A stretch of 64,000 nt of DNA from a candidate division TA06 bacterium B3_TA06 (GTDB lineage: Bacteria > Hydrothermota > Tepidihabitantia > B3-TA06): contig NJBO01000003.1 in the NCBI GenBank assembly GCA_005223075.1, positions 81,555 through 145,554 of the forward strand. The letters are read 5' to 3'. Shown here piece by piece: positions 1 through 64,000 of this stretch (its first letter is position 1; the number at the start of each line of letters is the position of its first letter). The notes under the pieces were generated by a model. The model was not told where the DNA came from. It worked only from the letters and a program-made list of their open reading frames with translations, and did no database searches. A program made the position numbers and the translations under genes.

Positions 1-645
1 GGGGACGAAAGGGTGCTGGACTTCTCACTGGCAAAGGAAAGACAACCCCGGGCTCAGCTTTCAGGGACCGTAAAGGATACCAAAAGCGGCGAGGCGCTCG
101 AAGGGGTGCTCGTATCATTCGGCAGGACCGATATACCCGAGGTTACTACCGACGCCCTGGGGATCTTCAAGGCTGCGGTTCCACAGGGAGACTACCTTGT
201 TACCTTCTCCAGGGAAGGCTACGCACAGGAAAAGCGTTCGGTCTCCTTGAAGGATGGCGAGGTTAGAGAACTAAATGTGAGCCTTTCACCGTCCGAACCT
301 GCCCGGATGCCTGAGTTCGAAAACGTGCTCTTCAATCCGGGCAGTGCGGTCATCATGCCTGAAAGCTACGCGGTGCTGGAAGAGGTGACCCGCTTCCTTG
401 AAACCTACCCTACGGTTCACATCCAGATAGGGGGACATACCGACAGCGTGGGCGAGGAGGAGGTAAACATGCGGCTCTCCCAGCAGCGTGCCGATGCGGT
501 CAAGGGCTGGCTTGTTGCCAGCGGGATAGATGCCTCGCGCCTCATGGCACGCGGATACGGTGAAACAAGGCCTATCGGTGACAACCGCACCCGAAGCGGT
601 CAGAGGGCAAACCGCCGCATAGAGTTCGTTATCCTTTCAGAGTAG
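1..645 (+). CDS. OmpA-family protein with N-terminal carboxypeptidase-regulatory-like domain (5' partial, continues upstream of window)
   Basis: The frame is open to the window start. The C-terminus is OmpA-like (GGHTDSVGEEEVNMRLSQQRADAV...NRRIEFVI). The N-terminal GTVKD...GVLVSF segment resembles a CarbopepD_reg domain. Confidence 0.7.
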   Translation, partial: GDERVLDFSLAKERQPRAQLSGTVKDTKSGEALEGVLVSFGRTDIPEVTTDALGIFKAAVPQGDYLVTFSREGYAQEKRSVSLKDGEVRELNVSLSPSEPARMPEFENVLFNPGSAVIMPESYAVLEEVTRFLETYPTVHIQIGGHTDSVGEEEVNMRLSQQRADAVKGWLVASGIDASRLMARGYGETRPIGDNRTRSGQRANRRIEFVILSE

Positions 646-1476
646 AAGCTCTTCGATCTCTTTAAGCTTCTTTTCAGGAACCCCCCTTTGCCTGGCCACA
701 TCAAGCAGCCTGCGGGAAAGCAAGCGATAGAGCCTCTTTTGGGCAGGCAATTTCTCAAGGCCGTTCAAGTTCTTAATGATAGTGTCCTTATCACCCCGAA
801 CAAGAGGGCCGGAGAGTGCATCCTCCAGGGAACCACTCTCAGCAGCGTTGCAGACTGTTTCTAAAGCAAGACGAGTTATTGAACCCCTTCTCTCCTCCTC
901 GCTCAATCCCAAGGATAAGCCTATGTCATCAGAGTACTTGAGCAATCCCACAACCAGGTTTGATGCAAAAATGCACATCGCGTGGTAGAGGGGTTTTTCT
1001 TTTTGAGAGATGATAAACGTTCTTGCACCTGTTCGTTCGAGCACAGGTCGGAAGAAAGCCATCGCTTGCTTGCTTCCCTCAAGGGCGAAGTAGACATCCT
1101 TGAATACGTCTTTTGCCAACTGAGGGTACGGGAAGGTCTGGGCAGGATGCGCTGAGAGGCGAAGAGGGACTTCAAAGACTTCACTCGTAAGGGCCCCGGA
1201 GAAGTGCACCAAAAGGCTCTTTGGATTGATGAAATCCCTCAACTCTTCATACAGCGATGCTATCCTGTCGTCAGGCACGGCAAAGAGAAGGGCAGTCGCC
1301 TCGCTTGCCAAGGAAGGTGCAGGAAACACCGGACACCTTAAGAGATCGGCACCCCTGCGCGCGGCCACAGGATCGGTATCTGATACCCCAACAAAGGTCT
1401 CGCCAGCGTTATATAAAGCCGCCGCCATGCTGAGCCCGATGTTGCCCGCACCATACAGACCAAACCTGAACTCCAT
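637..1476 (-). CDS. Rossmann-fold NAD(P)-binding protein (DUF2520-like oxidoreductase family)
   Basis: The N-terminus has a GxGxxG motif (LYGAGNIGLSMAAAL). The 279-aa size and layout fit DUF2520 or ketopantoate-reductase-like proteins. Confidence 0.5.
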   Translation of the reverse strand: MEFRFGLYGAGNIGLSMAAALYNAGETFVGVSDTDPVAARRGADLLRCPVFPAPSLASEATALLFAVPDDRIASLYEELRDFINPKSLLVHFSGALTSEVFEVPLRLSAHPAQTFPYPQLAKDVFKDVYFALEGSKQAMAFFRPVLERTGARTFIISQKEKPLYHAMCIFASNLVVGLLKYSDDIGLSLGLSEEERRGSITRLALETVCNAAESGSLEDALSGPLVRGDKDTIIKNLNGLEKLPAQKRLYRLLSRRLLDVARQRGVPEKKLKEIEELLL

Positions 1477-1767
1477 ACTAAGAAGTTACGCGCAAGAGCA
1501 GATATGTCAAGTGCAAAACCGGCAATACCCCCGTCTTTCCCCTACGGTGGTTGCGAACTTTCGCCTTGAAGAAGAGGATGAGATAAGGGGTGAGTAGTTC
1601 TCTTCGGCACGATAGACTTCTATAATGGTGAAGGTCAACATCCAGCGTAGCTACTACGAGAGCTAGCACCTCTGGTGTCCTGGCAAACATCTTTTGGCGT
1701 AGGAACACAGGGTTTTCTTACAGACCGAGTGTGTTGACCCACACTCAAGCATACGCTATAATGGAAG

Positions 1768-2394
1768 ATGCAATCCAACGAACGAGATCTCCAAAGGTTG
1801 ATCCACGCCCTGCGCAGCAAGGGCATAGGAGATGAGAGGATACTCAAAGCGTTCGTGAGCGTACCTCGTCACCTCTTCGTGCCGCCTGGGCTGGAACATA
1901 AAGCCTATACTGACGCAGCCCTTCCCATAGGCGGCTCTCAAACGATCTCCGCCCCATCCACGGTGGCAGCAATGCTTACCGCTCTCCAATTATCTTCTCG
2001 AGACCGCGTGCTTGAGATCGGGACAGGTTCGGGCTTTCAGACGGCGCTCTTGACCAAACTGGTCGCCGAGGTCTACAGCATCGAACGCGACCTTTCTCTA
2101 CTAAAGGAGGTAGGGGAGAGGCTCGTTCGTGCCGGGTGTGGGACAGCACATCTTCGTGCAGGTGACGGGATGCTGGGATGGTCAGAGCATGCCCCTTACG
2201 ACGCAATCATCGTGAGCGCTGGGACCGAGGAGGTGCCGTCTAACCTGGTGGATCAACTCAAGCCGGGCGGCCGGATGGTTATCCCGTTGAAAGGTCGTCT
2301 CAACCTGATAACCAAAACTCGAGGAGGATTGCGCTCACGCGAGCTCTCCGAGTGCCAGTTCGTGCCGCTCCTGCCTGGACACACGGAGAGTTAA
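1768..2394 (+). CDS. pcm: protein-L-isoaspartate O-methyltransferase
   Basis: The 208-aa protein carries a SAM-binding motif (LEIGTGSGFQTALL). Its length and overall motifs match PCMT. Confidence 0.85.
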   Translation: MQSNERDLQRLIHALRSKGIGDERILKAFVSVPRHLFVPPGLEHKAYTDAALPIGGSQTISAPSTVAAMLTALQLSSRDRVLEIGTGSGFQTALLTKLVAEVYSIERDLSLLKEVGERLVRAGCGTAHLRAGDGMLGWSEHAPYDAIIVSAGTEEVPSNLVDQLKPGGRMVIPLKGRLNLITKTRGGLRSRELSECQFVPLLPGHTES

Positions 2395-2777
2395 TCATCC
2401 ACCAGCTTACTGGTGAAAACCACCTCAGAATCACCGGCTTCGCGGCTATGATTCGATCCCCCTACATGGACCGATAGAAGTAAAGTCCTGCCGGAATATC
2501 ATCCGTTGCACAGAGAAGTTTGCGGGTGCCAGGTTGAATAGAGCGGCTGTAAACCTCTCGGCCCGAAGCATCGTAGATTTCAACCTGTTCAGAATAAGTT
2601 CTTCTCCCGCACGTTGCCGAACGGGTCCCGGATGGAGTTTACCCAAAGCTCAGCACTTAAGCCGAGAGCAAGAAGTAGTATCAAAATACTCATCTTACGT
2701 AATATATCTCCTCCTTAATGCAAATAGTTCATCCCCCAGGTGGCTATTGTCAAGGGGTTGGGGTATCCAAACATCGC

Positions 2778-2809
2778 TTGACATTTGAGGCTAAATTATT
2801 AGTATAGTT
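2778..2809 (+). promoter_or_regulatory. candidate sigma-70 promoter upstream of histidine kinase (TTGACA -35; weak TAGTAT/TATAGT -10)
   Basis: TTGACA lies at 2778-2783. A -10-like hexamer follows 16-20 nt downstream. The ATG at 2817 has no clear RBS. Confidence 0.25.
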
Positions 2810-2816
2810 TATACCT

Positions 2817-4739
2817 ATGACAGGCAAAAGCTCAAGGTCGGTTGACACCAAAGCGAGGGCAAGCAAGAGATCTCACGATTTTTCGGCACTCTCGCGGAGG
2901 ATACTGCAGTTCGCCAACCGCGGCGCGCCTAGGATTGAGTTCCAGCGCGAGGTCTCAAGGATGCTCATCCGCTTCTCCGGATGCGATGCGGTTGAGCTGC
3001 GCATCACCGACGGCAAGCTGCACTACCGGTGGGAAGCCAGGATGGAACCCAATGAGCGCTTTCAGTTCGAGAAACTCCCCTATATACAGGATGAGAAGGG
3101 GCTGGCGCTCCCATGCCTGCCGGATGGTTCAAGCCTGGAACAAACCTGTAAGATACTGTTAGGTGGTAACTTTGACAGCTCCTATCCTTACTTCACCAAA
3201 ACCGGCAGCTTCTGGACTGGCAACCTGAAGGAGGTGCTGAGTTCCCAAACGGGCGAGGAAACCCCTCCTGATCTGGCGTCTACCGGTGATTACTCCTCAC
3301 TCGCCATGATCCCTTTTGTAATAGACGATAACAATAACGGGCTGATTCAATTAAAAAGCAGAGAGAAGAACTTCTTTACCGTTGAAGAGATAGAGTTCTA
3401 CGAGGGCGTTGCCCAGACCATAGGGATAGCAATGGCAGGCCGCAGAGCACAGACCAAACTGCGTGAGCGCGTCAAGGAACTCTACTGCCTTTACGGGATA
3501 GCCCGACTGGTTGAGGAGCCGGGCATATCTCTTGAGAAGATCCTTCAGGGCATAGCCGATTTGTTGCCACCAGCCATGCGATACCCGGATATAGCCTCGG
3601 CTAGGATAATACTGGATGATAAGGATTACTGCTGCCCGCCGGAGTGTCACGAGACCCGCTACCGGCTGGCCGCGGATATCGTAGTCGAGGGAGTGAAACG
3701 AGGCGTGGTGGAGGTGTTCTACTCAGAGGAGAAGCCTGAGCTTGAGGTGGAGCTTTTCATCGCAGAGGAGCAGAGCCTTCTGGATGCTGTGGCCGCTCAG
3801 CTCGTGCTTATAATCGAACGCAGGCAGTGGGAAGCCGAACGGACCAAGCTTGAGGAACAGCTTCGTCACGCGGATCGCCTGGCTACTCTGGGCCAGCTTG
3901 CAGCAGGCGTGGCACACGAGCTTAACGAACCCCTGGAAGGTGTGCTTGGGTTTGCACAGCTTGCCCGCAAATCCGATGGTCTACCCAAGCAGGCAGGAAA
4001 AGATATCGAGAAGATCGAAAACGCAGCACTTCACGCCAGGGAGGTGGTAAGGAAGCTTCTCATATTCGCCCGTCAGATGCCCACCCATAAAACACTCCTC
4101 AACCTTAACCAGGTGGTGGAAGAAGGACTCTACTTCCTTGAGAGCCGCTGCGAAAAGGAGGGGATCGAGGTGGTGCGCGATCTTGCCGAGGGGCTGGCTG
4201 AGATCACCGCCGACCCGTCACAGCTGAACCAGGTGCTTATCAATCTGGTCGTAAATGGACTCCAGGCAATGTCTGGCGGAGGAAGGCTCACCATAAGAAC
4301 AAGAGCAACAGAGAAGAAGGTTATTCTGATCGTGGAGGATACGGGTGTGGGTATGGACGAGGAGGTTCAAAGACAGATATTCCTGCCCTTCTTTACCACA
4401 AAGGAGGTCGGGCAAGGAACCGGTCTTGGGTTGGCCGTGGTTCACGGGATCGTCACCTCACACGGGGGGACGATCGAGGTTGAAAGCAAGGAAGGCAAGG
4501 GATCACGCTTCACCGTAAAACTACCCCTTACCCGTACCCCTTCGGGGCATTCTCACAATTACTCGAAGCATACGCTCCGTTCAAAAGGGAATAACACCCG
4601 TAACACCCGTACCCCTTCGGGGCATTCTCACAATTACTCGGAGCATACGCTCCGTTCAAAAGGAAATAACACCCGTAACACCCGTAACACGCCTACGCGT
4701 CCTGAGGGACGCGATGAAACTAACAAGGAGACCGAATGA
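2817..4739 (+). CDS. cytoplasmic sensor histidine kinase (tandem GAF-like domains + HisKA + HATPase_c)
   Basis: H-box (LAAGVAHELNEPL), N/G boxes (NLVVNGLQAM, EDTGVGM, GTGLGLAVVHGI). No transmembrane segments are seen. The C-terminal tail is encoded by repeat DNA. The stop overlaps the start of the downstream response regulator. Confidence 0.85.
   Translation: MTGKSSRSVDTKARASKRSHDFSALSRRILQFANRGAPRIEFQREVSRMLIRFSGCDAVELRITDGKLHYRWEARMEPNERFQFEKLPYIQDEKGLALPCLPDGSSLEQTCKILLGGNFDSSYPYFTKTGSFWTGNLKEVLSSQTGEETPPDLASTGDYSSLAMIPFVIDDNNNGLIQLKSREKNFFTVEEIEFYEGVAQTIGIAMAGRRAQTKLRERVKELYCLYGIARLVEEPGISLEKILQGIADLLPPAMRYPDIASARIILDDKDYCCPPECHETRYRLAADIVVEGVKRGVVEVFYSEEKPELEVELFIAEEQSLLDAVAAQLVLIIERRQWEAERTKLEEQLRHADRLATLGQLAAGVAHELNEPLEGVLGFAQLARKSDGLPKQAGKDIEKIENAALHAREVVRKLLIFARQMPTHKTLLNLNQVVEEGLYFLESRCEKEGIEVVRDLAEGLAEITADPSQLNQVLINLVVNGLQAMSGGGRLTIRTRATEKKVILIVEDTGVGMDEEVQRQIFLPFFTTKEVGQGTGLGLAVVHGIVTSHGGTIEVESKEGKGSRFTVKLPLTRTPSGHSHNYSKHTLRSKGNNTRNTRTPSGHSHNYSEHTLRSKGNNTRNTRNTPTRPEGRDETNKETE
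4531..4700. repeat. two tandem 75-bp in-frame repeats (each with CCCCTTCGGGG hairpin) ending in ACCCGTAAC nonamer repeats; forms C-terminal tail of histidine kinase
   Basis: The period is 75 bp (4531 vs 4606). It encodes TRTPSGHSHNYS[K/E]HTLRSKGNNTRN twice, then NTRNT. Confidence 0.8.
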
Positions 4740-6073
4740 CGTCACCTGAAAGTGAACGCATCCTGATAGTAGATGACGCTGTTGATACCCTGGAGGTCCT
4801 ACAGCGTAATCTGGCATCACAGGGCTATCAGGTCTTTACCGCGCAAAACGTGCCGGAAGCCTTAAGGTTGCTTGAAGACACCCAGGTTGATCTGGTGATA
4901 ACCGATTTAAAGATGCCCGGGGCAAGTGGCCTGGATCTGGTGCGATACGTGCGGGAGAACCTTGCGGACACCGAGGTGATGATGATTACAGGATATGCCA
5001 CCGTAGAGGGTGCTGTTCAGGCGGTAAAGCAAGGGGCCGAGGAGTATCTTTCAAAGCCCTTTACCGACGAGGAGCTTTTCTTGGCGGTAAGAAAGGCGCT
5101 TGACAAACTACGTATGCGCAGGGCCGCGCAGGTATCCGAGGATATCCCGTCGCCTCATGGGATAATCGGCTCCTCAAAGGTCATGCGCGAGGTCTTCGGC
5201 GCCATCCATAAGGCGGCGTCAACCCCGGCTACGGTGCTCATCACAGGGGAAAGCGGCACTGGCAAGGAGCTTGTGGCCAGGGCTATCCACTACTCAAGCC
5301 CACGTGCCTCACCACCCTTCGTGCCTATCAACTGCGGGGCTATACCGCATGAACTCCTGGAATCGGAACTCTTCGGGTATGTTAAGGGTGCGTTTACCGG
5401 CGCGGCAACGACCAGGGCAGGTTTCTTTCAAACCGCAGACGGCGGCACCATCTTCCTTGACGAGATCAGTGAAACAAGTCCGGCCATGCAGGTTAAGCTC
5501 TTGCGGGTGCTGCAGGACAAGGAGATCTTCATGCTCGGCTCACGAAAATCCGAAAAGGTTGATGTGAGGATTATTGCCGCAACCAATAAAGACCTACAGG
5601 CCCTTGTCAAAAAGCAAAACTTCAGGGAGGACCTTTACTACCGCCTCAACGTCATTACCATTGATCTTCCACCGCTGCGGGAGAGGGATGACGACATACT
5701 CCTGATGCTGCGACATTTTACGGAAAAGTTTGCAGAGGAGCTTGGCAAACCCACACCTAGCTTCTCTGACGAAGCGCTTGAGGTTCTAAAGAACTACCAC
5801 TGGCCCGGTAACGTGCGGGAACTCGAGAACGTAACCCAACGGTTGGTGGTGATGGTGGAGGGGGATACGATAGATGTTAAGGATTTGCCGGCACTTATGC
5901 GCTTTTCTCCAAAGGCTCAGGGATTTGAAAGGACCTTGGCCGAGGTGGAGGCAGAACACATACGCAACGTGTTGGCAAGCGTTAACGGCAACAAAACCAA
6001 AGCAGCAGAGATACTCCAAATCGACCGAAAGACCTTGCGCGAAAAACTCAGGAAGATGGAAGAATCCCAGTAA
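4736..6073 (+). CDS. sigma-54-dependent response regulator (NtrC family: REC + AAA+ sigma-54 activator + Fis-type HTH)
   Basis: REC domain (D in VITDLKMPG), Walker A (GESGTGKE), GAFTGA motif present, C-terminal HTH (KTKAAEILQIDRKTLREKL). Confidence 0.9.
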   Translation: MTSPESERILIVDDAVDTLEVLQRNLASQGYQVFTAQNVPEALRLLEDTQVDLVITDLKMPGASGLDLVRYVRENLADTEVMMITGYATVEGAVQAVKQGAEEYLSKPFTDEELFLAVRKALDKLRMRRAAQVSEDIPSPHGIIGSSKVMREVFGAIHKAASTPATVLITGESGTGKELVARAIHYSSPRASPPFVPINCGAIPHELLESELFGYVKGAFTGAATTRAGFFQTADGGTIFLDEISETSPAMQVKLLRVLQDKEIFMLGSRKSEKVDVRIIAATNKDLQALVKKQNFREDLYYRLNVITIDLPPLRERDDDILLMLRHFTEKFAEELGKPTPSFSDEALEVLKNYHWPGNVRELENVTQRLVVMVEGDTIDVKDLPALMRFSPKAQGFERTLAEVEAEHIRNVLASVNGNKTKAAEILQIDRKTLREKLRKMEESQ

Positions 6074-6234
6074 GAAGGTGGGGCGTTTCTCCTCACCGGG
6101 ACACATCTCCCCGCCAATTTTAATCCAGGGGGAGACTGAAGCTGCATCCCAAAGCCCATCCATCCACTTCTAACTATTTAATCTAGCTTGACTTAACTAA
6201 GCCATCCTCATCGTAACTCACATTTAGGCTAGCC

Positions 6235-6250
6235 TGGCACGAATATTGCA
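6235..6250 (+). promoter_or_regulatory. sigma-54 (-24/-12) promoter: TGGCAC-N5-TTGCA
   Basis: An exact match (TGGCACgaataTTGCA) lies ~78 nt upstream of the ATG at 6328, which has AGGAGG as its RBS. It is immediately downstream of the sigma-54 activator gene. Confidence 0.7.
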
Positions 6251-6327
6251 AGCTAGGGGGTGAGTCGCTCACAAGGACGGCTCCTGGAAAAGCTCGTGAA
6301 AAGAAATCACACGCAAAGGAGGATTTC

Positions 6328-6630
6328 ATGCAGACATCAACAGTTCAAGAGACCAAAAAGGCTGTTAAGCCGAAGTATCGGGGGCTTTGCTCTACCTGCA
6401 AGAACGCTGCAACCTGCACCTTTCCTCGTGACCCCGCTCGTCCAATAATGCACTGCGACGAGTTCGACGGCTACGAGGGTCCAAAGACTAGGGTAGTCCC
6501 AAGGGTTGCCAAGCCAGAGGCCGCCGACGAGGTGGAGTTCAAAGGACTGTGCCGCAACTGCGAGAACCGTCATCACTGCGTCTTTCCCAAGCCTGCAGGC
6601 GGTGTTTGGCAGTGCGACGAGTATTGTTAG
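6328..6630 (+). CDS. small Cys-rich protein with internal duplication (2x C-x2-C-x4/5-C...C-D-E-F/Y); putative metal-binding, unknown function
   Basis: A strong RBS precedes the ORF. It has 8 Cys in two similar halves (CSTCKNAATCTFP...HCDEF; CRNCENRHHCVFP...QCDEYC). It is the first ORF after the sigma-54 promoter. Confidence 0.5.
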   Translation: MQTSTVQETKKAVKPKYRGLCSTCKNAATCTFPRDPARPIMHCDEFDGYEGPKTRVVPRVAKPEAADEVEFKGLCRNCENRHHCVFPKPAGGVWQCDEYC

Positions 6631-6671
6631 CAGGCTAAAGAGATGACAACCTAAAACCCAAGATTAGAGAT

Positions 6672-7934
6672 ATGAAAAAGGCGAGCGTTTACGATAACGT
6701 AACCAAGCAGTTTAACAAGGCTGCTGATTTGATGCATCTGGATCCTGAGATCCGCAAGGTACTTGCTAGAACCAACAATGAGGTAATCGTCAACTTTCCG
6801 GTTAAGATGGACGACGGCCACATCGAGATGTTCACCGGTTACCGGGTGCAGCACAACAACGTGCTTGGCCCTTACAAAGGGGGGCTGCGTTTTCACCCGG
6901 CGGTAGACATCGACGAGGTTCGCGCCCTTGCCACCTGGATGACATGGAAGTCGGCCATAGTGAACCTCCCGTTCGGTGGAGCAAAAGGCGGCATCCAGAT
7001 CGATCCATTCAAGTACTCGGCAAGCGAGCTTGAGCACATCACCCGCCGATTCACCTTTGCCCTGGGCTCGAACATAGGGCCTGAGTTCGACATCCCGGCA
7101 CCGGACGTAAACACCAACCCTCAGATAATGGCCTGGATCCTGGATACCTACCTCTCCACCATACCTGCCCACGAGCGTCAGGCGGCAGTCCATGTAGTTA
7201 CCGGCAAGCCTGTCGAGTCGGGTGGGAGCATAGGCCGCAACAAGGCTACTGGCCAGGGTGTGGTCTTTACCATCGAGCAGTGGGCCAAAGATACCAACTT
7301 TGATCTTGAGGGTGCGGCATACTTCGTTCAGGGATTCGGGAACGTGGGTTCCTGGGCGTCCCGTCTCCTCAAACCCCACGGTTCAAAGCTCGTTGCTGTC
7401 GAGGATGTAAGCGGGGCTATTGCCAATCCAAAGGGGATCGATCCCGACGACCTTTATGAGTATACGCAGAAGAATAAGGGATTGATTGGCGGCTACGCAA
7501 AGGCCAAACCTATTGATCACGAAACCTTCCTTGCGACCAAGGCCGACATCTTCATCCCGGCGGCTCTTGAGAACCAGATCACACTAAAGACCGCTCCAAT
7601 GCTTAACGTGAAGCTGGTTGCCGAAGGCGCAAACGGTCCCACCAATCCGGACGGTGATAAGATTCTTAATGAAAAGGGAACCGATCTTCTTCCAGACGTC
7701 CTTTGCAACGCGGGCGGCGTGATCGTAAGCTACTTCGAGTGGCTGCAGAACAAACGCAGCGAGTTCTGGGATCTTGAAGAGGTGGATGGAAAACTGCACC
7801 GCAAGATCGTTGCAGGCTACGAACGCGTTCGCGATACGGCTCGAGAGCACAACATAGACTGGCGAACCGCGGCCTACATCGTCGCTCTCTCACGTCTTGA
7901 AACGGTATACAAGGAACGTGGAATCTTCCCATGA
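6672..7934 (+). CDS. gdhA: glutamate dehydrogenase (Glu/Leu/Phe/Val dehydrogenase family), canonical
   Basis: PYKGGLRFHP and LPFGGAKGGI motifs intact; C-terminal NAD(P)-binding domain (VQGFGNVG). Confidence 0.9.
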   Translation: MKKASVYDNVTKQFNKAADLMHLDPEIRKVLARTNNEVIVNFPVKMDDGHIEMFTGYRVQHNNVLGPYKGGLRFHPAVDIDEVRALATWMTWKSAIVNLPFGGAKGGIQIDPFKYSASELEHITRRFTFALGSNIGPEFDIPAPDVNTNPQIMAWILDTYLSTIPAHERQAAVHVVTGKPVESGGSIGRNKATGQGVVFTIEQWAKDTNFDLEGAAYFVQGFGNVGSWASRLLKPHGSKLVAVEDVSGAIANPKGIDPDDLYEYTQKNKGLIGGYAKAKPIDHETFLATKADIFIPAALENQITLKTAPMLNVKLVAEGANGPTNPDGDKILNEKGTDLLPDVLCNAGGVIVSYFEWLQNKRSEFWDLEEVDGKLHRKIVAGYERVRDTAREHNIDWRTAAYIVALSRLETVYKERGIFP

Positions 7935-7937
7935 GCA

Positions 7938-7994
7938 GCCCCGTAACACCCGTAACACCCGTAACACCCGTAATACACGTAACACACGGTAACA
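7938..7994. repeat. (ACCCGTAAC)n nonamer tandem repeat, intergenic between the two gdh paralogs
   Basis: cccgtaac acccgtaac acccgtaac acccgtaat acacgtaac acacggtaac. Confidence 0.8.
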
Positions 7995-8008
7995 GCAAAC
8001 CGTAAGGA

Positions 8009-9277
8009 GTGATGATGAAGAAGGAAACCGGTTTCTACGGCGACGTTCTTGAGGGGCTCCATAATGCCGCGGATTTGATGAAGCTAGACTGTGAGGTTCT
8101 CAAAATCCTTACCAAGACTACCAACGAGATTACCGTCAACTTCCCGGTAAAGATGTCAAACGGTCTGGTGGAGATGTTCACTGGCTATCGTGTGCAGCAC
8201 AACAACGTGATGGGTCCCTACTCGGGCGGACTTCGCTTTCATCCCTGGGTTGATCTGGGAGAGATGCGCGCGCTTGCTACTGTGATGACGTGTAAGGCGG
8301 CTATCGCCGGTATCCCATTCGGCGGGGCTGCAGGCGGGATCCAGTTCAACCCCTCTGACTACAACTCCTCTGATGTGGAACGAATCACCCGCCGCTTTAC
8401 CTACTCACTTGGCTCGAACATCGGAGCGGAGTACGACATACTCACCTCGGACGTGAACACAAACCCCCAAACTATGGCCTGGATACTGGATACCTACCTC
8501 TCTACCATGCCTCCGGAAAAAAGGCAGGCCAAAACACACGTGGTCACCGGCAAACCCATCCACCTGGGCGGCAGCGTCGGACACGACAAAGCAGCGGGCC
8601 AGGGGCTTGTCTTTGCCATCGAGGAATGGGCAGCTGGTCACCGTTTCGATCTTGAGGGTGCTGCCTACACGGTTCAAGGATTCGGAAGTGTAGGTGTTTG
8701 GACCTCCATCTTGCTCAATCAAAAAGGAGCAAAACTCGTTGCCGTTGAGGATACCTCTGGGCCCATCCTTAACCCGGATGGAATTGATCCTGAAGACCTT
8801 TTCGCCTACGACAAGGAGAACGGACGCATAGCAGGCTACCCCAATGCAAAACCGATAGATCACGAGGCCTTCCTTGCTACAAAAGCCGATATATTCATCC
8901 CAGCCGCGTTGGAGTATCAGATCACCGCCCAGACCGCACCCAAGCTCAACGTCAAGTTGGTGGTCGAGGGAGCCGACTGCCCCTGCGATCGAGATGGCTC
9001 AAAGATCTTGAAGGAGAGGGGAATTGAGGTGCTCCCAGACATCCTGTGCAACTCCGGCGGCGTGATCGTGAGCTACTTCGAGTGGCTGCAGAACAAACGA
9101 AGCGAGCTGTGGGAACTTGAAGAGGTAGACCGCAAACTGCAGAACAAGATGAAGGACGCTTACCACCGGGTGCGCGACCGAGCAGCGGAGTTCAATACCG
9201 ACTGGTGCACCGCCGCACGCATCGAGGCACTTACCAGACTGGAGAGAATCTACAAGAGACGAGGTATCTTCCCGTAA
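8009..9277 (+). CDS. glutamate dehydrogenase-family paralog with substitutions at two conserved lysines (possible pseudo-enzyme or altered specificity)
   Basis: It aligns with the upstream GDH along its whole length. It has PYSGGLRFHP (K to S) and IPFGGAAGGI (catalytic K to A). The true start is probably the ATG at 8012 or 8015, after AAGGAG. Confidence 0.85.
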   Translation: MMMKKETGFYGDVLEGLHNAADLMKLDCEVLKILTKTTNEITVNFPVKMSNGLVEMFTGYRVQHNNVMGPYSGGLRFHPWVDLGEMRALATVMTCKAAIAGIPFGGAAGGIQFNPSDYNSSDVERITRRFTYSLGSNIGAEYDILTSDVNTNPQTMAWILDTYLSTMPPEKRQAKTHVVTGKPIHLGGSVGHDKAAGQGLVFAIEEWAAGHRFDLEGAAYTVQGFGSVGVWTSILLNQKGAKLVAVEDTSGPILNPDGIDPEDLFAYDKENGRIAGYPNAKPIDHEAFLATKADIFIPAALEYQITAQTAPKLNVKLVVEGADCPCDRDGSKILKERGIEVLPDILCNSGGVIVSYFEWLQNKRSELWELEEVDRKLQNKMKDAYHRVRDRAAEFNTDWCTAARIEALTRLERIYKRRGIFP

Positions 9278-9305
9278 CCCGTAACACCGTAACCCGTAAC
9301 ACGGG
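9271..9305. repeat. (CCCGTAAC)n repeat overlapping the gdh paralog stop codon
   Basis: The sequence is cccgtaacccgtaacaccgtaacccgtaacacggg. The TAA stop at 9275-9277 lies inside a repeat unit. Confidence 0.7.
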
Positions 9306-9310
9306 CATAA

Positions 9311-9360
9311 ATTTCCCCTAGAAGGGGTTCAGCTCAAACCAGGTCGGGGCCTGAGCCCCG
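9311..9360 (+). terminator. two GC hairpins (TTTCCCCTAGAAGGGG and CGGGGCCTGAGCCCCG) downstream of gdh operon; candidate terminator / palindromic element
   Basis: The stem-loops are visible directly. The first motif recurs at 61317-61340. Confidence 0.35.
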
Positions 9361-9448
9361 GCCTTTCTCTACACGTAGGTCTTTGTGAATAATACCGAGC
9401 GGATGAGCCTCAGAGGGTCGGGTGTCTGCCCTCAGACCGGGATTTATA

Positions 9449-10288
9449 TCACCGGAGGACGTAGCGCTGAGAACAAACAACCGCCTGGGAACCGAACACG
9501 CCCCAAGCACCTTCGATGTGCATGTAGTCTTCCACGCGGATGCCAGGGTCCCCGCGATCTTCTCCATAATACCGGTAGTCATAAGCGTTGGTGTCCAGAG
9601 CCGATACCCAGAACCAAAGGGAGTCGCCCCACAAATCAAGTTCCTCCAGAGGTATCGAGTAACTATCACCGGGCAACAACTCCGGATAGGTGAAAGCGGA
9701 ATCTATGTAGACTGTATCTGCGTCCTCATCCTCCCACGAGGCCCAGACAAATGCCTTCACCAGATAACCTGCGGCATCGCTGGACTTGCTCCACGCCAGG
9801 GTATCGGTAGTGGATATGGTGTCGGTCTGAAATCCCGTTATCTCGAAGCTTCCAGGAATAGTGGTCTGAGCCTCGATCTCCTCCCCCGAAGGATAGGTAA
9901 CCTCAAGCTCCCAGGTTTGGCCGGCCAAAAGCTGGATGGAATCTGAATAGTAGTATCCCACAGAGTCTTCGTTTTCGGCAAGAGCAAAACTCTGCTCGCC
10001 CTGTTTGAGGCTGACCTCTGCCCCGCTGACCCCGCTCCAGGGGAAAACTATCTCCAGCCAGACTTCAAACGTATCGTCATACCAGAAGGTATCCATGATG
10101 GTATCCGGCACCAGCGCCAGGGTATCGCCTACTGAAGTGGTTTTTCCAACCATGATGCACGCAAACGAGGAGTCGGTAGTGAGTACAGCATAGATATTAG
10201 GTTCACCTTCGTAGGTTTCCGGAGTGGTGTCGCAGGCGATTACGGATAAAAGAAGGATGATGGCGGGTATTATCCTGAATCTCATCAC
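9449..10288 (-). CDS. lipoprotein (DUF4249-like), partner of TonB-dependent receptor
   Basis: It has a signal peptide and lipobox (LLLSVIAC). It overlaps the stop of the upstream TonB-dependent receptor gene by 4 bp. Size and context fit DUF4249-type lipoproteins that follow SusC-like receptors. Confidence 0.5.
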   Translation of the reverse strand: MMRFRIIPAIILLLSVIACDTTPETYEGEPNIYAVLTTDSSFACIMVGKTTSVGDTLALVPDTIMDTFWYDDTFEVWLEIVFPWSGVSGAEVSLKQGEQSFALAENEDSVGYYYSDSIQLLAGQTWELEVTYPSGEEIEAQTTIPGSFEITGFQTDTISTTDTLAWSKSSDAAGYLVKAFVWASWEDEDADTVYIDSAFTYPELLPGDSYSIPLEELDLWGDSLWFWVSALDTNAYDYRYYGEDRGDPGIRVEDYMHIEGAWGVFGSQAVVCSQRYVLR

Positions 10289-12576
10289 AACCTGGCCCTT
10301 ATTCCAAAGCTGGGTATGGGGACGGGCAGCATCGGTACTGCTTCCCTTTGGGTGACTCCGTTTTCGTCAATCTCGTAGTCGTAGAAGAGTACGTTGCGCC
10401 TGGCGTAAACGTTGAGCACCTGGATGTAGAACTCGGCGTCGTAGCGCTTGAACAGCTTGAAGTGCTTGGTGAAGCCTGCGTCGAGGCGGTGATAGGGCGG
10501 ATAACGAACCTCGCCCCGTCTGCCCGAGATAGGCATCCAGTCAATCTCTCCCTCTTCATTAACATGCTGATACCAGCCTATCTGTGCTGTGAAGGGAAAA
10601 CCCGAACCGAACACCCACGCTGTGGTAAAGTTCCAGCCCTTGCCCAGAGGCAGCGCGAACGAGAAATTCACATTGTGCCGCGAGTCGTGCACCGGATAGA
10701 ACCAGTCGCTATCCTCAAAACGATACTTGGTAACCGAATAAGAGTAACCCAGCCAGGCCGAGCCGCGCTTGAGGAAAACCTCCGCACCGTATGAGTAGCC
10801 TTGCCCCATGGAGATGTCACCGGTATCTGTAGTGATCCCTTCTCCTCCAAACCAGGTGGCCTCGCGTATATTTCGTATATCCTTAAAGTAGGCCTCCACC
10901 GAAAGACTCATATCCTTACCAAAGAGGTGCTCTGTGCCCAAGGTAGCGAGTGTAGAGTGAAGCGGGGGATAGCGCTCGTCGGCCGGCATCCACTGCTGGA
11001 CGAACTGGACAGGCATCTTAAGCATCATCTCATCGCGGGGTAGGGGAACGCAAAGGTATTGATAGTAAAGCCCTGCTCCGGCCTTTATCGCCCAGGCGGC
11101 AGTGATCCGGCGCTTTATGCCTAACCGGGGAGAAACCCTCCAGTAATCTCCTTTAGAGAAGTACTCACCTCTCATGCCGGTTTCTATGACCCAGAAAGGG
11201 GTAGGTTCCCACTTATCCTGCACGTACGCAGCGGCAAGCCAGAAGGTGTCCCGCAGATCATAGAACACGGTATCCGTCTCCTCTTGAATGCTAGAGGTCT
11301 CAATAACCTTGCCCTCCAACCCGAACTCTAAAACATGTTCTGGTGCGGTGAACCAACTGAGTCCCCACTGCAGCCCCAGCTCACCGATTCCGCTGCGAAG
11401 CCTATAATAATACTCCTCACCGTTTCTCTCAACTACCTTGCTGTCAACCCGGTAACGAGTGGCATTGAATCCGAGAACGGAAAAAAGCTGAGGCGTGAAA
11501 AGGTAACGCCAGCGCAGCCCCAAAGTTCCATTCCCCCAACGGAAATCTAAATCCGTTACCCCTTCCTCCTCCTCATACCCTTCCTCTTCAGCCCCTTTCA
11601 ATGACAGCACGTCGTCGCCGAAGAAGCCGGAGACGGTGAACCGGGATCGTTCGCTGGCGTCCCAGTTCACCTTGGCCTGAAGATCGTAGAAGTGATAGGG
11701 GAGATAGATGGAGAAATCGGGATTGAATATCTTATCCAGCGTCCAGGTGATGGCATCAATGTAAGTCCTTCGTCCGGCAACAAGCCAGGAACCTTTGGCA
11801 CCCCAGGGAAGCGGCCCTTCCACGACAAGCTTGGAGGTCAAAAGCCCGATCTCTCCATAACCGGCTATCCGTTCGCTGTTGCCCGCCTTCATCTCCACGT
11901 CAAGCACCGAGGATATCGCTCCGCCGTAACGGGCCGGGTAACCGCCGGTATATAGCTCCGCCCCTTTGAGGGATTCGAGAATGAAGGTGGAAAAGAAGCC
12001 CAGCAGATGGTATGGGTTGTAGACGGTAACGCCGTCGAGCAGCACAAGGTTCTGATCCATGGTTCCCCCACGAATGTAAAGGGCAGAGGTAAAATCGGAG
12101 ACCGACACCACTCCGGGCAGCATATGTAAAGAACGAAACAGATCCTGCTCAACAAATCCCGGTATCTGCTTCAGCTCGCTGAGTTCAACGTGCCTTACCC
12201 CAACGTCGACCTCGTGCTCGAACCGCGCACGCTCCGCTGTTACCTCGACCGGTTCCATACCCAGGGGCTGGGGCTTAAGGTAGAAGTCGCGGCGCAGCCT
12301 CTTATCGGCTCTGACGTCTATCTCTAAGCGTTCCTCCCGATAACCTATCATCGAAACGATCAAGGTGTGCTTGCCCTCGGGTACACGTGAAAGCACGTAG
12401 TAGCCCTGCTTGTTGGTGGCGGTGCCCATGCTTTTATCGGCAAGATAAACGCTGACGTAGCTCAGGAACTCGCCTGACTCCGCTTCGCGCACGAACCCTG
12501 CAACCATTCCGGTCTCGGCGGCAAAAAGGAACTCCGTGAGAAAAAGCACTGCCCATATTATTCCCTTGCGCATACC
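10285..12576 (-). CDS. TonB-dependent outer-membrane receptor with N-terminal carboxypeptidase-regulatory-like domain
   Basis: It has a signal peptide (MRKGIIWAVLFLTEFLFAAE) and a CarbopepD_reg segment. A plug-like region follows (PVEVTAER...DLFRSLHMLPGV), then a long beta-barrel ending in aromatic residues. The ORF track start at 12639 is probably too far upstream. Confidence 0.75.
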   Translation of the reverse strand, partial: GMRKGIIWAVLFLTEFLFAAETGMVAGFVREAESGEFLSYVSVYLADKSMGTATNKQGYYVLSRVPEGKHTLIVSMIGYREERLEIDVRADKRLRRDFYLKPQPLGMEPVEVTAERARFEHEVDVGVRHVELSELKQIPGFVEQDLFRSLHMLPGVVSVSDFTSALYIRGGTMDQNLVLLDGVTVYNPYHLLGFFSTFILESLKGAELYTGGYPARYGGAISSVLDVEMKAGNSERIAGYGEIGLLTSKLVVEGPLPWGAKGSWLVAGRRTYIDAITWTLDKIFNPDFSIYLPYHFYDLQAKVNWDASERSRFTVSGFFGDDVLSLKGAEEEGYEEEEGVTDLDFRWGNGTLGLRWRYLFTPQLFSVLGFNATRYRVDSKVVERNGEEYYYRLRSGIGELGLQWGLSWFTAPEHVLEFGLEGKVIETSSIQEETDTVFYDLRDTFWLAAAYVQDKWEPTPFWVIETGMRGEYFSKGDYWRVSPRLGIKRRITAAWAIKAGAGLYYQYLCVPLPRDEMMLKMPVQFVQQWMPADERYPPLHSTLATLGTEHLFGKDMSLSVEAYFKDIRNIREATWFGGEGITTDTGDISMGQGYSYGAEVFLKRGSAWLGYSYSVTKYRFEDSDWFYPVHDSRHNVNFSFALPLGKGWNFTTAWVFGSGFPFTAQIGWYQHVNEEGEIDWMPISGRRGEVRYPPYHRLDAGFTKHFKLFKRYDAEFYIQVLNVYARRNVLFYDYEIDENGVTQREAVPMLPVPIPSFGIRARL

Positions 12577-13428
12577 GAACTCTATCCGTCTATTCCTGTA
12601 TGTCAAGAGGCAATACCGGACCCCCCGGCGACATGCCATCGCAGGCAGATACCGCCGGCAGGTTCGGGAACCGCTTTAACTCATCCGTATGCTGAGAGTT
12701 AATCTTAACGGTTATGATCCTGGAAGGATCGGGGGAGCTCGGAAAAGGTCTCTTCCCCTAGATCAACACCAACCACCTCATCGTTTACCCAAATCCTGGT
12801 TTCACGTTATCCCTCCTTGGATGCATACTATCTGCTTTGGCAGAGGAAGTCAAGTGGACAAATGTCTGTGCGCCAAGAGATTGTTACCAGGGTAGCGTGA
12901 TAGGGTGAGGGAAAGATGTGGAACAGCCTTACCTGCCTCTGTGCACGAGGGTGTCGCTCAATTCAAATTGCAAACTGCAAATTCTAAATTGCAAATTTGT
13001 CTGGATACAAGCGATAGAACTGTGGGCTTCGATTATGGAGAGATGAAGGGTATATGTTTGAGATTCTAATGAGTGTTGGTCCAGAGGGATAGATAAGCCT
13101 GGTTGTGGAGTATAGCTAATTACTAAGTCCAACAGTTTATAAAAACCGTCGCCGTCAATCTTGGGGTTATCCTTTAAGTTTGGGAATTGGCCATCACAGT
13201 GGACCAATTTAGCGAGTTGCAGGCCGATAAGTTCAAATAATCGGCAAGTTACCTTTGGCGGCAACCGCATTCAGACCATGCGGATAAGAATACCTCCTCA
13301 AGCAAAGGCCTTCTGTCTTCAGCACACTATCTTCTCCCTTGATGGGAAGGAGAGGTAACGAATGCTTCCTATCTTGACATCTTCGGCTGAGCCGTGTAGG
13401 ATATTCCTAATCCAACAAGGAGGAAAAG

Positions 13429-14565
13429 ATGAATAACCTTGCGTTCATAAAACGAGCAGCGCTCGTTATCCTTGCGCTGCTGATGCCCGTAACTGTTACC
13501 TGCAAGAAACAAGCCGGGAATAACAACCAAGTCGAGGAACGGTATCTCATCATCACTGAAGAAGGCGGGGACGAGAAAGAGATAGATGTCACCGGCTGGG
13601 AGCCTGGCGAAGAGTTCGTCTGGTTGAGTGGATTCGGCTACCCCTGGCAAGGTGAAGACAGCCTTGACTACCGTATCGAGGATGGTCTTCTATGGGTGAA
13701 CGGCAAGCTGGTCGGTGCGGACCTTGAAGAGGTCGCGTTCGCCGATCTGTCCAATCCTGAGGAGATAGTTAGCGTTCGCACGGATGCAGAGCATATGTTG
13801 GAGCTGAAGCGATTCCCCAATCTTACTGTAGTATTTCCTTTTGTCATAAAAGATGATGACTTGGCACACCTTAAGGGTTTCACCAACCTTAGGGCGTTGT
13901 ATCTGCTCGGGCCCCTGATCACGGACGCCGGGCTTCGCCACCTTTCAGGCCTCACCAACCTGAGGGAGTTGTATCTGTGGGAGACCGACATCACGGACGC
14001 AGGGTTTGTGCATCTCAAGGGTCTCACCAACCTGAGGGTGTTGAGTTTGTTCGAGACGGATATCACCGACGCCGGGCTTCGCCACCTTGAGGGACTCAAG
14101 AACCTGAGGGTGTTGGGTCTGCTCGGTACCGATATCACGGACGCCGGGCTTGCCCACCTTAAAGGTCTCACTAACCTGAAGGGGTTGTATCTGAACGGCA
14201 CCGATGTCACGGACGCCGGGCTTCGCCACCTTTCAGGCCTCACCAACCTGAGGGTGTTGGATCTGGGGGCCACCGACATCACGGACGCTGGGCTTACGCA
14301 CCTTAAAGGACTCACCAACCTGAGGGAGTTGAATCTGTGGTATACCGCTATCACCGACGCGGGACTTAAACACCTTAAAGGTCTCACCAACCTGAGGGAG
14401 TTGAATCTGCGGAATACCGACATCACGGACGCCGGGCTTCGCCACCTTGAGGGCCTCAAGAATCTGAGGATGTTGGATCTGTGGAGAACCAAGATCACGG
14501 ACGCCGGGGAAAAAGAGTTAAAAAAGGCGCTGCCGGAGTGTGGGATTTACCGTCATTATAGGTAA
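13429..14565 (+). CDS. secreted leucine-rich-repeat (LRR) protein
   Basis: Signal peptide present. There are about 9 tandem 24-aa repeats (LKGLTNLRxLxLxxTDITDAGLxH). Confidence 0.85.
   Translation: MNNLAFIKRAALVILALLMPVTVTCKKQAGNNNQVEERYLIITEEGGDEKEIDVTGWEPGEEFVWLSGFGYPWQGEDSLDYRIEDGLLWVNGKLVGADLEEVAFADLSNPEEIVSVRTDAEHMLELKRFPNLTVVFPFVIKDDDLAHLKGFTNLRALYLLGPLITDAGLRHLSGLTNLRELYLWETDITDAGFVHLKGLTNLRVLSLFETDITDAGLRHLEGLKNLRVLGLLGTDITDAGLAHLKGLTNLKGLYLNGTDVTDAGLRHLSGLTNLRVLDLGATDITDAGLTHLKGLTNLRELNLWYTAITDAGLKHLKGLTNLRELNLRNTDITDAGLRHLEGLKNLRMLDLWRTKITDAGEKELKKALPECGIYRHYR
13849..14497. repeat. about 9 tandem 72-bp coding repeats (LRR units)
   Basis: Near-identical 72-bp units are visible in the DNA. 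The antisense ORFs in the track are artefacts of these repeats. Confidence 0.8.
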
Positions 14566-15071
14566 GGATCGCAGAGGGAGCTAACGGCATGGACGCGGCT
14601 GCGCCGCTCATTTCAAATTTCAAAGTGCAAAATGCAAATTGAAGGTGCGCTAACGGCTAACAGCTCACCGCCGACCGCCCACGGCTGACAGCAAACGTGT
14701 ATAGGGTGTACCTTAAAGCATCCGTGGGATATTAGTTCGCTAGCGAGGCTGATACCCTATGAACGCATACAGTGCTCAAGGGATATGCTATACCTGACGG
14801 GAGCACGCTGTCCCATTAAGGGAGGAGAGTAATCTGCCTCCTCTATAAGAACCAGTCATGTAAACAGTTACACCTGTATCCAAACTCTAAACCCTCATGC
14901 ACCCCCCCTACCTCCCTATGCATCTTGCCAACCGACCCAGATTAACTTCCCTTAAAGGCATCTAACTAATATTCTCGAATCTCCCTCTACCCTCTTCTCC
15001 AGACCCCCCAATTAGTCCGCTCTCATGGTCAATTCCCTTAAGTTTTTCTATCCTTAGTTTAGCTGTATCGT

Positions 15072-15464
15072 TCATTGCGCCAGCCATTTCTCTATTGTGA
15101 CGGTGGTTCCATGACCTGGTTGGGTATTGATCTCCATATGGTCAGTAAGCCTTTTCGCACCGGGTAGTCCTTTCCCCATGGCCTTCATTGAGGACCAGCC
15201 GTCCTTTAGAGCCAGTTCCACATCATCTATTCCCGGACCATTATCGATGAAGCTTATGCGAATCCCGCTGTGAGAATCGGAGTGTTCTTCTATGTGAACT
15301 TCTCCTTCGCCTGCGTAGAGGTAGATGTTTCGGGCCAGCTCAGATACCGCGGTGCTGATCCGGGTCTGATCAACAAGCCCGAAACCTAACTTTCGAGCCA
15401 CCTCTTTTGCTGCGGCACGTGCGTGGACGATGTCAGATTCCTCTTTAATCGGAACCACTATCAT
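15072..15464 (-). CDS. rsbT: RsbT-like anti-sigma regulatory factor / serine kinase (stressosome switch kinase)
   Basis: The 130-aa protein has GHKL ATPase motifs (ELARNI, DNGPGI, GKGLPG). It is similar to B. subtilis RsbT. Confidence 0.8.
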   Translation of the reverse strand: MIVVPIKEESDIVHARAAAKEVARKLGFGLVDQTRISTAVSELARNIYLYAGEGEVHIEEHSDSHSGIRISFIDNGPGIDDVELALKDGWSSMKAMGKGLPGAKRLTDHMEINTQPGHGTTVTIEKWLAQ

Positions 15465-15882
15465 CCGCTTCCTCTTCTTCGCTTTCCTCCTCGAGACCTT
15501 GCTTCTCTGAGGCCTTCTCCTTCAGGCTCTCCTGCAGGAGTTCGTAGCCTTCGTCAAGGTTTATTGCTGTCCTTACCCCACCTAAGGAAAGCCCCAACTC
15601 CACCAATGTGATGGCAACCGCTGGCTGCATGCCCACGATCACGATCTCCGCATCAAGTGTAGAGGCCATCCTGGCTGTGTCCGCAAGGGTGCGCCCCATG
15701 AAGGAATCAACCATCTCCAAGGCTGAGATATCGATGAGTACGCCCTTGGCCTGAGTCTGGGAGATGCGCTCGAGGATATCTTGCTGAAGCTGCTGGGCTA
15801 TCCGGTCGTGCAGGTCAATCTGGATGGAGACGAGCAGGAAATCCTTCAGCTTAAGGATAGGAATAGAGGTGTTCTCTAGCAT
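15445..15882 (-). CDS. rsbS: RsbS-like STAS-domain stressosome scaffold protein with acidic C-terminal tail
   Basis: The internal start MLENTSIPILKLKDFLLVSIQ matches the RsbS N-terminus. A STAS domain follows. The tail is EEESEEEEADDSGSD. Confidence 0.8.
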   Translation of the reverse strand: MLENTSIPILKLKDFLLVSIQIDLHDRIAQQLQQDILERISQTQAKGVLIDISALEMVDSFMGRTLADTARMASTLDAEIVIVGMQPAVAITLVELGLSLGGVRTAINLDEGYELLQESLKEKASEKQGLEEESEEEEADDSGSD

Positions 15883-15884
15883 GG

Positions 15885-16535
15885 CTAGGCTTTCCGCTCT
15901 TCTACCATCCTTATGTTCAGACGCCCAAAGGCCCACTTCAAACCTTCAGCCAGGGTAGAGAGTGTCTCTACCCCTGAGAGATCCACCCCCAGATGCACCA
16001 TGGTCTGGGCGACCTCCGGTCGTATGCCGGTGATAACGCAGTCAGCACCCAGAAGCTGCACCGCGGCAATCGTTTTTAACATGTGATTGGCTACAGCCGA
16101 GTCAACCGTGGGAACGCCGGTGATGTCCAGTATGGTCACCTTGGTTTGGGTGGCCGCGATATCTGTCAAGAGGGACTCGGTGAGCCTCTGCGAGCGCCGG
16201 GTATCGAGCGTTCCGATAAGGGGCAGAACCAGCACACGCTCCCATATCTTGATGATGGGTGTTGAAAGCTCCTCAATTGCCTTGCGCTGTTGCTCGATAA
16301 GGGCGAGTTTTTCCTCAAGCTCTTCGGCCTTCTTCGTGCTCTCGCGAACCTCCTCGCCCATGTCGGAGATCACGAGATTTATCCCGGTCTCTACTGCGCT
16401 AAGGGCATCGGCCTTCTCTATATCGGTGTCGGTCTCAATCTGGACCCCGAAATCGCCGCACGCGGCCTGAGAAAGAATCTCTTCCATCCTTTCGATTCGG
16501 CTTTCCAGATCGGCTATCCCTTTCGTTTTAGCCAT
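15885..16535 (-). CDS. RsbR-like stressosome sensor protein (short coiled-coil N-domain + STAS)
   Basis: The motif STPIIKIWERVLVLPLIGTLDTRRSQ is typical of the RsbR STAS domain. The gene is adjacent to rsbS and rsbT. Confidence 0.7.
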   Translation of the reverse strand: MAKTKGIADLESRIERMEEILSQAACGDFGVQIETDTDIEKADALSAVETGINLVISDMGEEVRESTKKAEELEEKLALIEQQRKAIEELSTPIIKIWERVLVLPLIGTLDTRRSQRLTESLLTDIAATQTKVTILDITGVPTVDSAVANHMLKTIAAVQLLGADCVITGIRPEVAQTMVHLGVDLSGVETLSTLAEGLKWAFGRLNIRMVEERKA

Positions 16536-16561
16536 ACTTCACTCCTTCACAATGAGGCTAA

Positions 16562-16960
16562 TTACTTTGATTCCTTCTCTTTTCCCTTTTCGTCTTTCAG
16601 CCAGGCAAGGGCTTCTTCTTCCGTGTCGAAGAACTTGAGATCTCTCCCTCTTCCTATCGCTGTGAATACGATTTTGCCAAGCATCCGGAGTGTCGGGTTC
16701 GCTCCATGGATCGCTATCTTACCCCAGTTGACCAGGTTGATAGTTTCGCGGATTGTCTTGCGGGTCTGTTTATCGTGGAGAGTCTGAGACTCCTCGGCCA
16801 GCTCGATGAAGAAGTAGCGGTGTAGCTCGGGTTCAAAATTGTCTTTGACAAAATGGAAGAAGCCGGAGGTACCCTCCGAGTCTAATGCCTGATAGAGAAC
16901 CGCGCGCATCACCTCGTTTTCCTCGTCGAACCAGATCTTGTACTTCTCTTTCTCCTCCAT
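16562..16960 (-). CDS. SpoIIAA-like/STAS (DUF3478-type) small protein, copy 1
   Basis: The 132-aa protein ends in the pattern ...KFFDTEEEALAWLK, characteristic of the SpoIIAA-like family. A paralog lies at 18970-19362. Confidence 0.6.
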   Translation of the reverse strand: MEEKEKYKIWFDEENEVMRAVLYQALDSEGTSGFFHFVKDNFEPELHRYFFIELAEESQTLHDKQTRKTIRETINLVNWGKIAIHGANPTLRMLGKIVFTAIGRGRDLKFFDTEEEALAWLKDEKGKEKESK

Positions 16961-17121
16961 TTTTATTCTCCTTTCAGCGATTTAAAGGTTTTCTTGCGCA
17001 AGAAAAGCGAGTATCTTGCTTGCACCGAATCAGGTTTAGTCCCGATTCAGCTACGGCTAACATTATTCTGTCTTCATCTATGCCCACACTACCCATACTT
17101 GTAAGGGGGAAATCTTTGAAC

Positions 17122-17149
17122 ATATTACTGTTTTTCCTTCCCTTGTCAA
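17122..17149 (-). promoter_or_regulatory. candidate sigma-70 promoter (minus strand) for STAS-like gene copy 1
   Basis: Read on the minus strand, TTGACA is followed by a 16-nt spacer and TAATAT. This is conserved in the second copy. Confidence 0.4.
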
Positions 17150-17297
17150 CCCCATTTGATCAGCTCATCCTATTAATGCCCGAACATCCTTAAATAATAT
17201 TATTTTATTACATTTATCTAAAGGAACCAGCTAGATGGAGTCATTTCTAATTTTATTGGCTACTTCTTCCTATCTGAAAAATGACCTAAATGTTCAC

Positions 17298-17325
17298 TTG
17301 ACATATGCAGTTTTTTGATTATAAT
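17298..17325 (+). promoter_or_regulatory. candidate sigma-70 promoter for LuxE-like gene copy 1 (TTGACA-16-TATAAT), followed by ~160-nt conserved leader
   Basis: It has consensus hexamers and is identical in the second copy at 19696-19723. Confidence 0.5.
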
Positions 17326-17491
17326 CAATCAACGAACAAAAGGAGTCGTTCTTTGGAAATAAAAAACTGCTTCGCACACAGCGGGTGTTTCAGCAAAGAC
17401 TAACGCAGGCTTTACCGCTTCGAAAAGCCTGAAAACCTTAGCCAAAACTGCTTGATACATTTAAGTATCAAGTATTAAAAAGGAGAGCTAA

Positions 17492-18655
17492 ATGCCGAAA
17501 ACCACAAAAAAAACAAACAAGTATGCAACAGATTCGGAGTTCGTCCGCGATCTGGAGCATGACATCACTGCCTTCATAAAGGCCGGCGCTGAACAATCCG
17601 ATGTCGACGAAAAGTACAACGAACTCGCCCTTCGGTTGTTTGAGTACCAATACAACATGAACATACCTTACCAGAAGTACTGTGACAAATACGGCAAAAA
17701 ACCAGGCACCATAGATTCCTGGGAAGAGATTCCCGTGGTTACCACTTCCGCATTCAAGGAAGTGACATTCAGGACCTTTCCGGAGGAAGAAACTGTAATG
17801 CTCATGACCAGTAGCGGAACAGACGATCCTGAAAAGCGCTCAAAGGTCTATCTTAATAAGATGGGTCTCGAGTTATTCGACTTGTCCACCCAAACCGCAA
17901 TAGAACTTGGATTGTATGGTTCCCCGGATGAGAAGTTTCACGCATTGTTGCTCGGTCCCGATCCCGAATTAACGCCCGAGGCATCTATAGTGGTACGCGG
18001 ACTAATACAAGTGGTTGAAGGGCATTATATCGGGAAGCCGGAATTCTTCATAAAGCCTGATGGGTTCGATTTCGCAGGCCTTGCCGAAAGACTCAGGCAG
18101 GCCGAAGAGACCGGTGAACCGGTGGTGATCGCTGGAGCCACGTTCGGACATATCCACTTCTTTGACTATTGCCAATCCCAGGGCATCTCCTTCAAGCTGC
18201 CCGAAGGCAGCCGCTGCTTTGACGGTGGAGGCTACAAAGGCAAAGCAAGACAGATCACCAGAGAAGAGTACTGTCAACTGGCTAAAAAGGTACTTGACGT
18301 ACCGTCACATCTTCTTGTAAATTGCTACGGCATGGTCGAGGTACCCTTGCCTTTCATGGAAAACGTATTCTACAACCACAGAAAAGGCATAAAGGAACCA
18401 CGCTACAAGATGATTCCTCACTGGGGGAAAACCCTGGTTGTTGATCCCGACACCCTGAAGCCTTTGCCCAAGGGCGAACGAGGATTGCTTCGTCATTACT
18501 GTTTGGCTAATCTTGTGACCGCGCAGGCTATTCAAACGGATGATGTAGGTGTCGCAATCGGTTCCGGCTTCGAAATCTTGGGCCGTGCAAAAGGCTCCGA
18601 GGCGCGCGGCTGTTCCATTGCCATTGACGAACTCCTCAGCGCACAAAAAAAATAA
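17492..18655 (+). CDS. LuxE-family acyl-protein synthetase (fatty acid-activating, PaaK/LuxE adenylating superfamily), copy 1
   Basis: From memory it aligns with Vibrio LuxE: N-terminal F.YQ.N..Y..YC...G..P, central TSSGT, C-terminal GRAKGSEARGCSIAIDEL with the acylated Cys position. Size is 387 aa. Confidence 0.8.
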   Translation: MPKTTKKTNKYATDSEFVRDLEHDITAFIKAGAEQSDVDEKYNELALRLFEYQYNMNIPYQKYCDKYGKKPGTIDSWEEIPVVTTSAFKEVTFRTFPEEETVMLMTSSGTDDPEKRSKVYLNKMGLELFDLSTQTAIELGLYGSPDEKFHALLLGPDPELTPEASIVVRGLIQVVEGHYIGKPEFFIKPDGFDFAGLAERLRQAEETGEPVVIAGATFGHIHFFDYCQSQGISFKLPEGSRCFDGGGYKGKARQITREEYCQLAKKVLDVPSHLLVNCYGMVEVPLPFMENVFYNHRKGIKEPRYKMIPHWGKTLVVDPDTLKPLPKGERGLLRHYCLANLVTAQAIQTDDVGVAIGSGFEILGRAKGSEARGCSIAIDELLSAQKK

Positions 18656-18666
18656 TGGAGGACAGG

Positions 18667-18960
18667 ATGTCAGGGGCAGAAACATCTACCCCGGTGTTCT
18701 TCCTGTGTGCCCTGGATGAGACCCACGTTTAGAACCCTTTTGCCCTTGAGGTCCAAACCCGCGGGGATCGCGTCAGGAGAGATTCGCTGGCACCCACATC
18801 CTCCCTAGTTCTCCAATCATCGCAGAACCAAAACCAGCAAGGGAAAACTACCTATCCCATCTTGCGATTTATGAGTTTGTGGAGAGGATAGACAAAACCG
18901 TAGCCTTCTGGCGTGATCCCCGCTTTCCCTTTGCTCCTGTTCATGTCTTACTCCTTCAGA
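18667..18960 (+). pseudogene. 5' remnant of a LuxC-like gene (tandem-duplication junction)
   Basis: MSGAETSTPVFF... and YEFVERIDKTVAFWRDPRFPF match the LuxC N-terminus at 21050 (MRETSIPAFF..., YEIIETIDKAVALWRDPDYPL). The frame is broken in between. It is truncated where the second STAS-like gene begins. Confidence 0.55.
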
Positions 18961-18969
18961 GCGGGCTAA

Positions 18970-19362
18970 TTACTCTGATTCCTTCTCTTTTTCAGCCTTC
19001 AGCCAAGCAAGGGCCTCTTCTTCGGTTGCGAAGAACTTGGTATCCTTCGCCCTTCCAAGTGCCGTCGCTGCGATTCTGCCAAACATCCGCACGGCTGGTT
19101 TCGCGCCGCAGATCGCTATCTTGTAGAAATCAAGACTCGCAGCCCCATCCTTTAGTAATTTACGGCCTTCCTTCTCGGGTATAATCTGGCCACGTTCGGA
19201 AGAGATCTTGACTGATAGATAACGCCGTTGCTCCGGGGTGAATCCCTTTGCAGAGTTAATGAAACTTCCTACGTCTTCCGTCTCGAACTTATCAAAGATC
19301 TCCAGCCACAGTACCCCGTTCTCCTCGTCGTACCAGAGTTTGGATTTGTCTTTCTCTTTCAT
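18970..19362 (-). CDS. SpoIIAA-like/STAS (DUF3478-type) small protein, copy 2
   Basis: This 130-aa protein is a paralog of 16562-16960. It has the same C-terminal TEEEALAWLK motif. Confidence 0.6.
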   Translation of the reverse strand: MKEKDKSKLWYDEENGVLWLEIFDKFETEDVGSFINSAKGFTPEQRRYLSVKISSERGQIIPEKEGRKLLKDGAASLDFYKIAICGAKPAVRMFGRIAATALGRAKDTKFFATEEEALAWLKAEKEKESE

Positions 19363-19695
19363 TTTTCTCCTCCTTTTGGCGATTTAAGGGTTTCCTCGCG
19401 CAATAAAAGCGAGTCTCTTGCTTGCATCGAATCTGGTTTTAAGCCTGATTCAGTCACAGCAAGCATTACACTTCTCTATGCCCACACTACCCATACTTGT
19501 AAGCGGGGAATCTTTGGACATATTACTGTTTTTCTTTCCTTTGTCAAGTCCATTTGATTAGCTCACTCTATTAATGCCCGAACATCCCTAAATAATATTA
19601 TTTTATTACATTTATCTAAAGGAACCAACTAAATGGAACCATCTGTAGTCTTATTGGCTATCCATTTCTATTTGGAAAATGACCTAAATGTTCAC

Positions 19696-19723
19696 TTGAC
19701 ATATGCAATTTTTTGACTATAAT
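19696..19723 (+). promoter_or_regulatory. candidate sigma-70 promoter for LuxE-like gene copy 2
   Basis: TTGACA-16-TATAAT, as in copy 1. Confidence 0.5.
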
Positions 19724-19889
19724 CAATCAATGAATAAAAAGAGTCGTTCTTTAGAGATGAAGAACTGCTTCGCCCACAGCGGGTGTTTCAGCAAAGACTA
19801 ACGCAGGTGTTGCCGCTTCTAAAAGCCTGAAAACGTTAGCCGAAAACGCTTGATACATTAAAGTATCAAGTATTAAGAAGGAGGAACAA

Positions 19890-21041
19890 ATGCCGAAAAC
19901 AACAAAAAAAACAAAGAGGTATGCAGCCGATTCGGACTTCGTCCGCAATCTGGAACAGGACATCACAGCCTTCATAAAGGCAGGACGTGATCAAGCCGGC
20001 ACCGAGGAGCGCTTCAATGAACTGGCCCTTCTGTTGTTCGAGTACCATTATAACGCGAATGCGCCCTATCAGAAGTACTGCCAGAAAAGAGGAGTTGCCC
20101 CAGGCGAGATCCGCTCCTGGACACAGATCCCTGCGGTGCCCACAACCGCTTTCAAGGAGATCCCCTTATGCACCTTCCCACCGGAAAAGGCTGTGAAGGT
20201 CTTCACGAGCAGCGGGACCACCCAGCAGACCAAGCGCTCAACCCTTTATTTCGATGAAGCCGGGCTTCGCTTGCTTGAGCTGTCTCAGCAGACGGTGGTG
20301 ACTGAGACCATGTGTCGTGATTTCGACAAGGCTCGTCTTTTGCTCGCTGCTCCCCCACCAACTATGGCTCCCAATTTGGCGTTGACCAACTACCCGCTGC
20401 TCGCGCTTAAAGGCCGCCTGATTGGTGAGCCGGTGTATCTTATCGGCAAGGAAGGACTTGATTTCCCTGGATTGGTAGCGAACTTAAGAGAAGCCGAAGA
20501 TCCCCTGATTCTGACCGGAGCCACGTTCGCGTTCCTTCACTTCTTCGAGTACTCGAAATCCCAGAATATGTCGTTCCGGCTTCCCGAGAAAAGCGTTATA
20601 AACGACGGCGGAGGCTTCAAAGGGCAGGCGCGAGAGATACCCAGGGAAGAGTACTTCGAATTGGCCCGTCAGGTTCTCGGAATTCCACCGGAGCGCATCC
20701 TGAACGCCTACGGTTTGAGCGAGGTGGCCACGGGATTCAATGATAACGGATTGTACAACAAGACTAACGGCATAGATGGCCCACGTTACAAGATGATCCC
20801 GCACTGGGTTAAAGCGGTTGTGGTCGATCCGGATACGCTCAAACCCCTGCCCAAAGGCCAAACCGGCTTGCTGCGCTACCACTGCCTAACCAACTTTTCG
20901 AACGTGATGGCCGTGCAAAGCGACGATGTGGGTTATGCGGTCGAAGATGGCTTTGAGGTCGTAGGCAGAGCAAAAGGTGCTGAAGCACGCGGCTGCTCCA
21001 TTGCCATGGACGAGCTGATCAGTGCCCAAAAAATGAAGTAG
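19890..21041 (+). CDS. LuxE-family acyl-protein synthetase, copy 2
   Basis: It is a paralog of 17492-18655, roughly 55% identical by eye. The C-terminal Cys motif is retained (GRAKGAEARGCSIAMDEL). Confidence 0.8.
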   Translation: MPKTTKKTKRYAADSDFVRNLEQDITAFIKAGRDQAGTEERFNELALLLFEYHYNANAPYQKYCQKRGVAPGEIRSWTQIPAVPTTAFKEIPLCTFPPEKAVKVFTSSGTTQQTKRSTLYFDEAGLRLLELSQQTVVTETMCRDFDKARLLLAAPPPTMAPNLALTNYPLLALKGRLIGEPVYLIGKEGLDFPGLVANLREAEDPLILTGATFAFLHFFEYSKSQNMSFRLPEKSVINDGGGFKGQAREIPREEYFELARQVLGIPPERILNAYGLSEVATGFNDNGLYNKTNGIDGPRYKMIPHWVKAVVVDPDTLKPLPKGQTGLLRYHCLTNFSNVMAVQSDDVGYAVEDGFEVVGRAKGAEARGCSIAMDELISAQKMK

Positions 21042-21049
21042 CCGGCAAG

Positions 21050-22483
21050 ATGAGAGAAACATCAATCCCAGCGTTCTTCCTGCCCGAAGTTGCTGAGGCT
21101 GACCTTGGGGAGTTTACTACGCTTGAGTTCGGGCAAGGCCAGAACACGGTCAGGATGCATTCTCCCCTCCTTACACCTGCTTTGCTCTCCAAGATCATAG
21201 CGCAACTTAAAGAAGCGCGGGAGGAATACCTCGCCAAGCTCCCTGTCTATGAGATCATCGAAACCATAGATAAAGCCGTGGCACTTTGGCGCGATCCAGA
21301 CTACCCACTGCGTCGCAAGGCCGAAGCGCTACTTCCTCTCATCACCGGCTACTCCAGCGAGATGATTACCCAGACCCTGGACGAGATCGTACTCATGTTG
21401 CGGGGAGAAGACCTGAAGCTCCTTCTTGAAGAGGAGTTAGGCGACCCTCTGTTTCTGGATCAATTCAGGCCGCGGCCGAAAAGCACCGGGATGTGCAAGG
21501 TCTACGGGCCTCGTCTCACCACCGCCGTGTTCGCAGGCAACGTTCCAGGACTTCCTGTGGCAAACATCGTCTATGCGCTGCTCATGAAATCGGCGATCTT
21601 AGGCAAGTCATCCTCTGAGGAGCCTTTGTTCGGCGTTCTATTCGCACAAACTCTGGCTGAGATAGATCCTGAGCTGGCTCGCTCTGTTGCCATGGTTTGC
21701 TGGAAAGGCGGCGATGTGGAGATCGAACACCTGGCTTTTGGCTCCTCGGATGCTGTGGTTGTCTATGGCGGAGAGCATTCTGTAAACGAAGTCCGGAAGC
21801 GGGTTCCTTTCCGAACCCGCTTCATCGCCTACGGGCATAAACTCAGCTTCGGGGTCATAGGCCGCGAGCATCTAGCAGCGGACCGCGTCAGGCAGACGGC
21901 GGCCTGGGCAGCCGTAGACGCATCAGTCTTTGATCAGCAGGGGTGCCTGTCTCCTCACGTGTTCTACGTAGAAGAAGGCGGCCAGACCACGCCCAAGGAG
22001 TTTGCGAGGCTGTTGGCTAGCGAGATGGAGGCCTTTAACCAAAAGATCCCTCGCGGGAGGATCTCGCCTGACGAATCGGCACATATCAACCAGCTACGTG
22101 GCTCATACGAGTTCCGGGAGTTTGAAGACCAAGGTGTAGCACTGCATGCGAGCTCACGGGGTACGGACTGGACGGTTATCTACGAACGCGATCCGGCATT
22201 CGTGCCGTCGTGTCTGAATCGAACCATCCGCATCAAGCCGGTGAAAGACGTATCAGAAGTGGTTGGATTGATCGAACCCATAAAGGGCTACCTGCAGACG
22301 GTAGGCGCAGCTCTGCCACAAGAAAGGTTCTTATCCCTGGCGAATAAGATGGGCCAACTAGGGGCAGATCGCATCTGCCCTCTGGGCAAGATGACCGCTC
22401 CTTCCCTCACCTGGCATCACGACGGACGCTTCAACATACTCGATCTGCTCAGATGGACTGATATAGAACAAGGCTCAACATAA
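21050..22483 (+). CDS. LuxC-family acyl-CoA (acyl-protein) reductase, aldehyde-dehydrogenase-like
   Basis: The protein is 477 aa, the size of LuxC. It immediately follows LuxE. It has an NADPH-binding-like region (VFAGNVPGLP) and a conserved Cys (GCLSPH). Confidence 0.7.
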   Translation: MRETSIPAFFLPEVAEADLGEFTTLEFGQGQNTVRMHSPLLTPALLSKIIAQLKEAREEYLAKLPVYEIIETIDKAVALWRDPDYPLRRKAEALLPLITGYSSEMITQTLDEIVLMLRGEDLKLLLEEELGDPLFLDQFRPRPKSTGMCKVYGPRLTTAVFAGNVPGLPVANIVYALLMKSAILGKSSSEEPLFGVLFAQTLAEIDPELARSVAMVCWKGGDVEIEHLAFGSSDAVVVYGGEHSVNEVRKRVPFRTRFIAYGHKLSFGVIGREHLAADRVRQTAAWAAVDASVFDQQGCLSPHVFYVEEGGQTTPKEFARLLASEMEAFNQKIPRGRISPDESAHINQLRGSYEFREFEDQGVALHASSRGTDWTVIYERDPAFVPSCLNRTIRIKPVKDVSEVVGLIEPIKGYLQTVGAALPQERFLSLANKMGQLGADRICPLGKMTAPSLTWHHDGRFNILDLLRWTDIEQGST

Positions 22484-22517
22484 GCTGAGAACAAGAAAAA
22501 ACTGGGGGGCTAAACAC

Positions 22518-22560
22518 GTCCCCACGGGGTTGGAAACAACTCCGTGGGGACTTTGTTTTC
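22518..22560. terminator. rho-independent terminator (10-bp GC stem GTCCCCACGG/CCGTGGGGAC + T-run) between convergent luxC-like and SDR genes
   Basis: A perfect inverted repeat is followed by TTTGTTTTC. An A-run sits on the other side, so it may act in both directions. Confidence 0.6.
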
Positions 22561-22605
22561 TGGTTCACCTCCTTTAGGGTTTAGCTCACAGCTTGGTTGT
22601 TTTCT

Positions 22606-23526
22606 TCATGACGCCAGCCCTGTTAACTCCTCACTGATTTTCCACAGCCGCTGCCAAGCTTCTTGGTTGTAAGAGGCTTTGGACGAACGCTTGGGTTTTC
22701 GCTTGGAGAAATACTTTCCGGTGACGCCCTCCACCTCCGGCGAGGACGCCAGATAGATGCTGGTCAGCGCACCCTCCTCAGGGGGAATCGCCCATAAGAG
22801 GTTAAAACTCACCCACCTGACTATCCTAAGAGCACCCCTAACCTGATGCGCCACGTTGGTCTTCACAAAGCCAGGATTGAGGGCATTTACCGTGACCCCG
22901 GTGCCCGCCAGCCGCCGCGCGAGTTCGTAGCTGAACATGAGCAGGGCAAGCTTGGAGTGGGTATATGCTGGGATACCGAAGAATTTTTCCCTGGTTGGTA
23001 GTTCGTTAAGATTTAACCCCTTAACCCATGCGTGCATGAAGGAGGAAACATTGACTATGCGGGACGGAGCACTGGTCTTGAGGACATCAAGTAACAGGTG
23101 GGTCAACAAAAAAGGAGCGATATGGTTGACGGCAAAGAACATCTCGATACCGTCGGAGCTCTGGGCTCGTTCGGCAAGACCAATGCCAGCGTTGTTTATG
23201 AGCACGTCCAGGCGTTGATAGCGATCCTTAAACTCCTGGGCCAGTCGGCGAATCTGAGCCTGCGAGGAGAGATCGGCAAGCATCAAATCAACCAAATCGT
23301 TTCCGCTCTCCCTCTTGATCTCGAGCCTGGCTGCCTCGCCTCGTTCCTTGCTGCGGCAGGCCATAACTACGGTCGCGCCCATCTTTGCCAATCCCAGAGC
23401 GGTTTCCTTGCCTATACCTGAGTTAGCTCCTGTCACCAGGCAGACCTTGCCTTTCATTTCATTCATCTTAGCCTCCTTGGTCTTTAGACTTATGTCTTTA
23501 AAGTCTGCCATTGAAGTCGTTGACAT
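22606..23526 (-). CDS. short-chain dehydrogenase/reductase (SDR) family oxidoreductase
   Basis: TGANSGIG Rossmann motif, NNAG motif, and the catalytic YxxxK region. Confidence 0.85.
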   Translation of the reverse strand: MSTTSMADFKDISLKTKEAKMNEMKGKVCLVTGANSGIGKETALGLAKMGATVVMACRSKERGEAARLEIKRESGNDLVDLMLADLSSQAQIRRLAQEFKDRYQRLDVLINNAGIGLAERAQSSDGIEMFFAVNHIAPFLLTHLLLDVLKTSAPSRIVNVSSFMHAWVKGLNLNELPTREKFFGIPAYTHSKLALLMFSYELARRLAGTGVTVNALNPGFVKTNVAHQVRGALRIVRWVSFNLLWAIPPEEGALTSIYLASSPEVEGVTGKYFSKRKPKRSSKASYNQEAWQRLWKISEELTGLAS

Positions 23527-23789
23527 CCTATTATTTTTATCATTGACGAATTATAGATTAAATTCCGAACGATGTCAAGTTAATTATAAGTCTATTTTAT
23601 TGAAAGTTACAGGGGGGGACGGTGAATCCTTCAGTATCGTCTTGGTAAGGTCTTTCGCTTCGATCTTGCGCGGGTTGAGGAGTGGCTTGAGTCGCGGGGC
23701 GTGCAACCACAACTCATCCGAACCAACAGCGCCGATCTCGAACGTGATGTTGACAAGATACTTGCCTCAACTACAATTGGAGGTAAGGT

Positions 23790-24362
23790 ATGAGAGTTTA
23801 TCAATGTGGTAAGCGTTGGTATGTCGAGGACTCATACAACCCGAAAAGGTACCGCCGGTCCGCGGGTCGGACTAAGCGGGAGGCTCTTTTAAAACTTGGC
23901 GAGATTGAACGCTACAAAGAAGTCTGGATAGAGAATGTAAAGTCTGCTTCCGTTAACCGTGAGTTGGCGTTACTAAGGCATATGCTCCGTAAGGCAATAG
24001 ATTGGGATTACCTGCGGAAAGAAAATCCTGCAAGCAGGGTGAAACAGTTCAAGGAACCCTCAGGACGGGTAAGATACCTCTCCTTTGAAGAAAGAGAGCA
24101 ATTACTTGAAGCGTGTAAGCGGACTGGTATCGAGGATTTCCATTGTCACAGCCTTAGACACACCTTTGCCTCTTATCGCGTTATGGCGGGTGTAGACATC
24201 CGAACGGTTCAGGTACTGATGGGACACAAGGACATCAAGATGACCATGCGGTATTCGCATCTTTCCAAGAGATACCTCAGAAAGGCGGTAAACCGGATGG
24301 TCACAAATTGGTCACAAGTCGAGGATGCACCCGTCGAGCAATCTCCCAAGTTACGGAGTTAA
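23790..24362 (+). pseudogene. degenerate tyrosine-recombinase (integrase) remnant lacking most of the catalytic core
   Basis: The N-terminus is integrase-like (RRSAGRTKREALLKLGEIE). Box II is present (HSLRHTFAS...LMGHKDIKMTMRYSHL). The protein is only 190 aa, and the Box I Arg region between LSFEERE and HSLRH is missing. Confidence 0.5.
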
Positions 24363-24370
24363 AGAAACTT

Positions 24371-24442
24371 GCCGACGTAGCTCAGCGGTAGAGCAACGCT
24401 TTCGTAAAGCGTAGGCCGGTGGTTCGAATCCACTCGTCGGCT
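24371..24442 (+). tRNA. tRNA-Thr (anticodon CGU)
   Basis: A manual cloverleaf fold gives a 7-bp acceptor stem, D and T arms (GGTTCGAATCC), and anticodon loop TTCGTAA. No CCA is encoded. Confidence 0.9.
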
Positions 24443-24757
24443 TTTTCAATCGTTACCCAGTAGGGCGCAACCCGTTGTAACACAAGCACTTACAAGGGAT
24501 ATAGGTATCCCTTTGGGCGGGTGCAAGGTTTACCCTATCACACCTGAAAAGTAGGCGTTTGGGTGCAAAAATGGCTAAGAACCCCTAAAATAACACACCT
24601 ACTGACACAGCCCAAAAGGTGCTCGGAGAAACACAGCCCAAACACACCGCCGTCAGTTTGGGCCGCTGCCCAGAACTCAAAAGGTTAGTGCAGTAGGTCT
24701 ATATCTTCTCAAGCCGCTCTCTGAATCCGTCTTTCAAATGTACACGGGGCAACCTCG

Positions 24758-24973
24758 TCATTTTACCCGAATGTAAGTGTATCCTTCCTTTTTTATGTTT
24801 TGATCCAAATACTGACCTTTTGAAGGAGCATTCATAAGACCATCATATAAGGCAAGTGGAACACCAAAGTATTGATAGATTCTACCCCCATGAAACTCCA
24901 CCTCTAAGACTTGAGTAGATCGGTTGTACCCTACGGATACAAGATTACTCGATTGAACTGGGATTCTCTTCAT
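24758..24973 (-). CDS. KTSC-domain protein (71 aa)
   Basis: It matches the KTSC consensus (SSNLVSVGYNRSTQVLEVEFHGGRIYQYFGVPLALYDGLMNAPSKGQY). Its RBS overlaps the stop of the upstream ATPase gene. Confidence 0.7.
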   Translation of the reverse strand: MKRIPVQSSNLVSVGYNRSTQVLEVEFHGGRIYQYFGVPLALYDGLMNAPSKGQYLDQNIKKEGYTYIRVK

Positions 24974-24982
24974 CTTGTCACC

Positions 24983-27475
24983 TCAAATTTTCAGATTACC
25001 ACACCGACACTGCTTGAGTTTCGCATTGTTGGGTGAGTATTTTTTGCAAGCTTCTGTATTACAACTTGGACAAACGAAAAGGGCCTTAAATTCATCTATA
25101 TCTCTAAGAACCGTTTCCACATCCCCTCTACTTAAAGTAGTTGATTGCATGTTCCGATGATGTGAACCTAAATTTGTCAGCAGTTGACTTGCTCTTAAAT
25201 CATCAAAAATTGCTTTCCCATCCTTTGAACGCAGAGACTGGTTCTCATTTATGTAACTCCGCAGACCATCTAACAACTCGCTTGCTTCTCTTTGATCATT
25301 CCTAGGGCCTACACGAAATTCAAGGCTTTTCACACCGAGTTTAGAGCATTTGTCTTTCAACAATTCTTCAATTAAAGTTCTACAACGATTCGCAGCCTCA
25401 TGTATATTATTTCTCTCCAATTGCCATTTGATTCTTTCGTCTAATGTAGCTGGTGACTCTATGACCTCAACCCCTCTTTCAATTGACCATTTTTTCAACC
25501 CACGAAAACGCCATTTACCTGTAGGTGACAAGGTTTTCTTCAACTCTTCAAACCAGAGATCATCGTGTGTAAAAAGCAGAATCTGAACATCAGAAAACTC
25601 ATCACGGAGTAACCTTGCCAAAGCAAACCTGTGGTTCGAATCAAAACTGCTAATAACGTCATCGAGTATAATGAAATTGCTTACTTTGTTGAAGTATCTA
25701 ATGAAGGCTAAGAACAAACAGATACCAAGACTATTCATGTGGGATTCGCTTAGAACCTTTCGCGGTGGTGATATTTCCAAGCCGTGAAACAGAAGCTTGA
25801 ACTCGACACCCCTAAGTTCTGTTTGAATAAGCTGTATTTGATCTATTTTTTCGTCCAAATGAAGACGAGCAAAAAATTTTTCAACGTCGGAAGATATCAC
25901 CGAGATCACGGCGTTAAGCCCTTCCTTTTCTCGATTTTCAAAATCTCGTAGTACATGCCACATTGATGATATTTGTTCCCTGAATTTCTCAATCTTTTGA
26001 TTCAACCTTTGGATCTTTATAAAATTATCGCGCAATGAGTCAAGCCTGGCGACATTCCTGTAAAAAATCTTTTCTTCCTCGGTATCAGATAGTTCATCCT
26101 TGAGCGCTGCTAACTTCCCTCGTGTCTTTTGAATAGCTTCACTTAAGACTCTTAGACTTTCATCATTCGGCACTCCTACTTCAGTTGGTTCAATAACCTT
26201 CTGCATATTGATTGTCAAATCGTTCCACGCATTAAGGCGGTTCAGCCAGTTAATTATCTGATTCAATTCGTCGGGCAAGGTAAGGAGCTTCTTGTTTTCT
26301 TCGCTCTCGAATTCCTGGATTCCATCCATAGATGAAGTTATACTTACCCTCAATTGTTTCACGCTATCAATAAGTTCCTTTTTCTCTTTTAACAATGCTT
26401 CGAGCCTAATTACTTCTTCTTCCACAGTTTTTTGGAGTTGCAACGTATCAAATTTACTCTTACATAGAGGGCACTTGTTTGGTGCACCCCACCCTTTACT
26501 CAAAATCTGTTGGGCCTTGGCATAAAGACCTTCCCATGCCGAAGCAGCCAACAATTCCGGTTTCGCAACAAGTTTGTTGTGTTTGCCGGCGATGGTCTTT
26601 AACTGATTACAAATTTCTTCGGGTGTGCGTATTTTCTCAATGGCCCTCTGTAAAACCTCAACCGCAAGGCGCTTTTTACCTTTGTCGGTTCTCAATGTTT
26701 GTTCATCTAGGGTGTTGGCTACTGCAATTAGAGACTCAAAATCCGTTATTGGTTGAGGATGCTTTAGTTCTGCTCTTATTTGTTCAGTCGAACTGTCTGT
26801 CAAAGTCAGTCCCCTTAATTCGAGATGCTTTAGTTCTGCTCTTATTTGTTCAGCATAACTGATAATATCCTGAATTTCAAAAGTGTCGCGACCAATAATC
26901 CGACCGATTTCTTCTTTGCTATTCTGCAACCTAGCTTCATTTTGGATTAGTTCCTTGTCATCTTTCAACGCATTGTATACCTTCAGCAGAATCTCTCTCA
27001 TCTCCGTTACAACCCTAAACCCTACAATTTCCTCTATATCTTCAAGCTTTTCACTTTTTGTCTTGTCAACGAATCTTCCTATCGTAGAATGTCTTAAAAT
27101 GAATGATTCTTTCGCGACCTCCTCTATAAACTTATTAAATTCCTCAGATTGATTCGAAGAATAATACCCCCCTTTCCTTTTCAACGTCTTAACGGAGCTT
27201 AAGTTCACATCATCAAATTCAAGCGTAACAGTTGCATCTTGACTATCGGGCAAAGCCTTATTGAAGTAATCCTCTCTACCGCAACCTTCCTTTCTAAGGT
27301 CTTCTATTTCGTCAGTAAAGAACCATTCAATCGCATCTGTAAAGCTACTTTTACCATCACCATTGTTGCCGTATAAAACGAGATTTGGTGCATTATTGGG
27401 GAATTCAAGCACAACAGGCTTTAGAATGCCTCTGAAACCCTCTATGGTTAATCTCTTTAGACTAACTTTATCCAT
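24983..27475 (-). CDS. Rad50/SbcC-like ABC ATPase with coiled-coil zinc hook (CPLC) and C-terminal ~200-aa extension ending in a Cys4 Zn-ribbon; candidate RloC/PrrC-like anticodon nuclease
   Basis: Walker A is GNNGDGKSS. The middle is a long coiled coil containing CPLCKSKF. Near the C-terminus are Walker B/D-loop (FIILDDVISSFD) and an H-loop (LLFTHDD). The extension has an R-x3-E motif (RTLIEEL), SHH, and CPSC...CRCG. It sits next to a restriction-modification gene. Confidence 0.55.
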   Translation of the reverse strand: MDKVSLKRLTIEGFRGILKPVVLEFPNNAPNLVLYGNNGDGKSSFTDAIEWFFTDEIEDLRKEGCGREDYFNKALPDSQDATVTLEFDDVNLSSVKTLKRKGGYYSSNQSEEFNKFIEEVAKESFILRHSTIGRFVDKTKSEKLEDIEEIVGFRVVTEMREILLKVYNALKDDKELIQNEARLQNSKEEIGRIIGRDTFEIQDIISYAEQIRAELKHLELRGLTLTDSSTEQIRAELKHPQPITDFESLIAVANTLDEQTLRTDKGKKRLAVEVLQRAIEKIRTPEEICNQLKTIAGKHNKLVAKPELLAASAWEGLYAKAQQILSKGWGAPNKCPLCKSKFDTLQLQKTVEEEVIRLEALLKEKKELIDSVKQLRVSITSSMDGIQEFESEENKKLLTLPDELNQIINWLNRLNAWNDLTINMQKVIEPTEVGVPNDESLRVLSEAIQKTRGKLAALKDELSDTEEEKIFYRNVARLDSLRDNFIKIQRLNQKIEKFREQISSMWHVLRDFENREKEGLNAVISVISSDVEKFFARLHLDEKIDQIQLIQTELRGVEFKLLFHGLEISPPRKVLSESHMNSLGICLFLAFIRYFNKVSNFIILDDVISSFDSNHRFALARLLRDEFSDVQILLFTHDDLWFEELKKTLSPTGKWRFRGLKKWSIERGVEVIESPATLDERIKWQLERNNIHEAANRCRTLIEELLKDKCSKLGVKSLEFRVGPRNDQREASELLDGLRSYINENQSLRSKDGKAIFDDLRASQLLTNLGSHHRNMQSTTLSRGDVETVLRDIDEFKALFVCPSCNTEACKKYSPNNAKLKQCRCGNLKI

Positions 27476-27713
27476 TGCCTGCCTCTCTCAATTCCTTCAA
27501 CCCATTAAGAATCTCTTCTTTGGTAAATCTACTGCTATAAAAAAGGGAACGTAAAAGACCCATAACATCGGCATCGATCCGCAAAATGTCAAGTTCTTTA
27601 AAGAACTCCGCAACTAATTCCTTGCCTGTTTTTATGTCGGAAGCCTTCTCTCGCTCTTGTTCGCCCATTCCTATTTTCGGCTGTTCTTTTGTCTCGCCTG
27701 AAGATTCGGTCAT
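27468..27713 (-). CDS. hypothetical small protein (81 aa) between RM gene and ATPase gene
   Basis: A plausible RBS precedes the ORF. It overlaps the start of the downstream ATPase by 8 bp. No recognisable motif was found. Confidence 0.4.
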   Translation of the reverse strand: MTESSGETKEQPKIGMGEQEREKASDIKTGKELVAEFFKELDILRIDADVMGLLRSLFYSSRFTKEEILNGLKELREAGNG

Positions 27714-27921
27714 TTAATATCCTCTTTTTTGCCGATCTGCCAACCTCATAAGGAAATACTATACACTTAGACTATCCTTTTGTCAAGCCCCTTTGCCTAA
27801 AATTGCGACTTTAAGAAATTGCCTCTCTGAGATTTCAGAGCAGGATTAGGGCAAGGAATTGGTGCAAAAGTGGTGCAATTTTGGTGCAGGGGCTTAGGGT
27901 GAAATTATGGTGGGCGATAGT

Positions 27922-30900
27922 CTATCCCTTGCAGGGATTTCCCTTTCCTTCAACGATCTCGATTTCCTCAGGGGTTAAGGCATAAAGCTTGTAGACAAGG
28001 CGGTCAATCTCGCGGTCAGTTTCGGCGATCTCAGTTACGACCGGCGTGAGTTTGTTTTTGTATTTATCAAAACCTTTTGAGAGGAGCTCGTAGTTCCTGG
28101 GTTCGCGGGTGTTGAAGGCAAGCTTGCGGTTCTTTGCGATAAGGTCGGCAAGGGCGTTGGCATCGTCAAGCTTCTCAAGGCCGCGGATGCGCTCCCTGCC
28201 CGAAAGCTCAGCGAGCTTTGCCCCTATAAGGTGCTCCAGCCAGCCGGAGTATTCTTTAACTATCTCCTGCTTGCGCTTGTGCAGGTCAAGCATAGCTTGT
28301 ACAAGCTCAACCATATCGTTGTGCATCTTCTTGTCTTCGGGCTTGGAGAAGTCGATTGTGCGGATGGGCATAGACTCTACTTCGTTTGTTCCCACGTTGT
28401 TATTCGTACTTGTGATCTTAAATCTCCACTGGAACAACTTTGAATTTAACAAACCCATTAAATAATAAAGATCGTACTCCGTCCTAACATTCAAAGTAAT
28501 GGAATTTGTAGAATCCGCAAAATAGGTCGGTGGCTTTATAATCATTGCAACGATTCGCCATTTTTCATCAACTCCCGTTATTCTTTGAGTTGCTATACGA
28601 CGCTTGAATACTTCTTCAGGAATAGAATTTCCATCCTCCAAAAATTTCTTCTCATCGAACCATTCCCTTTCACCTTGACTTAACACATCTTGGAAATAGT
28701 ATCTCCCAATTTCCACTCCTTTCAATAATCTAGACATACTGGAATCACTGGTAATGAACTTGCTATATATTGTTTGATTGATTTCTCCTCTTCTTACATC
28801 AAAAGTATCTTCTTCTGCTAATCTTACAATACCTTCGGTTAGGTACATTTTCCGACAAACCTCCCAGTTACTCTGGTCAACTAAAGGAATAGGAATATTA
28901 TTTGGATCGAGCAATACCAAATCATCAAATTTGATTAAAGCCTCACGACATTCATCTTCAAAGCTGTTTCCAGGAAACACCCGGATATGAATTTGAGTCA
29001 TTTTGGGTGATTGAGGTTCGTTCATACAAGTAACAATCGTTGTGGACAGTTTTGCATCCTTAAAAATTCTCCGTTTAGAATTATCTTTTTGCGGGAAACA
29101 ATCTGCTAATAATTCGCAGGTTGAAAGCATCAAATTACGTCGCGCTTTTGAGCAACTTATATCTGCAACCAAAGATAAAGGCACAATCATACCAAATCGA
29201 TCCCCTCGTTGTAAAAGCCCTAATGCTCTTACAATAAATAATCGGTACAGATTAAGCTTACCACCTAGCGCTGCCTCGTACAGAGGGATATTCTTTACAT
29301 AATCACCCAATTCTTTATGGGGGCTAGAGATTCCTTTCCTTTCCTTCTCAAGAACGTCATACGGCGGATTCCCTATCACCGCGTCGAAGCCGGGATTGGC
29401 AAGCGGCCTGCCGTGCTTATCGAAAAACACTTCTGGAAACTCAAGCTCCCAGTGGAAAAAGTGATGCTTGTTCCAGAGCTTAGTTGCTTTATCCACCCAC
29501 TTTTCGCGCTCCAGCGCGGCAAATGCCTTTTTATCGTCTTGCCTCAGCGCTTCCACAAGCCGCGAGTAGTCCTTCGGCTTGACCTCGTTCCCGAAGTAGG
29601 TGGAGACCCAGACGTCGGCGGCCTGGCGAAAAGGTTTCATCATCCCCCGCGCCTGCTTGAGCCGCTTTATCTTGTCATCTATCTGGTCAATGGTATCCGA
29701 AGGCTCGTCCTCAATTTGCTTATAATAGACTATCGTGCGTGCCGAGTAGTGTTCAACTATCTGCTGAAACAGCGAGCCGGTTTTCTCGCCCGGCAGGTTG
29801 CCAAGCTCTGCAACCTTTGCGCCGATAAGCGAATCTCCAGGACGCAGGTGATGGTCAAGGAAGGAAAGCGGCTTGTTCGCGGCCACGGTTGAAAGCCACA
29901 AGGAAAGCTTGGCAAGCTCCACAGCAAGCGGGTTCTTATCCACCCCGAAGATGCAGCGCTCTATAATCAAACGCTTTGCCTTGCCGATCTCGTCCTCCGT
30001 TTCCTCAATCTCCTTAACTCCCAGAAGCTTGGGGGCAAGGAAATCGGTTGCCTCAACCAGAAAGTGTCCCGAACCCATTGCCGGGTCGAGCACACGGAGC
30101 GAAAGGAGTTCCTTCTCTTTAATGTCCTTGGTCAGCGGTTCAAGGGTGTGCTCGACAATGTATTTCACGATGTAGTCCGGCGTGTAGTAAGAGCCTGTGG
30201 CCTTGCGGTCGCCCCGCTCTGTCACGGGGTAGTATTCCCCTTTCCCTACGCTGTCCGTAGTTTTGCTTATCTCCTCTTCTTTGCGTTCCCGCAAGGGCTT
30301 CCATTGCTCTTTCTTTCCCTTTTTTACCGCGACCATCGGCTCAGAGGCAACCTCAAGATGATTTTCTAAAAGCCCCTCGTATATGCTCCCAAGGTCCCTG
30401 ATTTTCAAGCTCGAATAGTCAATGAACTCCTTTTTTGGCGTAGTCTTTGTCTGGGGTCTGGATAAAAGGTCAATAACCTCGGCAAGCCAGCGGTCGCCTA
30501 TTTTGTACTTCTTGAGGAACTCGTGCTGATTGTCATCGAAGAGACCACCGTTATAAGGGGCAATACCCAGGTCTTTTTCCCCCTGGTCTATAAGTGTTGA
30601 AAGGGCAGATAGTTTGCCCCACAGCATAGGTATGCTGCCGCCGTAAGGCGGCCCGTCCTTCCTTGCGTATATCTCCTCCTTCATACTCTCCAGGCTGTAG
30701 TGTTGAAGGTAGCTTCTGTTAGAGATTGGCAGGAGCAACTTATCTTCGGCGTAGAGTATAAACAAGAGACGGTAGAGAAGAACAAAGCAGTTTTCGCGTA
30801 TAAGCTCCTTGTCGCGCACAGGCTCCAAGCGGTTTTCTTTAAACTCCACGAATCCCTGAGCGAGTATTCGAAGCGCCTTGTAAACGTTGTCCTTAAGCTC

Positions 30901-31647
30901 CGCGCCGACGGCTTCAGCGTAACGGACTGAGCCGTCAAGCACGTAGTCGAGAAATCGCGGGAATGCTTGACAGCGAAAGAACATGTAGAAATACTTAAAG
31001 GCTTCAAGTTGTTCATCACGGCTTACGCCTGCTGCAAAGAGGGGCCCGTCGGAGTTTATTAGGCTTACAAGATTAACCTCGTAGTAGCGGTCAAGGTGTT
31101 TGCTTTGTTCCCGCTCATACAAACGCCAGATTCGCCCGTTAGTGAGTATGCCCCAACGTACCTCGCTATAGAGAAGATACAGGTGCATTTGGTAGGCAGG
31201 GTTGCGGTACTCGAAATCAAACAGGTCGGGCTCGTAACGCGATGAAAGGTCTAATTTGCGATTCCAATGCTTGGCTTCGCAAAGACCTATTGCTTTGTTG
31301 AAAAGCTCCCATTCCTTGCCCTTTTCCGTAGAGGCTTTCTTTTTTGCAGATTCCGTGTCGAATAACGCATAATCGGGCCTTCTGATGCCTTCGGCGGTTT
31401 TCTCTCGCGGTTGAACAATGTAATGGTGACCGAGTATTTCGAGTATGGGCCTGATGAAGTCGTTTTCCAGTTGAGGTTCGCTTAAAGCGGGGAGTCTCGT
31501 TAAATTCTCCTTATAGAGCTTGGAGATACCTTCAAAGGCTTCTTCAATCCCTTCGTGATCCCGCCATTCTCTTTCTTCTGGTAGTATTTCTTCAAGGTAG
31601 TGGTTTGAGAAGAGGTCTTGATTGGTGTGTAAAGAATTGGTACCCAT
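27922..31647 (-). CDS. type IIG/IIL restriction-modification enzyme (fused PD-(D/E)xK nuclease + N6-adenine methyltransferase + target-recognition domain)
   Basis: The N-terminus has a PD...E-x-K motif (RRPDYALFD...GLCEAKHW). MTase motif I is VLDPAMGSGHFL and motif IV is GNPPYD. A C-terminal region of about 450 aa is the likely target-recognition domain. Confidence 0.8.
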   Translation of the reverse strand: MGTNSLHTNQDLFSNHYLEEILPEEREWRDHEGIEEAFEGISKLYKENLTRLPALSEPQLENDFIRPILEILGHHYIVQPREKTAEGIRRPDYALFDTESAKKKASTEKGKEWELFNKAIGLCEAKHWNRKLDLSSRYEPDLFDFEYRNPAYQMHLYLLYSEVRWGILTNGRIWRLYEREQSKHLDRYYEVNLVSLINSDGPLFAAGVSRDEQLEAFKYFYMFFRCQAFPRFLDYVLDGSVRYAEAVGAELKDNVYKALRILAQGFVEFKENRLEPVRDKELIRENCFVLLYRLLFILYAEDKLLLPISNRSYLQHYSLESMKEEIYARKDGPPYGGSIPMLWGKLSALSTLIDQGEKDLGIAPYNGGLFDDNQHEFLKKYKIGDRWLAEVIDLLSRPQTKTTPKKEFIDYSSLKIRDLGSIYEGLLENHLEVASEPMVAVKKGKKEQWKPLRERKEEEISKTTDSVGKGEYYPVTERGDRKATGSYYTPDYIVKYIVEHTLEPLTKDIKEKELLSLRVLDPAMGSGHFLVEATDFLAPKLLGVKEIEETEDEIGKAKRLIIERCIFGVDKNPLAVELAKLSLWLSTVAANKPLSFLDHHLRPGDSLIGAKVAELGNLPGEKTGSLFQQIVEHYSARTIVYYKQIEDEPSDTIDQIDDKIKRLKQARGMMKPFRQAADVWVSTYFGNEVKPKDYSRLVEALRQDDKKAFAALEREKWVDKATKLWNKHHFFHWELEFPEVFFDKHGRPLANPGFDAVIGNPPYDVLEKERKGISSPHKELGDYVKNIPLYEAALGGKLNLYRLFIVRALGLLQRGDRFGMIVPLSLVADISCSKARRNLMLSTCELLADCFPQKDNSKRRIFKDAKLSTTIVTCMNEPQSPKMTQIHIRVFPGNSFEDECREALIKFDDLVLLDPNNIPIPLVDQSNWEVCRKMYLTEGIVRLAEEDTFDVRRGEINQTIYSKFITSDSSMSRLLKGVEIGRYYFQDVLSQGEREWFDEKKFLEDGNSIPEEVFKRRIATQRITGVDEKWRIVAMIIKPPTYFADSTNSITLNVRTEYDLYYLMGLLNSKLFQWRFKITSTNNNVGTNEVESMPIRTIDFSKPEDKKMHNDMVELVQAMLDLHKRKQEIVKEYSGWLEHLIGAKLAELSGRERIRGLEKLDDANALADLIAKNRKLAFNTREPRNYELLSKGFDKYKNKLTPVVTEIAETDREIDRLVYKLYALTPEEIEIVEGKGNPCKG

Positions 31648-32246
31648 GTCTACCCCCAGTATATCTAACTATAAGAGTACGTCAAGCATATTCCCCTTCA
31701 CCCCGCAGCAGTGTAGCACTAACCAGCAGGCGCGAGGCAGGGCTGCTTGTCTAAAAAGCGTTCCAAGGCTCAGGCGAAAACCGACTTTAAGAAGATAGAG
31801 GACGAAGTTAAGAAAACAGAAGAGGAGCAAGCTAGACTTGTCAAAATACGCAAAGAACAAGACAAGGAAGCCTGCCAAGACTTTATTATTTGAGATGATT
31901 AGATTTAGGGAAATAAAAATGCCCATAAATAACTGCCAGGGGAAGGAATTATTAAGTTGCGCAATTGCGCCACTTAGTAAACGCAAGCGTATTTATTGGT
32001 TTATTGGAAAAAATGGGGGAAATGGTGGATAAATCTATAATTAAGGAATAAATACAGCAAACTCAAGGCGACACTACGTCTATTGCTATCCCGTATTGAT
32101 GATTCCCTTCCCGCTCTATAGCCTTTCTTTCCTTCCGCACTTCCGAGCCTGCTGATTGCGATTACTTCGTGGCATACGGTTTTAATGAAGAAGAATTAAA
32201 AAACGCTCAAACTTGATAAATACATCATAGACACCATGCGTGGAGC

Positions 32247-33578
32247 TTGCGTGGAAGGGGGCTTGACACGAAGGAAATAGGGACTATTCTTATATCAACA
32301 ATGGGAATTCAAATGAATAAAAGACAAATTTTTTTCATCATCGCGATAGCCGTTGGCATATTGTTGCTGATTCTCCTTGCGAAGAAAATGGGAACGGTTA
32401 CGGATCAGCCTGTACTGCGAAGGAAATCGAGACACAAAAGGACACGTGAGGAAAGAGAGATAGGGCGATTAAACGTTAAGTCCCTTGACATCCGGGCAGG
32501 TGCGGATAGAATACCCGTAGACGTGGGCATCTACCGTAGGGAAAACGGGATGCTCTACGTGCGTGTAATGATTGACGGAAAGCTTATCCGCCGGTCTCTG
32601 GAGACTCGAAAAGAGTCTGAGGCTCTATTGAAAATCCGGAGTGTAATTATGGCTGCCTTGGAAGGTCAAAAAGCAAAGGAAGTCCCGACGCTTGCAGAGT
32701 TCACTAAGACCTATCTAGCCTACAGTAAACGCCAGTACTCAAAAAGCACCTATGCAAGGAACCTTTGCAGGATGTCGAAGCTCATAGAGAACTTTGGCTC
32801 TATGAGGCTTGACCAGATAGACAAGCGGGCGATTAAACTCCACTCTCAGAAACGTCTGCAGGAAGTGTCCCCAGCATCGGTGAACTGTGAACGGTCGTTG
32901 CTAAGCTCCATAATGGAGTATGCCTGTGAGCTTGACTTCATTCAAGAGAATCCTGTCAGGAAAGTAAAGAAGCTTAGGGAATCCCCAGGCCGAGAACGCT
33001 ATCTGACCCCAGACGAAATCAAACGGCTCCTTGACGCCTGCAAGGCGCTAAGCGAACGGAAAGGCGTTGGACACAACCCAATCCTGTATGAGATTGTCTT
33101 AACCGCTATCCTCACCGGCTTACGTAAAGGTAATCTACAGAACCTGAAGTGGAGTCAAGTGGATTTTAAGACAGGGAATATCATTATCCCCGCCGGTGAA
33201 CACAAAAACCGCAAGCCGCTCTACTTCCCGATTAACCCCTACTTGCAGGAGATATTGTCAGGACTAAGGCATAACTACCCTTACGCTGAATACGTCTTCT
33301 GCAAGGCTGACGGCACTGAATATGGAGATTGGAAAAGGAGCTTTAACACCGCGTGCGAAACAGCCGGTTTAGAGGACGTTCGCTTCCACGACTTAAGGCA
33401 TACATGTGGAACCCTTCTGAACATGCTGGGTACGAACCAATATACTATCCGTGCGCTTATGGGACACCGCACATTAGCTGCGTCCAAGCGATACGTCCAC
33501 ACCCCGCCTGAAACAGTCAGAGAAGCGTCTAACGCTTTAGGAGACCGCCTGAGACGTATCCTAGACGGCAGCGACTAA
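32247..33578 (+). CDS. int: tyrosine-type site-specific integrase
   Basis: Catalytic motifs HDLRHTCGT, LMGHRTLAASKRYVH. The annotated N-terminus has a hydrophobic segment, so the true start may be an internal Met around 32388. Confidence 0.85.
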   Translation: MRGRGLDTKEIGTILISTMGIQMNKRQIFFIIAIAVGILLLILLAKKMGTVTDQPVLRRKSRHKRTREEREIGRLNVKSLDIRAGADRIPVDVGIYRRENGMLYVRVMIDGKLIRRSLETRKESEALLKIRSVIMAALEGQKAKEVPTLAEFTKTYLAYSKRQYSKSTYARNLCRMSKLIENFGSMRLDQIDKRAIKLHSQKRLQEVSPASVNCERSLLSSIMEYACELDFIQENPVRKVKKLRESPGRERYLTPDEIKRLLDACKALSERKGVGHNPILYEIVLTAILTGLRKGNLQNLKWSQVDFKTGNIIIPAGEHKNRKPLYFPINPYLQEILSGLRHNYPYAEYVFCKADGTEYGDWKRSFNTACETAGLEDVRFHDLRHTCGTLLNMLGTNQYTIRALMGHRTLAASKRYVHTPPETVREASNALGDRLRRILDGSD

Positions 33579-33649
33579 CACACCTATTGACACAGCCCCG
33601 ATTTGGGCAGATGTAAGTTAAGGAATTAGGTGGCTTTGCATTCCGGTAA

Positions 33650-33696
33650 TCGCTTTCGTAAAGCGTAGGCCGGTGGTTCGAATCCACTCGTCGGCT
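33650..33696 (+). repeat. partial tRNA-Thr 3' half (attR-type direct repeat)
   Basis: Over 47 nt it matches tRNA positions 26-72 exactly (acgctttcgtaaagcgtaggccggtggttcgaatccactcgtcggct). The upstream sequence does not match the tRNA 5' half. Confidence 0.75.
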
Positions 33697-33858
33697 TACA
33701 GCCGGGCCACAAGGCCCGGTTCACCTTTATTGGTGAACGGGAGTTACTTGACAATAAAGCCCAACCGCTCTATACTGCCAAACCGAAGAGCAAACCTTTT
33801 GGGTCGCTTGTAGCGTCGAATAACGGTACAGATTCTAACAATTGAGGAGGAGAAAAGA

Positions 33859-34575
33859 ATGTATACCTTGATATTTCTCTTTATCGTGGGAGCAACCCCA
33901 CATCAAGCCGTGGATGCGGACAGAGACGGCTTCCCTGACGCGGCAGAGCTTAAAACATCAGCCGACCGCCACAACTTCCGCCGATGGTTTGTAACCATAG
34001 CGCTATCAAGACACCTTAACCCGCGAGATGACATCAGAGACTGCGCGGGCCTTGTTCTGTATTCATACAGGGAGGCACTCAAGTCCCATGACGAGGATTG
34101 GCGCGCGCAGTTCGGCGAGCTCTTAGACCCCTCGATCCCGGAGATCGCGGCGTTTCACTACCCGAAGGTTCCCTACATCTGGACAGAGATCTTTCGCCTG
34201 GCCGACGGTCCGTATGAGCCGGGCGACCGCGAGAGGGGCAAGCTGGGCAACTTTGCCGACGTTCCGCATCTTATGAATTACCATACGGTAAAGCTCACGA
34301 GAAGGTTAGACGATGGTGTGCTGGCAGGGGATTTGTTGTTCTTCACGCCAAAAGACAAGTCCTCGCACGTGATGATCTACCTACAGATCAAGGGTGAACC
34401 CCACTTGCTTTACCACACCGGGCCAGGGGATTATGAGTATTCTGGTGAAGAGAAGGCGGGGGAGATGAGATTGGTTAAGTTTGAGACGCTTATGTCACTT
34501 GACGAGGGGACCTGGCGGCCGGATGAGGCGAATCCAGCCTTTGCCGGGTTCTACATGTTCAAGATACTGGACTGA
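33859..34575 (+). CDS. DUF1175-family secreted protein (YfaT-like, alpha-2-macroglobulin operon partner)
   Basis: Signal peptide present. The size and its position upstream of the A2M gene match the yfaT/yfaS arrangement. Confidence 0.6.
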   Translation: MYTLIFLFIVGATPHQAVDADRDGFPDAAELKTSADRHNFRRWFVTIALSRHLNPRDDIRDCAGLVLYSYREALKSHDEDWRAQFGELLDPSIPEIAAFHYPKVPYIWTEIFRLADGPYEPGDRERGKLGNFADVPHLMNYHTVKLTRRLDDGVLAGDLLFFTPKDKSSHVMIYLQIKGEPHLLYHTGPGDYEYSGEEKAGEMRLVKFETLMSLDEGTWRPDEANPAFAGFYMFKILD

Positions 34576-34698
34576 CTGAACGTCTCTCGGAGGCTCCAGT
34601 CTCCGAGAGGCTTCAGAAGACGAGGGCCGAAGGCCCGAGTCTTAACTAAGATTGGATAATTTGAAAAGATATTGCCACTGCCCAGAAAGGAGGGTATC

Positions 34699-37600
34699 GT
34701 GAAAGTTCTTGCTTTGCTTGCCACCTTAACGGGAGGGCTTTTTGCCCACCCCTACATTCACCTCTCAACCTCCCGGATATACTCACCCGGGGAGGAAACA
34801 GAGATCCGACTGGAAACCAGAGACTTGGACGTAATCCACTTCCGATTGTACGCAATCGAGGACCCGATAGATTTCTTCGAAGCTCAGAAGAACATGCGCT
34901 CGCCCAGGGTGCGGGGCAAGGCCAAGCCTGTCAACTTCTTCCACATGCTGGAAGGCCTTGGCGATAGAACCAAGCGCAACACCCGCTATCTTGCCCGCGA
35001 GATGATGAGTAAGGAAAGCCGCATAGGGTTAAGGGATTATCTCGGTCTTCCACCGCTCGAGAAGAAGGAGGCCGAAACACCCGAACGCTTCGGGCCATCG
35101 AGTATCCCAAGGCTTGAGGGATACGAGGTGCTTCGGGAGTGGTCTATGGGGTTCGAGAAAAAGAAGAAGGATAAGGACGACTATTACTACTACGGTCGCT
35201 ATCATTACGAGACCATAGACCTTGAGATCACCAAGCCTGGCGTCTACCTTGTTGAGGCCTACTACGGGACGCGCGTTGCCTACACCCCTGTGGTAGTTTC
35301 AGAGATGTCTGTGGTAACCAAGCAAGACCCTCGGGAGGTATACGTCTTCGCAGTGAACGCAGAAGACGGCAAGCCTCGCCGAGGGGCAGTGGTGGTGGTG
35401 CTTTCGGACACCAACCGGATAGCCACCGGCCGCACCGACGGCAAGGGACTCTTCCATACCTCCTTCGACACCACCCGGTTAAGGGTGCTGGTCCAGGACG
35501 GCGATAACTTCGCGCTCCTGGATAAGTACTACTACTATTCCGATGAGAAGGATCAGGACGGGGCAATAAAGGTCTATCTGCACACCGAACGACCCATCTA
35601 CCGGCCTGAGCAGACCGTCTACTTCAAGGGAGTAGTCCGGCGGATGCGCCGCGGCACCTACCGTACCCCTGCAGGCGATGAGGTCGAGGTGGTGGTGACA
35701 GATCCAGAGGGCAACGAGATCTACCGACACACCCTCGCCAGTGACTCCTGGGGTGCGTTTGCGGACTCGTTGATAGTGCCCTCATCATCACGTCTGGGAA
35801 GATATACGTTAAGCGCCACCCTGGAGGAAACTTACCACTCGGTTCAGTTCCGGGTGGAGGAGTACCGCAAGCCCTCCTACAAGGTGGAGGTTGAGCTAGA
35901 CGCCGAGCAGTACGTGCAGGGCGATACGGTAAAGATCGAGGTGGCGGCCGACTACTTCTTCGGCGCTCCGGTTGCCAAGGCGGAGACCAAGCTGAAGATA
36001 TACCGACGCGAGCACCATCGCTACTACTGGTACGGCACCTCCTACATGGACGAGCTTGCCGGCAAGACCGACTCGCAGGGCCGCATCACCTTCACCTACG
36101 TCACACCCAAGAAGGACCGCAACTACCGCTACACCTTCGAGGCGCAGGTGCGGGACGAATCCCGTCGTGCTGAATCCGGTGAGGCCTCGGCGTTCGTGGC
36201 CTCCTCCGCGGTGCTGGTTGACCTGAAACCCACCCGCTACGTGGTGGAGCCTGGCGAGAAGCTTGAGATCGACATTCACACCCACGATATCCTCAATAAA
36301 CCTGTTCCCGGCACGGTCGAGATAGTAGTTTACCGGCATTACTGGGACAAGGAGGACAAGGTCCTCGCCCGCAGAACCATGTCCGTGGGCAAGATAGGAT
36401 TCACCACCTTCACCTTCACCCCCAGCCAAGCAGGCCCCTACTATGTTATAGCGAAGGCCAAGGACAAGCAAGGCAACCAGAGCGAGGAGAAACGCTGGTT
36501 CTACTCCTCCGAGCGCGGCGGCTACTACACCTGGAAAACCGACAGAATCCAGATCATCTTCGATGCAGAAACCTACGAGGTGGGTGACTGGGCCGAGGCG
36601 CTGGTGATAACCCCTTACGAGAACGCCAGCATAATCGCATCACTTGAGGCGGACAATCTGTACGACGTTGACATAATCGAACTTGAGGGGAACACCGCGA
36701 TGCTGCGCTTCAAGGTTCGCTCCGAGTTCGTGCCTAACGTGTTCCTTTCGGTGTGCGGGATTTATGAAGGGGAGTTCTTCGAACACAAGGAGAAGATGCT
36801 CGTGAACCGCAAAGCAAGGATGCTCACGGTGGAGCTTGTCCCTGAGAGACAGCGCTACGAGCCGGGCGAGCGGGCCAAGTTGAACGTGCTGGTCAAGGAC
36901 GTCCGTGGCAAACCCATCAAGGCGGATATCTCTCTTGCCGTGGTGGACGAGGCGCTCTACTCGCTTGCCGCAGAGATCGCACCATCAATCGAGGACTACT
37001 TCTACGGCGAGCGTGCCGATCAGGTTGCCACCTCTTCCTCTGTATACTACTCATTCTACGGCTACGAGCGGCAATATCAGATGCTTTCTGCCGCGGCAGC
37101 GGACAGCGTGGTGCTTGCCGCCTACAAGGGACGCGAAGAACCGAAGGTGCGCAAGAAGTTCAAGGACGTGGCATACTGGAACGCGTTTGTGAGAACAGAC
37201 GGCTCTGGCCGCGCACAGGTTGAGTTAATCTGGCCAGATAACCTAACCACCTGGCGAGCCACTGCACGCGCAATCAGCATGGACACCAAGGTTGGCGAGT
37301 CGCGAGAAAAGATCTTGGTGACCAAGGACCTTCTGGTTCGCATCATCCCGCCCAGGTTCGTAACCGAGCGAGACAGCCTTCTCATACCCACCATCGTCCA
37401 CAACTACACGCGCACATCCCAGGAGGTCAAGCTCTCCTTCTCGGTCAAAGGGTTAAAACTTTTCGACAACACCGCCCATACTGACACCATCCAGCCAGGC
37501 AGCACCTTCCGTGTGGACTGGCCGGTAAGATGCGAGGTGCCGGGTGACGTCACCCTTACCGCCAAGGCCATCGGCAGCAGTGCCTCCGACGCGATGGAGC

Positions 37601-39276
37601 TTACCATCCCGGCCAACCCTCACGGGATAGAGCGCAACCTCGTGATCTCGGCGTTCATGCCCAAGCCTGACCAAGGCATCTCCCGCACCTTCAGTATACC
37701 CGAGGAGGCCGAGCTGCGAACCATCACTGGCAAGCTGACACTTACCCCTACACTGAGCTCAGCACTCTTTGCAGGGCTCTCCTACCTTGCGAAATATCCA
37801 TACGGATGCGTGGAGCAGACCATGTCGTGCTTCTTCCCGGATCTTGTGGTCGCCGACCTCATCCGGGATCCCAAGCGCGGAGACCCGCAGCTTGCCGCCG
37901 AGCTGCCCAAGATGATAGCCAAGGGCCTTGCCAAGCTCTACGGCTACCAGCACTCAGACGGCGGCTGGGGATGGTTCGAGCACGACGAGACCATGCACTT
38001 CAACACCACCTACGTGATGCACGGGCTACTGTATGCCACCCAGCTTGGTTACGATGTGAACCCAACCGTGATAAGAAGAGGCTTGGAAGCCATCAACAGG
38101 ATGCTGCGCAAGGATAAAGACGTCGCCACCACCGACCGCGCCTACATGCTCTACGCTCTCTCTATGGCGCCCGACCAGGACAAAGAGTTCATAAAAGCCC
38201 AGCTTGCCGCCCTTGAGAAGACCCAACTCGACCCCTACTCGCAGGCGTTTATGGCGCTTTCCTACCACGAGATCGGTGAGGACCCCAAGGCGCGCCAGAC
38301 GCTCGAGCGTCTCAAGCAAGAGGCGATAGCAGACGAGGAGATGGTCTACTGGAGCGGCAGGGTTCACATTTTTGCGCGCTGGCAGGATGACCCGGTTGAG
38401 ATTACAGCTACGACCCTGCGGGCATTTCTTGCCATCTACCCCAGCGATGGGATGATCCCCAAGATCATATACTGGCTCCTGCGCGAGCGGCGTGGTAACC
38501 ACTGGAAATCCTCGAAGGATTCCGCCCTGGCACTCCTGGCTTTAGCCGAGTTCTTCAAAACCACCAAGGACACCAGCCCTCGGATGGAGATCGAGTTCCT
38601 GCTCAACAACCGCAGGATCGCAAGCTACAAGATCTCGCAGTACGAGATCTTACAGTTCAACCGTCCACTGGATCTCGAACTATCAGGTGTGGTGCACGGG
38701 GAAAACTCACTCAAGATTCAGAAGAAGGGCTCGGGTAACCTGTTCACGAGCCTGGTCTTTTCATACTACAGCAAGGAGGAGGGTATCACGGCAGGCGGAA
38801 CCGAGCTCAAGATCCAGCGTGAGTACTACCGGTTGATCCCGCGCGTGGAGAAAGACAGACTGGTCTACGACAAGAAGAGGCTCTCCGGACCGGTCAAGGT
38901 GGGAGAGCCTTTATTCGTGAAGCTCTATGTGGACTGCACGGAGAACTTCGAGTACGTGATGATTCAGGACCCGATCCCTGCCGGCTTCGAGGTGGCAAAG
39001 GACAACTCGCGCTACCCCATCTCGGGCGAGCGATACTGGTGGGGCTACTACGACTATGAGAGCTGGGGCTACATGTACTCCGGGCGCGAGATCCACGACG
39101 ACCACACCGCACTCTTCATAAGCCGACTGTGGGGAGGCAGGCGAGAGCTATCCTACGTCATCGAACCCTACGTTCCAGGGGTTTACCACACCATGCCCGC
39201 AGTGGTATCGCTCATGTACTTCCCGGATAAACGCGGGCACTCATCAGAAGCCGTAATCACCGTGATCGAGGAGTGA
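34699..39276 (+). CDS. bacterial alpha-2-macroglobulin (YfaS/ECAM-like) with thioester motif CVEQ
   Basis: The protein is about 1525 aa with a signal peptide. The thioester region is YPYGCVEQTMS (compare CLEQ in E. coli ECAM). The likely start is the GTG at 34699, after AAGGAGG. Confidence 0.85.
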   Translation: MKVLALLATLTGGLFAHPYIHLSTSRIYSPGEETEIRLETRDLDVIHFRLYAIEDPIDFFEAQKNMRSPRVRGKAKPVNFFHMLEGLGDRTKRNTRYLAREMMSKESRIGLRDYLGLPPLEKKEAETPERFGPSSIPRLEGYEVLREWSMGFEKKKKDKDDYYYYGRYHYETIDLEITKPGVYLVEAYYGTRVAYTPVVVSEMSVVTKQDPREVYVFAVNAEDGKPRRGAVVVVLSDTNRIATGRTDGKGLFHTSFDTTRLRVLVQDGDNFALLDKYYYYSDEKDQDGAIKVYLHTERPIYRPEQTVYFKGVVRRMRRGTYRTPAGDEVEVVVTDPEGNEIYRHTLASDSWGAFADSLIVPSSSRLGRYTLSATLEETYHSVQFRVEEYRKPSYKVEVELDAEQYVQGDTVKIEVAADYFFGAPVAKAETKLKIYRREHHRYYWYGTSYMDELAGKTDSQGRITFTYVTPKKDRNYRYTFEAQVRDESRRAESGEASAFVASSAVLVDLKPTRYVVEPGEKLEIDIHTHDILNKPVPGTVEIVVYRHYWDKEDKVLARRTMSVGKIGFTTFTFTPSQAGPYYVIAKAKDKQGNQSEEKRWFYSSERGGYYTWKTDRIQIIFDAETYEVGDWAEALVITPYENASIIASLEADNLYDVDIIELEGNTAMLRFKVRSEFVPNVFLSVCGIYEGEFFEHKEKMLVNRKARMLTVELVPERQRYEPGERAKLNVLVKDVRGKPIKADISLAVVDEALYSLAAEIAPSIEDYFYGERADQVATSSSVYYSFYGYERQYQMLSAAAADSVVLAAYKGREEPKVRKKFKDVAYWNAFVRTDGSGRAQVELIWPDNLTTWRATARAISMDTKVGESREKILVTKDLLVRIIPPRFVTERDSLLIPTIVHNYTRTSQEVKLSFSVKGLKLFDNTAHTDTIQPGSTFRVDWPVRCEVPGDVTLTAKAIGSSASDAMELTIPANPHGIERNLVISAFMPKPDQGISRTFSIPEEAELRTITGKLTLTPTLSSALFAGLSYLAKYPYGCVEQTMSCFFPDLVVADLIRDPKRGDPQLAAELPKMIAKGLAKLYGYQHSDGGWGWFEHDETMHFNTTYVMHGLLYATQLGYDVNPTVIRRGLEAINRMLRKDKDVATTDRAYMLYALSMAPDQDKEFIKAQLAALEKTQLDPYSQAFMALSYHEIGEDPKARQTLERLKQEAIADEEMVYWSGRVHIFARWQDDPVEITATTLRAFLAIYPSDGMIPKIIYWLLRERRGNHWKSSKDSALALLALAEFFKTTKDTSPRMEIEFLLNNRRIASYKISQYEILQFNRPLDLELSGVVHGENSLKIQKKGSGNLFTSLVFSYYSKEEGITAGGTELKIQREYYRLIPRVEKDRLVYDKKRLSGPVKVGEPLFVKLYVDCTENFEYVMIQDPIPAGFEVAKDNSRYPISGERYWWGYYDYESWGYMYSGREIHDDHTALFISRLWGGRRELSYVIEPYVPGVYHTMPAVVSLMYFPDKRGHSSEAVITVIEE

Positions 39277-40181
39277 GCGGACTTATCATCCTGGCCCTCG
39301 CGGCTGCGTTACCCGAGGGTGCGTTCGCCGAGCGCTGTGCCGAACTGATCGGCTCGAGAGGCGCTGTGGCGGTGATGGATCTTGCGACAGGTAGACTTCT
39401 TGCGGCGACCGATCCGGAGACCCTCTTTGCCAAGCACTACCCGCCAGGATCGGTCGCCAAGCTCCTCACCGGACTCGTGGCCATAGAAAAAGGAATAGAG
39501 CTTCCAGACGGCTTCTACTGTCCAGGGGACGAGACATTGCGCTGCTCGCTACGAGGAGGACACGGTATTGTGGACTTCTCAAGGGCTCTTTCACAATCAT
39601 GCAACCTCTACTTCCAGAGCCTGGCCAAAGAGCTAAGTGCGGAGGAACTTACCCAACTGCCGAGACGGCTCCGGCTGGATGAGAAGGTGGGGGTAGATCT
39701 TCCAGGGGAGGTGGAGAGTGTTCTGGAGACCCCCGGCACAGACTCGGCTAAATCGGCGTTTGCCATCGGTCAGGGTTACTCGATTCAGCTCACCCCAGTG
39801 GCGATGCTTGCGCTGATCTCAGGCATAGCAACGCAAGGAGAACTGCTGAGACCAAGGCTTTCTGAGGGGCCGCCAGAAGTGCTCTCCTCCTTCCCCAATC
39901 AAAAGGCTCTGGCTAAAATAAGACCGCTCCTGCGAGACGTGGTGCGAAGCGGAACCGGTAAACATGCCGATATAACAACGGTGCAGGTCGCAGGCAAGAC
40001 AGGTTCATCAACCGTGCTCGGCAACTGGGTCACACACGGCTGGTTCGCAGGTTTCGCACCATACGAGGCGCCCGAGATCGCGGTGGTCGTGTTCTTGAAA
40101 AGAGGCGAGGGCAAGGACGCGGCCCGCATCGCAGGACTTGTATTCTCGGATTACTTCAGAGGGGTCTATGCTGAGCATTAA
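39273..40181 (+). CDS. penicillin-binding-protein transpeptidase-domain protein (no glycosyltransferase domain)
   Basis: Transpeptidase motifs SxxK (SVAK), SxN (SCN) and KTG (KTGSS) are present. The GTG start overlaps the A2M stop (GTGA). Confidence 0.65.
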   Translation: MSGLIILALAAALPEGAFAERCAELIGSRGAVAVMDLATGRLLAATDPETLFAKHYPPGSVAKLLTGLVAIEKGIELPDGFYCPGDETLRCSLRGGHGIVDFSRALSQSCNLYFQSLAKELSAEELTQLPRRLRLDEKVGVDLPGEVESVLETPGTDSAKSAFAIGQGYSIQLTPVAMLALISGIATQGELLRPRLSEGPPEVLSSFPNQKALAKIRPLLRDVVRSGTGKHADITTVQVAGKTGSSTVLGNWVTHGWFAGFAPYEAPEIAVVVFLKRGEGKDAARIAGLVFSDYFRGVYAEH

Positions 40182-41190
40182 GTTAATCATGATAATCCTC
40201 GGGGTGAACGTAAACATCCTCTCCTCGTATCATCCAAGCCAAGTGACGGTGATAGCGGGAGATCGTAAGGGTAAACTGACGGCTAAAGGGAATACCATCT
40301 ACGTGAACTCCAAGAGCATTGAGCGTTACGGATGCTCGGCGGATTCCTTTACCCTAAAATGGCAAGATAAGACCCGAAGCTATGCGGGATCTCTTGAGGT
40401 TTGGGCAGAGGATGGGGAGCTGATTCTGGTTAATAAAGTAGAAGAAGATGCTTACCTTGCATCGGTGGTAGGTGCTGAGATGGTTCCGGGGGCTGAGCTT
40501 GAGGCACTCAAGGCCCAGGTCGTGCTCTGCCGGACGTTCATCTACACCGGCTGCAGGCATCAAGACGAGCCTTGGGACTTATGCGACCTCACCCACTGCC
40601 AGTCATATAGAGGGCTGGAAACGGTAACCGCCGCAACCGGGAAGGCGGTAGCCGAGACAGAAGGGATGTTTTTAACCTATCACGGGGAGCCTTGCAAGAT
40701 ATATTACCACTCAACCTCTGGCGGACGCACCGCAGACGCTCGCTCGATCTGGCCTGATGAGTATGCACCGTATCTTTGCTCGGTTCCGGACCCCTATTGC
40801 TCGGCTTCCCCTCACTACTCGTGGCGATGCACGCTCACCTCATCCCAGATCGCGCAGGCCTTGGATATCACCCACGTATCTGATATAGAGGTCGTTGAGT
40901 CTGCCCCTGACAATCGGGTGATAGAGATAAGGGTTAGAGGTTCGGAGTCAGTGATCTATCTTGGCTGGCAGTTCAGGATGATTATGACCCGAAAGCTGGG
41001 CTGGGGGACTCTTAAAAGTTCGTGGTTCGAGGTGCGCAAGGATGGAGAGGACTTTGTTTTCACAGGACACGGTCTTGGACACGGGGTCGGATTGTCCCAG
41101 TGGGGTGCAGTGGGCATGGCCGAGCAGGGGGCTACATTCAAAGAGATTCTGGCGCACTACTACCCTGGCACCGAGGTGAAGAGATGGTGA
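40168..41190 (+). CDS. SpoIID/LytB-domain protein (peptidoglycan amidase enhancer / lytic transglycosylase-like)
   Basis: It has the characteristic CDLTHCQSYRG and VLCRTFIY motifs, plus an N-terminal signal/anchor (MLSIKLIMIILGV). Confidence 0.75.
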   Translation: MLSIKLIMIILGVNVNILSSYHPSQVTVIAGDRKGKLTAKGNTIYVNSKSIERYGCSADSFTLKWQDKTRSYAGSLEVWAEDGELILVNKVEEDAYLASVVGAEMVPGAELEALKAQVVLCRTFIYTGCRHQDEPWDLCDLTHCQSYRGLETVTAATGKAVAETEGMFLTYHGEPCKIYYHSTSGGRTADARSIWPDEYAPYLCSVPDPYCSASPHYSWRCTLTSSQIAQALDITHVSDIEVVESAPDNRVIEIRVRGSESVIYLGWQFRMIMTRKLGWGTLKSSWFEVRKDGEDFVFTGHGLGHGVGLSQWGAVGMAEQGATFKEILAHYYPGTEVKRW

Positions 41191-41804
41191 AGCTGCTTTT
41201 GATTCTGTGGGGCGCGGTGATCGGGGTTGAGCGCTGGGTGATCATTACCCCTGGGGAGGAGGTGAACCGGCAGGAGATTTCGAGGTGGGTGGAGGTTTTG
41301 AGAACGGCTGAAAAGGTAGTGGACGATTTCTTCCCAGATCCCTCCGTGGGGGTAGGGTGGGAGAATGGTGTGTTACGGGTGTTACGGGTGGCGCCGTCTA
41401 GCGGGGATTTTGCCGCCTGGACCGGATGCTCGATCTGGCAGGGGGCTGCGTTAAAGAACGGAGAGCTGATCGTTCAGCCCCTGGCTGTTCTTGAACGTCG
41501 CGGGGTGCTTGAGGAGGTAGTGGTTCACGAGTACGTGCACCTTGTGCTTGAACCCTACAACGTCCCCCTTTGGGTGAATGAAGGGCTAGCCGTGATATGC
41601 TCTGGTCAGGTGAGAAAATTCTCACAGGATGCGGAGTTGAAGGATTTAACAGAAGACAAAGCCGAGATAGAAAAGCTGCTTGCAAGCAGTGATACGTTGG
41701 ATTTGCGGCTAGGTTATCTTGCAGCAGCGCGTTTGACTCAGGAAAAAATAGACGGAATAGGACTAGACAGTTTAGTCCGACTAATTAAAGAGGAGGCCTT
41801 ATGA
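41184..41804 (+). CDS. putative HExxH zinc-metallopeptidase-like protein
   Basis: HEYVH is followed by ...NEGLA, a gluzincin-like arrangement. The N-terminus is hydrophobic. The coding region contains an inverted nonamer repeat that encodes VLRVLRV. Confidence 0.45.
   Translation: MVKLLLILWGAVIGVERWVIITPGEEVNRQEISRWVEVLRTAEKVVDDFFPDPSVGVGWENGVLRVLRVAPSSGDFAAWTGCSIWQGAALKNGELIVQPLAVLERRGVLEEVVVHEYVHLVLEPYNVPLWVNEGLAVICSGQVRKFSQDAELKDLTEDKAEIEKLLASSDTLDLRLGYLAAARLTQEKIDGIGLDSLVRLIKEEAL
41369..41392. repeat. nonamer repeat (GTTACGGGT)n, the reverse complement of ACCCGTAAC, inside a coding region
   Basis: tgtgttacgggtgttacgggtggc. Confidence 0.6.
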
Positions 41805-43297
41805 ATAAGACCATCAAGTGGATTTTGATAGGGGCAGGAGCGGGCCTGGGGGTGCTCGTGATCGGAGCAGGTGTTGCCTACGCGGTGATGACCGACACCC
41901 CTGACCTGGAACGCGAGGTCGGTGTGCTGGAAGAGCTTCTGCCCAAAGGGCCGGTGAGTTACGTGGTGGGTGCTGATCTTAACGCGGCAGAAAAGCTCTA
42001 CAGGAACTCCAAGATAGGGCACCTGGCCCGCAAACACGAGATAGACAAAGACTTCTCAAGCCTTGAGAAAGTGAGCAAGGTTCAGGAGCAGACCAAGGGC
42101 AGATTCTGGGACGTCTTGGGCGCACGCTTCATCTACGCGAGATACGGCGAGGAGAACTATCTCATCATCACCCAGCCGGGCTGGAAGGTAAAGGCGATGT
42201 GGCGCACGATCATCACAAGCGGAGAAAAGAAGGAGGCTGGGGAAATCCCCTACACCGTTTTCACGGGCGGCACTGCGGCGTTCTTTGCCGGAGACTACTT
42301 CTGGTACGCTTCCTCGGAGAAGCTGTTGCTTTCAGCCTTGAAAATCGCAATGTCTGAAGATGTCGAGGAAAGGGCCTTTCCAAGAGACCACGACGACGAG
42401 CCTCTGGCCTACGGCATTTCGCGTAAGCCGGGCAAGTACCTGGTGTTTGATGAGGCACGATGGTTAATCCAGGAAGGTGCGAAGGGTCTGGAAGTCAAGG
42501 TCGAGATAGACAGCCCCTCGGGCGTGATCGGCGGATTCATCGCCAATGCAAAGCCTCCTGAAGATTACTCAAAGATACCTGCAGACGCCGCGCTCTTCAT
42601 AAACCTTACAGGGGTAGATCCCTACAGGGCCTGGAAGGAAGCAGGAATGCTTTCCAGCGAAGAAGGAATAACCGAGGTTCTGGGAGACTTTGAGGTAGAA
42701 AAGGAGTTCGCCCGGATTGCTGTCGACCTTGAAGACGAGGCCATGTTCATAATGCAGGGCTGGGATGTAGATAGATGGTATGCCCCGGCTCGCTGGCTTA
42801 TCTCGGTAAAGGCAGGCTCGGAACGCTCGTTCGAGAGCTGGGTCGCCCTTACCCCCTGGTTCTTCCCCGCAGCCTGGGACACCACCCTGACTCACGGCGA
42901 GGTTGCCTACACCATGCTCGATCTGGGCGAGGACCTGCCGCCGATAAGCTATCTATTCAATAACTCCTATCTTACCGTTACCTCGGACTCAGCGCTTGTC
43001 CCCTGGATACTTGATGCGTACTCTGCCGGTCTAACCCTTAAGGGCTCAGAAGATTTTGCAGTTTTAAGGGTTGCGGCAGGAATATCCGAACCTGTTGCCT
43101 GCGTCAACTGGCCGATGTTCAGGAAAGCGCTGAAGGAATATCTGATCTACGCAGCCGACCGCACCGCAGGCTTTACCCCGGCGAACGTGGAGCAAAAACT
43201 ATTCCCGATCCTGGACGCGTTTGAGATGAACGCCTTGCTGATAGGCATGGAGCACGAAGGTAATGCCTTGACCTTCACGATACGGAGCGCAAATTAA
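41801..43297 (+). CDS. hypothetical membrane-anchored protein (N-terminal TM helix), unknown function
   Basis: It has an RBS and a TM segment (IKWILIGAGAGLGVLVIGAGVAYAV). The protein is 498 aa. Confidence 0.5.
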   Translation: MNKTIKWILIGAGAGLGVLVIGAGVAYAVMTDTPDLEREVGVLEELLPKGPVSYVVGADLNAAEKLYRNSKIGHLARKHEIDKDFSSLEKVSKVQEQTKGRFWDVLGARFIYARYGEENYLIITQPGWKVKAMWRTIITSGEKKEAGEIPYTVFTGGTAAFFAGDYFWYASSEKLLLSALKIAMSEDVEERAFPRDHDDEPLAYGISRKPGKYLVFDEARWLIQEGAKGLEVKVEIDSPSGVIGGFIANAKPPEDYSKIPADAALFINLTGVDPYRAWKEAGMLSSEEGITEVLGDFEVEKEFARIAVDLEDEAMFIMQGWDVDRWYAPARWLISVKAGSERSFESWVALTPWFFPAAWDTTLTHGEVAYTMLDLGEDLPPISYLFNNSYLTVTSDSALVPWILDAYSAGLTLKGSEDFAVLRVAAGISEPVACVNWPMFRKALKEYLIYAADRTAGFTPANVEQKLFPILDAFEMNALLIGMEHEGNALTFTIRSAN

Positions 43298-43441
43298 TCC
43301 TCCTTCTCCCTACGGGGAAAAGATCGGAGATCGTGCGGGCCGAGCTGAAAACCAACACGCAAACCTCTGTGCAAATTCGTGGCGGAAAAACTAAAGCAGA
43401 CTTATCCGCTGGTTGCGGAAGAATGAACTGAAAGGATTACA

Positions 43442-43807
43442 TCAGGAACCCTCTAAAATAAACCGAGCCCATTCTTCTCCTGTGCCGACGGTTACCGCAC
43501 GGATAAGACCTGGGTAAGTCTTGACCAGATTCTCGGCCACCCAGATCGCGATATGTTCAGCTGTAGGCTGCATATTACTGAAGGCCTCGCAGTCGTTAAG
43601 AAGCTTACCCTGATACGGTTCAAGCAGTTCGGCAAGGTCTTTCTTTAACCCAACGAAATCTACGCTTGCGCCCCTTTGATCCAACGCAGCGGTGGCAAGG
43701 GTAACAGCAACATCCCAGGTATGTTCGTGAACCTTCTGGGACTCGCTCCCGAACCCTTCCAGGCGGTGACTGAAACTTAAGGGAACCCTAACCTGGGTCT
43801 CAAACAT
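43442..43807 (-). CDS. 6-pyruvoyl-tetrahydropterin synthase / QueD family protein
   Basis: The pattern SFSHRL...VHEHTW...VDF..LKK...PT.E.IA.W fits the PTPS/QueD fold with its zinc-ligand histidines. Confidence 0.55.
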   Translation of the reverse strand: MFETQVRVPLSFSHRLEGFGSESQKVHEHTWDVAVTLATAALDQRGASVDFVGLKKDLAELLEPYQGKLLNDCEAFSNMQPTAEHIAIWVAENLVKTYPGLIRAVTVGTGEEWARFILEGS

Positions 43808-44330
43808 CGCGCAGCTCTTTCTTCAAAAGCTCTCTTGCCTTTAAGAAGAATGCCTGTGCCGCTGGATCACGGTGGTCAGGATATGTCCAGGGCAACTCCT
43901 CGCAGTGCTCGCGCAGAAACCTTAAGGTAAGCTCGATCCATATCCCTTCATCAAGGTATGCGCGGTGCCCGGCCGGCTTTGTCGTCAAAAGCCACAGCCC
44001 GTCCAGCCGGATGAATCCGGGGTCTATGTTTATCCTGCGCTTACCCTCCCTACGTAGGTCATTCTCGACTTCGCAACTGGCAAGCTTGAACCGCCAGGAT
44101 TCCAAAAGGTTTACCGGACTAGAGAAGACAAGCCAGCGCCGTAGAATCTTCTCCCCCATCTCCGCGTTGTAGTAATCGGTCCAGGTGAAGGGGACGATCT
44201 CGCTGCGCAAGGCCGCAGGGCCGAAGTGTTCTACTAGTGTCGTTTCTATCTCCTTCATCAACCGGCTGTCGGCAGAAAGCAGCCCGCATATCAAAAGAGC
44301 CTGCGGCTTTTCTGGCTCAAGATTCTTCAC
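43800..44330 (-). CDS. hypothetical protein (DUF4416-like)
   Basis: A 176-aa ORF overlapping its neighbours by 8 and 14 bp. It has a TDYYNAEMG motif. Confidence 0.4.
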   Translation of the reverse strand: MKNLEPEKPQALLICGLLSADSRLMKEIETTLVEHFGPAALRSEIVPFTWTDYYNAEMGEKILRRWLVFSSPVNLLESWRFKLASCEVENDLRREGKRRINIDPGFIRLDGLWLLTTKPAGHRAYLDEGIWIELTLRFLREHCEELPWTYPDHRDPAAQAFFLKARELLKKELRDV

Positions 44331-45018
44331 TTTCTCCCCCTGCGGATGATTCTTCTTCCCTGAGTTCCTCTTTCTTCCTTGTCTTCTTCTCGATCCGGTA
44401 GCCTATAGCAGCCAACGCTTCTGAGGAAACCTCAGCGCTCTTTTCCTCCTCACGAGTTAGCTCCTCCGTCTCCTGATCGGCTTCTAGAGGGAGTATGTCT
44501 TCTTCTTTAACAGCAGGCTCCTCAAGATCTGGCAGCTCCTCCAAAGAGGCTAACCCAAAGAACTCAAGGAACTTGGGGGTGGTGACGTAGACATAAGGAT
44601 GCCCTGCACGCTTGTCCCGTCCCTTGATGCGTATAATACCGCGTTCAAGAAGGGAGGAAAGGATATAGGATGACTCGATCCCCCTTGCCTGATCGATATC
44701 GGGTTTGTTTATCGGCTGGCGATGGGCGATCACAGCCAGGGTCTCCAAAGCAGCCGTGGACAGGCGGCCGCGGCCCTTACGCTGCAAGAGCCGGGCAATC
44801 CACGGGGCAAAGCGCGGAAGGGTAACCATCTGCCAGCCGCCAGCCAGCTTACGGATTTGAAACGACCGGCCATGCCCTTCGTAATCCCTGTTGAGCTTTT
44901 GGATGCAGGCTTCTACCTCGGAAGGAGCAAGGTTGGTAGCATTCGCCAAGCGCCTGCTGCTGACACTCTCGGGCGAGGCAAAAAGCAGCGCCTCAATAAT
45001 CTGCCAGGGCTCGCTCAT
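44317..45018 (-). CDS. scpB: segregation and condensation protein B
   Basis: The N-terminus is IEALLFAS..., followed by two winged-helix segments. There is an acidic C-terminal extension. Confidence 0.8.
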   Translation of the reverse strand: MSEPWQIIEALLFASPESVSSRRLANATNLAPSEVEACIQKLNRDYEGHGRSFQIRKLAGGWQMVTLPRFAPWIARLLQRKGRGRLSTAALETLAVIAHRQPINKPDIDQARGIESSYILSSLLERGIIRIKGRDKRAGHPYVYVTTPKFLEFFGLASLEELPDLEEPAVKEEDILPLEADQETEELTREEEKSAEVSSEALAAIGYRIEKKTRKKEELREEESSAGGESEES

Positions 45019-45701
45019 TCGCCCTCGTTTTCTATGCGTATAAGCTTCATGTAGCCATCCTTGTTGTCGGTCCAGTAGATCATCCGGTGCGGTTCTCGAA
45101 CCTCGTAGTAGAAATCAAAGCTGCGCCCGGCCAAAAGCATCCTGTAGACCGTCTCCACAAACTTGCTCTTGAACCCCAGGGTCAGCTTGTGGCAGCGAAA
45201 CTCACCTGCATCCGTTTGGATAGTGTGAATCCCGCCGTAGGTGCAGGTTCCGGTGATGACCATCCCCACGTTGGACTCGAAGAACCCGAACTCGACGGTC
45301 TGGGGTCTCTCAAATGGAAAGCCCCGAAACGCCTCGATCAGCGTATGCCGGTCGTAGAAGCTCCCCTCATGTCTGACCTTCGAGGATTTGCCCTTGAACC
45401 CGTCGGAGACCAGGATGCCTTCAGGGATCGGCTGCACCCCCAACTGAAAACGGCCTGAGCGATCCTTTATCACCTTTATGGTTGAAAGGTCCGATGTCTG
45501 CACCCAGCACTTTACGATGATTCGCGTGGTATCGTGATGTTCGTGGACCGAGTAGTAGTTATCGCCGTTATCGTAGACCTCGTGGGATATCTCACGGGTG
45601 GTGCCCTGATCGTAGCCAAGATAGACTACCTTCTCCCCGTTGGGTATACCGGGGTCACTGAAACCCGCGGCGATCAGTAAAAGTGCTATTAAAGCGTTCA
45701 A
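45015..45701 (-). CDS. hypothetical secreted protein
   Basis: Signal peptide MNALIALLLIAAGFS. No catalytic motif was recognised. Confidence 0.5.
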   Translation of the reverse strand: MNALIALLLIAAGFSDPGIPNGEKVVYLGYDQGTTREISHEVYDNGDNYYSVHEHHDTTRIIVKCWVQTSDLSTIKVIKDRSGRFQLGVQPIPEGILVSDGFKGKSSKVRHEGSFYDRHTLIEAFRGFPFERPQTVEFGFFESNVGMVITGTCTYGGIHTIQTDAGEFRCHKLTLGFKSKFVETVYRMLLAGRSFDFYYEVREPHRMIYWTDNKDGYMKLIRIENEGE

Positions 45702-48304
45702 TTTCCCTCCCTTCGGGTCTTAACGATTTCTAAAAACGTAGACGTAAGGTCGTCAAGGGATGTTTCGGCGATGCTAGCCTCGGCAAGGGTGGCAGAACCG
45801 CCGCCTCCGCCCTTGAACCTGGAGGCGACTTTTTTAAGTATTTCTCCGGCGGGATAGTCTTTAGAAGTAGACTTAGAGGAGAAGCAGAGCACGGCCAACC
45901 GGTTCTTGTCAGGTGCGGCCAGGAGTCCTACGATGCGCTCTCGTCGGGACTTGAGGGAATCGGCAAGCAGACGCAACTCATCGCGGGAGATGCCTTCGAC
46001 ACGACCGGTAACAAACTCAACGTCGTCAATCTTTTGAGAGTTCTTAAGGACACCTTCGGCAAGACTCTCTACGTACCGGCGGGCGAGCTGCTCTCTTGCC
46101 TTGGTCTCGGCAGAGAGGGTGGACTTTAGCTCTTCGACCCGCTTGACCAGCTTATCCCGTTCTGTGCCTACAAGTTGAGCAAGCTCCGAGATCACCTCTC
46201 GGCCATTCTTGATCTCCTTCCATGCACGCTGGCCGGTAAGTGCTTCTATCCGGCGGATGCCTGCGGCAACACCGGTTTCTGAGGTGATAATGAACATCCC
46301 GATATCGCCGGTGCGATCGAGGTGGGTGCCGCCGCACAGCTCGGCGGATATGAGCTCCTCAGTATTCTTGTCTCTGATTTGAAGTACTCGGACTTCCTCA
46401 CCGTACTTTTCGCCAAAAAATGCCAATGCCCCGAGTTTCTCGGCTTCTTCCCGACTCATTTCGTCTGGCTTCGCTTCATGATTGGCAATTATCCATGCAT
46501 AGACCTGCTTCTCTACCTCTGCTATTTCCTCGGCAGTCATGGGTGAGGGGTGGTAGAAGTCAAAGCGCAGACGTCCGGGTTCTACCAGAGAGCCTTCCTG
46601 CTTTACGTGCTCGCCCAGAACCGCTCGAAGTGCGGCATGCAGCAGATGCGTGGCGGTATGCGCCCGCTCAATCTCCATGCGTCGGGTCAAGTCCACAATT
46701 GCCTTGACCTTTTTGCCCTTTAAGTCCTTGGGAGGCTTACCCTTAACGAACTTCCCATGTATTACCTGTACCCCAGCCTGATTGTAATCGGTATTGAAGA
46801 CTTCTATCTCAAAGTTCTCGCCTATAATCTTACCTGTATCCCCTATCTGTCCTCCCGCTTCAGCATAGAAGGGTGACTTCTCTAGCTGAATGTGAATCTC
46901 TTTAGATTTTTCATTGTAGAGCATCGAGACAATCTTTGTTTTAACTTCTGTTTCATTGTATCCAACGAACTCGCTAGACTCATAAGTGTCTGTCGCTTTT
47001 AGTGTCACTCCCCCAGTGATATCCATTTTCTTCCTCGACTTCTTCCTCTGACCCTCCATTGCCTTCTCGAAACCCTCCAGGTCGACCTCGATTCCCTTGT
47101 GCTTGGCCAGCCATTTGGTCAGATCTATTGGAAAGCCGTGGGTATCGTGCAGCTTGAAGGCATCTTCTCCCGATATCTTTCCCGCAGCCGCGGCATCGGC
47201 AAACAGCCGCATGCCTGCCTCAAGGGTTTTAAGGAAGCGTTCCTCTTCGCCCTTGATCATGAGCGCCACCTGCTCACGGCGTTCTTCGAGTTCAGGGTAG
47301 ACGTGACGCATCTGCTCAATCACATGGCCCGATAGTTTGTACAGGAGTGACTCCTGAATCCCTAAGAGGTAAAGTGCACCTATGGCGCGTCTCAGAACCC
47401 TTCTTATTACGTATCCCTGTTTGGTATTCGATGGCCGTACCCCTTCGGCAATCACGAAGGTGGCTGCACGAACGTGATCGGCGGTTATGGCCAGAAACTC
47501 CCAGGTTTCGGGTGAGATTTTGACTTTTAACGTATCCGCCGCAGCCTGCATTAAAGGATAGAAAAGATCGGTGTGAAAGACAGTTTCAACGTCCTGGGCG
47601 GCCAACACCATACGCTCAAGCCCTGCACCGGTGTCCACTCCGCGGTACTTAAGCAAGGGACGGGAGCCGTCTTCCTGCTGGTCAAACTGAGGGAACACCA
47701 GGTTCCATATCTCGGTGTAGCGCGCTTCGGAGTCGTCTTCTCCCGGACCCGGTCCGCAGTTGCCTTTTTCCCACTTCAAATCCCAGAATATCTCAGAACA
47801 CGGCCCACACGCACCCCTGCCGCCTGCAGGTTCCCAAAAGTTATGCTCATCGCCCAGATAGACCACACGCTCTTTAGGTACTCCCACCACATCACGCCAG
47901 ATCGAAGCCGCTTCCTCATCGGTTTCGTGAACCGAAACCCAAAGCCGTTCGGCAGGCAGCTTCATCACCTGGATGATGAATTCCCAGGCCCAGCGTATCG
48001 CCTCCTCTTTCTGGTAGTCACCGAAGCTGAAGTTGCCGAGCATCTCAAAGAAGGTATCGTGGGTGGCGTCAGAGCCTACTACATCCAAGTCTTCCAACCG
48101 CAGGCACTTCTGCACCGAGACGGCGCGGGTGTAGGGAAGTGGCTCGACCAAACCGGCCCACAACGGCTTGAACTGAACCATACCCGCAACGTTGAAGAGT
48201 ATTGTAGGGTCTCGTTTGGGAACAAGCGGTGCAGAATCCACCCGCGTATGTCCGCGCTCTTCAAAGAATCTAAGGAACGCCTCTCTAAGCTCGGCTGAGT
48301 TCAT
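45698..48304 (-). CDS. alaS: alanine--tRNA ligase
   Basis: The protein is 868 aa. It has class II aaRS motifs and the editing-domain HxxxH/CGGTH motifs (HTATHLLHAALR, CGGTHL). Confidence 0.95.
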   Translation of the reverse strand: MNSAELREAFLRFFEERGHTRVDSAPLVPKRDPTILFNVAGMVQFKPLWAGLVEPLPYTRAVSVQKCLRLEDLDVVGSDATHDTFFEMLGNFSFGDYQKEEAIRWAWEFIIQVMKLPAERLWVSVHETDEEAASIWRDVVGVPKERVVYLGDEHNFWEPAGGRGACGPCSEIFWDLKWEKGNCGPGPGEDDSEARYTEIWNLVFPQFDQQEDGSRPLLKYRGVDTGAGLERMVLAAQDVETVFHTDLFYPLMQAAADTLKVKISPETWEFLAITADHVRAATFVIAEGVRPSNTKQGYVIRRVLRRAIGALYLLGIQESLLYKLSGHVIEQMRHVYPELEERREQVALMIKGEEERFLKTLEAGMRLFADAAAAGKISGEDAFKLHDTHGFPIDLTKWLAKHKGIEVDLEGFEKAMEGQRKKSRKKMDITGGVTLKATDTYESSEFVGYNETEVKTKIVSMLYNEKSKEIHIQLEKSPFYAEAGGQIGDTGKIIGENFEIEVFNTDYNQAGVQVIHGKFVKGKPPKDLKGKKVKAIVDLTRRMEIERAHTATHLLHAALRAVLGEHVKQEGSLVEPGRLRFDFYHPSPMTAEEIAEVEKQVYAWIIANHEAKPDEMSREEAEKLGALAFFGEKYGEEVRVLQIRDKNTEELISAELCGGTHLDRTGDIGMFIITSETGVAAGIRRIEALTGQRAWKEIKNGREVISELAQLVGTERDKLVKRVEELKSTLSAETKAREQLARRYVESLAEGVLKNSQKIDDVEFVTGRVEGISRDELRLLADSLKSRRERIVGLLAAPDKNRLAVLCFSSKSTSKDYPAGEILKKVASRFKGGGGGSATLAEASIAETSLDDLTSTFLEIVKTRREGN

Positions 48305-48762
48305 CCGATCTCCTTTAGGGCTTCCTGGATAGCCTCCTGCGAGTAGCCCCTGCGGTAAAGGCCTTGCCTGATGCGTCCGCGGCGCTCGAAGCCCTCAAGT
48401 GAGGAATAACCTTCTGCTTTGGCTCTGGCCCACTCGCAGGCGGAGCGGATTTCCTGATCTGCATGTGCTGCCCATATCTTGGCGAAGAGCTCAGAGCTGA
48501 TCCCCTTTGCGGCAAGCTCGGCTCTTATCAAGCGCTTCCCCTTGTGGGAGATAGTAAGCTTGTGCCTGATCCAGATACCGGTGAAGCGTTCATCGTCAAG
48601 TAAGCCTTGCTCCTTGAGATTCTCGATCTCCACATCGATTGTCTCGTGATCGAATCCCTTGCGACGCAGCCGCTCTCGCATCTCGGCGACGCTTCTTTCC
48701 CGGTAACGCAGGAGTCTCAAAGCCGCTGCCCGAACCCGTTCGCGTTCGTCTTGGGCCTTCAT
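48301..48762 (-). CDS. recX: RecA regulator RecX
   Basis: A 153-aa Arg/Glu-rich helical-repeat protein immediately downstream of recA. Confidence 0.8.
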   Translation of the reverse strand: MKAQDERERVRAAALRLLRYRERSVAEMRERLRRKGFDHETIDVEIENLKEQGLLDDERFTGIWIRHKLTISHKGKRLIRAELAAKGISSELFAKIWAAHADQEIRSACEWARAKAEGYSSLEGFERRGRIRQGLYRRGYSQEAIQEALKEIG

Positions 48763-48771
48763 GGGCGAACA

Positions 48772-49842
48772 CTAATCCTTCTTCTCCTCTTCCGCTGCTT
48801 CAGGCTCCACGACCTCCTTGGGGGCGGTAGGGGTGGGGAAGAGCTTCTCTCTTGCCTCTTTTTCGAGTTTCTCTTTAGCCTCTGGATTCTCGGCGAGGAA
48901 AGCGATGGCCGCGTCACGGCCCTGGCCCATCCGCTCATCGCCGTAGGAAAACCAGGTGCCGGACTTCTGAACGAACCCAAGGTCCACACCGACATCAACA
49001 AGCTCACCAAGGTAGTTTACGCCCTTGCCGTAGAGGATGTCGAACTCGGCCTTGCGGAAGGGCGGTGCGAGTTTATTTTTTGCGACTTTGATTCTGGTGC
49101 GGTTGCCGATGACCTCGTCGCCCTTTTTGATAGAGGCGATACGCCGGATGTCCAGACGGATGGTTGAGTGGAACTTAAGCGCCAGACCGCCGGGTGTGGT
49201 CTCCGGGTTGCCCCACATCACACCAATCTTCATACGAATCTGGTTAATGAAGATAGCGCAGGTATTGGAGCGAGAGATAACCGCAGTGAGTTTTCTGAGT
49301 GCCTGTGACATAAGCCGCGCCTGAAGTCCCACGTGCGCGTCACCCATCTCCCCTTCGATCTCTGCTCGCGGCACAAGGGCCGCAACCGAGTCGATAACGA
49401 AAACATCTATGCCGCCGGAACGGGTGAGCACCTCTGCGATTTCAAGAGCTTGCTCGCCGGTGTCCGGCTGGGAGAGAAGGAGCTCTTCTACGTTGACTCC
49501 CAGCGCCTGGGCGTAGGACAGATCAAGGGCGTGCTCGGCATCGATGAACGCCGCCTGCCCACCCATCCTCTGAGCACTTGCCACTACCTGAAGCCCAATA
49601 GTGGTCTTACCTGAGGCCTCCGATCCGAAGATCTCGATCAACCTACCTCTGGGAAGCCCACCGATACCCAGAGCGACGTCAAGGGTCAGGGAACCGGTAG
49701 GGATGACCTGAACATTTATCCTTGCAGGACGTTCCCCAAGCCGCATGATAGCACCTTCCCCAAATTGCTTCTGGATTTGGCCGATCGCGGTATCCAACGC
49801 CTTGCGCCTATCGTCCTGCTCCTTTGCTTGACTCTTAGCCAT
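48772..49842 (-). CDS. recA: recombinase RecA
   Basis: Walker [11 protein letters not shown]1/L2 loop motifs. Confidence 0.95.
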
Positions 49843-49988
49843 GCATCCTCCTTAGCTCTCCCCGGATAAAGGAAGAGGTCTTAAGATTATTACGCCTCGC
49901 GTCCCTTCCCTTAATCCCTCCTACACCAGCCATACCCATCCTTCCCATCTCAAATATCCTTTTGTCCACATCCCTAACTGTTCTCATC

Positions 49989-51821
49989 TTACTCCACGGT
50001 CACGGTCTTGGCCAGGTTGCGCGGCTTGTCCACGTCGCAGCCACGGAAGCAGGCGGTGTGATAGGCAAGAAGCTGCAAGGGGATAACCGTAAGGAATGGA
50101 AGGATGTAGTCCGGGGCCTCTGGGATGGGGATAAACGCAGCACTGCGCTTGGCCAACTCATGGTCGCCTGCCGTACCCACTGCGATCACCTGTCCTCCGC
50201 GCGCGGCCACCTCTTCGATGTTTGCGTTCATCTTCTCATAGGTCGCATCACGTGGTGCTACGACCACAACAGGCGTCTTTGAATCGATAAGTGATATCGG
50301 CCCGTGCTTCATCTCACCCGCCGGGTAGCCGGTGGCGTGGATGTAGCTTATCTCCTTGAGCTTGAGCGCCCCCTCCAAAGCGGTGGGAAAGTTAACCCCA
50401 CGTCCCAGGAAGAGGTAGGATTTTCGTTTTTGGAATTGCCTGGCGATCTCGCGAATCCGGTGGTCCTGCTTGAGCACCTGGGCCATCTGGTCGGGCAAGG
50501 CCGAAAAGGCTGACTTGATCTTCCTTAACTGCCTTGGTTTCATCGTAGCTTTACGTCGGGCAAGCTCCAGGGTGAAGATAAGGAGTGCAAATAGCTCTGC
50601 AGTGTAGGCCTTGGTTGAAGCCACGCCTATCTCCGGCCCGGCGTGGATGTAGATTGACGAGTCGGACTCACGATCGACAGAGGTTCGTTTCACGTTGACT
50701 ATTGAAAGTACCTTAAGATTGGAGTTGCGACGCGCCGCACGCAGGGCGGCCAGGGTATCCGCGGTCTCACCCGACTGGCTGATGGCGATCATGAGCTCGT
50801 GCTTGCCGAAGATGGAGGTGCGATCTATAAGCTCGGATGCGATCTCGACCTCGGTATGCACGCCTGTGAAGCGTTCGATAAAGTAGCGTGCCACCAGACC
50901 GGCATGGTAGCTTGTGCCGCAGGCCTGGATAAGGATGTGCTCGAAATCAGCAAGCTCCTCAGGGTAAAAGCGATAGGCAGATCCCAGCACGATGCGCCCG
51001 TTGCGTATCCGGCGCTCGAGGCTATTTGCGATAACCTTGGGCTGCTCGAATATCTCCTTGCGCATGAAGTGTCGGTAACGCCCTTTGGAAACCGCCTTGG
51101 GACGGAACTCAATAGGAACAACCTTCGCCTTGATTCGTTTGCCGTCGAATGAATAAACCTCAGGTAGATTGCCCCTATGGATTAGAACCACCTCCCCGTC
51201 GTCAAGAGCTATCATACGCTGGGTGATACCCACAAGAGCCAGCGGGTCGGATGCGAGGGCAAACTCCCCCTTGCCTATACCGACCACCAGGGGTGAACCC
51301 ATCCGGACACCCAAAAGACAATCCGGACGATCGCGCATCACCGCAACCAGGGCAAAACTGCCCTTAAGACGCTTGAGCGTCCGAAGGACAGCCTTCAGTA
51401 GATTGCCCTTGTAGTAAGAGGCCAGAAGATGAGGTATAATCTCAGAATCTGTCTGCGAGACAAACTTATGCCCCTTGGCTTCGAGCTCACGGCGAAGTTC
51501 GGCGTGATTCTCGATGATCCCGTTATGGACGACCGCAAAAAGCCCTTCGGGATCGGTGAAGGGGTGGGCGTTACGCTGAGTTGGCGGTCCGTGCGTGGCC
51601 CAACGGGTGTGACCGATACCTACATCTCCCGAAAGGGGATGCTTCTCTAATGCATCCTTGAGATTCTGCAGCCTTCCGGTGACCTTGGTGATCTTGATCT
51701 TTCCTTCATCTGCGAGGGCGATGCCGCAGGAGTCGTAGCCCCGGTACTCAAGCCTCTCAAGACCAACAAGTATAACCGACTCTATGTCGCGGCTCCCGAG
51801 ATACCCAACTATCCCACACAT
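49989..51821 (-). CDS. glmS: glutamine--fructose-6-phosphate aminotransferase
   Basis: N-terminal MCGIVGY, two SIS domains, C-terminal VE. Confidence 0.95.
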   Translation of the reverse strand: MCGIVGYLGSRDIESVILVGLERLEYRGYDSCGIALADEGKIKITKVTGRLQNLKDALEKHPLSGDVGIGHTRWATHGPPTQRNAHPFTDPEGLFAVVHNGIIENHAELRRELEAKGHKFVSQTDSEIIPHLLASYYKGNLLKAVLRTLKRLKGSFALVAVMRDRPDCLLGVRMGSPLVVGIGKGEFALASDPLALVGITQRMIALDDGEVVLIHRGNLPEVYSFDGKRIKAKVVPIEFRPKAVSKGRYRHFMRKEIFEQPKVIANSLERRIRNGRIVLGSAYRFYPEELADFEHILIQACGTSYHAGLVARYFIERFTGVHTEVEIASELIDRTSIFGKHELMIAISQSGETADTLAALRAARRNSNLKVLSIVNVKRTSVDRESDSSIYIHAGPEIGVASTKAYTAELFALLIFTLELARRKATMKPRQLRKIKSAFSALPDQMAQVLKQDHRIREIARQFQKRKSYLFLGRGVNFPTALEGALKLKEISYIHATGYPAGEMKHGPISLIDSKTPVVVVAPRDATYEKMNANIEEVAARGGQVIAVGTAGDHELAKRSAAFIPIPEAPDYILPFLTVIPLQLLAYHTACFRGCDVDKPRNLAKTVTVE

Positions 51822-53119
51822 ACTCTTCTCACTCGTTTAAGAATCTTATCCGCCCGCTCCCTCGAATCCGCCTCAAGTATCAATCGCACCACCGGCTCGG
51901 TATTCGAGGGCCGCAGGTGCAGCCAGAAATCCCCCTCCGAGAGCCACAGGCCGTCTCGCGTATCCTTTCTGGCGGAAGGGAAAAAGGAAGAAACCATCTC
52001 CGCTAATCTCTCTGACCATTCCATCTCGAACTTCTCCTTGTGCCGGTGATAGGTAGGCAGCGCATCCACCATCTCGGCGAGAGAACCGTGCTTGCGCTTA
52101 AGCTGGACTAAAACAGCCATGGCCAGAAGCCCGTCACGGGTTCGGTTGAACGAAGGCAGGATAAATCCGCCGTTTCCTTCGCCTCCGCAACACCCCTCGA
52201 TCTCTAAAAGGCGATCAACCACGTGCGCTTCACCTACCGGTGTGCGATGCACGGCAACTCCAGCCTCCTCGGCGACCTGTTCGATAAGCCGAGAGGTTGA
52301 AAGATTGACGACAATATCTCCTTTCCTTCTCTCAAGCGCCCAGCGAGCGGAGAGCGGAACGGTGTACTCCTCGCCCGGAGCCCGACCACGTTCGTCCACA
52401 AAAGCAAGCCGGTCACCGTCCGGGTCGAAGGCGAATCCCACATCAAGCCCCTTCTCCTTTACCAGAGACCTCAACCCTTGAAGATTTTCGGACACAGGTT
52501 CACTGCCTCGTCCGAAACGACCGTTCGGCTCGAAGTTGACGGCATGAACCTCGCAGCCCAGTTCCTCAAGCAGCATTCTCGCCTCAGGTCCGGCCGCACC
52601 GTTCACCGGATCAAGCCCAACGCGCAGGCGAGGCTCCTTTGAGTCCTTTCCAAAAAGCTCAAGCAGTACGGCGAGGTGTCTGTCAAGGGCGTTGACACGC
52701 TCATACCCGCCGTTTAGACCGCCAGATACCGGCCCTTTATCCTTGACAAAATTGATAAATTCTTCGCTTCTAGCGGGTAAAAGGAAGCGACCCGGCTGGA
52801 GGAACTTAAGACCGTTCTGATCAGCTGGATTGTGGCTCGCGGTGATAACTAAACCTGCATCAGCATCAAAGGCCCTGGTGCCAAAGACCGCTGTGGGGGT
52901 AGTGACCATGTTCGCTTCAAGCACCTTGACGCCTAAACGTATCAGTCCCAGCTTAACCGCATCATAGATCTTTGCCCCTGATGTCCGCGCGTCCCTGGCC
53001 AAAAGCACTTCTTTGGCTTCCATGAACCGGGCGAACGCCTGGGAGAGGCCTACGAAATCACCTATCTTAAGGTCTTCCCCGACGACTCCTCGGAGACCTG
53101 CTACGGAAAACTTCACCAT
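51809..53119 (-). CDS. phosphohexomutase (likely phosphoglucosamine mutase GlmM)
   Basis: Active-site motif ITASHNPADQNGLKF. It is adjacent to glmS. The true start is probably MVKFSVAGLRG. Confidence 0.75.
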   Translation of the reverse strand: MVKFSVAGLRGVVGEDLKIGDFVGLSQAFARFMEAKEVLLARDARTSGAKIYDAVKLGLIRLGVKVLEANMVTTPTAVFGTRAFDADAGLVITASHNPADQNGLKFLQPGRFLLPARSEEFINFVKDKGPVSGGLNGGYERVNALDRHLAVLLELFGKDSKEPRLRVGLDPVNGAAGPEARMLLEELGCEVHAVNFEPNGRFGRGSEPVSENLQGLRSLVKEKGLDVGFAFDPDGDRLAFVDERGRAPGEEYTVPLSARWALERRKGDIVVNLSTSRLIEQVAEEAGVAVHRTPVGEAHVVDRLLEIEGCCGGEGNGGFILPSFNRTRDGLLAMAVLVQLKRKHGSLAEMVDALPTYHRHKEKFEMEWSERLAEMVSSFFPSARKDTRDGLWLSEGDFWLHLRPSNTEPVVRLILEADSRERADKILKRVRRVCVG

Positions 53120-53226
53120 CTGGATGATTTTAGCCCTTCTGAAGGGTGATGTCAAGGAGGGCAGAATCCGCCCCGCAACCCATGGCAACATTGGCTGTTG
53201 GAAGGTATTGATTTAGACGTCTGGAT

Positions 53227-53691
53227 TCAACCCTGGTTCTCCTCCAATGACTCCTCTGAGGTTTCGTCTTCCTCACTTTCTTCCTCTTTATCTGCGTCAT
53301 CAAAGAGGGTGCTTCTTTCCGGGAGCTCGATGGGTTCGTTCTCCTCGTCCTCCGGAAATACCGGCCGGCCTGACTTTTTCCCTAACCCCTGCACCTCATC
53401 CAATGATTCCTCATATGAATCTGGTTCCTTGCCTTCCTCGTCATCGCAATAGGATATCTCTAGTGGATTGTCACAGATAACCTTCAGCAACTCGCCGCAC
53501 TCGGGACATTCAAGCTTGTCCCCGACCTTGAGTTCTCTTCTAACAGAAAACCTTGCCTCGCAAGTCGGGCATTCTATCTCGAACATCGCAAGACCTCCGT
53601 GATAACCAGTAAACGCGATTATAAAATCAGGAACCGGGTTGTCAAGGTATCTAAGTTCTGCCCGCATAAAGATCGGCCCATCCAGATTCAT
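53227..53691 (-). CDS. zinc-ribbon protein with long acidic C-terminal tail
   Basis: It has CPTC...CPECG and a strongly acidic tail (EESEEDETSEESLEE). The start may be the internal MFEIECPTC. Confidence 0.4.
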   Translation of the reverse strand: MNLDGPIFMRAELRYLDNPVPDFIIAFTGYHGGLAMFEIECPTCEARFSVRRELKVGDKLECPECGELLKVICDNPLEISYCDDEEGKEPDSYEESLDEVQGLGKKSGRPVFPEDEENEPIELPERSTLFDDADKEEESEEDETSEESLEENQG

Positions 53692-53866
53692 TTCTGCGAG
53701 CTTTTAGCACTCCGGAGCACACGTCGCCTTCAGCGAAAAGGAGCATTAATTTTCGGCATCCCCGTGCGGAGACGAAGTATCCGCGTAGGGTAAGTTGTTG
53801 ACATTAACCCCCAGGGCGTTATCATCACAAATTACAACGATTGAACCAAGAGCTTAAGGAGGCTTT

Positions 53867-54826
53867 ATGATCGGATTTCTGATAGTCATACTCCTCATCG
53901 GAGTGGGTGTGCTTTTGTTCTTCGCCTTCAGGCTTCAGCGGATGCTCGTCAAGCAGCGGGCCACAGGCGAGGTGGGCAAGGGTGGACGCAGACGACCTAA
54001 ACCCCTCGCCTACATCCTGGGAGCGGTGGTTGTACTGTTTCTGGCCATACTGGCAAGCTTCATCCGAATTGTCCCTGTGGGCCACGCACTTGTTATCTTC
54101 TGGATCATCCCAAAGACCTACAGCGTTGCCCGTGAGGGCATCAACTTCATCCCGCCCGTCATCACTCAGACCTCGCTTTACGATCTCAGGCGCATCGACT
54201 ACACCATGTCGAGTGAGGCCGAGGAGGGGCGGCGCAAGGGGGCGGATGACGCGTTGTGGGCGCCTACCAACGAAGGCTTGCAGGTGGGACTTGATCTCAC
54301 CGTCTGGTACCGGTTGAACCCGGAAAAGGTCTTTGATATCCACCGCCTTATCGGACCCGACTTCGAGAATAAGGTGGTGAGGCCCGCTATACGCTCCATT
54401 GTACGCATGGCCATGTCCGGCTACGGTATCATGGACATCTACTCCAACAAACGCGAGGAGATCCAGGATCAAATATACAAGAAAATCAAGCGCCAGCTTG
54501 GACCGGACGGGATAATTATCGAAGGGGTGGCGATCCGAAATGTGCAGTTCACCGGGGAGTTCGCCAAGTCGGTTGAAGAAAAACAGATAGCCCAGCAGAA
54601 GGCCCAGAAGATGGAGTACGTTTTGGAGGAGGAACGCAAGGAGGCGGAGCGCAAGGAGATAGAAGCACAGGGTAAGGCAAAGGCGATCAAGATCGTTTCC
54701 CGTGAGCTTCGCACCAACCCGAACTACATCAAGTACCTCTACGTTGACAAGATCGCCGACGACGTGAAGGTTATCGTTTCCGATCAGTCCACCATCATAG
54801 ATCTCAAAGGGCTTATCGGTCCTTAG
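53867..54826 (+). CDS. SPFH/Band-7 (prohibitin/HflC-like) membrane protein
   Basis: An N-terminal TM segment is followed by a Band-7 core. The C-terminus is coiled-coil and EA-rich. Confidence 0.8.
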   Translation: MIGFLIVILLIGVGVLLFFAFRLQRMLVKQRATGEVGKGGRRRPKPLAYILGAVVVLFLAILASFIRIVPVGHALVIFWIIPKTYSVAREGINFIPPVITQTSLYDLRRIDYTMSSEAEEGRRKGADDALWAPTNEGLQVGLDLTVWYRLNPEKVFDIHRLIGPDFENKVVRPAIRSIVRMAMSGYGIMDIYSNKREEIQDQIYKKIKRQLGPDGIIIEGVAIRNVQFTGEFAKSVEEKQIAQQKAQKMEYVLEEERKEAERKEIEAQGKAKAIKIVSRELRTNPNYIKYLYVDKIADDVKVIVSDQSTIIDLKGLIGP

Positions 54827-54846
54827 ATGAGAGGTTTATCCTGGGT

Positions 54847-54877
54847 CCCCACAAGAGCGCTTAGCGCTCTTGTGGGG
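54847..54877. terminator. perfect 14-bp stem hairpin (CCCCACAAGAGCGC-TTA-GCGCTCTTGTGGGG) between the SPFH gene and recF
   Basis: The hairpin is visible directly. It overlaps the TTG start given for recF in the ORF track. Confidence 0.5.
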
Positions 54878-54884
54878 TGAAACT

Positions 54885-55940
54885 GTGTGGCTTGCTGAAA
54901 TCTCCGTCTCTGGTTTTCGCAACCTTGCCGAGCAGGGTCTGGAGTTCGATCCGCGGTCCAACATTATCTTCGGGCCTAACGGCTCGGGTAAGACGAATCT
55001 TTTGGAGGCGATCACCGTCCTTGCCTCGGGCCGCAGCTTCCGTACCATCCAGGACGATCAGCTCCTGGGTTTTGAAGCCCCTCATTTCCGTATAGCCGGG
55101 AAGGCAAGAAGTTCCAAGGATAAGGAGTGGTCTGCGAGGGTTTACTTCTCGCCTGCCGAACGCAAGCACTACTTCTTTGACCGGCGCGAGATAGCCAAAC
55201 GCTCCCTTTATGCCGGTTGGCTGCCTGTGTTCGTATTTCTCTTGGACGACCGCCGCATTGTGGCTGGTCCACCTGCATACCGCAGGGCGTTCATCGACGA
55301 AGCTGTAGCCAAGCTTTCTCACGCTTACCGATGGATGCTTTCAGAGTTCCGCAAACTGCTTGCCCACCGCAACGCGCTGCTGCGCAGGCCTGGAGGCGAC
55401 GATGAGCTTTCGGTATGGGATAAGCGCCTGGCCGAGCTGGCAGGCGAGATCCGCGAGCGGCGCTTGGAGTACTGGCAAAACTTCAATGGTCACTTCCAGC
55501 AGATGAGCCGGCGTTTCCTGCCCGCTGATGAGATTCGGTTGGAGTATCTTCCAAACGTGGGCGGGAAAGAAAACTATCTTGAGGTTCTGGCTCGAAGCAG
55601 GGAGGCGGAGCGTCAGGTTGGCTACACCCGCCGCGGTCCGCACCGCGACGACTTTCGTATTCTTCTCAACTCTCGCCCATTGCGTATCTTCGGTTCCTAC
55701 GGCGAGCATCGGCTTGCAGCCCTTGCCCTTGCCTTGGCCGAGGCCCAGACCGCGTTGGCCGCCGGACGCAGACCCATCTATCTCATGGACGATGTGGCTG
55801 CCGAGCTTGATAACGACAACACACACCTGCTCTTCGATCTTATTCGTTCCAAGGGTCAGCTTTTCTATGCCTCGGCCCACCCGCCCGCACTCGAAGGAAG
55901 ACGTTTTCATGTCAGGCAAGGAAAGATCAGGCCGGTTTGA
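54885..55940 (+). CDS. recF: DNA replication and repair protein RecF
   Basis: Walker A GPNGSGKTNLLEAI and the signature region are present. The start is probably the GTG at 54885, downstream of the hairpin. Confidence 0.9.
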   Translation: MWLAEISVSGFRNLAEQGLEFDPRSNIIFGPNGSGKTNLLEAITVLASGRSFRTIQDDQLLGFEAPHFRIAGKARSSKDKEWSARVYFSPAERKHYFFDRREIAKRSLYAGWLPVFVFLLDDRRIVAGPPAYRRAFIDEAVAKLSHAYRWMLSEFRKLLAHRNALLRRPGGDDELSVWDKRLAELAGEIRERRLEYWQNFNGHFQQMSRRFLPADEIRLEYLPNVGGKENYLEVLARSREAERQVGYTRRGPHRDDFRILLNSRPLRIFGSYGEHRLAALALALAEAQTALAAGRRPIYLMDDVAAELDNDNTHLLFDLIRSKGQLFYASAHPPALEGRRFHVRQGKIRPV

Positions 55941-56232
55941 GCCGCTGGGGCAGGCCCTGCAGCGGGTCATCAAAGGACGGCTGGGCAAGCGGCTTGCCTC
56001 CTATGATGCTTGTAAGGTTTGGCCCAAGGCCGCAGGACCAGAGATCGCTAAAAGATGTGTTGCATTGGGGATAAAATCGGGTATACTTTATGTTGCAGTG
56101 CCAACCAATGTCTGGCTCACCGAGCTTAGTGCTTTAAAGGAGAAGTTGATCCAGAGCATCAACGAGAAGTTGGGGAAGGAGGTGGTGAAGGGAATCAGAT
56201 TTCAAATCGGAGTTTCTAAGAGGAAGAGATGA
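55909..56232 (+). CDS. DUF721-domain protein (conserved recF-gyrB intergenic gene)
   Basis: A 107-aa protein between recF and gyrB. Its end overlaps the gyrB start. Confidence 0.6.
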   Translation: MSGKERSGRFEPLGQALQRVIKGRLGKRLASYDACKVWPKAAGPEIAKRCVALGIKSGILYVAVPTNVWLTELSALKEKLIQSINEKLGKEVVKGIRFQIGVSKRKR

Positions 56233-58124
56233 CAAACAACTACGATGCTTCGCAGATTCAGGTTCTTAAGGGACTTGAAGGGGTACGCAGGCGACCGGCT
56301 ATGTATATAGGCGATGTCGGGATGCGCGGACTGCACCACCTGGTTGTAGAGATCGTCGACAACTCGATAGACGAGGCTATGGCCGGGGTGTGTAAGCATA
56401 TAACCGTTACCCTTGAGGAGCCCAACAGGGTCTCTGTTGAGGACGACGGGCGCGGTATCCCTGTGGATGTCCATCCTGAACTTGGTCTTCCAGGCCTTGA
56501 GGTGGCGATGACCGTGCTGCACGCCGGAGCTAAGTTCTCGGGTAAGGTTTATATCATCTCCGGTGGGTTGCACGGGGTGGGCGCCTCGGTGGTAAACGCG
56601 CTTTCAGAGTGGATGGAGGTAGAGGTATATCAGCACGGCAAGATCTACGTCCAATCCTACGAGAAGGGGGTAACCACAGGGCCGATACAAATCAAGGGCA
56701 ATACGAAGAAGACCGGCACGAAGACGACCTTTATCCCTGATCCTACCATCTTCAAACGCACCAGCTTCAATCCTGAGATCATCGCCACCCGGCTGCGTGA
56801 GGTCGCCTATCTTAATCCTGATCTCGCTATCAAGCTTGCGGATAAGGTCAAGGGAACAGAGCAGGTTTTTGCCTTCAAGCGGGGCATCGTGGACTTTTTG
56901 GCCTACCTTGATCAGGGACGCATCAGGCTTCACAAACCGTTATACTTCAGGGATTCGCGCAACGGCATAGAGGTGGAGACTGCCATCGAGTACACAGACA
57001 GCTTCGCCGAGAACATCGTTACCTTTGTCAACACCATCAACACCCATGAGGGGGGGACGCATCTTGTGGGTTTCAAGGCGGCGCTAACAAAGACCTTAAA
57101 CGAGGCCGCGCGCAAATCCAACTCCAAGGGCAAGGCCATCGATCTTACCGGTGAGGACGTTCGTGAGGGGCTTACGGCGATAATCTCGGTGCGGATGCGC
57201 AACCCCCAGTTTGAGGGGCAGACAAAGACAAAGCTTGGCAACAGCGAGGTGCGAGGAGTAGTAGAATCCATAGTTTCGGAGGGACTATCCAGTCACTTCG
57301 ATGAGCAGCCGCGGGTTTTAAATCTCATCCTTCAGAAGACAACTTCAGCGGCGCGCTTGCGAGAGGCGGCGCGTAAAGCTCGCGAACTCGAACGAAAGAA
57401 GAGCCTTTTAGCCTCCGACACCCTGCCGGGCAAGCTTGCCGACTGCTCGTCCGACAATCCAGATGAGTGCGAGCTCTTCATAGTCGAGGGAAACTCAGCA
57501 GGCGGCTCGGCCAAGCAAGGACGCGACCGCCGCTTCCAGGCCGTGCTTGCCCTGCGCGGAAAGATCCTTAACGTGGAGAAGTCCGGACTTAATAAGATAC
57601 TGGCCAATACGGAGATAAAGGCCATCATCAGCTCGGTGGGGACGGGCTTCGGTGAGGAGAGCTTCGACGATTCACGGGTGCGATACTCCAAGATCATCAT
57701 CATGGCCGATGCGGACGTGGACGGCTCGCACATCCGAACACTGCTTTTAACCCTTTTCTACCGGCACATGCGCGATCTTATAGAACAGGGAATGATCTAC
57801 ATCGCGCAGCCACCGCTTTACCGAATCAAAAAGGGAAAGAAGGAGGCCTACCTTTACTCCGAGGAGGAGCTTGAGGCGTTCCGTAAGGATGAGTCCCATC
57901 CGGAGCGTCTGGAGGTGCAGCGATTTAAGGGACTGGGTGAGATGAACCCGGAGCAGCTGTGGGAGACTACCATGAATCCGGAGAAGCGCATCTTAAAGAA
58001 GATCAGCGTGGCGGATGCGGCCGAGGCTCACAAGGTCTTTTCGGTGCTCATGGGCTCGGAGGTCGCGCCGCGACGGGAGTTCATAGAAGAAAACGCACAG
58101 TTTGTTGAGAATCTGGACATCTAG
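56229..58124 (+). CDS. gyrB: DNA gyrase subunit B
   Basis: GHKL ATPase motifs, TOPRIM domain (EGDSAGG), and the C-terminal region. Confidence 0.95.
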   Translation: MTNNYDASQIQVLKGLEGVRRRPAMYIGDVGMRGLHHLVVEIVDNSIDEAMAGVCKHITVTLEEPNRVSVEDDGRGIPVDVHPELGLPGLEVAMTVLHAGAKFSGKVYIISGGLHGVGASVVNALSEWMEVEVYQHGKIYVQSYEKGVTTGPIQIKGNTKKTGTKTTFIPDPTIFKRTSFNPEIIATRLREVAYLNPDLAIKLADKVKGTEQVFAFKRGIVDFLAYLDQGRIRLHKPLYFRDSRNGIEVETAIEYTDSFAENIVTFVNTINTHEGGTHLVGFKAALTKTLNEAARKSNSKGKAIDLTGEDVREGLTAIISVRMRNPQFEGQTKTKLGNSEVRGVVESIVSEGLSSHFDEQPRVLNLILQKTTSAARLREAARKARELERKKSLLASDTLPGKLADCSSDNPDECELFIVEGNSAGGSAKQGRDRRFQAVLALRGKILNVEKSGLNKILANTEIKAIISSVGTGFGEESFDDSRVRYSKIIIMADADVDGSHIRTLLLTLFYRHMRDLIEQGMIYIAQPPLYRIKKGKKEAYLYSEEELEAFRKDESHPERLEVQRFKGLGEMNPEQLWETTMNPEKRILKKISVADAAEAHKVFSVLMGSEVAPRREFIEENAQFVENLDI

Positions 58125-58132
58125 GAGGATTT

Positions 58133-59191
58133 GTGGACAGACACGCGATGTTTGCAGAGTTGACCGAGGCTTTTGGGCCTTCCGGTTACGAGGGCGACGT
58201 TCGTGCTATCATGGCGGGGCACTTTTCAGGCTCTATGAGTGTATCCACCGACCGTCTCGGCTCGGTAGTCGCCTCACATGAGGGCGAGGCGAAAGGCCCT
58301 AAGATCCTAGTCGCCGCCCACATGGACGAGGTCGGGTTCATGGTCAAGCACATCACCAAGGAAGGCTACATCCGCTTCCTGCCCATAGGCGGCTGGTGGC
58401 CGCAGGTGCTTTTAAGCCAGCGGGTTAATGTGCGCACCCGCAAGGGTGATTTCGAAGGGATCATAGGCTCCAAACCACCGCACGCCATGAAGGAGGACGA
58501 ACGAAAGAAGCCTCCAGAGATAGACGAGCTCTTCATAGACCTTGGTGTGGTCGGAGAGAAGGGGGCAGCCGATGCGGGTGTGCGCCCCGGCGACCCTATA
58601 ATCCCTGTCTCACCCTTCAGGTTTCTTGCCAACGGAGTTCTAGCTGCCAAGGCGTGGGATGACCGGGTAGGGTGTGCGGTGCTCGCCGAATTAGCCAACG
58701 ATCTTCCAAAACATCCCTCAAGGCTCTATCTGGCCGGGACGGTTCAGGAGGAGGTAGGGCTTCGCGGCGCTCGAACCGTCGCCGGTCTGGTTGAGCCTGA
58801 TGTGGCGTTCGCCATAGACGTATCGCTTTCCTCAGACACCCCTGGTGCCGATTCCGACGCGGTAGAGAAGTTCGGGGCAGGAGCCGCAGTGCTTGTTCAC
58901 GACTCAACCATGATACCTAACGTAGCCTTGCGCGATTTCGTGTGCGAGGTTGCAGAGGCCGAGGGCATCAAGTATCACCTGACATCCCTTCACGGCGGCT
59001 ACGACACCGGTGCTATACACATCTCAAAGATCGGCGTCCCCTCCATAGCACTGGGTTTGCCATCGCGCTACATCCACTCACACGTCTCGGCAATCTATGA
59101 GGAGGACTACTCAGCTCTCCTTAACTTGATGAAGGCTGTTACCCAACGCCTGGACTCCAAAAAGCTTTCTGAGATTACCAAGTTTGTCTGA
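58133..59191 (+). CDS. M42-family aminopeptidase (glutamyl aminopeptidase/FrvX-like)
   Basis: HMDEVGFMV and EEVGLRGA motifs. The start may be the ATG at 58147. Confidence 0.8.
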   Translation: MDRHAMFAELTEAFGPSGYEGDVRAIMAGHFSGSMSVSTDRLGSVVASHEGEAKGPKILVAAHMDEVGFMVKHITKEGYIRFLPIGGWWPQVLLSQRVNVRTRKGDFEGIIGSKPPHAMKEDERKKPPEIDELFIDLGVVGEKGAADAGVRPGDPIIPVSPFRFLANGVLAAKAWDDRVGCAVLAELANDLPKHPSRLYLAGTVQEEVGLRGARTVAGLVEPDVAFAIDVSLSSDTPGADSDAVEKFGAGAAVLVHDSTMIPNVALRDFVCEVAEAEGIKYHLTSLHGGYDTGAIHISKIGVPSIALGLPSRYIHSHVSAIYEEDYSALLNLMKAVTQRLDSKKLSEITKFV

Positions 59192-59201
59192 AGGAGGTTT
59201 G

Positions 59202-61262
59202 GTGAACGATCCTAAGAAGATAAGGACCTTTGGATTCTTCGGACACGGCGGTTCGGGCAAGACCAGTCTGGCCGACGCTGTCCTTTACCTCACCAGTGCC
59301 AACTCCAGACAGGGCAAGGTGGACGCAGGCACCTCGATCTTCGACTTCGACGAGGCCGAGATAGAGAGAAAGATCAGTCTCAACCTTGCCCTTGCTTCGT
59401 GCGAGCATGCAGGCACCATCTTTAACATGGTCGACACCCCTGGCTATGCGGACTTCATAGGCGAGATGATCTCCGGTGCCCGCGCGGTTGATCTTGGTGT
59501 AGTGGTGATAGATGCCGCCGAAGGCATCGGGGTGGGCACCGAGATGAGCTGGAAACGTCTTGCCGAAGAAAAAAAGGGCAGGGCGCTCTTTATAAACAAG
59601 CTGGGCAAGGAGGATACCGACTTTGCCTCCGACTATAGCCAAATGGTTGATGCATACGGGACCTCGGTTGCGCCGATAACTATACCCATAGGTTCAGGCT
59701 CAAGCCTTTCCGGGGTGGTAGATCTCCTCAACGAAAAGGCCTATGTGACCAAGGACGGCAAGACCGAGGAGGCTCCGATCCCTGCCGACGTCAAAGGCGA
59801 CGTGGAAACCTACCGCGAGAAGCTCATAGAGGCTATTGTCGAGCTGGATGAGGACCTCTTGGAGTCCTATCTCGAAGGCAACATCCCAACGGTGGAGCAG
59901 CTTACCCCGGTGCTCAGGAAGGGTATCGCCGAGGGGGCAGCCTATCCTCTGTTCGCTGGAGACGCGCTCTCTCTCGTCGGTGTGAAGCCCTTCATCGAGT
60001 TCGCGGCCTCCTTATTCCCCTCGCCCCTTGAGATACTTCCACTAAAGGTGCAGGAAGGTGGTGAAGAGAAGGAAATCGCTCCCCATCCCGCGGGCGACGC
60101 GCTGGCCTACGTTTTCAAGACCGTCTCCGACCCTCATCTGGGTGATCTGCTCTACGTTCGTGTCTTCTCTGGCGAGATTGCATCCGGCTCCACCCTTAAG
60201 AACACCGATCAGGGCTCCTCGGAACGTATCGGACAGATCCTTTCCATCCAGGGCCGCGAGCGCTCCGAGATCGGTAAACTTTCCTGCGGCATGATAGGCG
60301 GGCTGGTTAAATTGAAGTCCACCGGCACTGGAGACACCCTCTCCTCCAAGGCGGCTCACTCCATTGGCAAGATGGAGTTTCCCAACCCGCCCATCTCGGT
60401 GGCTATCGTGCCCCAGTCCAAGGGCGACGAGGAAAAGGTCTCCAATGCGCTCGCCAGGTTGCACGACGAGGACCCCACCTTCGTCTACCGGTTTGACCCC
60501 GAACTCAAGCAGCAGCTTATTTCAGGCATGGGCGAGCTGCATCTCGACGTCATCCTGTCCAAGCTCAAGAAGAAGTTCGGGGTTTCGGTGGATACCCGCA
60601 AGCCGCGCATCCCCTATCGCGAGACCGTCACCCTAGAGGCGACCGCCCGGGGACGTCACAAGAAGCAGACCGGCGGTCGCGGTCAGTTCGGCGACGTGTT
60701 CCTTCGCCTGGAGCCTCTGTCCTTGGGGTCAGGGGCGGAGTTTGCCTCGGAGATCTTCGGCGGCGCCATCCCATCCAAGTTCATCCCGTCTGTGGAGAAG
60801 GGTGTGCGCGAGACCGTTGCACAGGGCTTTTTGGCCGGCTACCCGATGGTTGACCTCAAGGCCACGGTCTACGACGGAAGCTTTCACCCGGTGGACTCAT
60901 CGGATATCGCCTTCAAGCTTGCCGCACAGATAGCGTTCCGCGCTGCTTGTGAGAAGGCAAAACCCATACTGCTTGAACCCATCCTGACCGTCGAAGTAAC
61001 CGTTCCCGAGGAGTTCATGGGCGACGTGATAGGCGATTTGAACTCCCGGCGGGGCAAGATACAGGGCATGGACTCGGTGGGTCGCAACCAGGTGATCAAG
61101 GCTTTAGTGCCCGAGGCGGAGATGTATAAGTACGCGACGACTCTCAGATCGGTAACCCAGGGACGCGGGTTCTTCACCGCGACGTTCGATCACTACGAGC
61201 CGGTGCCTCGTGAGCTCTCGGCCAAGGTCATCGAGGAAGCGAAAAAGGCTAAAGAGGAATAA
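59202..61262 (+). CDS. elongation factor G family GTPase (EF-G paralog)
   Basis: G1 is GHGGSGKTSL and G3 is DTPGYADF. Domains II-V are present. The GTG start follows AAGGAGG. Confidence 0.85.
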   Translation: MNDPKKIRTFGFFGHGGSGKTSLADAVLYLTSANSRQGKVDAGTSIFDFDEAEIERKISLNLALASCEHAGTIFNMVDTPGYADFIGEMISGARAVDLGVVVIDAAEGIGVGTEMSWKRLAEEKKGRALFINKLGKEDTDFASDYSQMVDAYGTSVAPITIPIGSGSSLSGVVDLLNEKAYVTKDGKTEEAPIPADVKGDVETYREKLIEAIVELDEDLLESYLEGNIPTVEQLTPVLRKGIAEGAAYPLFAGDALSLVGVKPFIEFAASLFPSPLEILPLKVQEGGEEKEIAPHPAGDALAYVFKTVSDPHLGDLLYVRVFSGEIASGSTLKNTDQGSSERIGQILSIQGRERSEIGKLSCGMIGGLVKLKSTGTGDTLSSKAAHSIGKMEFPNPPISVAIVPQSKGDEEKVSNALARLHDEDPTFVYRFDPELKQQLISGMGELHLDVILSKLKKKFGVSVDTRKPRIPYRETVTLEATARGRHKKQTGGRGQFGDVFLRLEPLSLGSGAEFASEIFGGAIPSKFIPSVEKGVRETVAQGFLAGYPMVDLKATVYDGSFHPVDSSDIAFKLAAQIAFRAACEKAKPILLEPILTVEVTVPEEFMGDVIGDLNSRRGKIQGMDSVGRNQVIKALVPEAEMYKYATTLRSVTQGRGFFTATFDHYEPVPRELSAKVIEEAKKAKEE

Positions 61263-61316
61263 AACACCCCGCACGTCCACTTCGCGTCCGCGCTGGGACC
61301 CCGGCAATTAGTGCTC

Positions 61317-61340
61317 CTTTTCCCCTAGAAGGGGAAAAGA
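61317..61340. terminator. TTTTCCCCTAGAAGGGGAAAAGA palindromic hairpin after EF-G gene (same core as 9313-9327)
   Basis: An 8-bp stem including A/T runs on both sides. Probably a bidirectional terminator or repeat element. Confidence 0.4.
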
Positions 61341-61438
61341 TCGCAAGAATGAATCTGTAGGGGCCGATTTTAAGTCGGTCTCTTTTCTTTGCTTGCGATC
61401 TTTTGACCCCAAGGTCGGCCTTCTCTCTTTTCTGCGAA

Positions 61439-61461
61439 CTTTCGTTGCGTAGCAACGAAAG
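61439..61461. promoter_or_regulatory. perfect 10-3-10 inverted repeat CTTTCGTTGC-GTA-GCAACGAAAG upstream of znuABC; candidate Zur/Fur-family operator
   Basis: The palindrome lies about 80 bp upstream of the znuA start. A TTGACA hexamer sits at 61491. Confidence 0.35.
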
Positions 61462-61543
61462 GAGCATTCAAAAAGGAGCAAAATCTGGCTTGACATTTCG
61501 CTTTCTCTTCCTATTCTATTAGCCAAGAGACCAAGGAGGATTG

Positions 61544-62434
61544 ATGCGGCGTGTCGTGGCGATAATGCTAATCACTTTAAGTACCATTAGTCTCACAACT
61601 TGCAGGAAGAAACCGCCCGAACCCTCAACCGACAAGGTCAAGGTGGTTGTTACAATACCCGTCCTTGCGGCTTTCGCCAGACAGGTGGGCGGCGACCGGG
61701 TCCAGGTTACCACGCTGCTTTCTCCGGGGGCATCACCTCACACCTTTGAGCCCACACCCTCCCAGGCCAGAGCAGCGGCCCAGGCCGATCTTGTGGTCCG
61801 CATCGGTCTTGACGCCGATCGCTGGATCCAGGGGCTTCTGCCCCAAAACGTTCCAATCGTTACGGCCACCGAACTTGAAGGCATAGAATTGATCACCGAG
61901 AATCACGGTGAAGCTCACCTGCATGCCGGTGCCAATCCCCACATCTGGCTTGATCCTGCCTACGCCAAGATTATCTGCTCCGCCATAGCCGAGGAATTAG
62001 GGCGCATCGATCCTCGGGCCCAGTCGGTCTATGAAAAAGAGAGGGATCGGTACCTCACGGAGCTTGACTCGCTTCATATTCGCATCGAGGCCGCGGTAGC
62101 CGAGTTCGGCTCAAAAAAGTACGTCTCCTTCCATCCCGCCTGGATCTACTTCGCCTTACGTTACAGTCTTGAACGCGTTGCCGTAATCGTCTCCTCGCCA
62201 GGCAAGGAACCTACTCCGAGACACCTACAGGAGGTGATCGAGTCTATCAAGAAGACCGGTGCACGCGCGGTTTTTGCCGAGCCCCAGCTCTCGCCCAAGG
62301 CGGCCCAGGTTATCGCAAAAGAGGCAGGCGTTGAGGTGCTCTTCTTGGACCCATTGGGCAAGCAGAATGAATCCTACATCAAGCTTATGGATCGCAACCT
62401 GGCGGTACTTTCAGAGGCTATGGGGGGCAGGTGA
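61544..62434 (+). CDS. znuA: metal (Zn/Mn) ABC transporter substrate-binding protein (ZnuA/TroA family)
   Basis: It has a signal peptide and a His-rich metal-site region (ENHGEAHLHAGANPHIW), typical of cluster A-I substrate-binding proteins. Confidence 0.8.
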   Translation: MRRVVAIMLITLSTISLTTCRKKPPEPSTDKVKVVVTIPVLAAFARQVGGDRVQVTTLLSPGASPHTFEPTPSQARAAAQADLVVRIGLDADRWIQGLLPQNVPIVTATELEGIELITENHGEAHLHAGANPHIWLDPAYAKIICSAIAEELGRIDPRAQSVYEKERDRYLTELDSLHIRIEAAVAEFGSKKYVSFHPAWIYFALRYSLERVAVIVSSPGKEPTPRHLQEVIESIKKTGARAVFAEPQLSPKAAQVIAKEAGVEVLFLDPLGKQNESYIKLMDRNLAVLSEAMGGR

Positions 62435-63270
62435 GTTCCAAAATCCTGGTTAGCCTTGAGGACGTCAGTGTACGCTTTCAAGAGCTCACGGCTCTTCATG
62501 ATGTGAACATCCAGATAACGGCGGGCTCATCCACGGCGCTCATAGGTCCGAACGGGGGCGGGAAGACAACGCTTCTCAAGGTGATAGCAGGCCTTATCAA
62601 GCCTACCCAGGGAAGGGTGCGTTACTATGATCTCAAGCGCGCCAGGATAGGTTACGTTCCCCAGGAGAGCGTGGTTGACTGGCGCTTCCCTGTGAGTGCC
62701 CTGGATGTGGTGCTCATGGGACGGTACCCGGCTTTAGGGCTCATAAGACGAGCGGGCAGGCACGACCGCGAGATCGCACTTACTATGCTTGCTCGCGTGG
62801 GGCTTAGGGATGTGGCCAAGCGTCCGGTAGGGGCACTATCCGGCGGGCAGAAGCAGCGCGTGGCCATCGCCCGTGCGCTTGTTGGTGAGCCGAAGCTTAT
62901 CCTGCTCGACGAACCCACCTCAGGCGCGGACGTTGAGGCAAAGGACCGTTTCTATTCCCTTATCCGCGAGTTGAAGAAGGAACTTTCCCTCACCATACTG
63001 GTGGCAAGCCACGATCTTGTGGTGGTGCCGAGTTTCGTTGACGATGTGGCCTGCGTGGCGAAGAGTGTGCATCTGCACGCTTGTCCCTCCGAGATCTGGG
63101 ATGAGGAACATTTCCAGCGGTTATACGGGACCCAGATGGAGGCGATCTTCCACGGAAAGGTCCCCCACCGAATGGTTGCACCCCACGCGAAGGCGAAGCC
63201 TTCGCGTGGGGACCCCGCCCGTACCCGTAACACCCGTAACACACCAAAATCGGAGAAGGGGAAGAGATAG
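62431..63270 (+). CDS. znuC: metal ABC transporter ATP-binding protein (ZnuC-like) with repeat-encoded C-terminal tail
   Basis: Walker A is GPNGGGKTT, the signature is LSGGQKQR and Walker B is LILLDEP. The tail ...RGDPARTRNTRNTPKSEKGKR is encoded by the hairpin plus nonamer repeats. Confidence 0.85.
   Translation: MSSKILVSLEDVSVRFQELTALHDVNIQITAGSSTALIGPNGGGKTTLLKVIAGLIKPTQGRVRYYDLKRARIGYVPQESVVDWRFPVSALDVVLMGRYPALGLIRRAGRHDREIALTMLARVGLRDVAKRPVGALSGGQKQRVAIARALVGEPKLILLDEPTSGADVEAKDRFYSLIRELKKELSLTILVASHDLVVVPSFVDDVACVAKSVHLHACPSEIWDEEHFQRLYGTQMEAIFHGKVPHRMVAPHAKAKPSRGDPARTRNTRNTPKSEKGKR
63182..63246. repeat. perfect 11-5-11 hairpin (CCACGCGAAGG-CGAAG-CCTTCGCGTGG) followed by (ACCCGTAAC)n repeats, inside 3' end of znuC-like gene
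   Basis: It is visible directly. It has the same composite structure (GC hairpin plus nonamers) as the HK tail at 4531-4700. Confidence 0.7.
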
Positions 63271-64000
63271 TGTTTGAGGCTGCGTTTATGCAGCGAGCTC
63301 TGATCGCCGGGGTGCTGGTATCCGTACTGCTCTCCATTCTTGGGTTCTTCGTGGTCTTAAGAAAGATGAGCTTCATCGGTGTGGGTATCGCTCACGCCGC
63401 GTTCGGTGGTGTGGCCCTGGGACATCTTTTAGGTATTCCTGTCTTTCTTTCCGCCTCGGTATTCTCCGTGGCCGCCGGTCTTGGCATAGGTGCGGTAACC
63501 CGTCGTGGAAGGATCAAGGAGGACACGGCGATCGGCATTTTTTTTGCCGCAGGCATGGCTCTGGGGGTGCTTTTTCTCTCACTTAAACCGGGCTACATCA
63601 CTGACCTTGCAAGTTACCTGTTCGGCTCGATCCTGGCGGTTACCCCTACAGATCTCTGGATTATTGCCGCCGCAGCATTCCTCATTCTCGTCCTGCTTGC
63701 CCTCTTCTTCAAGGAGCTTATTGCCTCAAGCTTTGATGCCGAGCTTGCTCGCGCGTCGGGTATACCCGAGGGGTTCTTATTCTATCTTCTCCTTGGATTG
63801 GTCTCCCTTGGGATCGTTTCCGCGATCAAGCTCGTGGGGATAATCCTCGTCTCGGCACTACTTGTGCTGCCCGCGGCCACAGCGCTTCAGTGGTCCAGGC
63901 GCTACGGGTGGGTGCTTGCGCTTTCAGCGCTCTTCGGCCTTGCCTACACAGTGAGCGGGCTCGCAATCTCCTACTGGATCGATATCCCATCGGGTGCAAC
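63270..64000 (+). CDS. znuB: metal ABC transporter permease (ZnuB-like), 3' partial
   Basis: It is a hydrophobic multi-TM protein (LIAGVLVSVLLSILGFFVV...). The gene continues beyond the window end. Confidence 0.75.
   Translation, partial: MFEAAFMQRALIAGVLVSVLLSILGFFVVLRKMSFIGVGIAHAAFGGVALGHLLGIPVFLSASVFSVAAGLGIGAVTRRGRIKEDTAIGIFFAAGMALGVLFLSLKPGYITDLASYLFGSILAVTPTDLWIIAAAAFLILVLLALFFKELIASSFDAELARASGIPEGFLFYLLLGLVSLGIVSAIKLVGIILVSALLVLPAATALQWSRRYGWVLALSALFGLAYTVSGLAISYWIDIPSGA

Follow-up and report, generated by a model that had tools for sequence, protein, structure and literature searches.

RloC proteins are defined by the motifs of an ABC ATPase, a coiled-coil insert carrying a CX2C zinc hook and an Arg-X3-Glu-X36-52-His signature in which a serine often precedes the histidine, the triad in the Geobacillus kaustophilus protein (GkaRloC) being R692, E696 and H737 (PMC2610378). 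The RloC nuclease needs both ATP and DNA, linear DNA being the most effective form, yet double-strand breaks alone did not activate the enzyme in vivo, and an internal silencing switch has been described for it (PMC3458546). PrrC, from the PrrC-EcoprrI system, likewise joins an ABC ATPase to a C-terminal nuclease in a restriction-modification (RM) locus, in this case of type Ic, and both RloC and PrrC are toxic once unleashed (PMC2610378). The available text of these RloC reports describes the enzyme with no mention of a partner protein (PMC2610378, PMC3458546).

The KTSC domain (Pfam PF13619) is represented by the crystal structures 7x8c, the entry for which is named 'KTSC domain-containing protein', and 4rgi, and forms the C-terminal domain of the HerA ATPase from Paenibacillus sp. 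453MF (8wiv and six other entries); the statement in the first-pass annotation that the domain is otherwise uncharacterized is therefore outdated. The title of Tian et al. (2022), cited in PMC11237433 and taken here to be the 7x8c paper, announces single-stranded DNA (ssDNA) binding by a protein of the KTSC family and gives no defence context, and the Aravind group has also called the domain DNA-binding. The open literature on defence yielded nothing on KTSC or PF13619 beyond a one-line unpublished remark, and a general link between KTSC and defence appears to be essentially undescribed.

The window, a stretch of 64,000 nucleotides from candidate division TA06 bacterium B3_TA06, contains a module that is RloC-like, linked to RM and equipped with KTSC as an accessory; its ATPase is 100% identical to a protein deposited for this organism. 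The module lies on an island bounded by a 47-nucleotide perfect direct repeat (plus strand, 24397..24443 and 33651..33697), the left copy of which is the 3' part of a tRNA-Thr(CGT) gene (24371-24442; ARAGORN) and the right copy of which closes the 9.25-kb element. Between these att repeats lie only the genes for the KTSC protein, the ATPase, an 81-residue protein, a type IIG RM enzyme, an unannotated ORF of 105 residues (31669-31986, minus strand) and a tyrosine integrase (443 residues; 32247..33578, plus strand; Pfam Phage_integrase 1e-25 and Int_N), with KTSC coming last, ahead of the island's att site. From 25 to 29 kb the GC content drops to 39-42%, the flanks being at 54-59%, and the element is a compact integrative defence island. 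The type IIG enzyme (1241 residues; 27922..31647, minus strand) matches Eco57I (2e-23), N6_Mtase and TaqI_C in Pfam and REase_MTase_IIG (3e-70) in PADLOC, where it also shows a DrmMI-like methyltransferase region. A sigma-70-like match, TTGACA-17-TATAGT (11/12 positions; 27758..27786, minus strand), separates the RM gene from that for the 81-residue protein; as the product of a consensus scan only it is not evidence of function, but it suggests that the 81-residue protein, the ATPase and KTSC may form their own transcription unit.

The Rad50/RloC-like ATPase (830 residues; 24983..27475, minus strand) matches SMC_N (1e-16) and AAA_23 (1.5e-11) in Pfam, and its heads match those of Rad50 and SMC proteins in the PDB at 1e-23. 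Against Pfam AAA_13, the PrrC/RloC family, it reaches only 16.1 bits, under the cutoff of 36. The AF2 model (pLDDT 84.5) shows long paired helices and, at the C-terminus, a helical domain finishing in a zinc ribbon. A family alignment places the ABC motifs G36xxG-K42-S, LSESH...N581SLG, D605-D606 and H637 as invariant or nearly so, with D605, D606 and H637 invariant in 61 diverse family members of 19-42% identity, the set on which all conservation counts given here are based. The zinc hook, C335-P-L-C338 (codons at 26462..26473, minus strand), sits in the model between long helices that span residues 306-326 and 344-390; all 61 members share C335 and P336, 60/61 have C338, and one of them matches Pfam Rad50_zn_hook. 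The coiled coil also contains a 66-nucleotide tandem duplication, seen as a direct repeat (26758..26861, minus strand), in which TEQIRAELKH is repeated at residues ~210-230; it corresponds to a 22-column (~21-residue) gap in the close metagenomic relative L005, and the pLDDT falls below 50 at residues 223-237.

The C-terminal domain (residues 655-830; 24986..25513, minus strand) is helical in the model and carries R699-x3-E703, N726, R729 and S771-H772; beyond these comes a zinc ribbon, CxxC...CxC, made up of C802, C805, C823 and C825. Conservation is high at R699 (60/61), the acidic position 703 (61/61), S771 (59/61), H772 (61/61), N726 (55/61), R729 (58/61) and the four ribbon cysteines (57-59/61). 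The domain has no match in Pfam and no genuine sequence match in the PDB, where only spurious helical proteins were returned, and a fold search gave nothing significant, the best geometry being that of HEPN proteins (4nqf, TM 0.42-0.49). A 176-residue profile of the domain run against 1.84 billion proteins found it in 1116 cluster representatives; in the best 150 of these it is C-terminal, in proteins mostly of ~770-835 residues, the shorter ones probably being fragments.

Judged by its motifs, the window ATPase can be counted as a member of a divergent RloC-like family, because the ABC motifs, the CPxC hook and an R-x3-E/D...S-H pattern with a longer spacer are found at nearly the RloC positions. 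As in RloC, a coiled coil bearing a CX2C zinc hook interrupts an ABC ATPase, the size of about 800 residues is within the published range and the gene is linked to an RM system, as RloC occasionally is by insertion into RM loci; a candidate counterpart of the C-proximal R-x3-E...S-H motif falls at R699/E703 (R692/E696 in GkaRloC). Unlike RloC, the window protein scores under the AAA_13 cutoff (29/61 family members reach AAA_13 at E<=1e-3, the best at 1.7e-14), the acid-to-histidine spacing in its family is 60-77 residues rather than the 36-52 of RloC (PMC2610378), and the module adds a four-cysteine zinc ribbon, an upstream partner that is near-universal in the family (~60 residues) and the KTSC gene. 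The view of the ATPase in the first-pass annotation as a candidate anticodon nuclease is supported by the ABC motifs, the hook, the R-x3-E...S-H-like pattern and the RM linkage, from which the C-terminal domain is predicted to be an RNase and the protein would be a nuclease, possibly a tRNase.

The window ATPase shares with PrrC the combination of an ABC ATPase and a (putative) C-terminal nuclease in an RM locus and the R-x3-E...H triad logic; however, PrrC has ~400 residues and no coiled coil or zinc hook, whereas the window protein has 830 residues with a coiled coil, its RM partner is of type IIG (type III in relatives) and its match to the PADLOC PrrC model (2e-5) covers only residues 586-650 in the Walker-B region, so that membership of PrrC was rejected. 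The best PADLOC match is LmuB of Lamassu (1e-27, ahead of PDC-S06 at 1.5e-9), with which the protein shares SMC/Rad50-type heads and a coiled coil. Neither the R/E/H domain at the C-terminus nor the zinc ribbon belongs to LmuB, and a Lamassu assignment was likewise rejected because neither an LmuA effector nor an LmuC kleisin is encoded nearby and the match is to the generic heads and coiled coil only. OLD-family proteins (Gabija GajA, P2 Old and PARIS AriA) resemble the window protein in fusing an ABC-type ATPase to a nuclease, which in the window is putative, but carry a TOPRIM DNase in place of the helical R/E/H domain.

The gene that ends the module encodes 71 residues (24758..24973, minus strand), and its identification in the first-pass annotation as a KTSC domain is borne out: the ORF matches PF13619 at E=1.9e-24 (85.5 bits, cutoff 25) over profile positions 1-57 of 58, which far exceeds chance. 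PDB profiles give the same result, with matches to 7x8c (1.4e-30), HerA 8wiv residues 628-696 (2.8e-25) and 4rgi (3.3e-24). Like 7x8c, with which it shares 29/61 identical residues (48%), the window protein is a single domain of ~70 residues, although 7x8c is a stand-alone euryarchaeal protein. At the junction with the ATPase gene (24974..24985, minus strand) the stop codon TGA (24985-24983) shares bases with the Shine-Dalgarno-like GAGGTGA (24984-24978), as noted in the first-pass annotation and confirmed in the sequence (minus strand ...AAAATTTGAGGTGACAAGATG). The gap from the ATPase stop to the KTSC ATG is 9 nt, and the full junction reads TTTGAGGTGACAAGATG. In L005, whose ATPase is 83% identical, the gene order is the same (RM, 81 residues, ATPase, KTSC) and the junction is kept (TTTGAGGTGACATGATG), even though the next gene downstream differs from that in the window. 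The KTSC proteins of the two loci are 96% identical, with a dN/dS of 0.018/0.117 (about 0.15, an estimate from 8 substitutions only) against 0.077/0.301 for the ATPase. KTSC is therefore a real gene under purifying selection, and from the spacing of the two genes their co-transcription and translational coupling are probable.

The reading proposed here is that KTSC serves the RloC-like ATPase unit as a small accessory subunit that binds nucleic acid, most likely ssDNA, and we give this proposal about an even chance of being correct. A DNA-binding helper fits such a unit because the RloC nuclease needs ATP and DNA (PMC3458546). By analogy with the protein named in the title of Tian et al., the window KTSC may bind ssDNA; its fusion to HerA and its places in operons, described below, argue for a physical association of KTSC with ATPases. 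The window protein may contact its ATPase, and a role in sensing DNA may be envisaged.

The only structural description of KTSC within a defence ATPase suggests a different function. In HerA an 'arm domain' (residues 576-696), which includes the KTSC region (628-696), contacts the neighbouring ATPase subunit, wraps its RecA-like domain and stabilizes a split-spiral hexamer (PMC11472057). The arm is presented there as a structural brace only, with no report of DNA binding and no naming of KTSC. The Paenibacillus system resembles the window in pairing a defence ATPase with KTSC, fused in the former and a separate gene in the latter, but HerA is an FtsK/HerA-type hexameric ATPase working with a SIR2 NADase effector, whereas the window ATPase would form a Rad50-type ABC dimer. 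KTSC could by extension be a structural or oligomerization brace that docks on the ATPase head and stabilizes an assembly state with no sensing of nucleic acid, and the tight operonic spacing would suit a stoichiometric complex. This is nevertheless unlikely, as one small domain would have to fit HerA rings, OLD and Rad50-type dimers of ABC proteins, the cyclase of CBASS and Cas8a/Cas7, its sequences form no partner-specific clades (see below) and a stand-alone KTSC protein has, by its title, been published as an ssDNA binder.

The range of KTSC partners emerges from a genome scan, used for context in place of a word-index protein search that returned only 21 relatives. With one genome per GTDB species, 257 relatives of the window's KTSC subfamily were found, and the best 80 were analysed, these being the closest to that subfamily and not a sample of the whole Pfam family. 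A recognized defence gene lies within two genes of KTSC in about 48/80 loci, a raw count obtained from heuristic ORF calls and blastp clusters of which only representatives were annotated with Pfam and PADLOC. Gaps to the neighbour on the same strand are mostly -38 to +20 nt. An OLD-family ATPase-TOPRIM nuclease occurs in 22/80 loci (18/24 genes of this cluster lie immediately downstream of KTSC, which in this system usually precedes the ATPase). HerA occurs in 14/80, immediately upstream of KTSC in 13 of the 14 and with SIR2 at -2 in 10; in the window and L005 KTSC likewise follows the ATPase, at a distance of 9 nt. Independent gene calls with precomputed Pfam annotation agree on the SIR2-HerA-KTSC and OLD-KTSC arrangements. 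Members of the window's own ATPase family were met at three loci (L013 and L059, with KTSC upstream of the ATPase, and L012, nearby), and PDC-S06/AAA_13 ATPases adjoin KTSC at L040 and L051. The latter encodes a canonical RloC (769 residues; AAA_13 2.5e-95; CLFC at 286; R682-x3-E686-x37-S723-H724) in an operon of the order KTSC - 73 aa - RloC - 343 aa. A CBASS cyclase and 4TM effector follow KTSC at 3 loci, KTSC is sandwiched between Cas8a and Cas7 at 2, and Mrr, HsdM, type IIG/III RM and PD-(D/E)XK genes adjoin it at several. Fusions occur as well, with KTSC at the C-terminal end of Schlafen-AlbA_2/HATPase_c_4 proteins. These data suggest that KTSC recurs as an accessory in several ATPase/nuclease systems of defence. 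Outside defence contexts KTSC is found in phages, one case among the independent gene calls being beside a portal gene; these calls also gave one place beside an IS element, and integrases too are among its neighbours.

Identity among KTSC sequences is 0.59-0.61 within partner classes and 0.57-0.58 between them, and a neighbour-joining tree, of low resolution owing to the short alignment, showed no partner-specific clades; in it the window KTSC is not sister to those of L013, L148 and L059, which also accompany ATPases of its partner's family. The lack of clustering by partner argues against a co-evolved specific interface and suggests that the main task of KTSC is generic, namely nucleic-acid binding, and not partner-specific. 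The same observation, together with the occurrence of KTSC in phages and near IS elements or integrases and its terminal position ahead of the att site, would also suit a protein that acts independently of the ATPase as a small DNA-binding regulator or mobile-element protein of defence islands, such as a phage-type ssDNA-binding protein, a transcription factor or a helper in excision. We regard such independence as quite unlikely, since the positions of KTSC are highly specific (+1 to OLD in 18/24 and HerA at -1 in 13/14), the gaps are a few nucleotides or overlaps and the domain is fused to HerA and Schlafen-AlbA_2 proteins. An excisionase-like role at the island end in particular was down-weighted because L005 keeps the ATPase-KTSC junction in front of a different downstream gene.

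The variety of partners bears equally on a possible role with RNA. The name KTSC derives from a C-terminal extension of lysyl-tRNA synthetase, and the tRNA association put forward in the first-pass annotation goes back to that name. One review also calls KTSC an RNA-binding domain, and KTSC adjoins RloC-like ATPases in several arrangements, so that it might be a tRNA or RNA adaptor presenting the substrate tRNA to the anticodon-nuclease domain. There is only a slight chance of this, because most partner systems are DNA-directed or are not tRNases (OLD TOPRIM proteins, SIR2-HerA, RM, Cas8a-Cas7 and CBASS); in addition, the one biochemical study, as its title has it, reports ssDNA binding, and more than 90% of the ATPase family as well as the characterized GkaRloC function without KTSC.

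The ATPase family was surveyed through 90 loci, comprising 80 from metagenomes selected by ATPase similarity alone, the window and 9 others. A homologous ORF of 57-81 residues abuts within a few nucleotides or overlaps the ATPase start in 78/90 loci, and 74 of these 78 ORFs fall in one blastp cluster; in the window it is the 81-residue gene (27468..27713, minus strand), which overlaps the ATPase start by 8 nt and has no match in Pfam, PADLOC, NCBIfam or PHROGs. The near-universal partner of the ATPase is thus this upstream protein of ~60 residues and not KTSC. In a subclade of ~46% identity the ATPase lies between type III Mod and Res genes, and a subclade of ~30% identity has an extra protein of ~155 residues upstream, for which, as for the 343-residue protein of the RloC operon at L051, no Pfam, PADLOC or PDB match was found. 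Among the independently sampled loci KTSC lies downstream of the ATPase in 0/66 with enough downstream sequence and in an operon upstream of it in 1/57 (L148), while in 2 it is 3.4 kb away, inside an adjacent SIR2-HerA-KTSC operon. The arrangement seen in the window is thus shared only by its close relative L005, and the absence of KTSC from more than 90% of the family implies that it is dispensable for the core mechanism. The suggestion of the first-pass annotation that KTSC is a dedicated partner of this ATPase does not survive these counts, and of the neighbourhood survey that it had proposed the strong, position-specific link to defence genes holds (about 48/80 KTSC loci, with a canonical RloC at L051 and a PDC-S06/AAA_13 ATPase at L040), whereas that to this ATPase family (0/66) does not. 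An obligatory antitoxin or immunity role, also raised in that annotation, is unlikely on the same figures, and the idea that KTSC neutralizes the toxic nuclease until infection, attractive for a small protein encoded in tight coupling right after a putative effector of a class that is toxic once unleashed (PMC2610378), is highly improbable because most of the family lacks KTSC and conserves a different small protein at the ATPase start (78/90), and also in view of the fusion of KTSC to the ATPase of a functional SIR2-HerA system, its frequent place as first gene before OLD nucleases and the internal silencing switch of RloC (PMC3458546).

As an accessory subunit that binds nucleic acid, KTSC would be co-expressed as the last member of a three-gene unit (81-residue partner, RloC-like ATPase and KTSC) riding behind the type IIG restriction enzyme on the island at tRNA-Thr. 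The ATPase would be a latent RloC-type effector, and KTSC would supply or sharpen its DNA input, for instance by attaching to tails of single-stranded DNA or to intermediates of phage replication, or alternatively would tether the ATPase to DNA. KTSC would then be a facultative, interchangeable plug-in, as a gene or a fusion, for OLD, SIR2-HerA, RloC, CBASS, Cas8a-Cas7 and RM systems; in relatives without it the type III Res subunit might, speculatively, provide the DNA input. A wider claim, tentative and in our view somewhat unlikely, is that KTSC is a widespread, interchangeable ssDNA sensor recruited by unrelated anti-phage systems (OLD, SIR2-HerA, RloC-like tRNases, CBASS, type I-A CRISPR effector complexes and RM), which would license their effectors on a shared infection cue, for example single-stranded intermediates of phage DNA.

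Beyond the window module, the survey suggests a broader pattern in which KTSC is an accessory shuffled among many defence systems; the domain went unrecognized in the solved SIR2-HerA structure (8wiv) and has no PADLOC model. A sizeable RloC-like family that had no annotation emerges as well, with 1116 cluster representatives, a conserved partner of ~60 residues and insertion into RM operons of type III or type IIG. RloC-type nucleases need DNA and yet are not triggered in vivo by double-strand breaks alone (PMC3458546), and a putative ssDNA-binding accessory gene tied to an RloC-like ATPase is a candidate for the input that RloC is missing. If the sensor reading is true, KTSC would give the RloC-type nucleases their missing trigger in vivo.

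The 9.25-kb low-GC island is enclosed by a perfect 47-nt direct repeat (24397-24443 and 33651-33697) that corresponds to the 3' part of a tRNA-Thr. It carries the KTSC gene, the RloC-like ATPase gene, an 81-aa gene, a type IIG restriction-modification gene, an integrase gene (32247-33578) and a single 105-aa ORF that lacks annotation. With this small gene set, the repeat-bounded interval is therefore a minimal mobile defence island. Directly upstream of the tRNA-Thr, beyond the island border, a 190-aa ORF (23790-24362, + strand), whose tyrosine-integrase domain is limited to its C-terminal portion, is probably a leftover of an older integration event. A few kilobases from the island lie two paralogous ORFs of about 385 aa (17492-18655 and 19890-21041, + strand) with near-identical N-termini, MPKTTKKT.(K/R)YA.DS.FVR.LE.DITAFIKAG, after which a 477-aa ORF comes next.

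Comparison loci containing KTSC homologs place this domain in several settings. A recurring cassette, with Bacteroidota among its hosts, is composed, in this order, of a KTSC gene, a gene for a 73-aa protein in some cases, an ATPase-nuclease gene and a gene for a 343-aa protein that has no match in Pfam, PADLOC or the PDB (L051, 5309-9078; L084, 6001-9253; L034, L037, L041, L042 and L056); the ATPase-nuclease belongs to the OLD family in most of these loci and is a canonical RloC in L051. The domain also forms the C-terminus of proteins of about 615-670 aa that also carry Schlafen AlbA_2 and HATPase_c_4 together with a Fic-like C-terminal winged helix (L037, 3658-5514; L038, 3985-5988; L072, 4288-6225), and these fusions are often neighboured by an OLD nuclease gene and by another KTSC gene that stands alone.

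In two loci (L021, 13-2534; L054, 4190-7185) KTSC lies between a Cas8a-like gene, which it overlaps by 4 nt, and a Cas7 (DevR/Csa2) gene, and is thus a small ssDNA-binding-type protein within a type I-A-like CRISPR effector operon. In cyanobacteria (L018, 871-2678; L027; L032) a CBASS oligonucleotide cyclase and a 4TM effector are encoded directly downstream of KTSC, with a gap of 21 nt. In four methanogen genomes of the Methanotrichaceae (L011, L030, L049 and L057) a conserved arrangement places KTSC convergent with uvrB at a distance of 11-13 nt; this pairing is a DNA-repair context, not a defence context.

About 150 nt past the KTSC stop codon are conserved in both the window (24600-24757, - strand) and the metagenomic relative L005 (4637-4790), in which the next gene differs. 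This stretch may be a 3' UTR or a terminator element; a simple terminator scan called none.

The coiled coil of the ATPase contains a tandem duplication of 66 nt (26758-26861), repeating TEQIRAELKH, which is missing in the 83%-identical relative and is modelled with low confidence by AF2. Elsewhere in the window, an ORF at 54870-55940 (+ strand) matches the ATPase-family HMM weakly (E = 2e-6) and probably encodes an ABC/SMC-type ATPase head that is unrelated.

In 78 of the 90 family loci, the RloC-like ATPase gene is overlapped at its start by the gene of a protein of about 60 aa (in the window the 81-aa gene, 27468-27713, - strand; equivalents in L001-L165), which has the consensus IKSG.E....FF......D..V...L..L...GKLT....L..L..LR and zero matches in any library searched. 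In a subclade with about 46% identity (L001-L004, L089, L091, L092, L101 and L104), the genes of the ATPase and this small protein form an insertion flanked on one side by the gene of a type III-like Mod methyltransferase (∼690 aa) and on the other by that of a Res helicase (∼840 aa), a placement resembling that of PrrC inside a type I locus. The ∼60-aa protein is the true conserved partner of the RloC-like ATPase and a candidate regulator.

Follow-up and report, generated by a model that had tools for sequence, protein, structure and literature searches.

The genomic island and its genes

The window (the whole stretch of 64,000 nt that was analysed, from the candidate division TA06 bacterium B3_TA06) includes a 9.25-kb island with a G+C content of 41–48% versus about 54%, delimited by two 47-nt repeats. 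The left repeat, attL (24397–24443), is the 3' half of a tRNA-Thr(CGT) gene (24371..24442, plus strand), which is the integration target, and the right repeat, attR (33651..33697, plus strand), is a perfect 47-nt copy of the same half. The island carries its own tyrosine integrase of 443 aa (32247..33578, plus strand), and its cargo comprises the genes of a type IIG restriction-modification (R-M) enzyme, a small protein, an SMC/Rad50-like zinc-hook ABC ATPase extended by a HEPN-like domain and a Cys4 ribbon, and a KTSC-domain protein.

The ATPase gene (24983..27475, minus strand) is an intact ORF for a protein of 830 aa, which appears in NCBI as CEE36_03250, a 'hypothetical protein'. Its start is overlapped by 8 nt by an ORF for a small helical protein of 81 aa (27468..27713, minus strand), and its stop is followed after a gap of 9 nt by the gene for the KTSC-domain protein of 71 aa (24758..24973, minus strand; Pfam E-value 1.9e-24), whose domain is named after the C-termini of lysyl-tRNA synthetases. 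From this gene spacing we infer that the 81-aa ORF, the ATPase and the KTSC gene are co-transcribed. Upstream of the 81-aa ORF, between it and the R-M gene, lies a promoter-like site (TTGACA-17-TATAGT; 27758..27786, minus strand), a consensus match only, at 11 of 12 positions. The R-M enzyme of 1241 aa (27922..31647, minus strand; Eco57I, N6_Mtase and TaqI_C domains) is recognized by the PADLOC model REase_MTase_IIG (3e-70) and exhibits the type IIG layout, with an N-terminal PD...EAK nuclease motif, an N6-adenine methyltransferase of the gamma class with the NPPY motif and a TaqI_C specificity domain. The KTSC protein, the 81-aa ORF and the type IIG enzyme are the neighbours that had been named in a sequence-only reading of the locus, and all of them were confirmed.

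Two known defence systems were rejected as descriptions of the island. A strong PADLOC match to DrmMI of DISARM corresponds to the Eco57I-like methyltransferase of the type IIG neighbour, and genes for DrmA, DrmB and DrmC are lacking; the matches to mad3 and MAD2 of the MADS system are weak and fall far under the cut-off.

Domain composition of the ATPase

The 830-aa protein is a member of the SMC/Rad50 superfamily of ABC ATPases, and its head is interrupted by two antiparallel coiled-coil arms that end in a CxxC hook. The Walker A motif GNNGDGKSS (aa 36–44; 27344..27370, minus strand), identified as a motif and in the alignment of homologues, precedes the coiled-coil insert (aa 154–538; 25862..27016, minus strand; AlphaFold2 secondary structure), and the ABC signature LSESH, the Walker B motif ILDD, the D-loop SSFD and the H-loop TH follow it (aa 575–638; 25562..25753, minus strand). 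The last block includes the segments SESHMNSLG, FIILDDVISSFD and LLFTHDD, which start at aa 576, 601 and 633, respectively. The zinc hook CPLC (aa 335–338; 26462..26473, minus strand) is placed at the apex of the coiled coil by the motif itself, by the alignment and by the AlphaFold2 model. Behind the head, the C-terminus carries a fused HEPN-like helical domain (aa 678–798; 25082..25444, minus strand), delineated with sequence models and conservation, and a Cys4 zinc ribbon formed by C802, C805, C823 and C825 (24998..25078, minus strand); in this part the motifs RTLIEEL, SHH, CPSC and CRCG begin at aa 699, 771, 802 and 823. The ORF and all of these motifs had been listed in the sequence-only reading, and each was found at the place given there.

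Conservation was counted in an alignment of 202 homologues of the ATPase. K42, D605/D606 and H637 vary hardly or not at all, C335, P336 and C338 are retained in 200–201 sequences, and each of the four ribbon cysteines in 183–197. Such conservation indicates that the motif matches did not arise by chance. The full-length AlphaFold2 model (pLDDT 82.6) comprises a head of the SMC/Rad50 type, a coiled coil with antiparallel arms, and then the C-terminal helical domain with the Cys4 ribbon; the coiled coil is built of ascending helices (aa 154–326), a loop (aa 327–343) that includes CPLC, and descending helices (aa 344–538). Thus, the coiled-coil and zinc-hook topology, for which structure prediction had been suggested as a check, is borne out by the model, with the hook in the apical loop. 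Pfam searches identified SMC_N (1e-16) and AAA_23 (1.5e-11) in the ATPase, and the match to Rad50_zn_hook was not significant (E-value 0.88). The sequence search of the PDB retrieved SMC and Rad50 heads, and the best Foldseek matches of the full-length model were Rad50, SMC heads and LmuB (9hqx_B, 9uxh_F). A phosphoesterase of the Mre11/SbcD type, the partner in the Rad50/SbcC DNA repair complex, is encoded neither in the island nor, at 86 family loci, by any of the clustered neighbours.

The copy in the window is distinguished by a strain-specific in-frame insertion of 66 nt (22 aa) in the ascending arm of the coiled coil (26758..26861, minus strand), which contains a 38-nt duplication, so that the protein has two copies of EQIRAELKH, starting at aa 209 and 231. 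No homologue shares the insertion, not even P0002 with its 83% identity, and it coincides with a stretch of low confidence in the model (aa 221–238). It might impair this particular copy.

The HEPN-like domain

The C-terminal domain (aa 678–798) resembles the HEPN fold and is predicted to cut RNA. It appears to be a helical bundle of the HEPN type, and among 17 family members analysed eight show a weak match to DUF4145 of the HEPN clan (best E-value 0.0028, under the Pfam cut-off) and four match the PADLOC model AbiJ (best E-value 2e-4). The conserved positions comprise N696, R699-x3-E703-x3-K707, N726/R729/E733, N768-x2-S771-H772 and D785. R699 is present in 194 of the 202 homologues, E703 in 195, K707 in 176, S771 in 189 and H772 in 198. 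E703 and K707 form an Ex3[KR] motif, in which the second conserved acidic residue of HEPN domains is located (PMC3710099). The canonical Rx4-6H motif is incomplete: the His is retained (H772), and the position expected for Arg, 767, is occupied by T, G or A, with Arg in only a few members, e.g. P0050 (RNLLSH). Judging from these alignments, the domain appears to use a constellation R-x3-E...S-H like that of PrrC and RloC instead of the canonical HEPN motif. The catalytic triad of these two anticodon nucleases (ACNases) has been described as Arg-X3-Glu-X36-52-His, often with Ser preceding the His (PMC2610378), and their ACNase domains belong to the HEPN superfamily (PMC3710099). The loop around H772, the putative catalytic residue, is of low confidence in the AlphaFold2 model. 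Sequence and profile searches of the PDB with the C-terminal domain returned only zinc-ribbon noise, e.g. MCM, and the Foldseek comparison of its model with the PDB gave nothing significant. The domain is almost confined to the ends of proteins of ~800 aa, which form 803 clusters at 50% identity.

Phylogenetic distribution and genomic neighbourhood

Sequence comparisons suggest that the ATPase belongs to a widespread, so far unnamed family, which resembles RloC without being RloC. Relatives were found in at least 168 species of bacteria and some archaea, with copies also on plasmids; a scan of viral contigs revealed only distant ABC relatives. In 76 of 86 non-redundant loci a small ORF is located directly upstream of the ATPase; elsewhere than in the window the encoded protein has 58–80 aa, and in nearly all relatives its gene runs into the start of the ATPase gene. 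Searches of Pfam, PADLOC and NCBIfam did not place the small protein consistently in any family, and its profile detects a Myb-type HTH domain in the PDB only weakly (1irz, E-value 0.005). A GIY-YIG-like gene without counterpart in the window is present in 65 of the 86 loci; its assignment is under threshold (E-value about 1e-3), and the profile search of the PDB gave no match for its product. A clade without this gene, with representatives in Dehalococcoidia, Bathyarchaeota, Omnitrophica and TA06, preserves full-length ATPases that are 42–47% identical, which argues for a function independent of the GIY-YIG-like gene. A recurrent accessory is a KTSC or KTSC-like gene, which lies beside the module in 12 of the 86 loci. 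No named defence family matched the whole system above threshold.

Roughly one locus in four adjoins R-M genes: of 77 genes immediately upstream of the module about 20 belong to R-M systems, and RloC, RhuM, HipA and HEPN proteins are found in the same position. Among the closest relatives, the module lies between type III mod and res in L001, L015 and L016 and follows a type IIG gene in L007; many family loci have no R-M neighbour. The linkage to R-M genes pointed out in the sequence-only reading thus recurs across the family. The type IIG partners of other loci are not homologous to that of the window (at E-values below 1e-10), which suggests that the linkage arose repeatedly; a co-inherited block of R-M and module genes was rejected on the same grounds.

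Relationship to RloC, PrrC and Lamassu

The sequence-only reading had proposed an anticodon nuclease of the RloC/PrrC type. According to this proposal, the protein would be a divergent member of these families, i.e. a back-up tRNase silenced by the R-M neighbour and freed when restriction is blocked. The likeness to RloC, a tRNase that excises the wobble nucleotide (Pfam AAA_13/COG4694), is considerable. In both, a coiled coil bearing the CxxC hook interrupts the ABC head, the order of domains is the same and the length is ~800 aa (804 in the RloC of G. kaustophilus, about 807 in typical homologues of the protein studied here, 830 in the window); in both, the 'DD' of Walker B is followed by S-S-x-D-x-N-H, as in AAA_13 proteins, and a C-terminal domain of the HEPN superfamily exhibits the conserved Arg-x3-Glu...Ser-His, which in the family is near invariant and fits the published formula with Ser before His. 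Both reside in defence islands, with an occasional linkage to type III R-M genes, and close relatives of the window protein lie inside type III operons. A restricted hhalign comparison of the C-termini brought N-x2-R-x3-E and S-H into line with PNILRRFLE...FSH of the RloC consensus; however, against column-shuffled, block-shuffled and reversed controls this forced alignment was no better than 33/200 and 90/200 shuffles, nor than the reversed profile. The profile methods did not align the two C-terminal domains: hhalign of the C-terminal region returned a probability of 0.06–0.3%, and in the comparison with 19 RloC sequences only the block from the signature to the H-loop, i.e. the ABC C-lobe, was aligned. 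The Pfam AAA_13 score of the window protein is 16.1 bits (profile positions 255–583 of 713) versus the cut-off of 36, and a genuine RloC, that of L082, reaches 340.9 bits (positions 3–698). The spacing of Glu and His between R699-x3-E703 and S771-H772 is 68 residues versus the published 36–52. Unlike RloC, which is encoded by a single gene, the family has an obligatory small partner and usually a GIY-YIG-like gene too, as well as an extra conserved helix N-[DE]-x-R-x3-E and a terminal Cys4 ribbon, and genuine RloC genes adjoin the family operon in L025, L073 and L082. PrrC likewise combines an ABC ATPase with a HEPN-type domain with the triad formula R-x3-E...H and can sit inside an R-M operon, as do the relatives of the window protein in type III mod/res loci. 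However, PrrC (of the EcoprrI type Ic locus) has ~400 aa, lacks the coiled coil and the hook, possesses the PrrC box and is always found within type I hsd loci, whereas the window protein has 830 aa with a coiled coil of roughly 385 aa, and the window is devoid of hsd genes, the upstream neighbour being type IIG. The PADLOC model for PrrC (E-value 2.1e-5) covers only aa 586–650, 65 residues of the ABC C-lobe. Membership in either family was therefore rejected and a divergent RloC or PrrC is improbable: the architecture of RloC and the constellation R-x3-E...S-H of the original proposal stand, and the assignment to RloC or PrrC, as judged with AAA_13, the PrrC model and hhalign, does not.

The sequence-only reading had also mentioned SMC-like defence systems such as Lamassu, and indeed LmuB is the closest relative of the ATPase half among defence-database profiles (PADLOC PDLC03859, E-value 1.1e-27, aa 4–649 against positions 3–592 of 611), with the match recurring in three distant relatives. 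The protein could accordingly represent a Lamassu (ABC-3C) variant, in which an LmuB-type ATPase has a fused HEPN effector, the small protein acts as an LmuC-like DNA-binding specificity factor, and the GIY-YIG-like protein of most relatives is a second effector in the LmuA position. Both families include CxxC proteins of the SMC type derived from SbcC/Rad50, and some LmuB clades carry CxxC hooks and have the LmuC gene just before LmuB (10.1101/2025.04.02.646746), the position occupied here by the small gene. The order GIY-YIG-like, small, ATPase, with an effector-type gene first in most relatives, parallels LmuA-LmuC-LmuB, the LmuB structures are among the Foldseek matches, and the weak Myb-type HTH match of the small protein is reminiscent of the HTH-like LmuC models. 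However, the LmuB scores are modest (68–96 bits), and SMC, Rad50 and mad3 profiles match the ATPase too. The LmuA and LmuC models of PADLOC matched no partner, including the GIY-YIG-like ones. The partners are much smaller: the small protein is about 60 aa long, whereas residues of the V. cholerae LmuC are numbered up to K149 (10.1101/2025.04.02.646746), and the GIY-YIG-like protein (about 152 aa) is too short for the C-terminal docking domain of LmuA. In the described Lamassu types that were compared no nuclease is fused to the C-terminus of LmuB, whereas the effector domain of this family is fused to the ATPase, and the window is devoid of an LmuA-like gene, with no separate effector gene at the locus. 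We therefore regard a Lamassu variant as unlikely, if less so than a divergent RloC.

The absence of the canonical HEPN Arg suggests that the C-terminal domain could be non-catalytic, and motif-less HEPN domains can indeed be so (PMC3710099). In such a case the domain would bind RNA or nucleotides or play a regulatory role, the family would act on DNA via the GIY-YIG-like partner, which may be the real effector, and the window copy, with its unique coiled-coil insertion and no GIY-YIG-like gene, would be a crippled or sensor-only remnant. The prevalence of that partner is consistent with this view. However, the domain has seven polar positions that are retained in 87–98% of the 202 homologues in a pattern like that of an active site, full-length proteins persist in the clade devoid of the GIY-YIG-like gene, and the GIY-YIG assignment itself is under threshold; we consider a non-catalytic domain to be improbable as well.

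Predicted function

The gene in the window is probably a member of a widespread, unnamed module of two to three genes, which most likely serves defence or abortive infection. The defence reading is based on the att-bounded island with its integrase, the type IIG gene, the R-M and defence neighbours across the family and the plasmid copies. The best reading appears to be a new abortive-infection module that is RloC-like and Lamassu-like at once. In this module, the Rad50/LmuB-like part together with the small partner would sense an infection-linked state of DNA, such as DNA ends, replication intermediates or failure of the adjacent restriction enzyme, for which RloC, a DNA-dependent ATPase with a zinc-hook switch (PMC3458546), and Lamassu, which senses DNA ends (PMC12663957), provide precedents. 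ATP-driven engagement of the heads in a zinc-hook dimer would then join two C-terminal HEPN domains into an active RNase; activation of HEPN by induced oligomerisation is a known principle (PMC13017515). The RNase would cleave tRNA or other RNA and thereby halt translation, tRNA as the substrate being purely conjectural.

Two other comparisons are relevant to this prediction. Defence RNases with a zinc finger and a HEPN domain of the DUF4145 type, such as RAZR/PD-T7-4 and HEC-08, likewise pair a divergent HEPN domain of this kind with a Cys4 ribbon; however, in RAZR, which is small, stands alone and has no ATPase, the zinc ribbon is N-terminal and the canonical Arg/His pair is retained, and no sequence matches of the ATPase-HEPN protein to RAZR were found. 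APECO1_4465 and ERFG_01251 (Anantharaman et al. 2013) have an ABC ATPase N-terminal to HEPN and are located in mobile islands. The descriptions that were compared mention no zinc ribbon and no gene for a small partner; the family studied here may nevertheless be the same as one of them.

With a chance that we put at slightly less than even, the locus is the first representative of a widespread immune system of prokaryotes that is new to the literature and is composed of the zinc-hook ATPase-HEPN-ribbon protein and an obligatory adaptor of ~60 aa, with GIY-YIG-like and KTSC genes as optional components. It would act by HEPN dimerisation driven by DNA and ATP, an RloC-like solution arisen independently on a Lamassu-like scaffold, and would form a second line behind type III and type IIG restriction. 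If so, Wadjet, Lamassu and RloC would be joined by a further, distinct branch of SMC-like immune sensors, with the first Lamassu-type ATPase that has its own RNase, joining the DNA sensing of Lamassu to the translation shutdown of PrrC and RloC. The idea of a 'back-up for failed restriction' has so far been based mainly on PrrC, and the repeated, independent placement of the module by type III and type IIG enzymes would offer test cases for it, while the control of such sensors could be tested through the small partner, which is strictly conserved, and through the KTSC gene, which recurs. Cultivated hosts of the family exist, namely Flavobacterium psychrophilum, Roseovarius atlanticus and Brucella anthropi, the last with a copy on plasmid 1.

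Domain architecture and distribution of the ATPase family

The gene at 24983..27475 (minus strand) is intact and encodes an 830-aa protein, identical to the database entry 'hypothetical protein CEE36_03250' from candidate division TA06 bacterium B3_TA06, in which all nine motifs quoted in the sequence-only reading were found at the residues assigned to them. Pfam searches identified only generic SMC_N (1.1e-16) and AAA_23 domains, with no match past residue 650 and no significant score for the Rad50 zinc-hook model (E 0.88); searching the PDB by sequence and by profile led to SMC and Rad50 heads. The AlphaFold2 model of the whole protein, built on an alignment of 24 sequences (mean pLDDT 82.6), exhibits an ABC head split in two parts, ascending helices (aa 154–326), a loop (aa 327–343) with C335-P-L-C338, descending helices (aa 344–538), a C-terminal head lobe reaching approximately residue 675, and a helical domain (aa 678–798) followed by a small β ribbon holding four cysteines. 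Foldseek returned Rad50 (7zr1) and SMC heads for this model and, lower in the list, Lamassu LmuB. Thus, the motifs and the model confirm the proposed Rad50/SbcC-like head, coiled coil, CxxC hook and extra C-terminal domain, and this anatomy is close to certain. The ascending coiled-coil arm contains an in-frame 66-nt insertion including a 38-nt duplication (26758–26861, minus strand), with EQIRAELKH present twice; it occurs only in the gene of this strain, is missing even from an 83%-identical homolog, and was modeled at low confidence (low-pLDDT segment 221–238).

About 50 full-length homologs with 42–47% identity were found in Dehalococcoidia, Bathyarchaeota, Omnitrophica and others, and scanning a single genome for each species revealed relatives with 25–31% identity in at least 168 species, including Flavobacterium psychrophilum, Roseovarius atlanticus, Pseudopedobacter, Planctomycetota and Nitrospirota. 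Plasmid copies, annotated as 'AAA family ATPase' or 'hypothetical protein', are present in Aliiroseovarius and Brucella anthropi; the viral contigs scanned yielded distant ABC relatives only. The profile of the C-terminal domain identified 803 clusters (at 50% identity) among 1.84 billion proteins, where this domain almost always ends proteins of ~800 aa.

The C-terminal HEPN-like domain

The last ~190 residues of 17 homologs were aligned and modeled (pLDDT 78). Eight of the 17 members are weakly matched by Pfam DUF4145 (best E 0.0028), a family of the HEPN clan (PMC3710099), and four by the PADLOC AbiJ profile. The assignment to the HEPN fold is of moderate rather than high confidence, because the Foldseek search of the model against the PDB gave nothing significant and the profile search of PDB sequences returned zinc-ribbon noise only. 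The conservation of the domain is striking: among 202 full-length homologs, the domain retains N696 (169), R699 (194), E703 (195), K707 (176), N726 (192), R729 (194), E733 (193), N768 (177), S771 (189), H772 (198) and D785 (172), and the ribbon cysteines are retained in 183–197 sequences. E703-x3-K707 corresponds to Ex3[KR], a motif known from HEPN domains (PMC3710099). At position 767, the place of the Arg in the canonical Rx4-6H motif, the family exhibits T, G or A, and in place of this motif it keeps R-x3-E...S-H. The latter agrees with the published triad formula for catalysis by PrrC and RloC, 'Arg-X3-Glu-X36-52-His, where Ser often precedes His', represented by R692/E696/H737 in the 804-aa RloC of G. 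kaustophilus (PMC2610378), but the Glu and His are 68 residues apart in the window protein, compared to 36–52 in PrrC/RloC.

Partner genes and restriction-modification linkage

Gene neighborhoods were analyzed for 86 non-redundant loci. A profile built from six copies of the small ORF (in the window 81 aa, 27468..27713, minus strand) located it directly upstream of the ATPase in 76 of them, usually overlapping the ATPase start by 4–47 nt; the ten remaining loci comprise six contig ends, two fragmented ATPase genes and two representatives of a divergent 764-aa branch. The small ORF is a conserved partner of the ATPase. It has no family match in Pfam, PADLOC or NCBIfam, and the sole lead is a weak match of its profile to a Myb-type HTH (1irz, E 0.005). 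Upstream of the small ORF, 65 of the 86 loci carry a gene of ~152 aa (e.g. L044:8361-8816, L036:8306-8782 and L019:8312-8755 on the minus strand), which is divergently oriented in alphaproteobacteria. Its invariant residues (G-x-Y...Y-x-G-M-S-E...R...H...E...N), together with matches of Pfam GIY-YIG below threshold in three members (E about 1e-3), suggest a GIY-YIG-like nuclease, an assignment that the PDB profile search left without confirmation. The window clade lacks this gene; some of its members carry in that place an unannotated gene of 205–219 aa (L002:44-661, L011:7072-7731, L012:5083-5724) with no Pfam match except a weak one to Translin. KTSC or related genes flank the module in 12 of the 86 loci, of which three, including the window, have a true KTSC and nine a related cluster of 72–77-aa proteins (hhalign to KTSC, E 5e-5).

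Besides the partner genes, the commonest neighbors are R-M genes. The 77 immediate upstream neighbors include 8 N6_N4 methyltransferases, 6 ResIII proteins, 5 Eco57I-type enzymes, one C5 methyltransferase and one HsdR; RloC, RhuM, HipA and HEPN proteins are also found there. Among the nearest relatives of the window locus, the gene pair lies between type III mod and res in three loci (L001, L015, L016) and after a type IIG gene in another (L007). Some loci have no R-M gene. The R-M association noted for the window gene, with its type IIG neighbor, recurs in the family. The type IIG linkage has arisen repeatedly, since the enzymes concerned show no mutual relation from locus to locus at E < 1e-10.

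Relationship to RloC, PrrC and Lamassu, and the proposed function

The sequence-only reading had proposed the protein as a candidate RloC/PrrC-type anticodon nuclease, and canonical membership in these families is rejected: the AAA_13 score is 16 bits, below the cut-off of 36, and the PADLOC PrrC model covers residues 586–650 only. In the hhalign comparison of the family with 19 RloC sequences, the signature-to-H-loop block alone aligns (93% probability), and the C-terminal domain, which that reading had tentatively taken for the nuclease, does not (0.06%). Alignment of the C-termini alone brings N-x2-R-x3-E, [DE]-x-R, S-H and D into register with PNILRRFLE...R...FSH...D of RloC, but 33 of 200 column shuffles and 90 of 200 block shuffles attain its score of 14.2, as does the reversed profile; for this reason the resemblance may serve as a lead, not as evidence of homology. 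A divergent true RloC appears very unlikely. Genuine RloC is found next to the family operon in three species, where the adjoining second large ATPase (L025:6038-8329, L073:693-2954, L082:11680-13977; AAA_13 up to 3e-135) is a bona fide RloC on the basis of its AAA_13 match (2.6e-101 over almost the whole profile), CLFC hook, RRFLE-x37-SH motif and homologs that carry the name 'wobble nucleotide-excising tRNase' at JGI and NCBI. Lamassu was among the alternatives named in the same reading. LmuB (PDLC03859) is the best defense-database match for the ATPase and coiled coil (1.1e-27, aa 4–649 onto profile positions 3–592 of 611), and distant members of the family give this match as well. A strict Lamassu variant is rather unlikely. 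The zinc ribbon and the obligatory small partner are undescribed for either RloC or Lamassu, and the family may be viewed as RloC-like logic on an LmuB-like scaffold.

In HEPN RNases the active form is a dimer, whose site is composite (PMC13017515, PMC3710099), and Lamassu LmuB and LmuC sense DNA ends and release an effector that functions in oligomeric form (PMC12663957). A zinc-hook-linked dimer of the ATPase, aided by the small partner, could survey DNA; an infection-associated DNA state or the loss of the neighboring restriction activity would alter the ATP-dependent engagement of the heads; and the two HEPN domains, placed directly after the head C-lobe, would be brought together to cut RNA and stop translation. 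This three-step model is the most economical one for the family; the overall reading is probable, and the function is predicted with moderate confidence. The substrate may be tRNA, a reasonable guess in view of the PrrC/RloC-type triad and of the KTSC gene that recurs beside the module. Or perhaps the HEPN-like domain is non-catalytic and the GIY-YIG-like partner is the real effector? The wide occurrence of that partner would fit, the window copy would then be crippled, and we regard this as improbable. The literature search found no description of this architecture, which the published ABC ATPase classification may mention, and ABC-HEPN fusions are known as a class (PMC3710099). The family is a good candidate for a new defense system and is amenable to experiment, but it is not a categorically new principle.

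The integrative island

The 3' half of tRNA-Thr(CGT) recurs as a perfect direct repeat of 47 nt (attL 24397–24443, attR 33651–33697), and the two copies bound a 9.25-kb segment with G+C of 41–48% (versus ~54%) and the gene order KTSC, ATPase, small ORF, type IIG, 105-aa ORF, tyrosine integrase. Since the att repeats delimit a low-G+C segment with an integrase, the arrangement of KTSC, ATPase, small ORF and type IIG genes is cargo of an integrative island. The type IIG enzyme (27922..31647, minus strand) exhibits a PD...EAK nuclease motif and an NPPY methyltransferase motif, both read from the sequence, in addition to Pfam and PADLOC matches. The small ORF is separated from the R-M gene by a stretch with a promoter-like site close to consensus (TTGACA-17-TATAGT). 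This site, the 8-nt overlap of the small ORF with the ATPase gene and the 9-nt gap between the latter and KTSC (24758..24973, minus strand) lead us to infer that these three genes may form a transcription unit apart from the R-M gene. The 105-aa ORF (31669–31986, minus strand), flanked by the type IIG and integrase genes, has no Pfam family; another promoter-like site (31685–31658) lies inside it, a short distance upstream of where the type IIG gene starts.

A 23-nt repeat (24591–24613 and 33576–33598, 96% identical) is located just inside both island ends, its right copy overlapping the integrase stop codon, and may represent arm-type recombinase sites. A shortened tyrosine integrase of 190 aa (23790–24362, plus strand), which ends 9 nt before tRNA-Thr, aligns to aa 204–266 and 369–441 of the island integrase (33–42% identity) and lacks the central part of the catalytic domain; it probably remains from another element at this tRNA. 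To the immediate left of the tRNA, a cluster (17492–23526) within a second region of lower G+C (47%) encodes two LuxE-like acyl-protein synthetases, a LuxC-like acyl-CoA reductase (E 1e-97) and a divergent short-chain dehydrogenase. Immediately right of attR (33859–39276) are genes for a DUF1175/NlpC-P60 protein and a 1534-aa bacterial alpha-2-macroglobulin.
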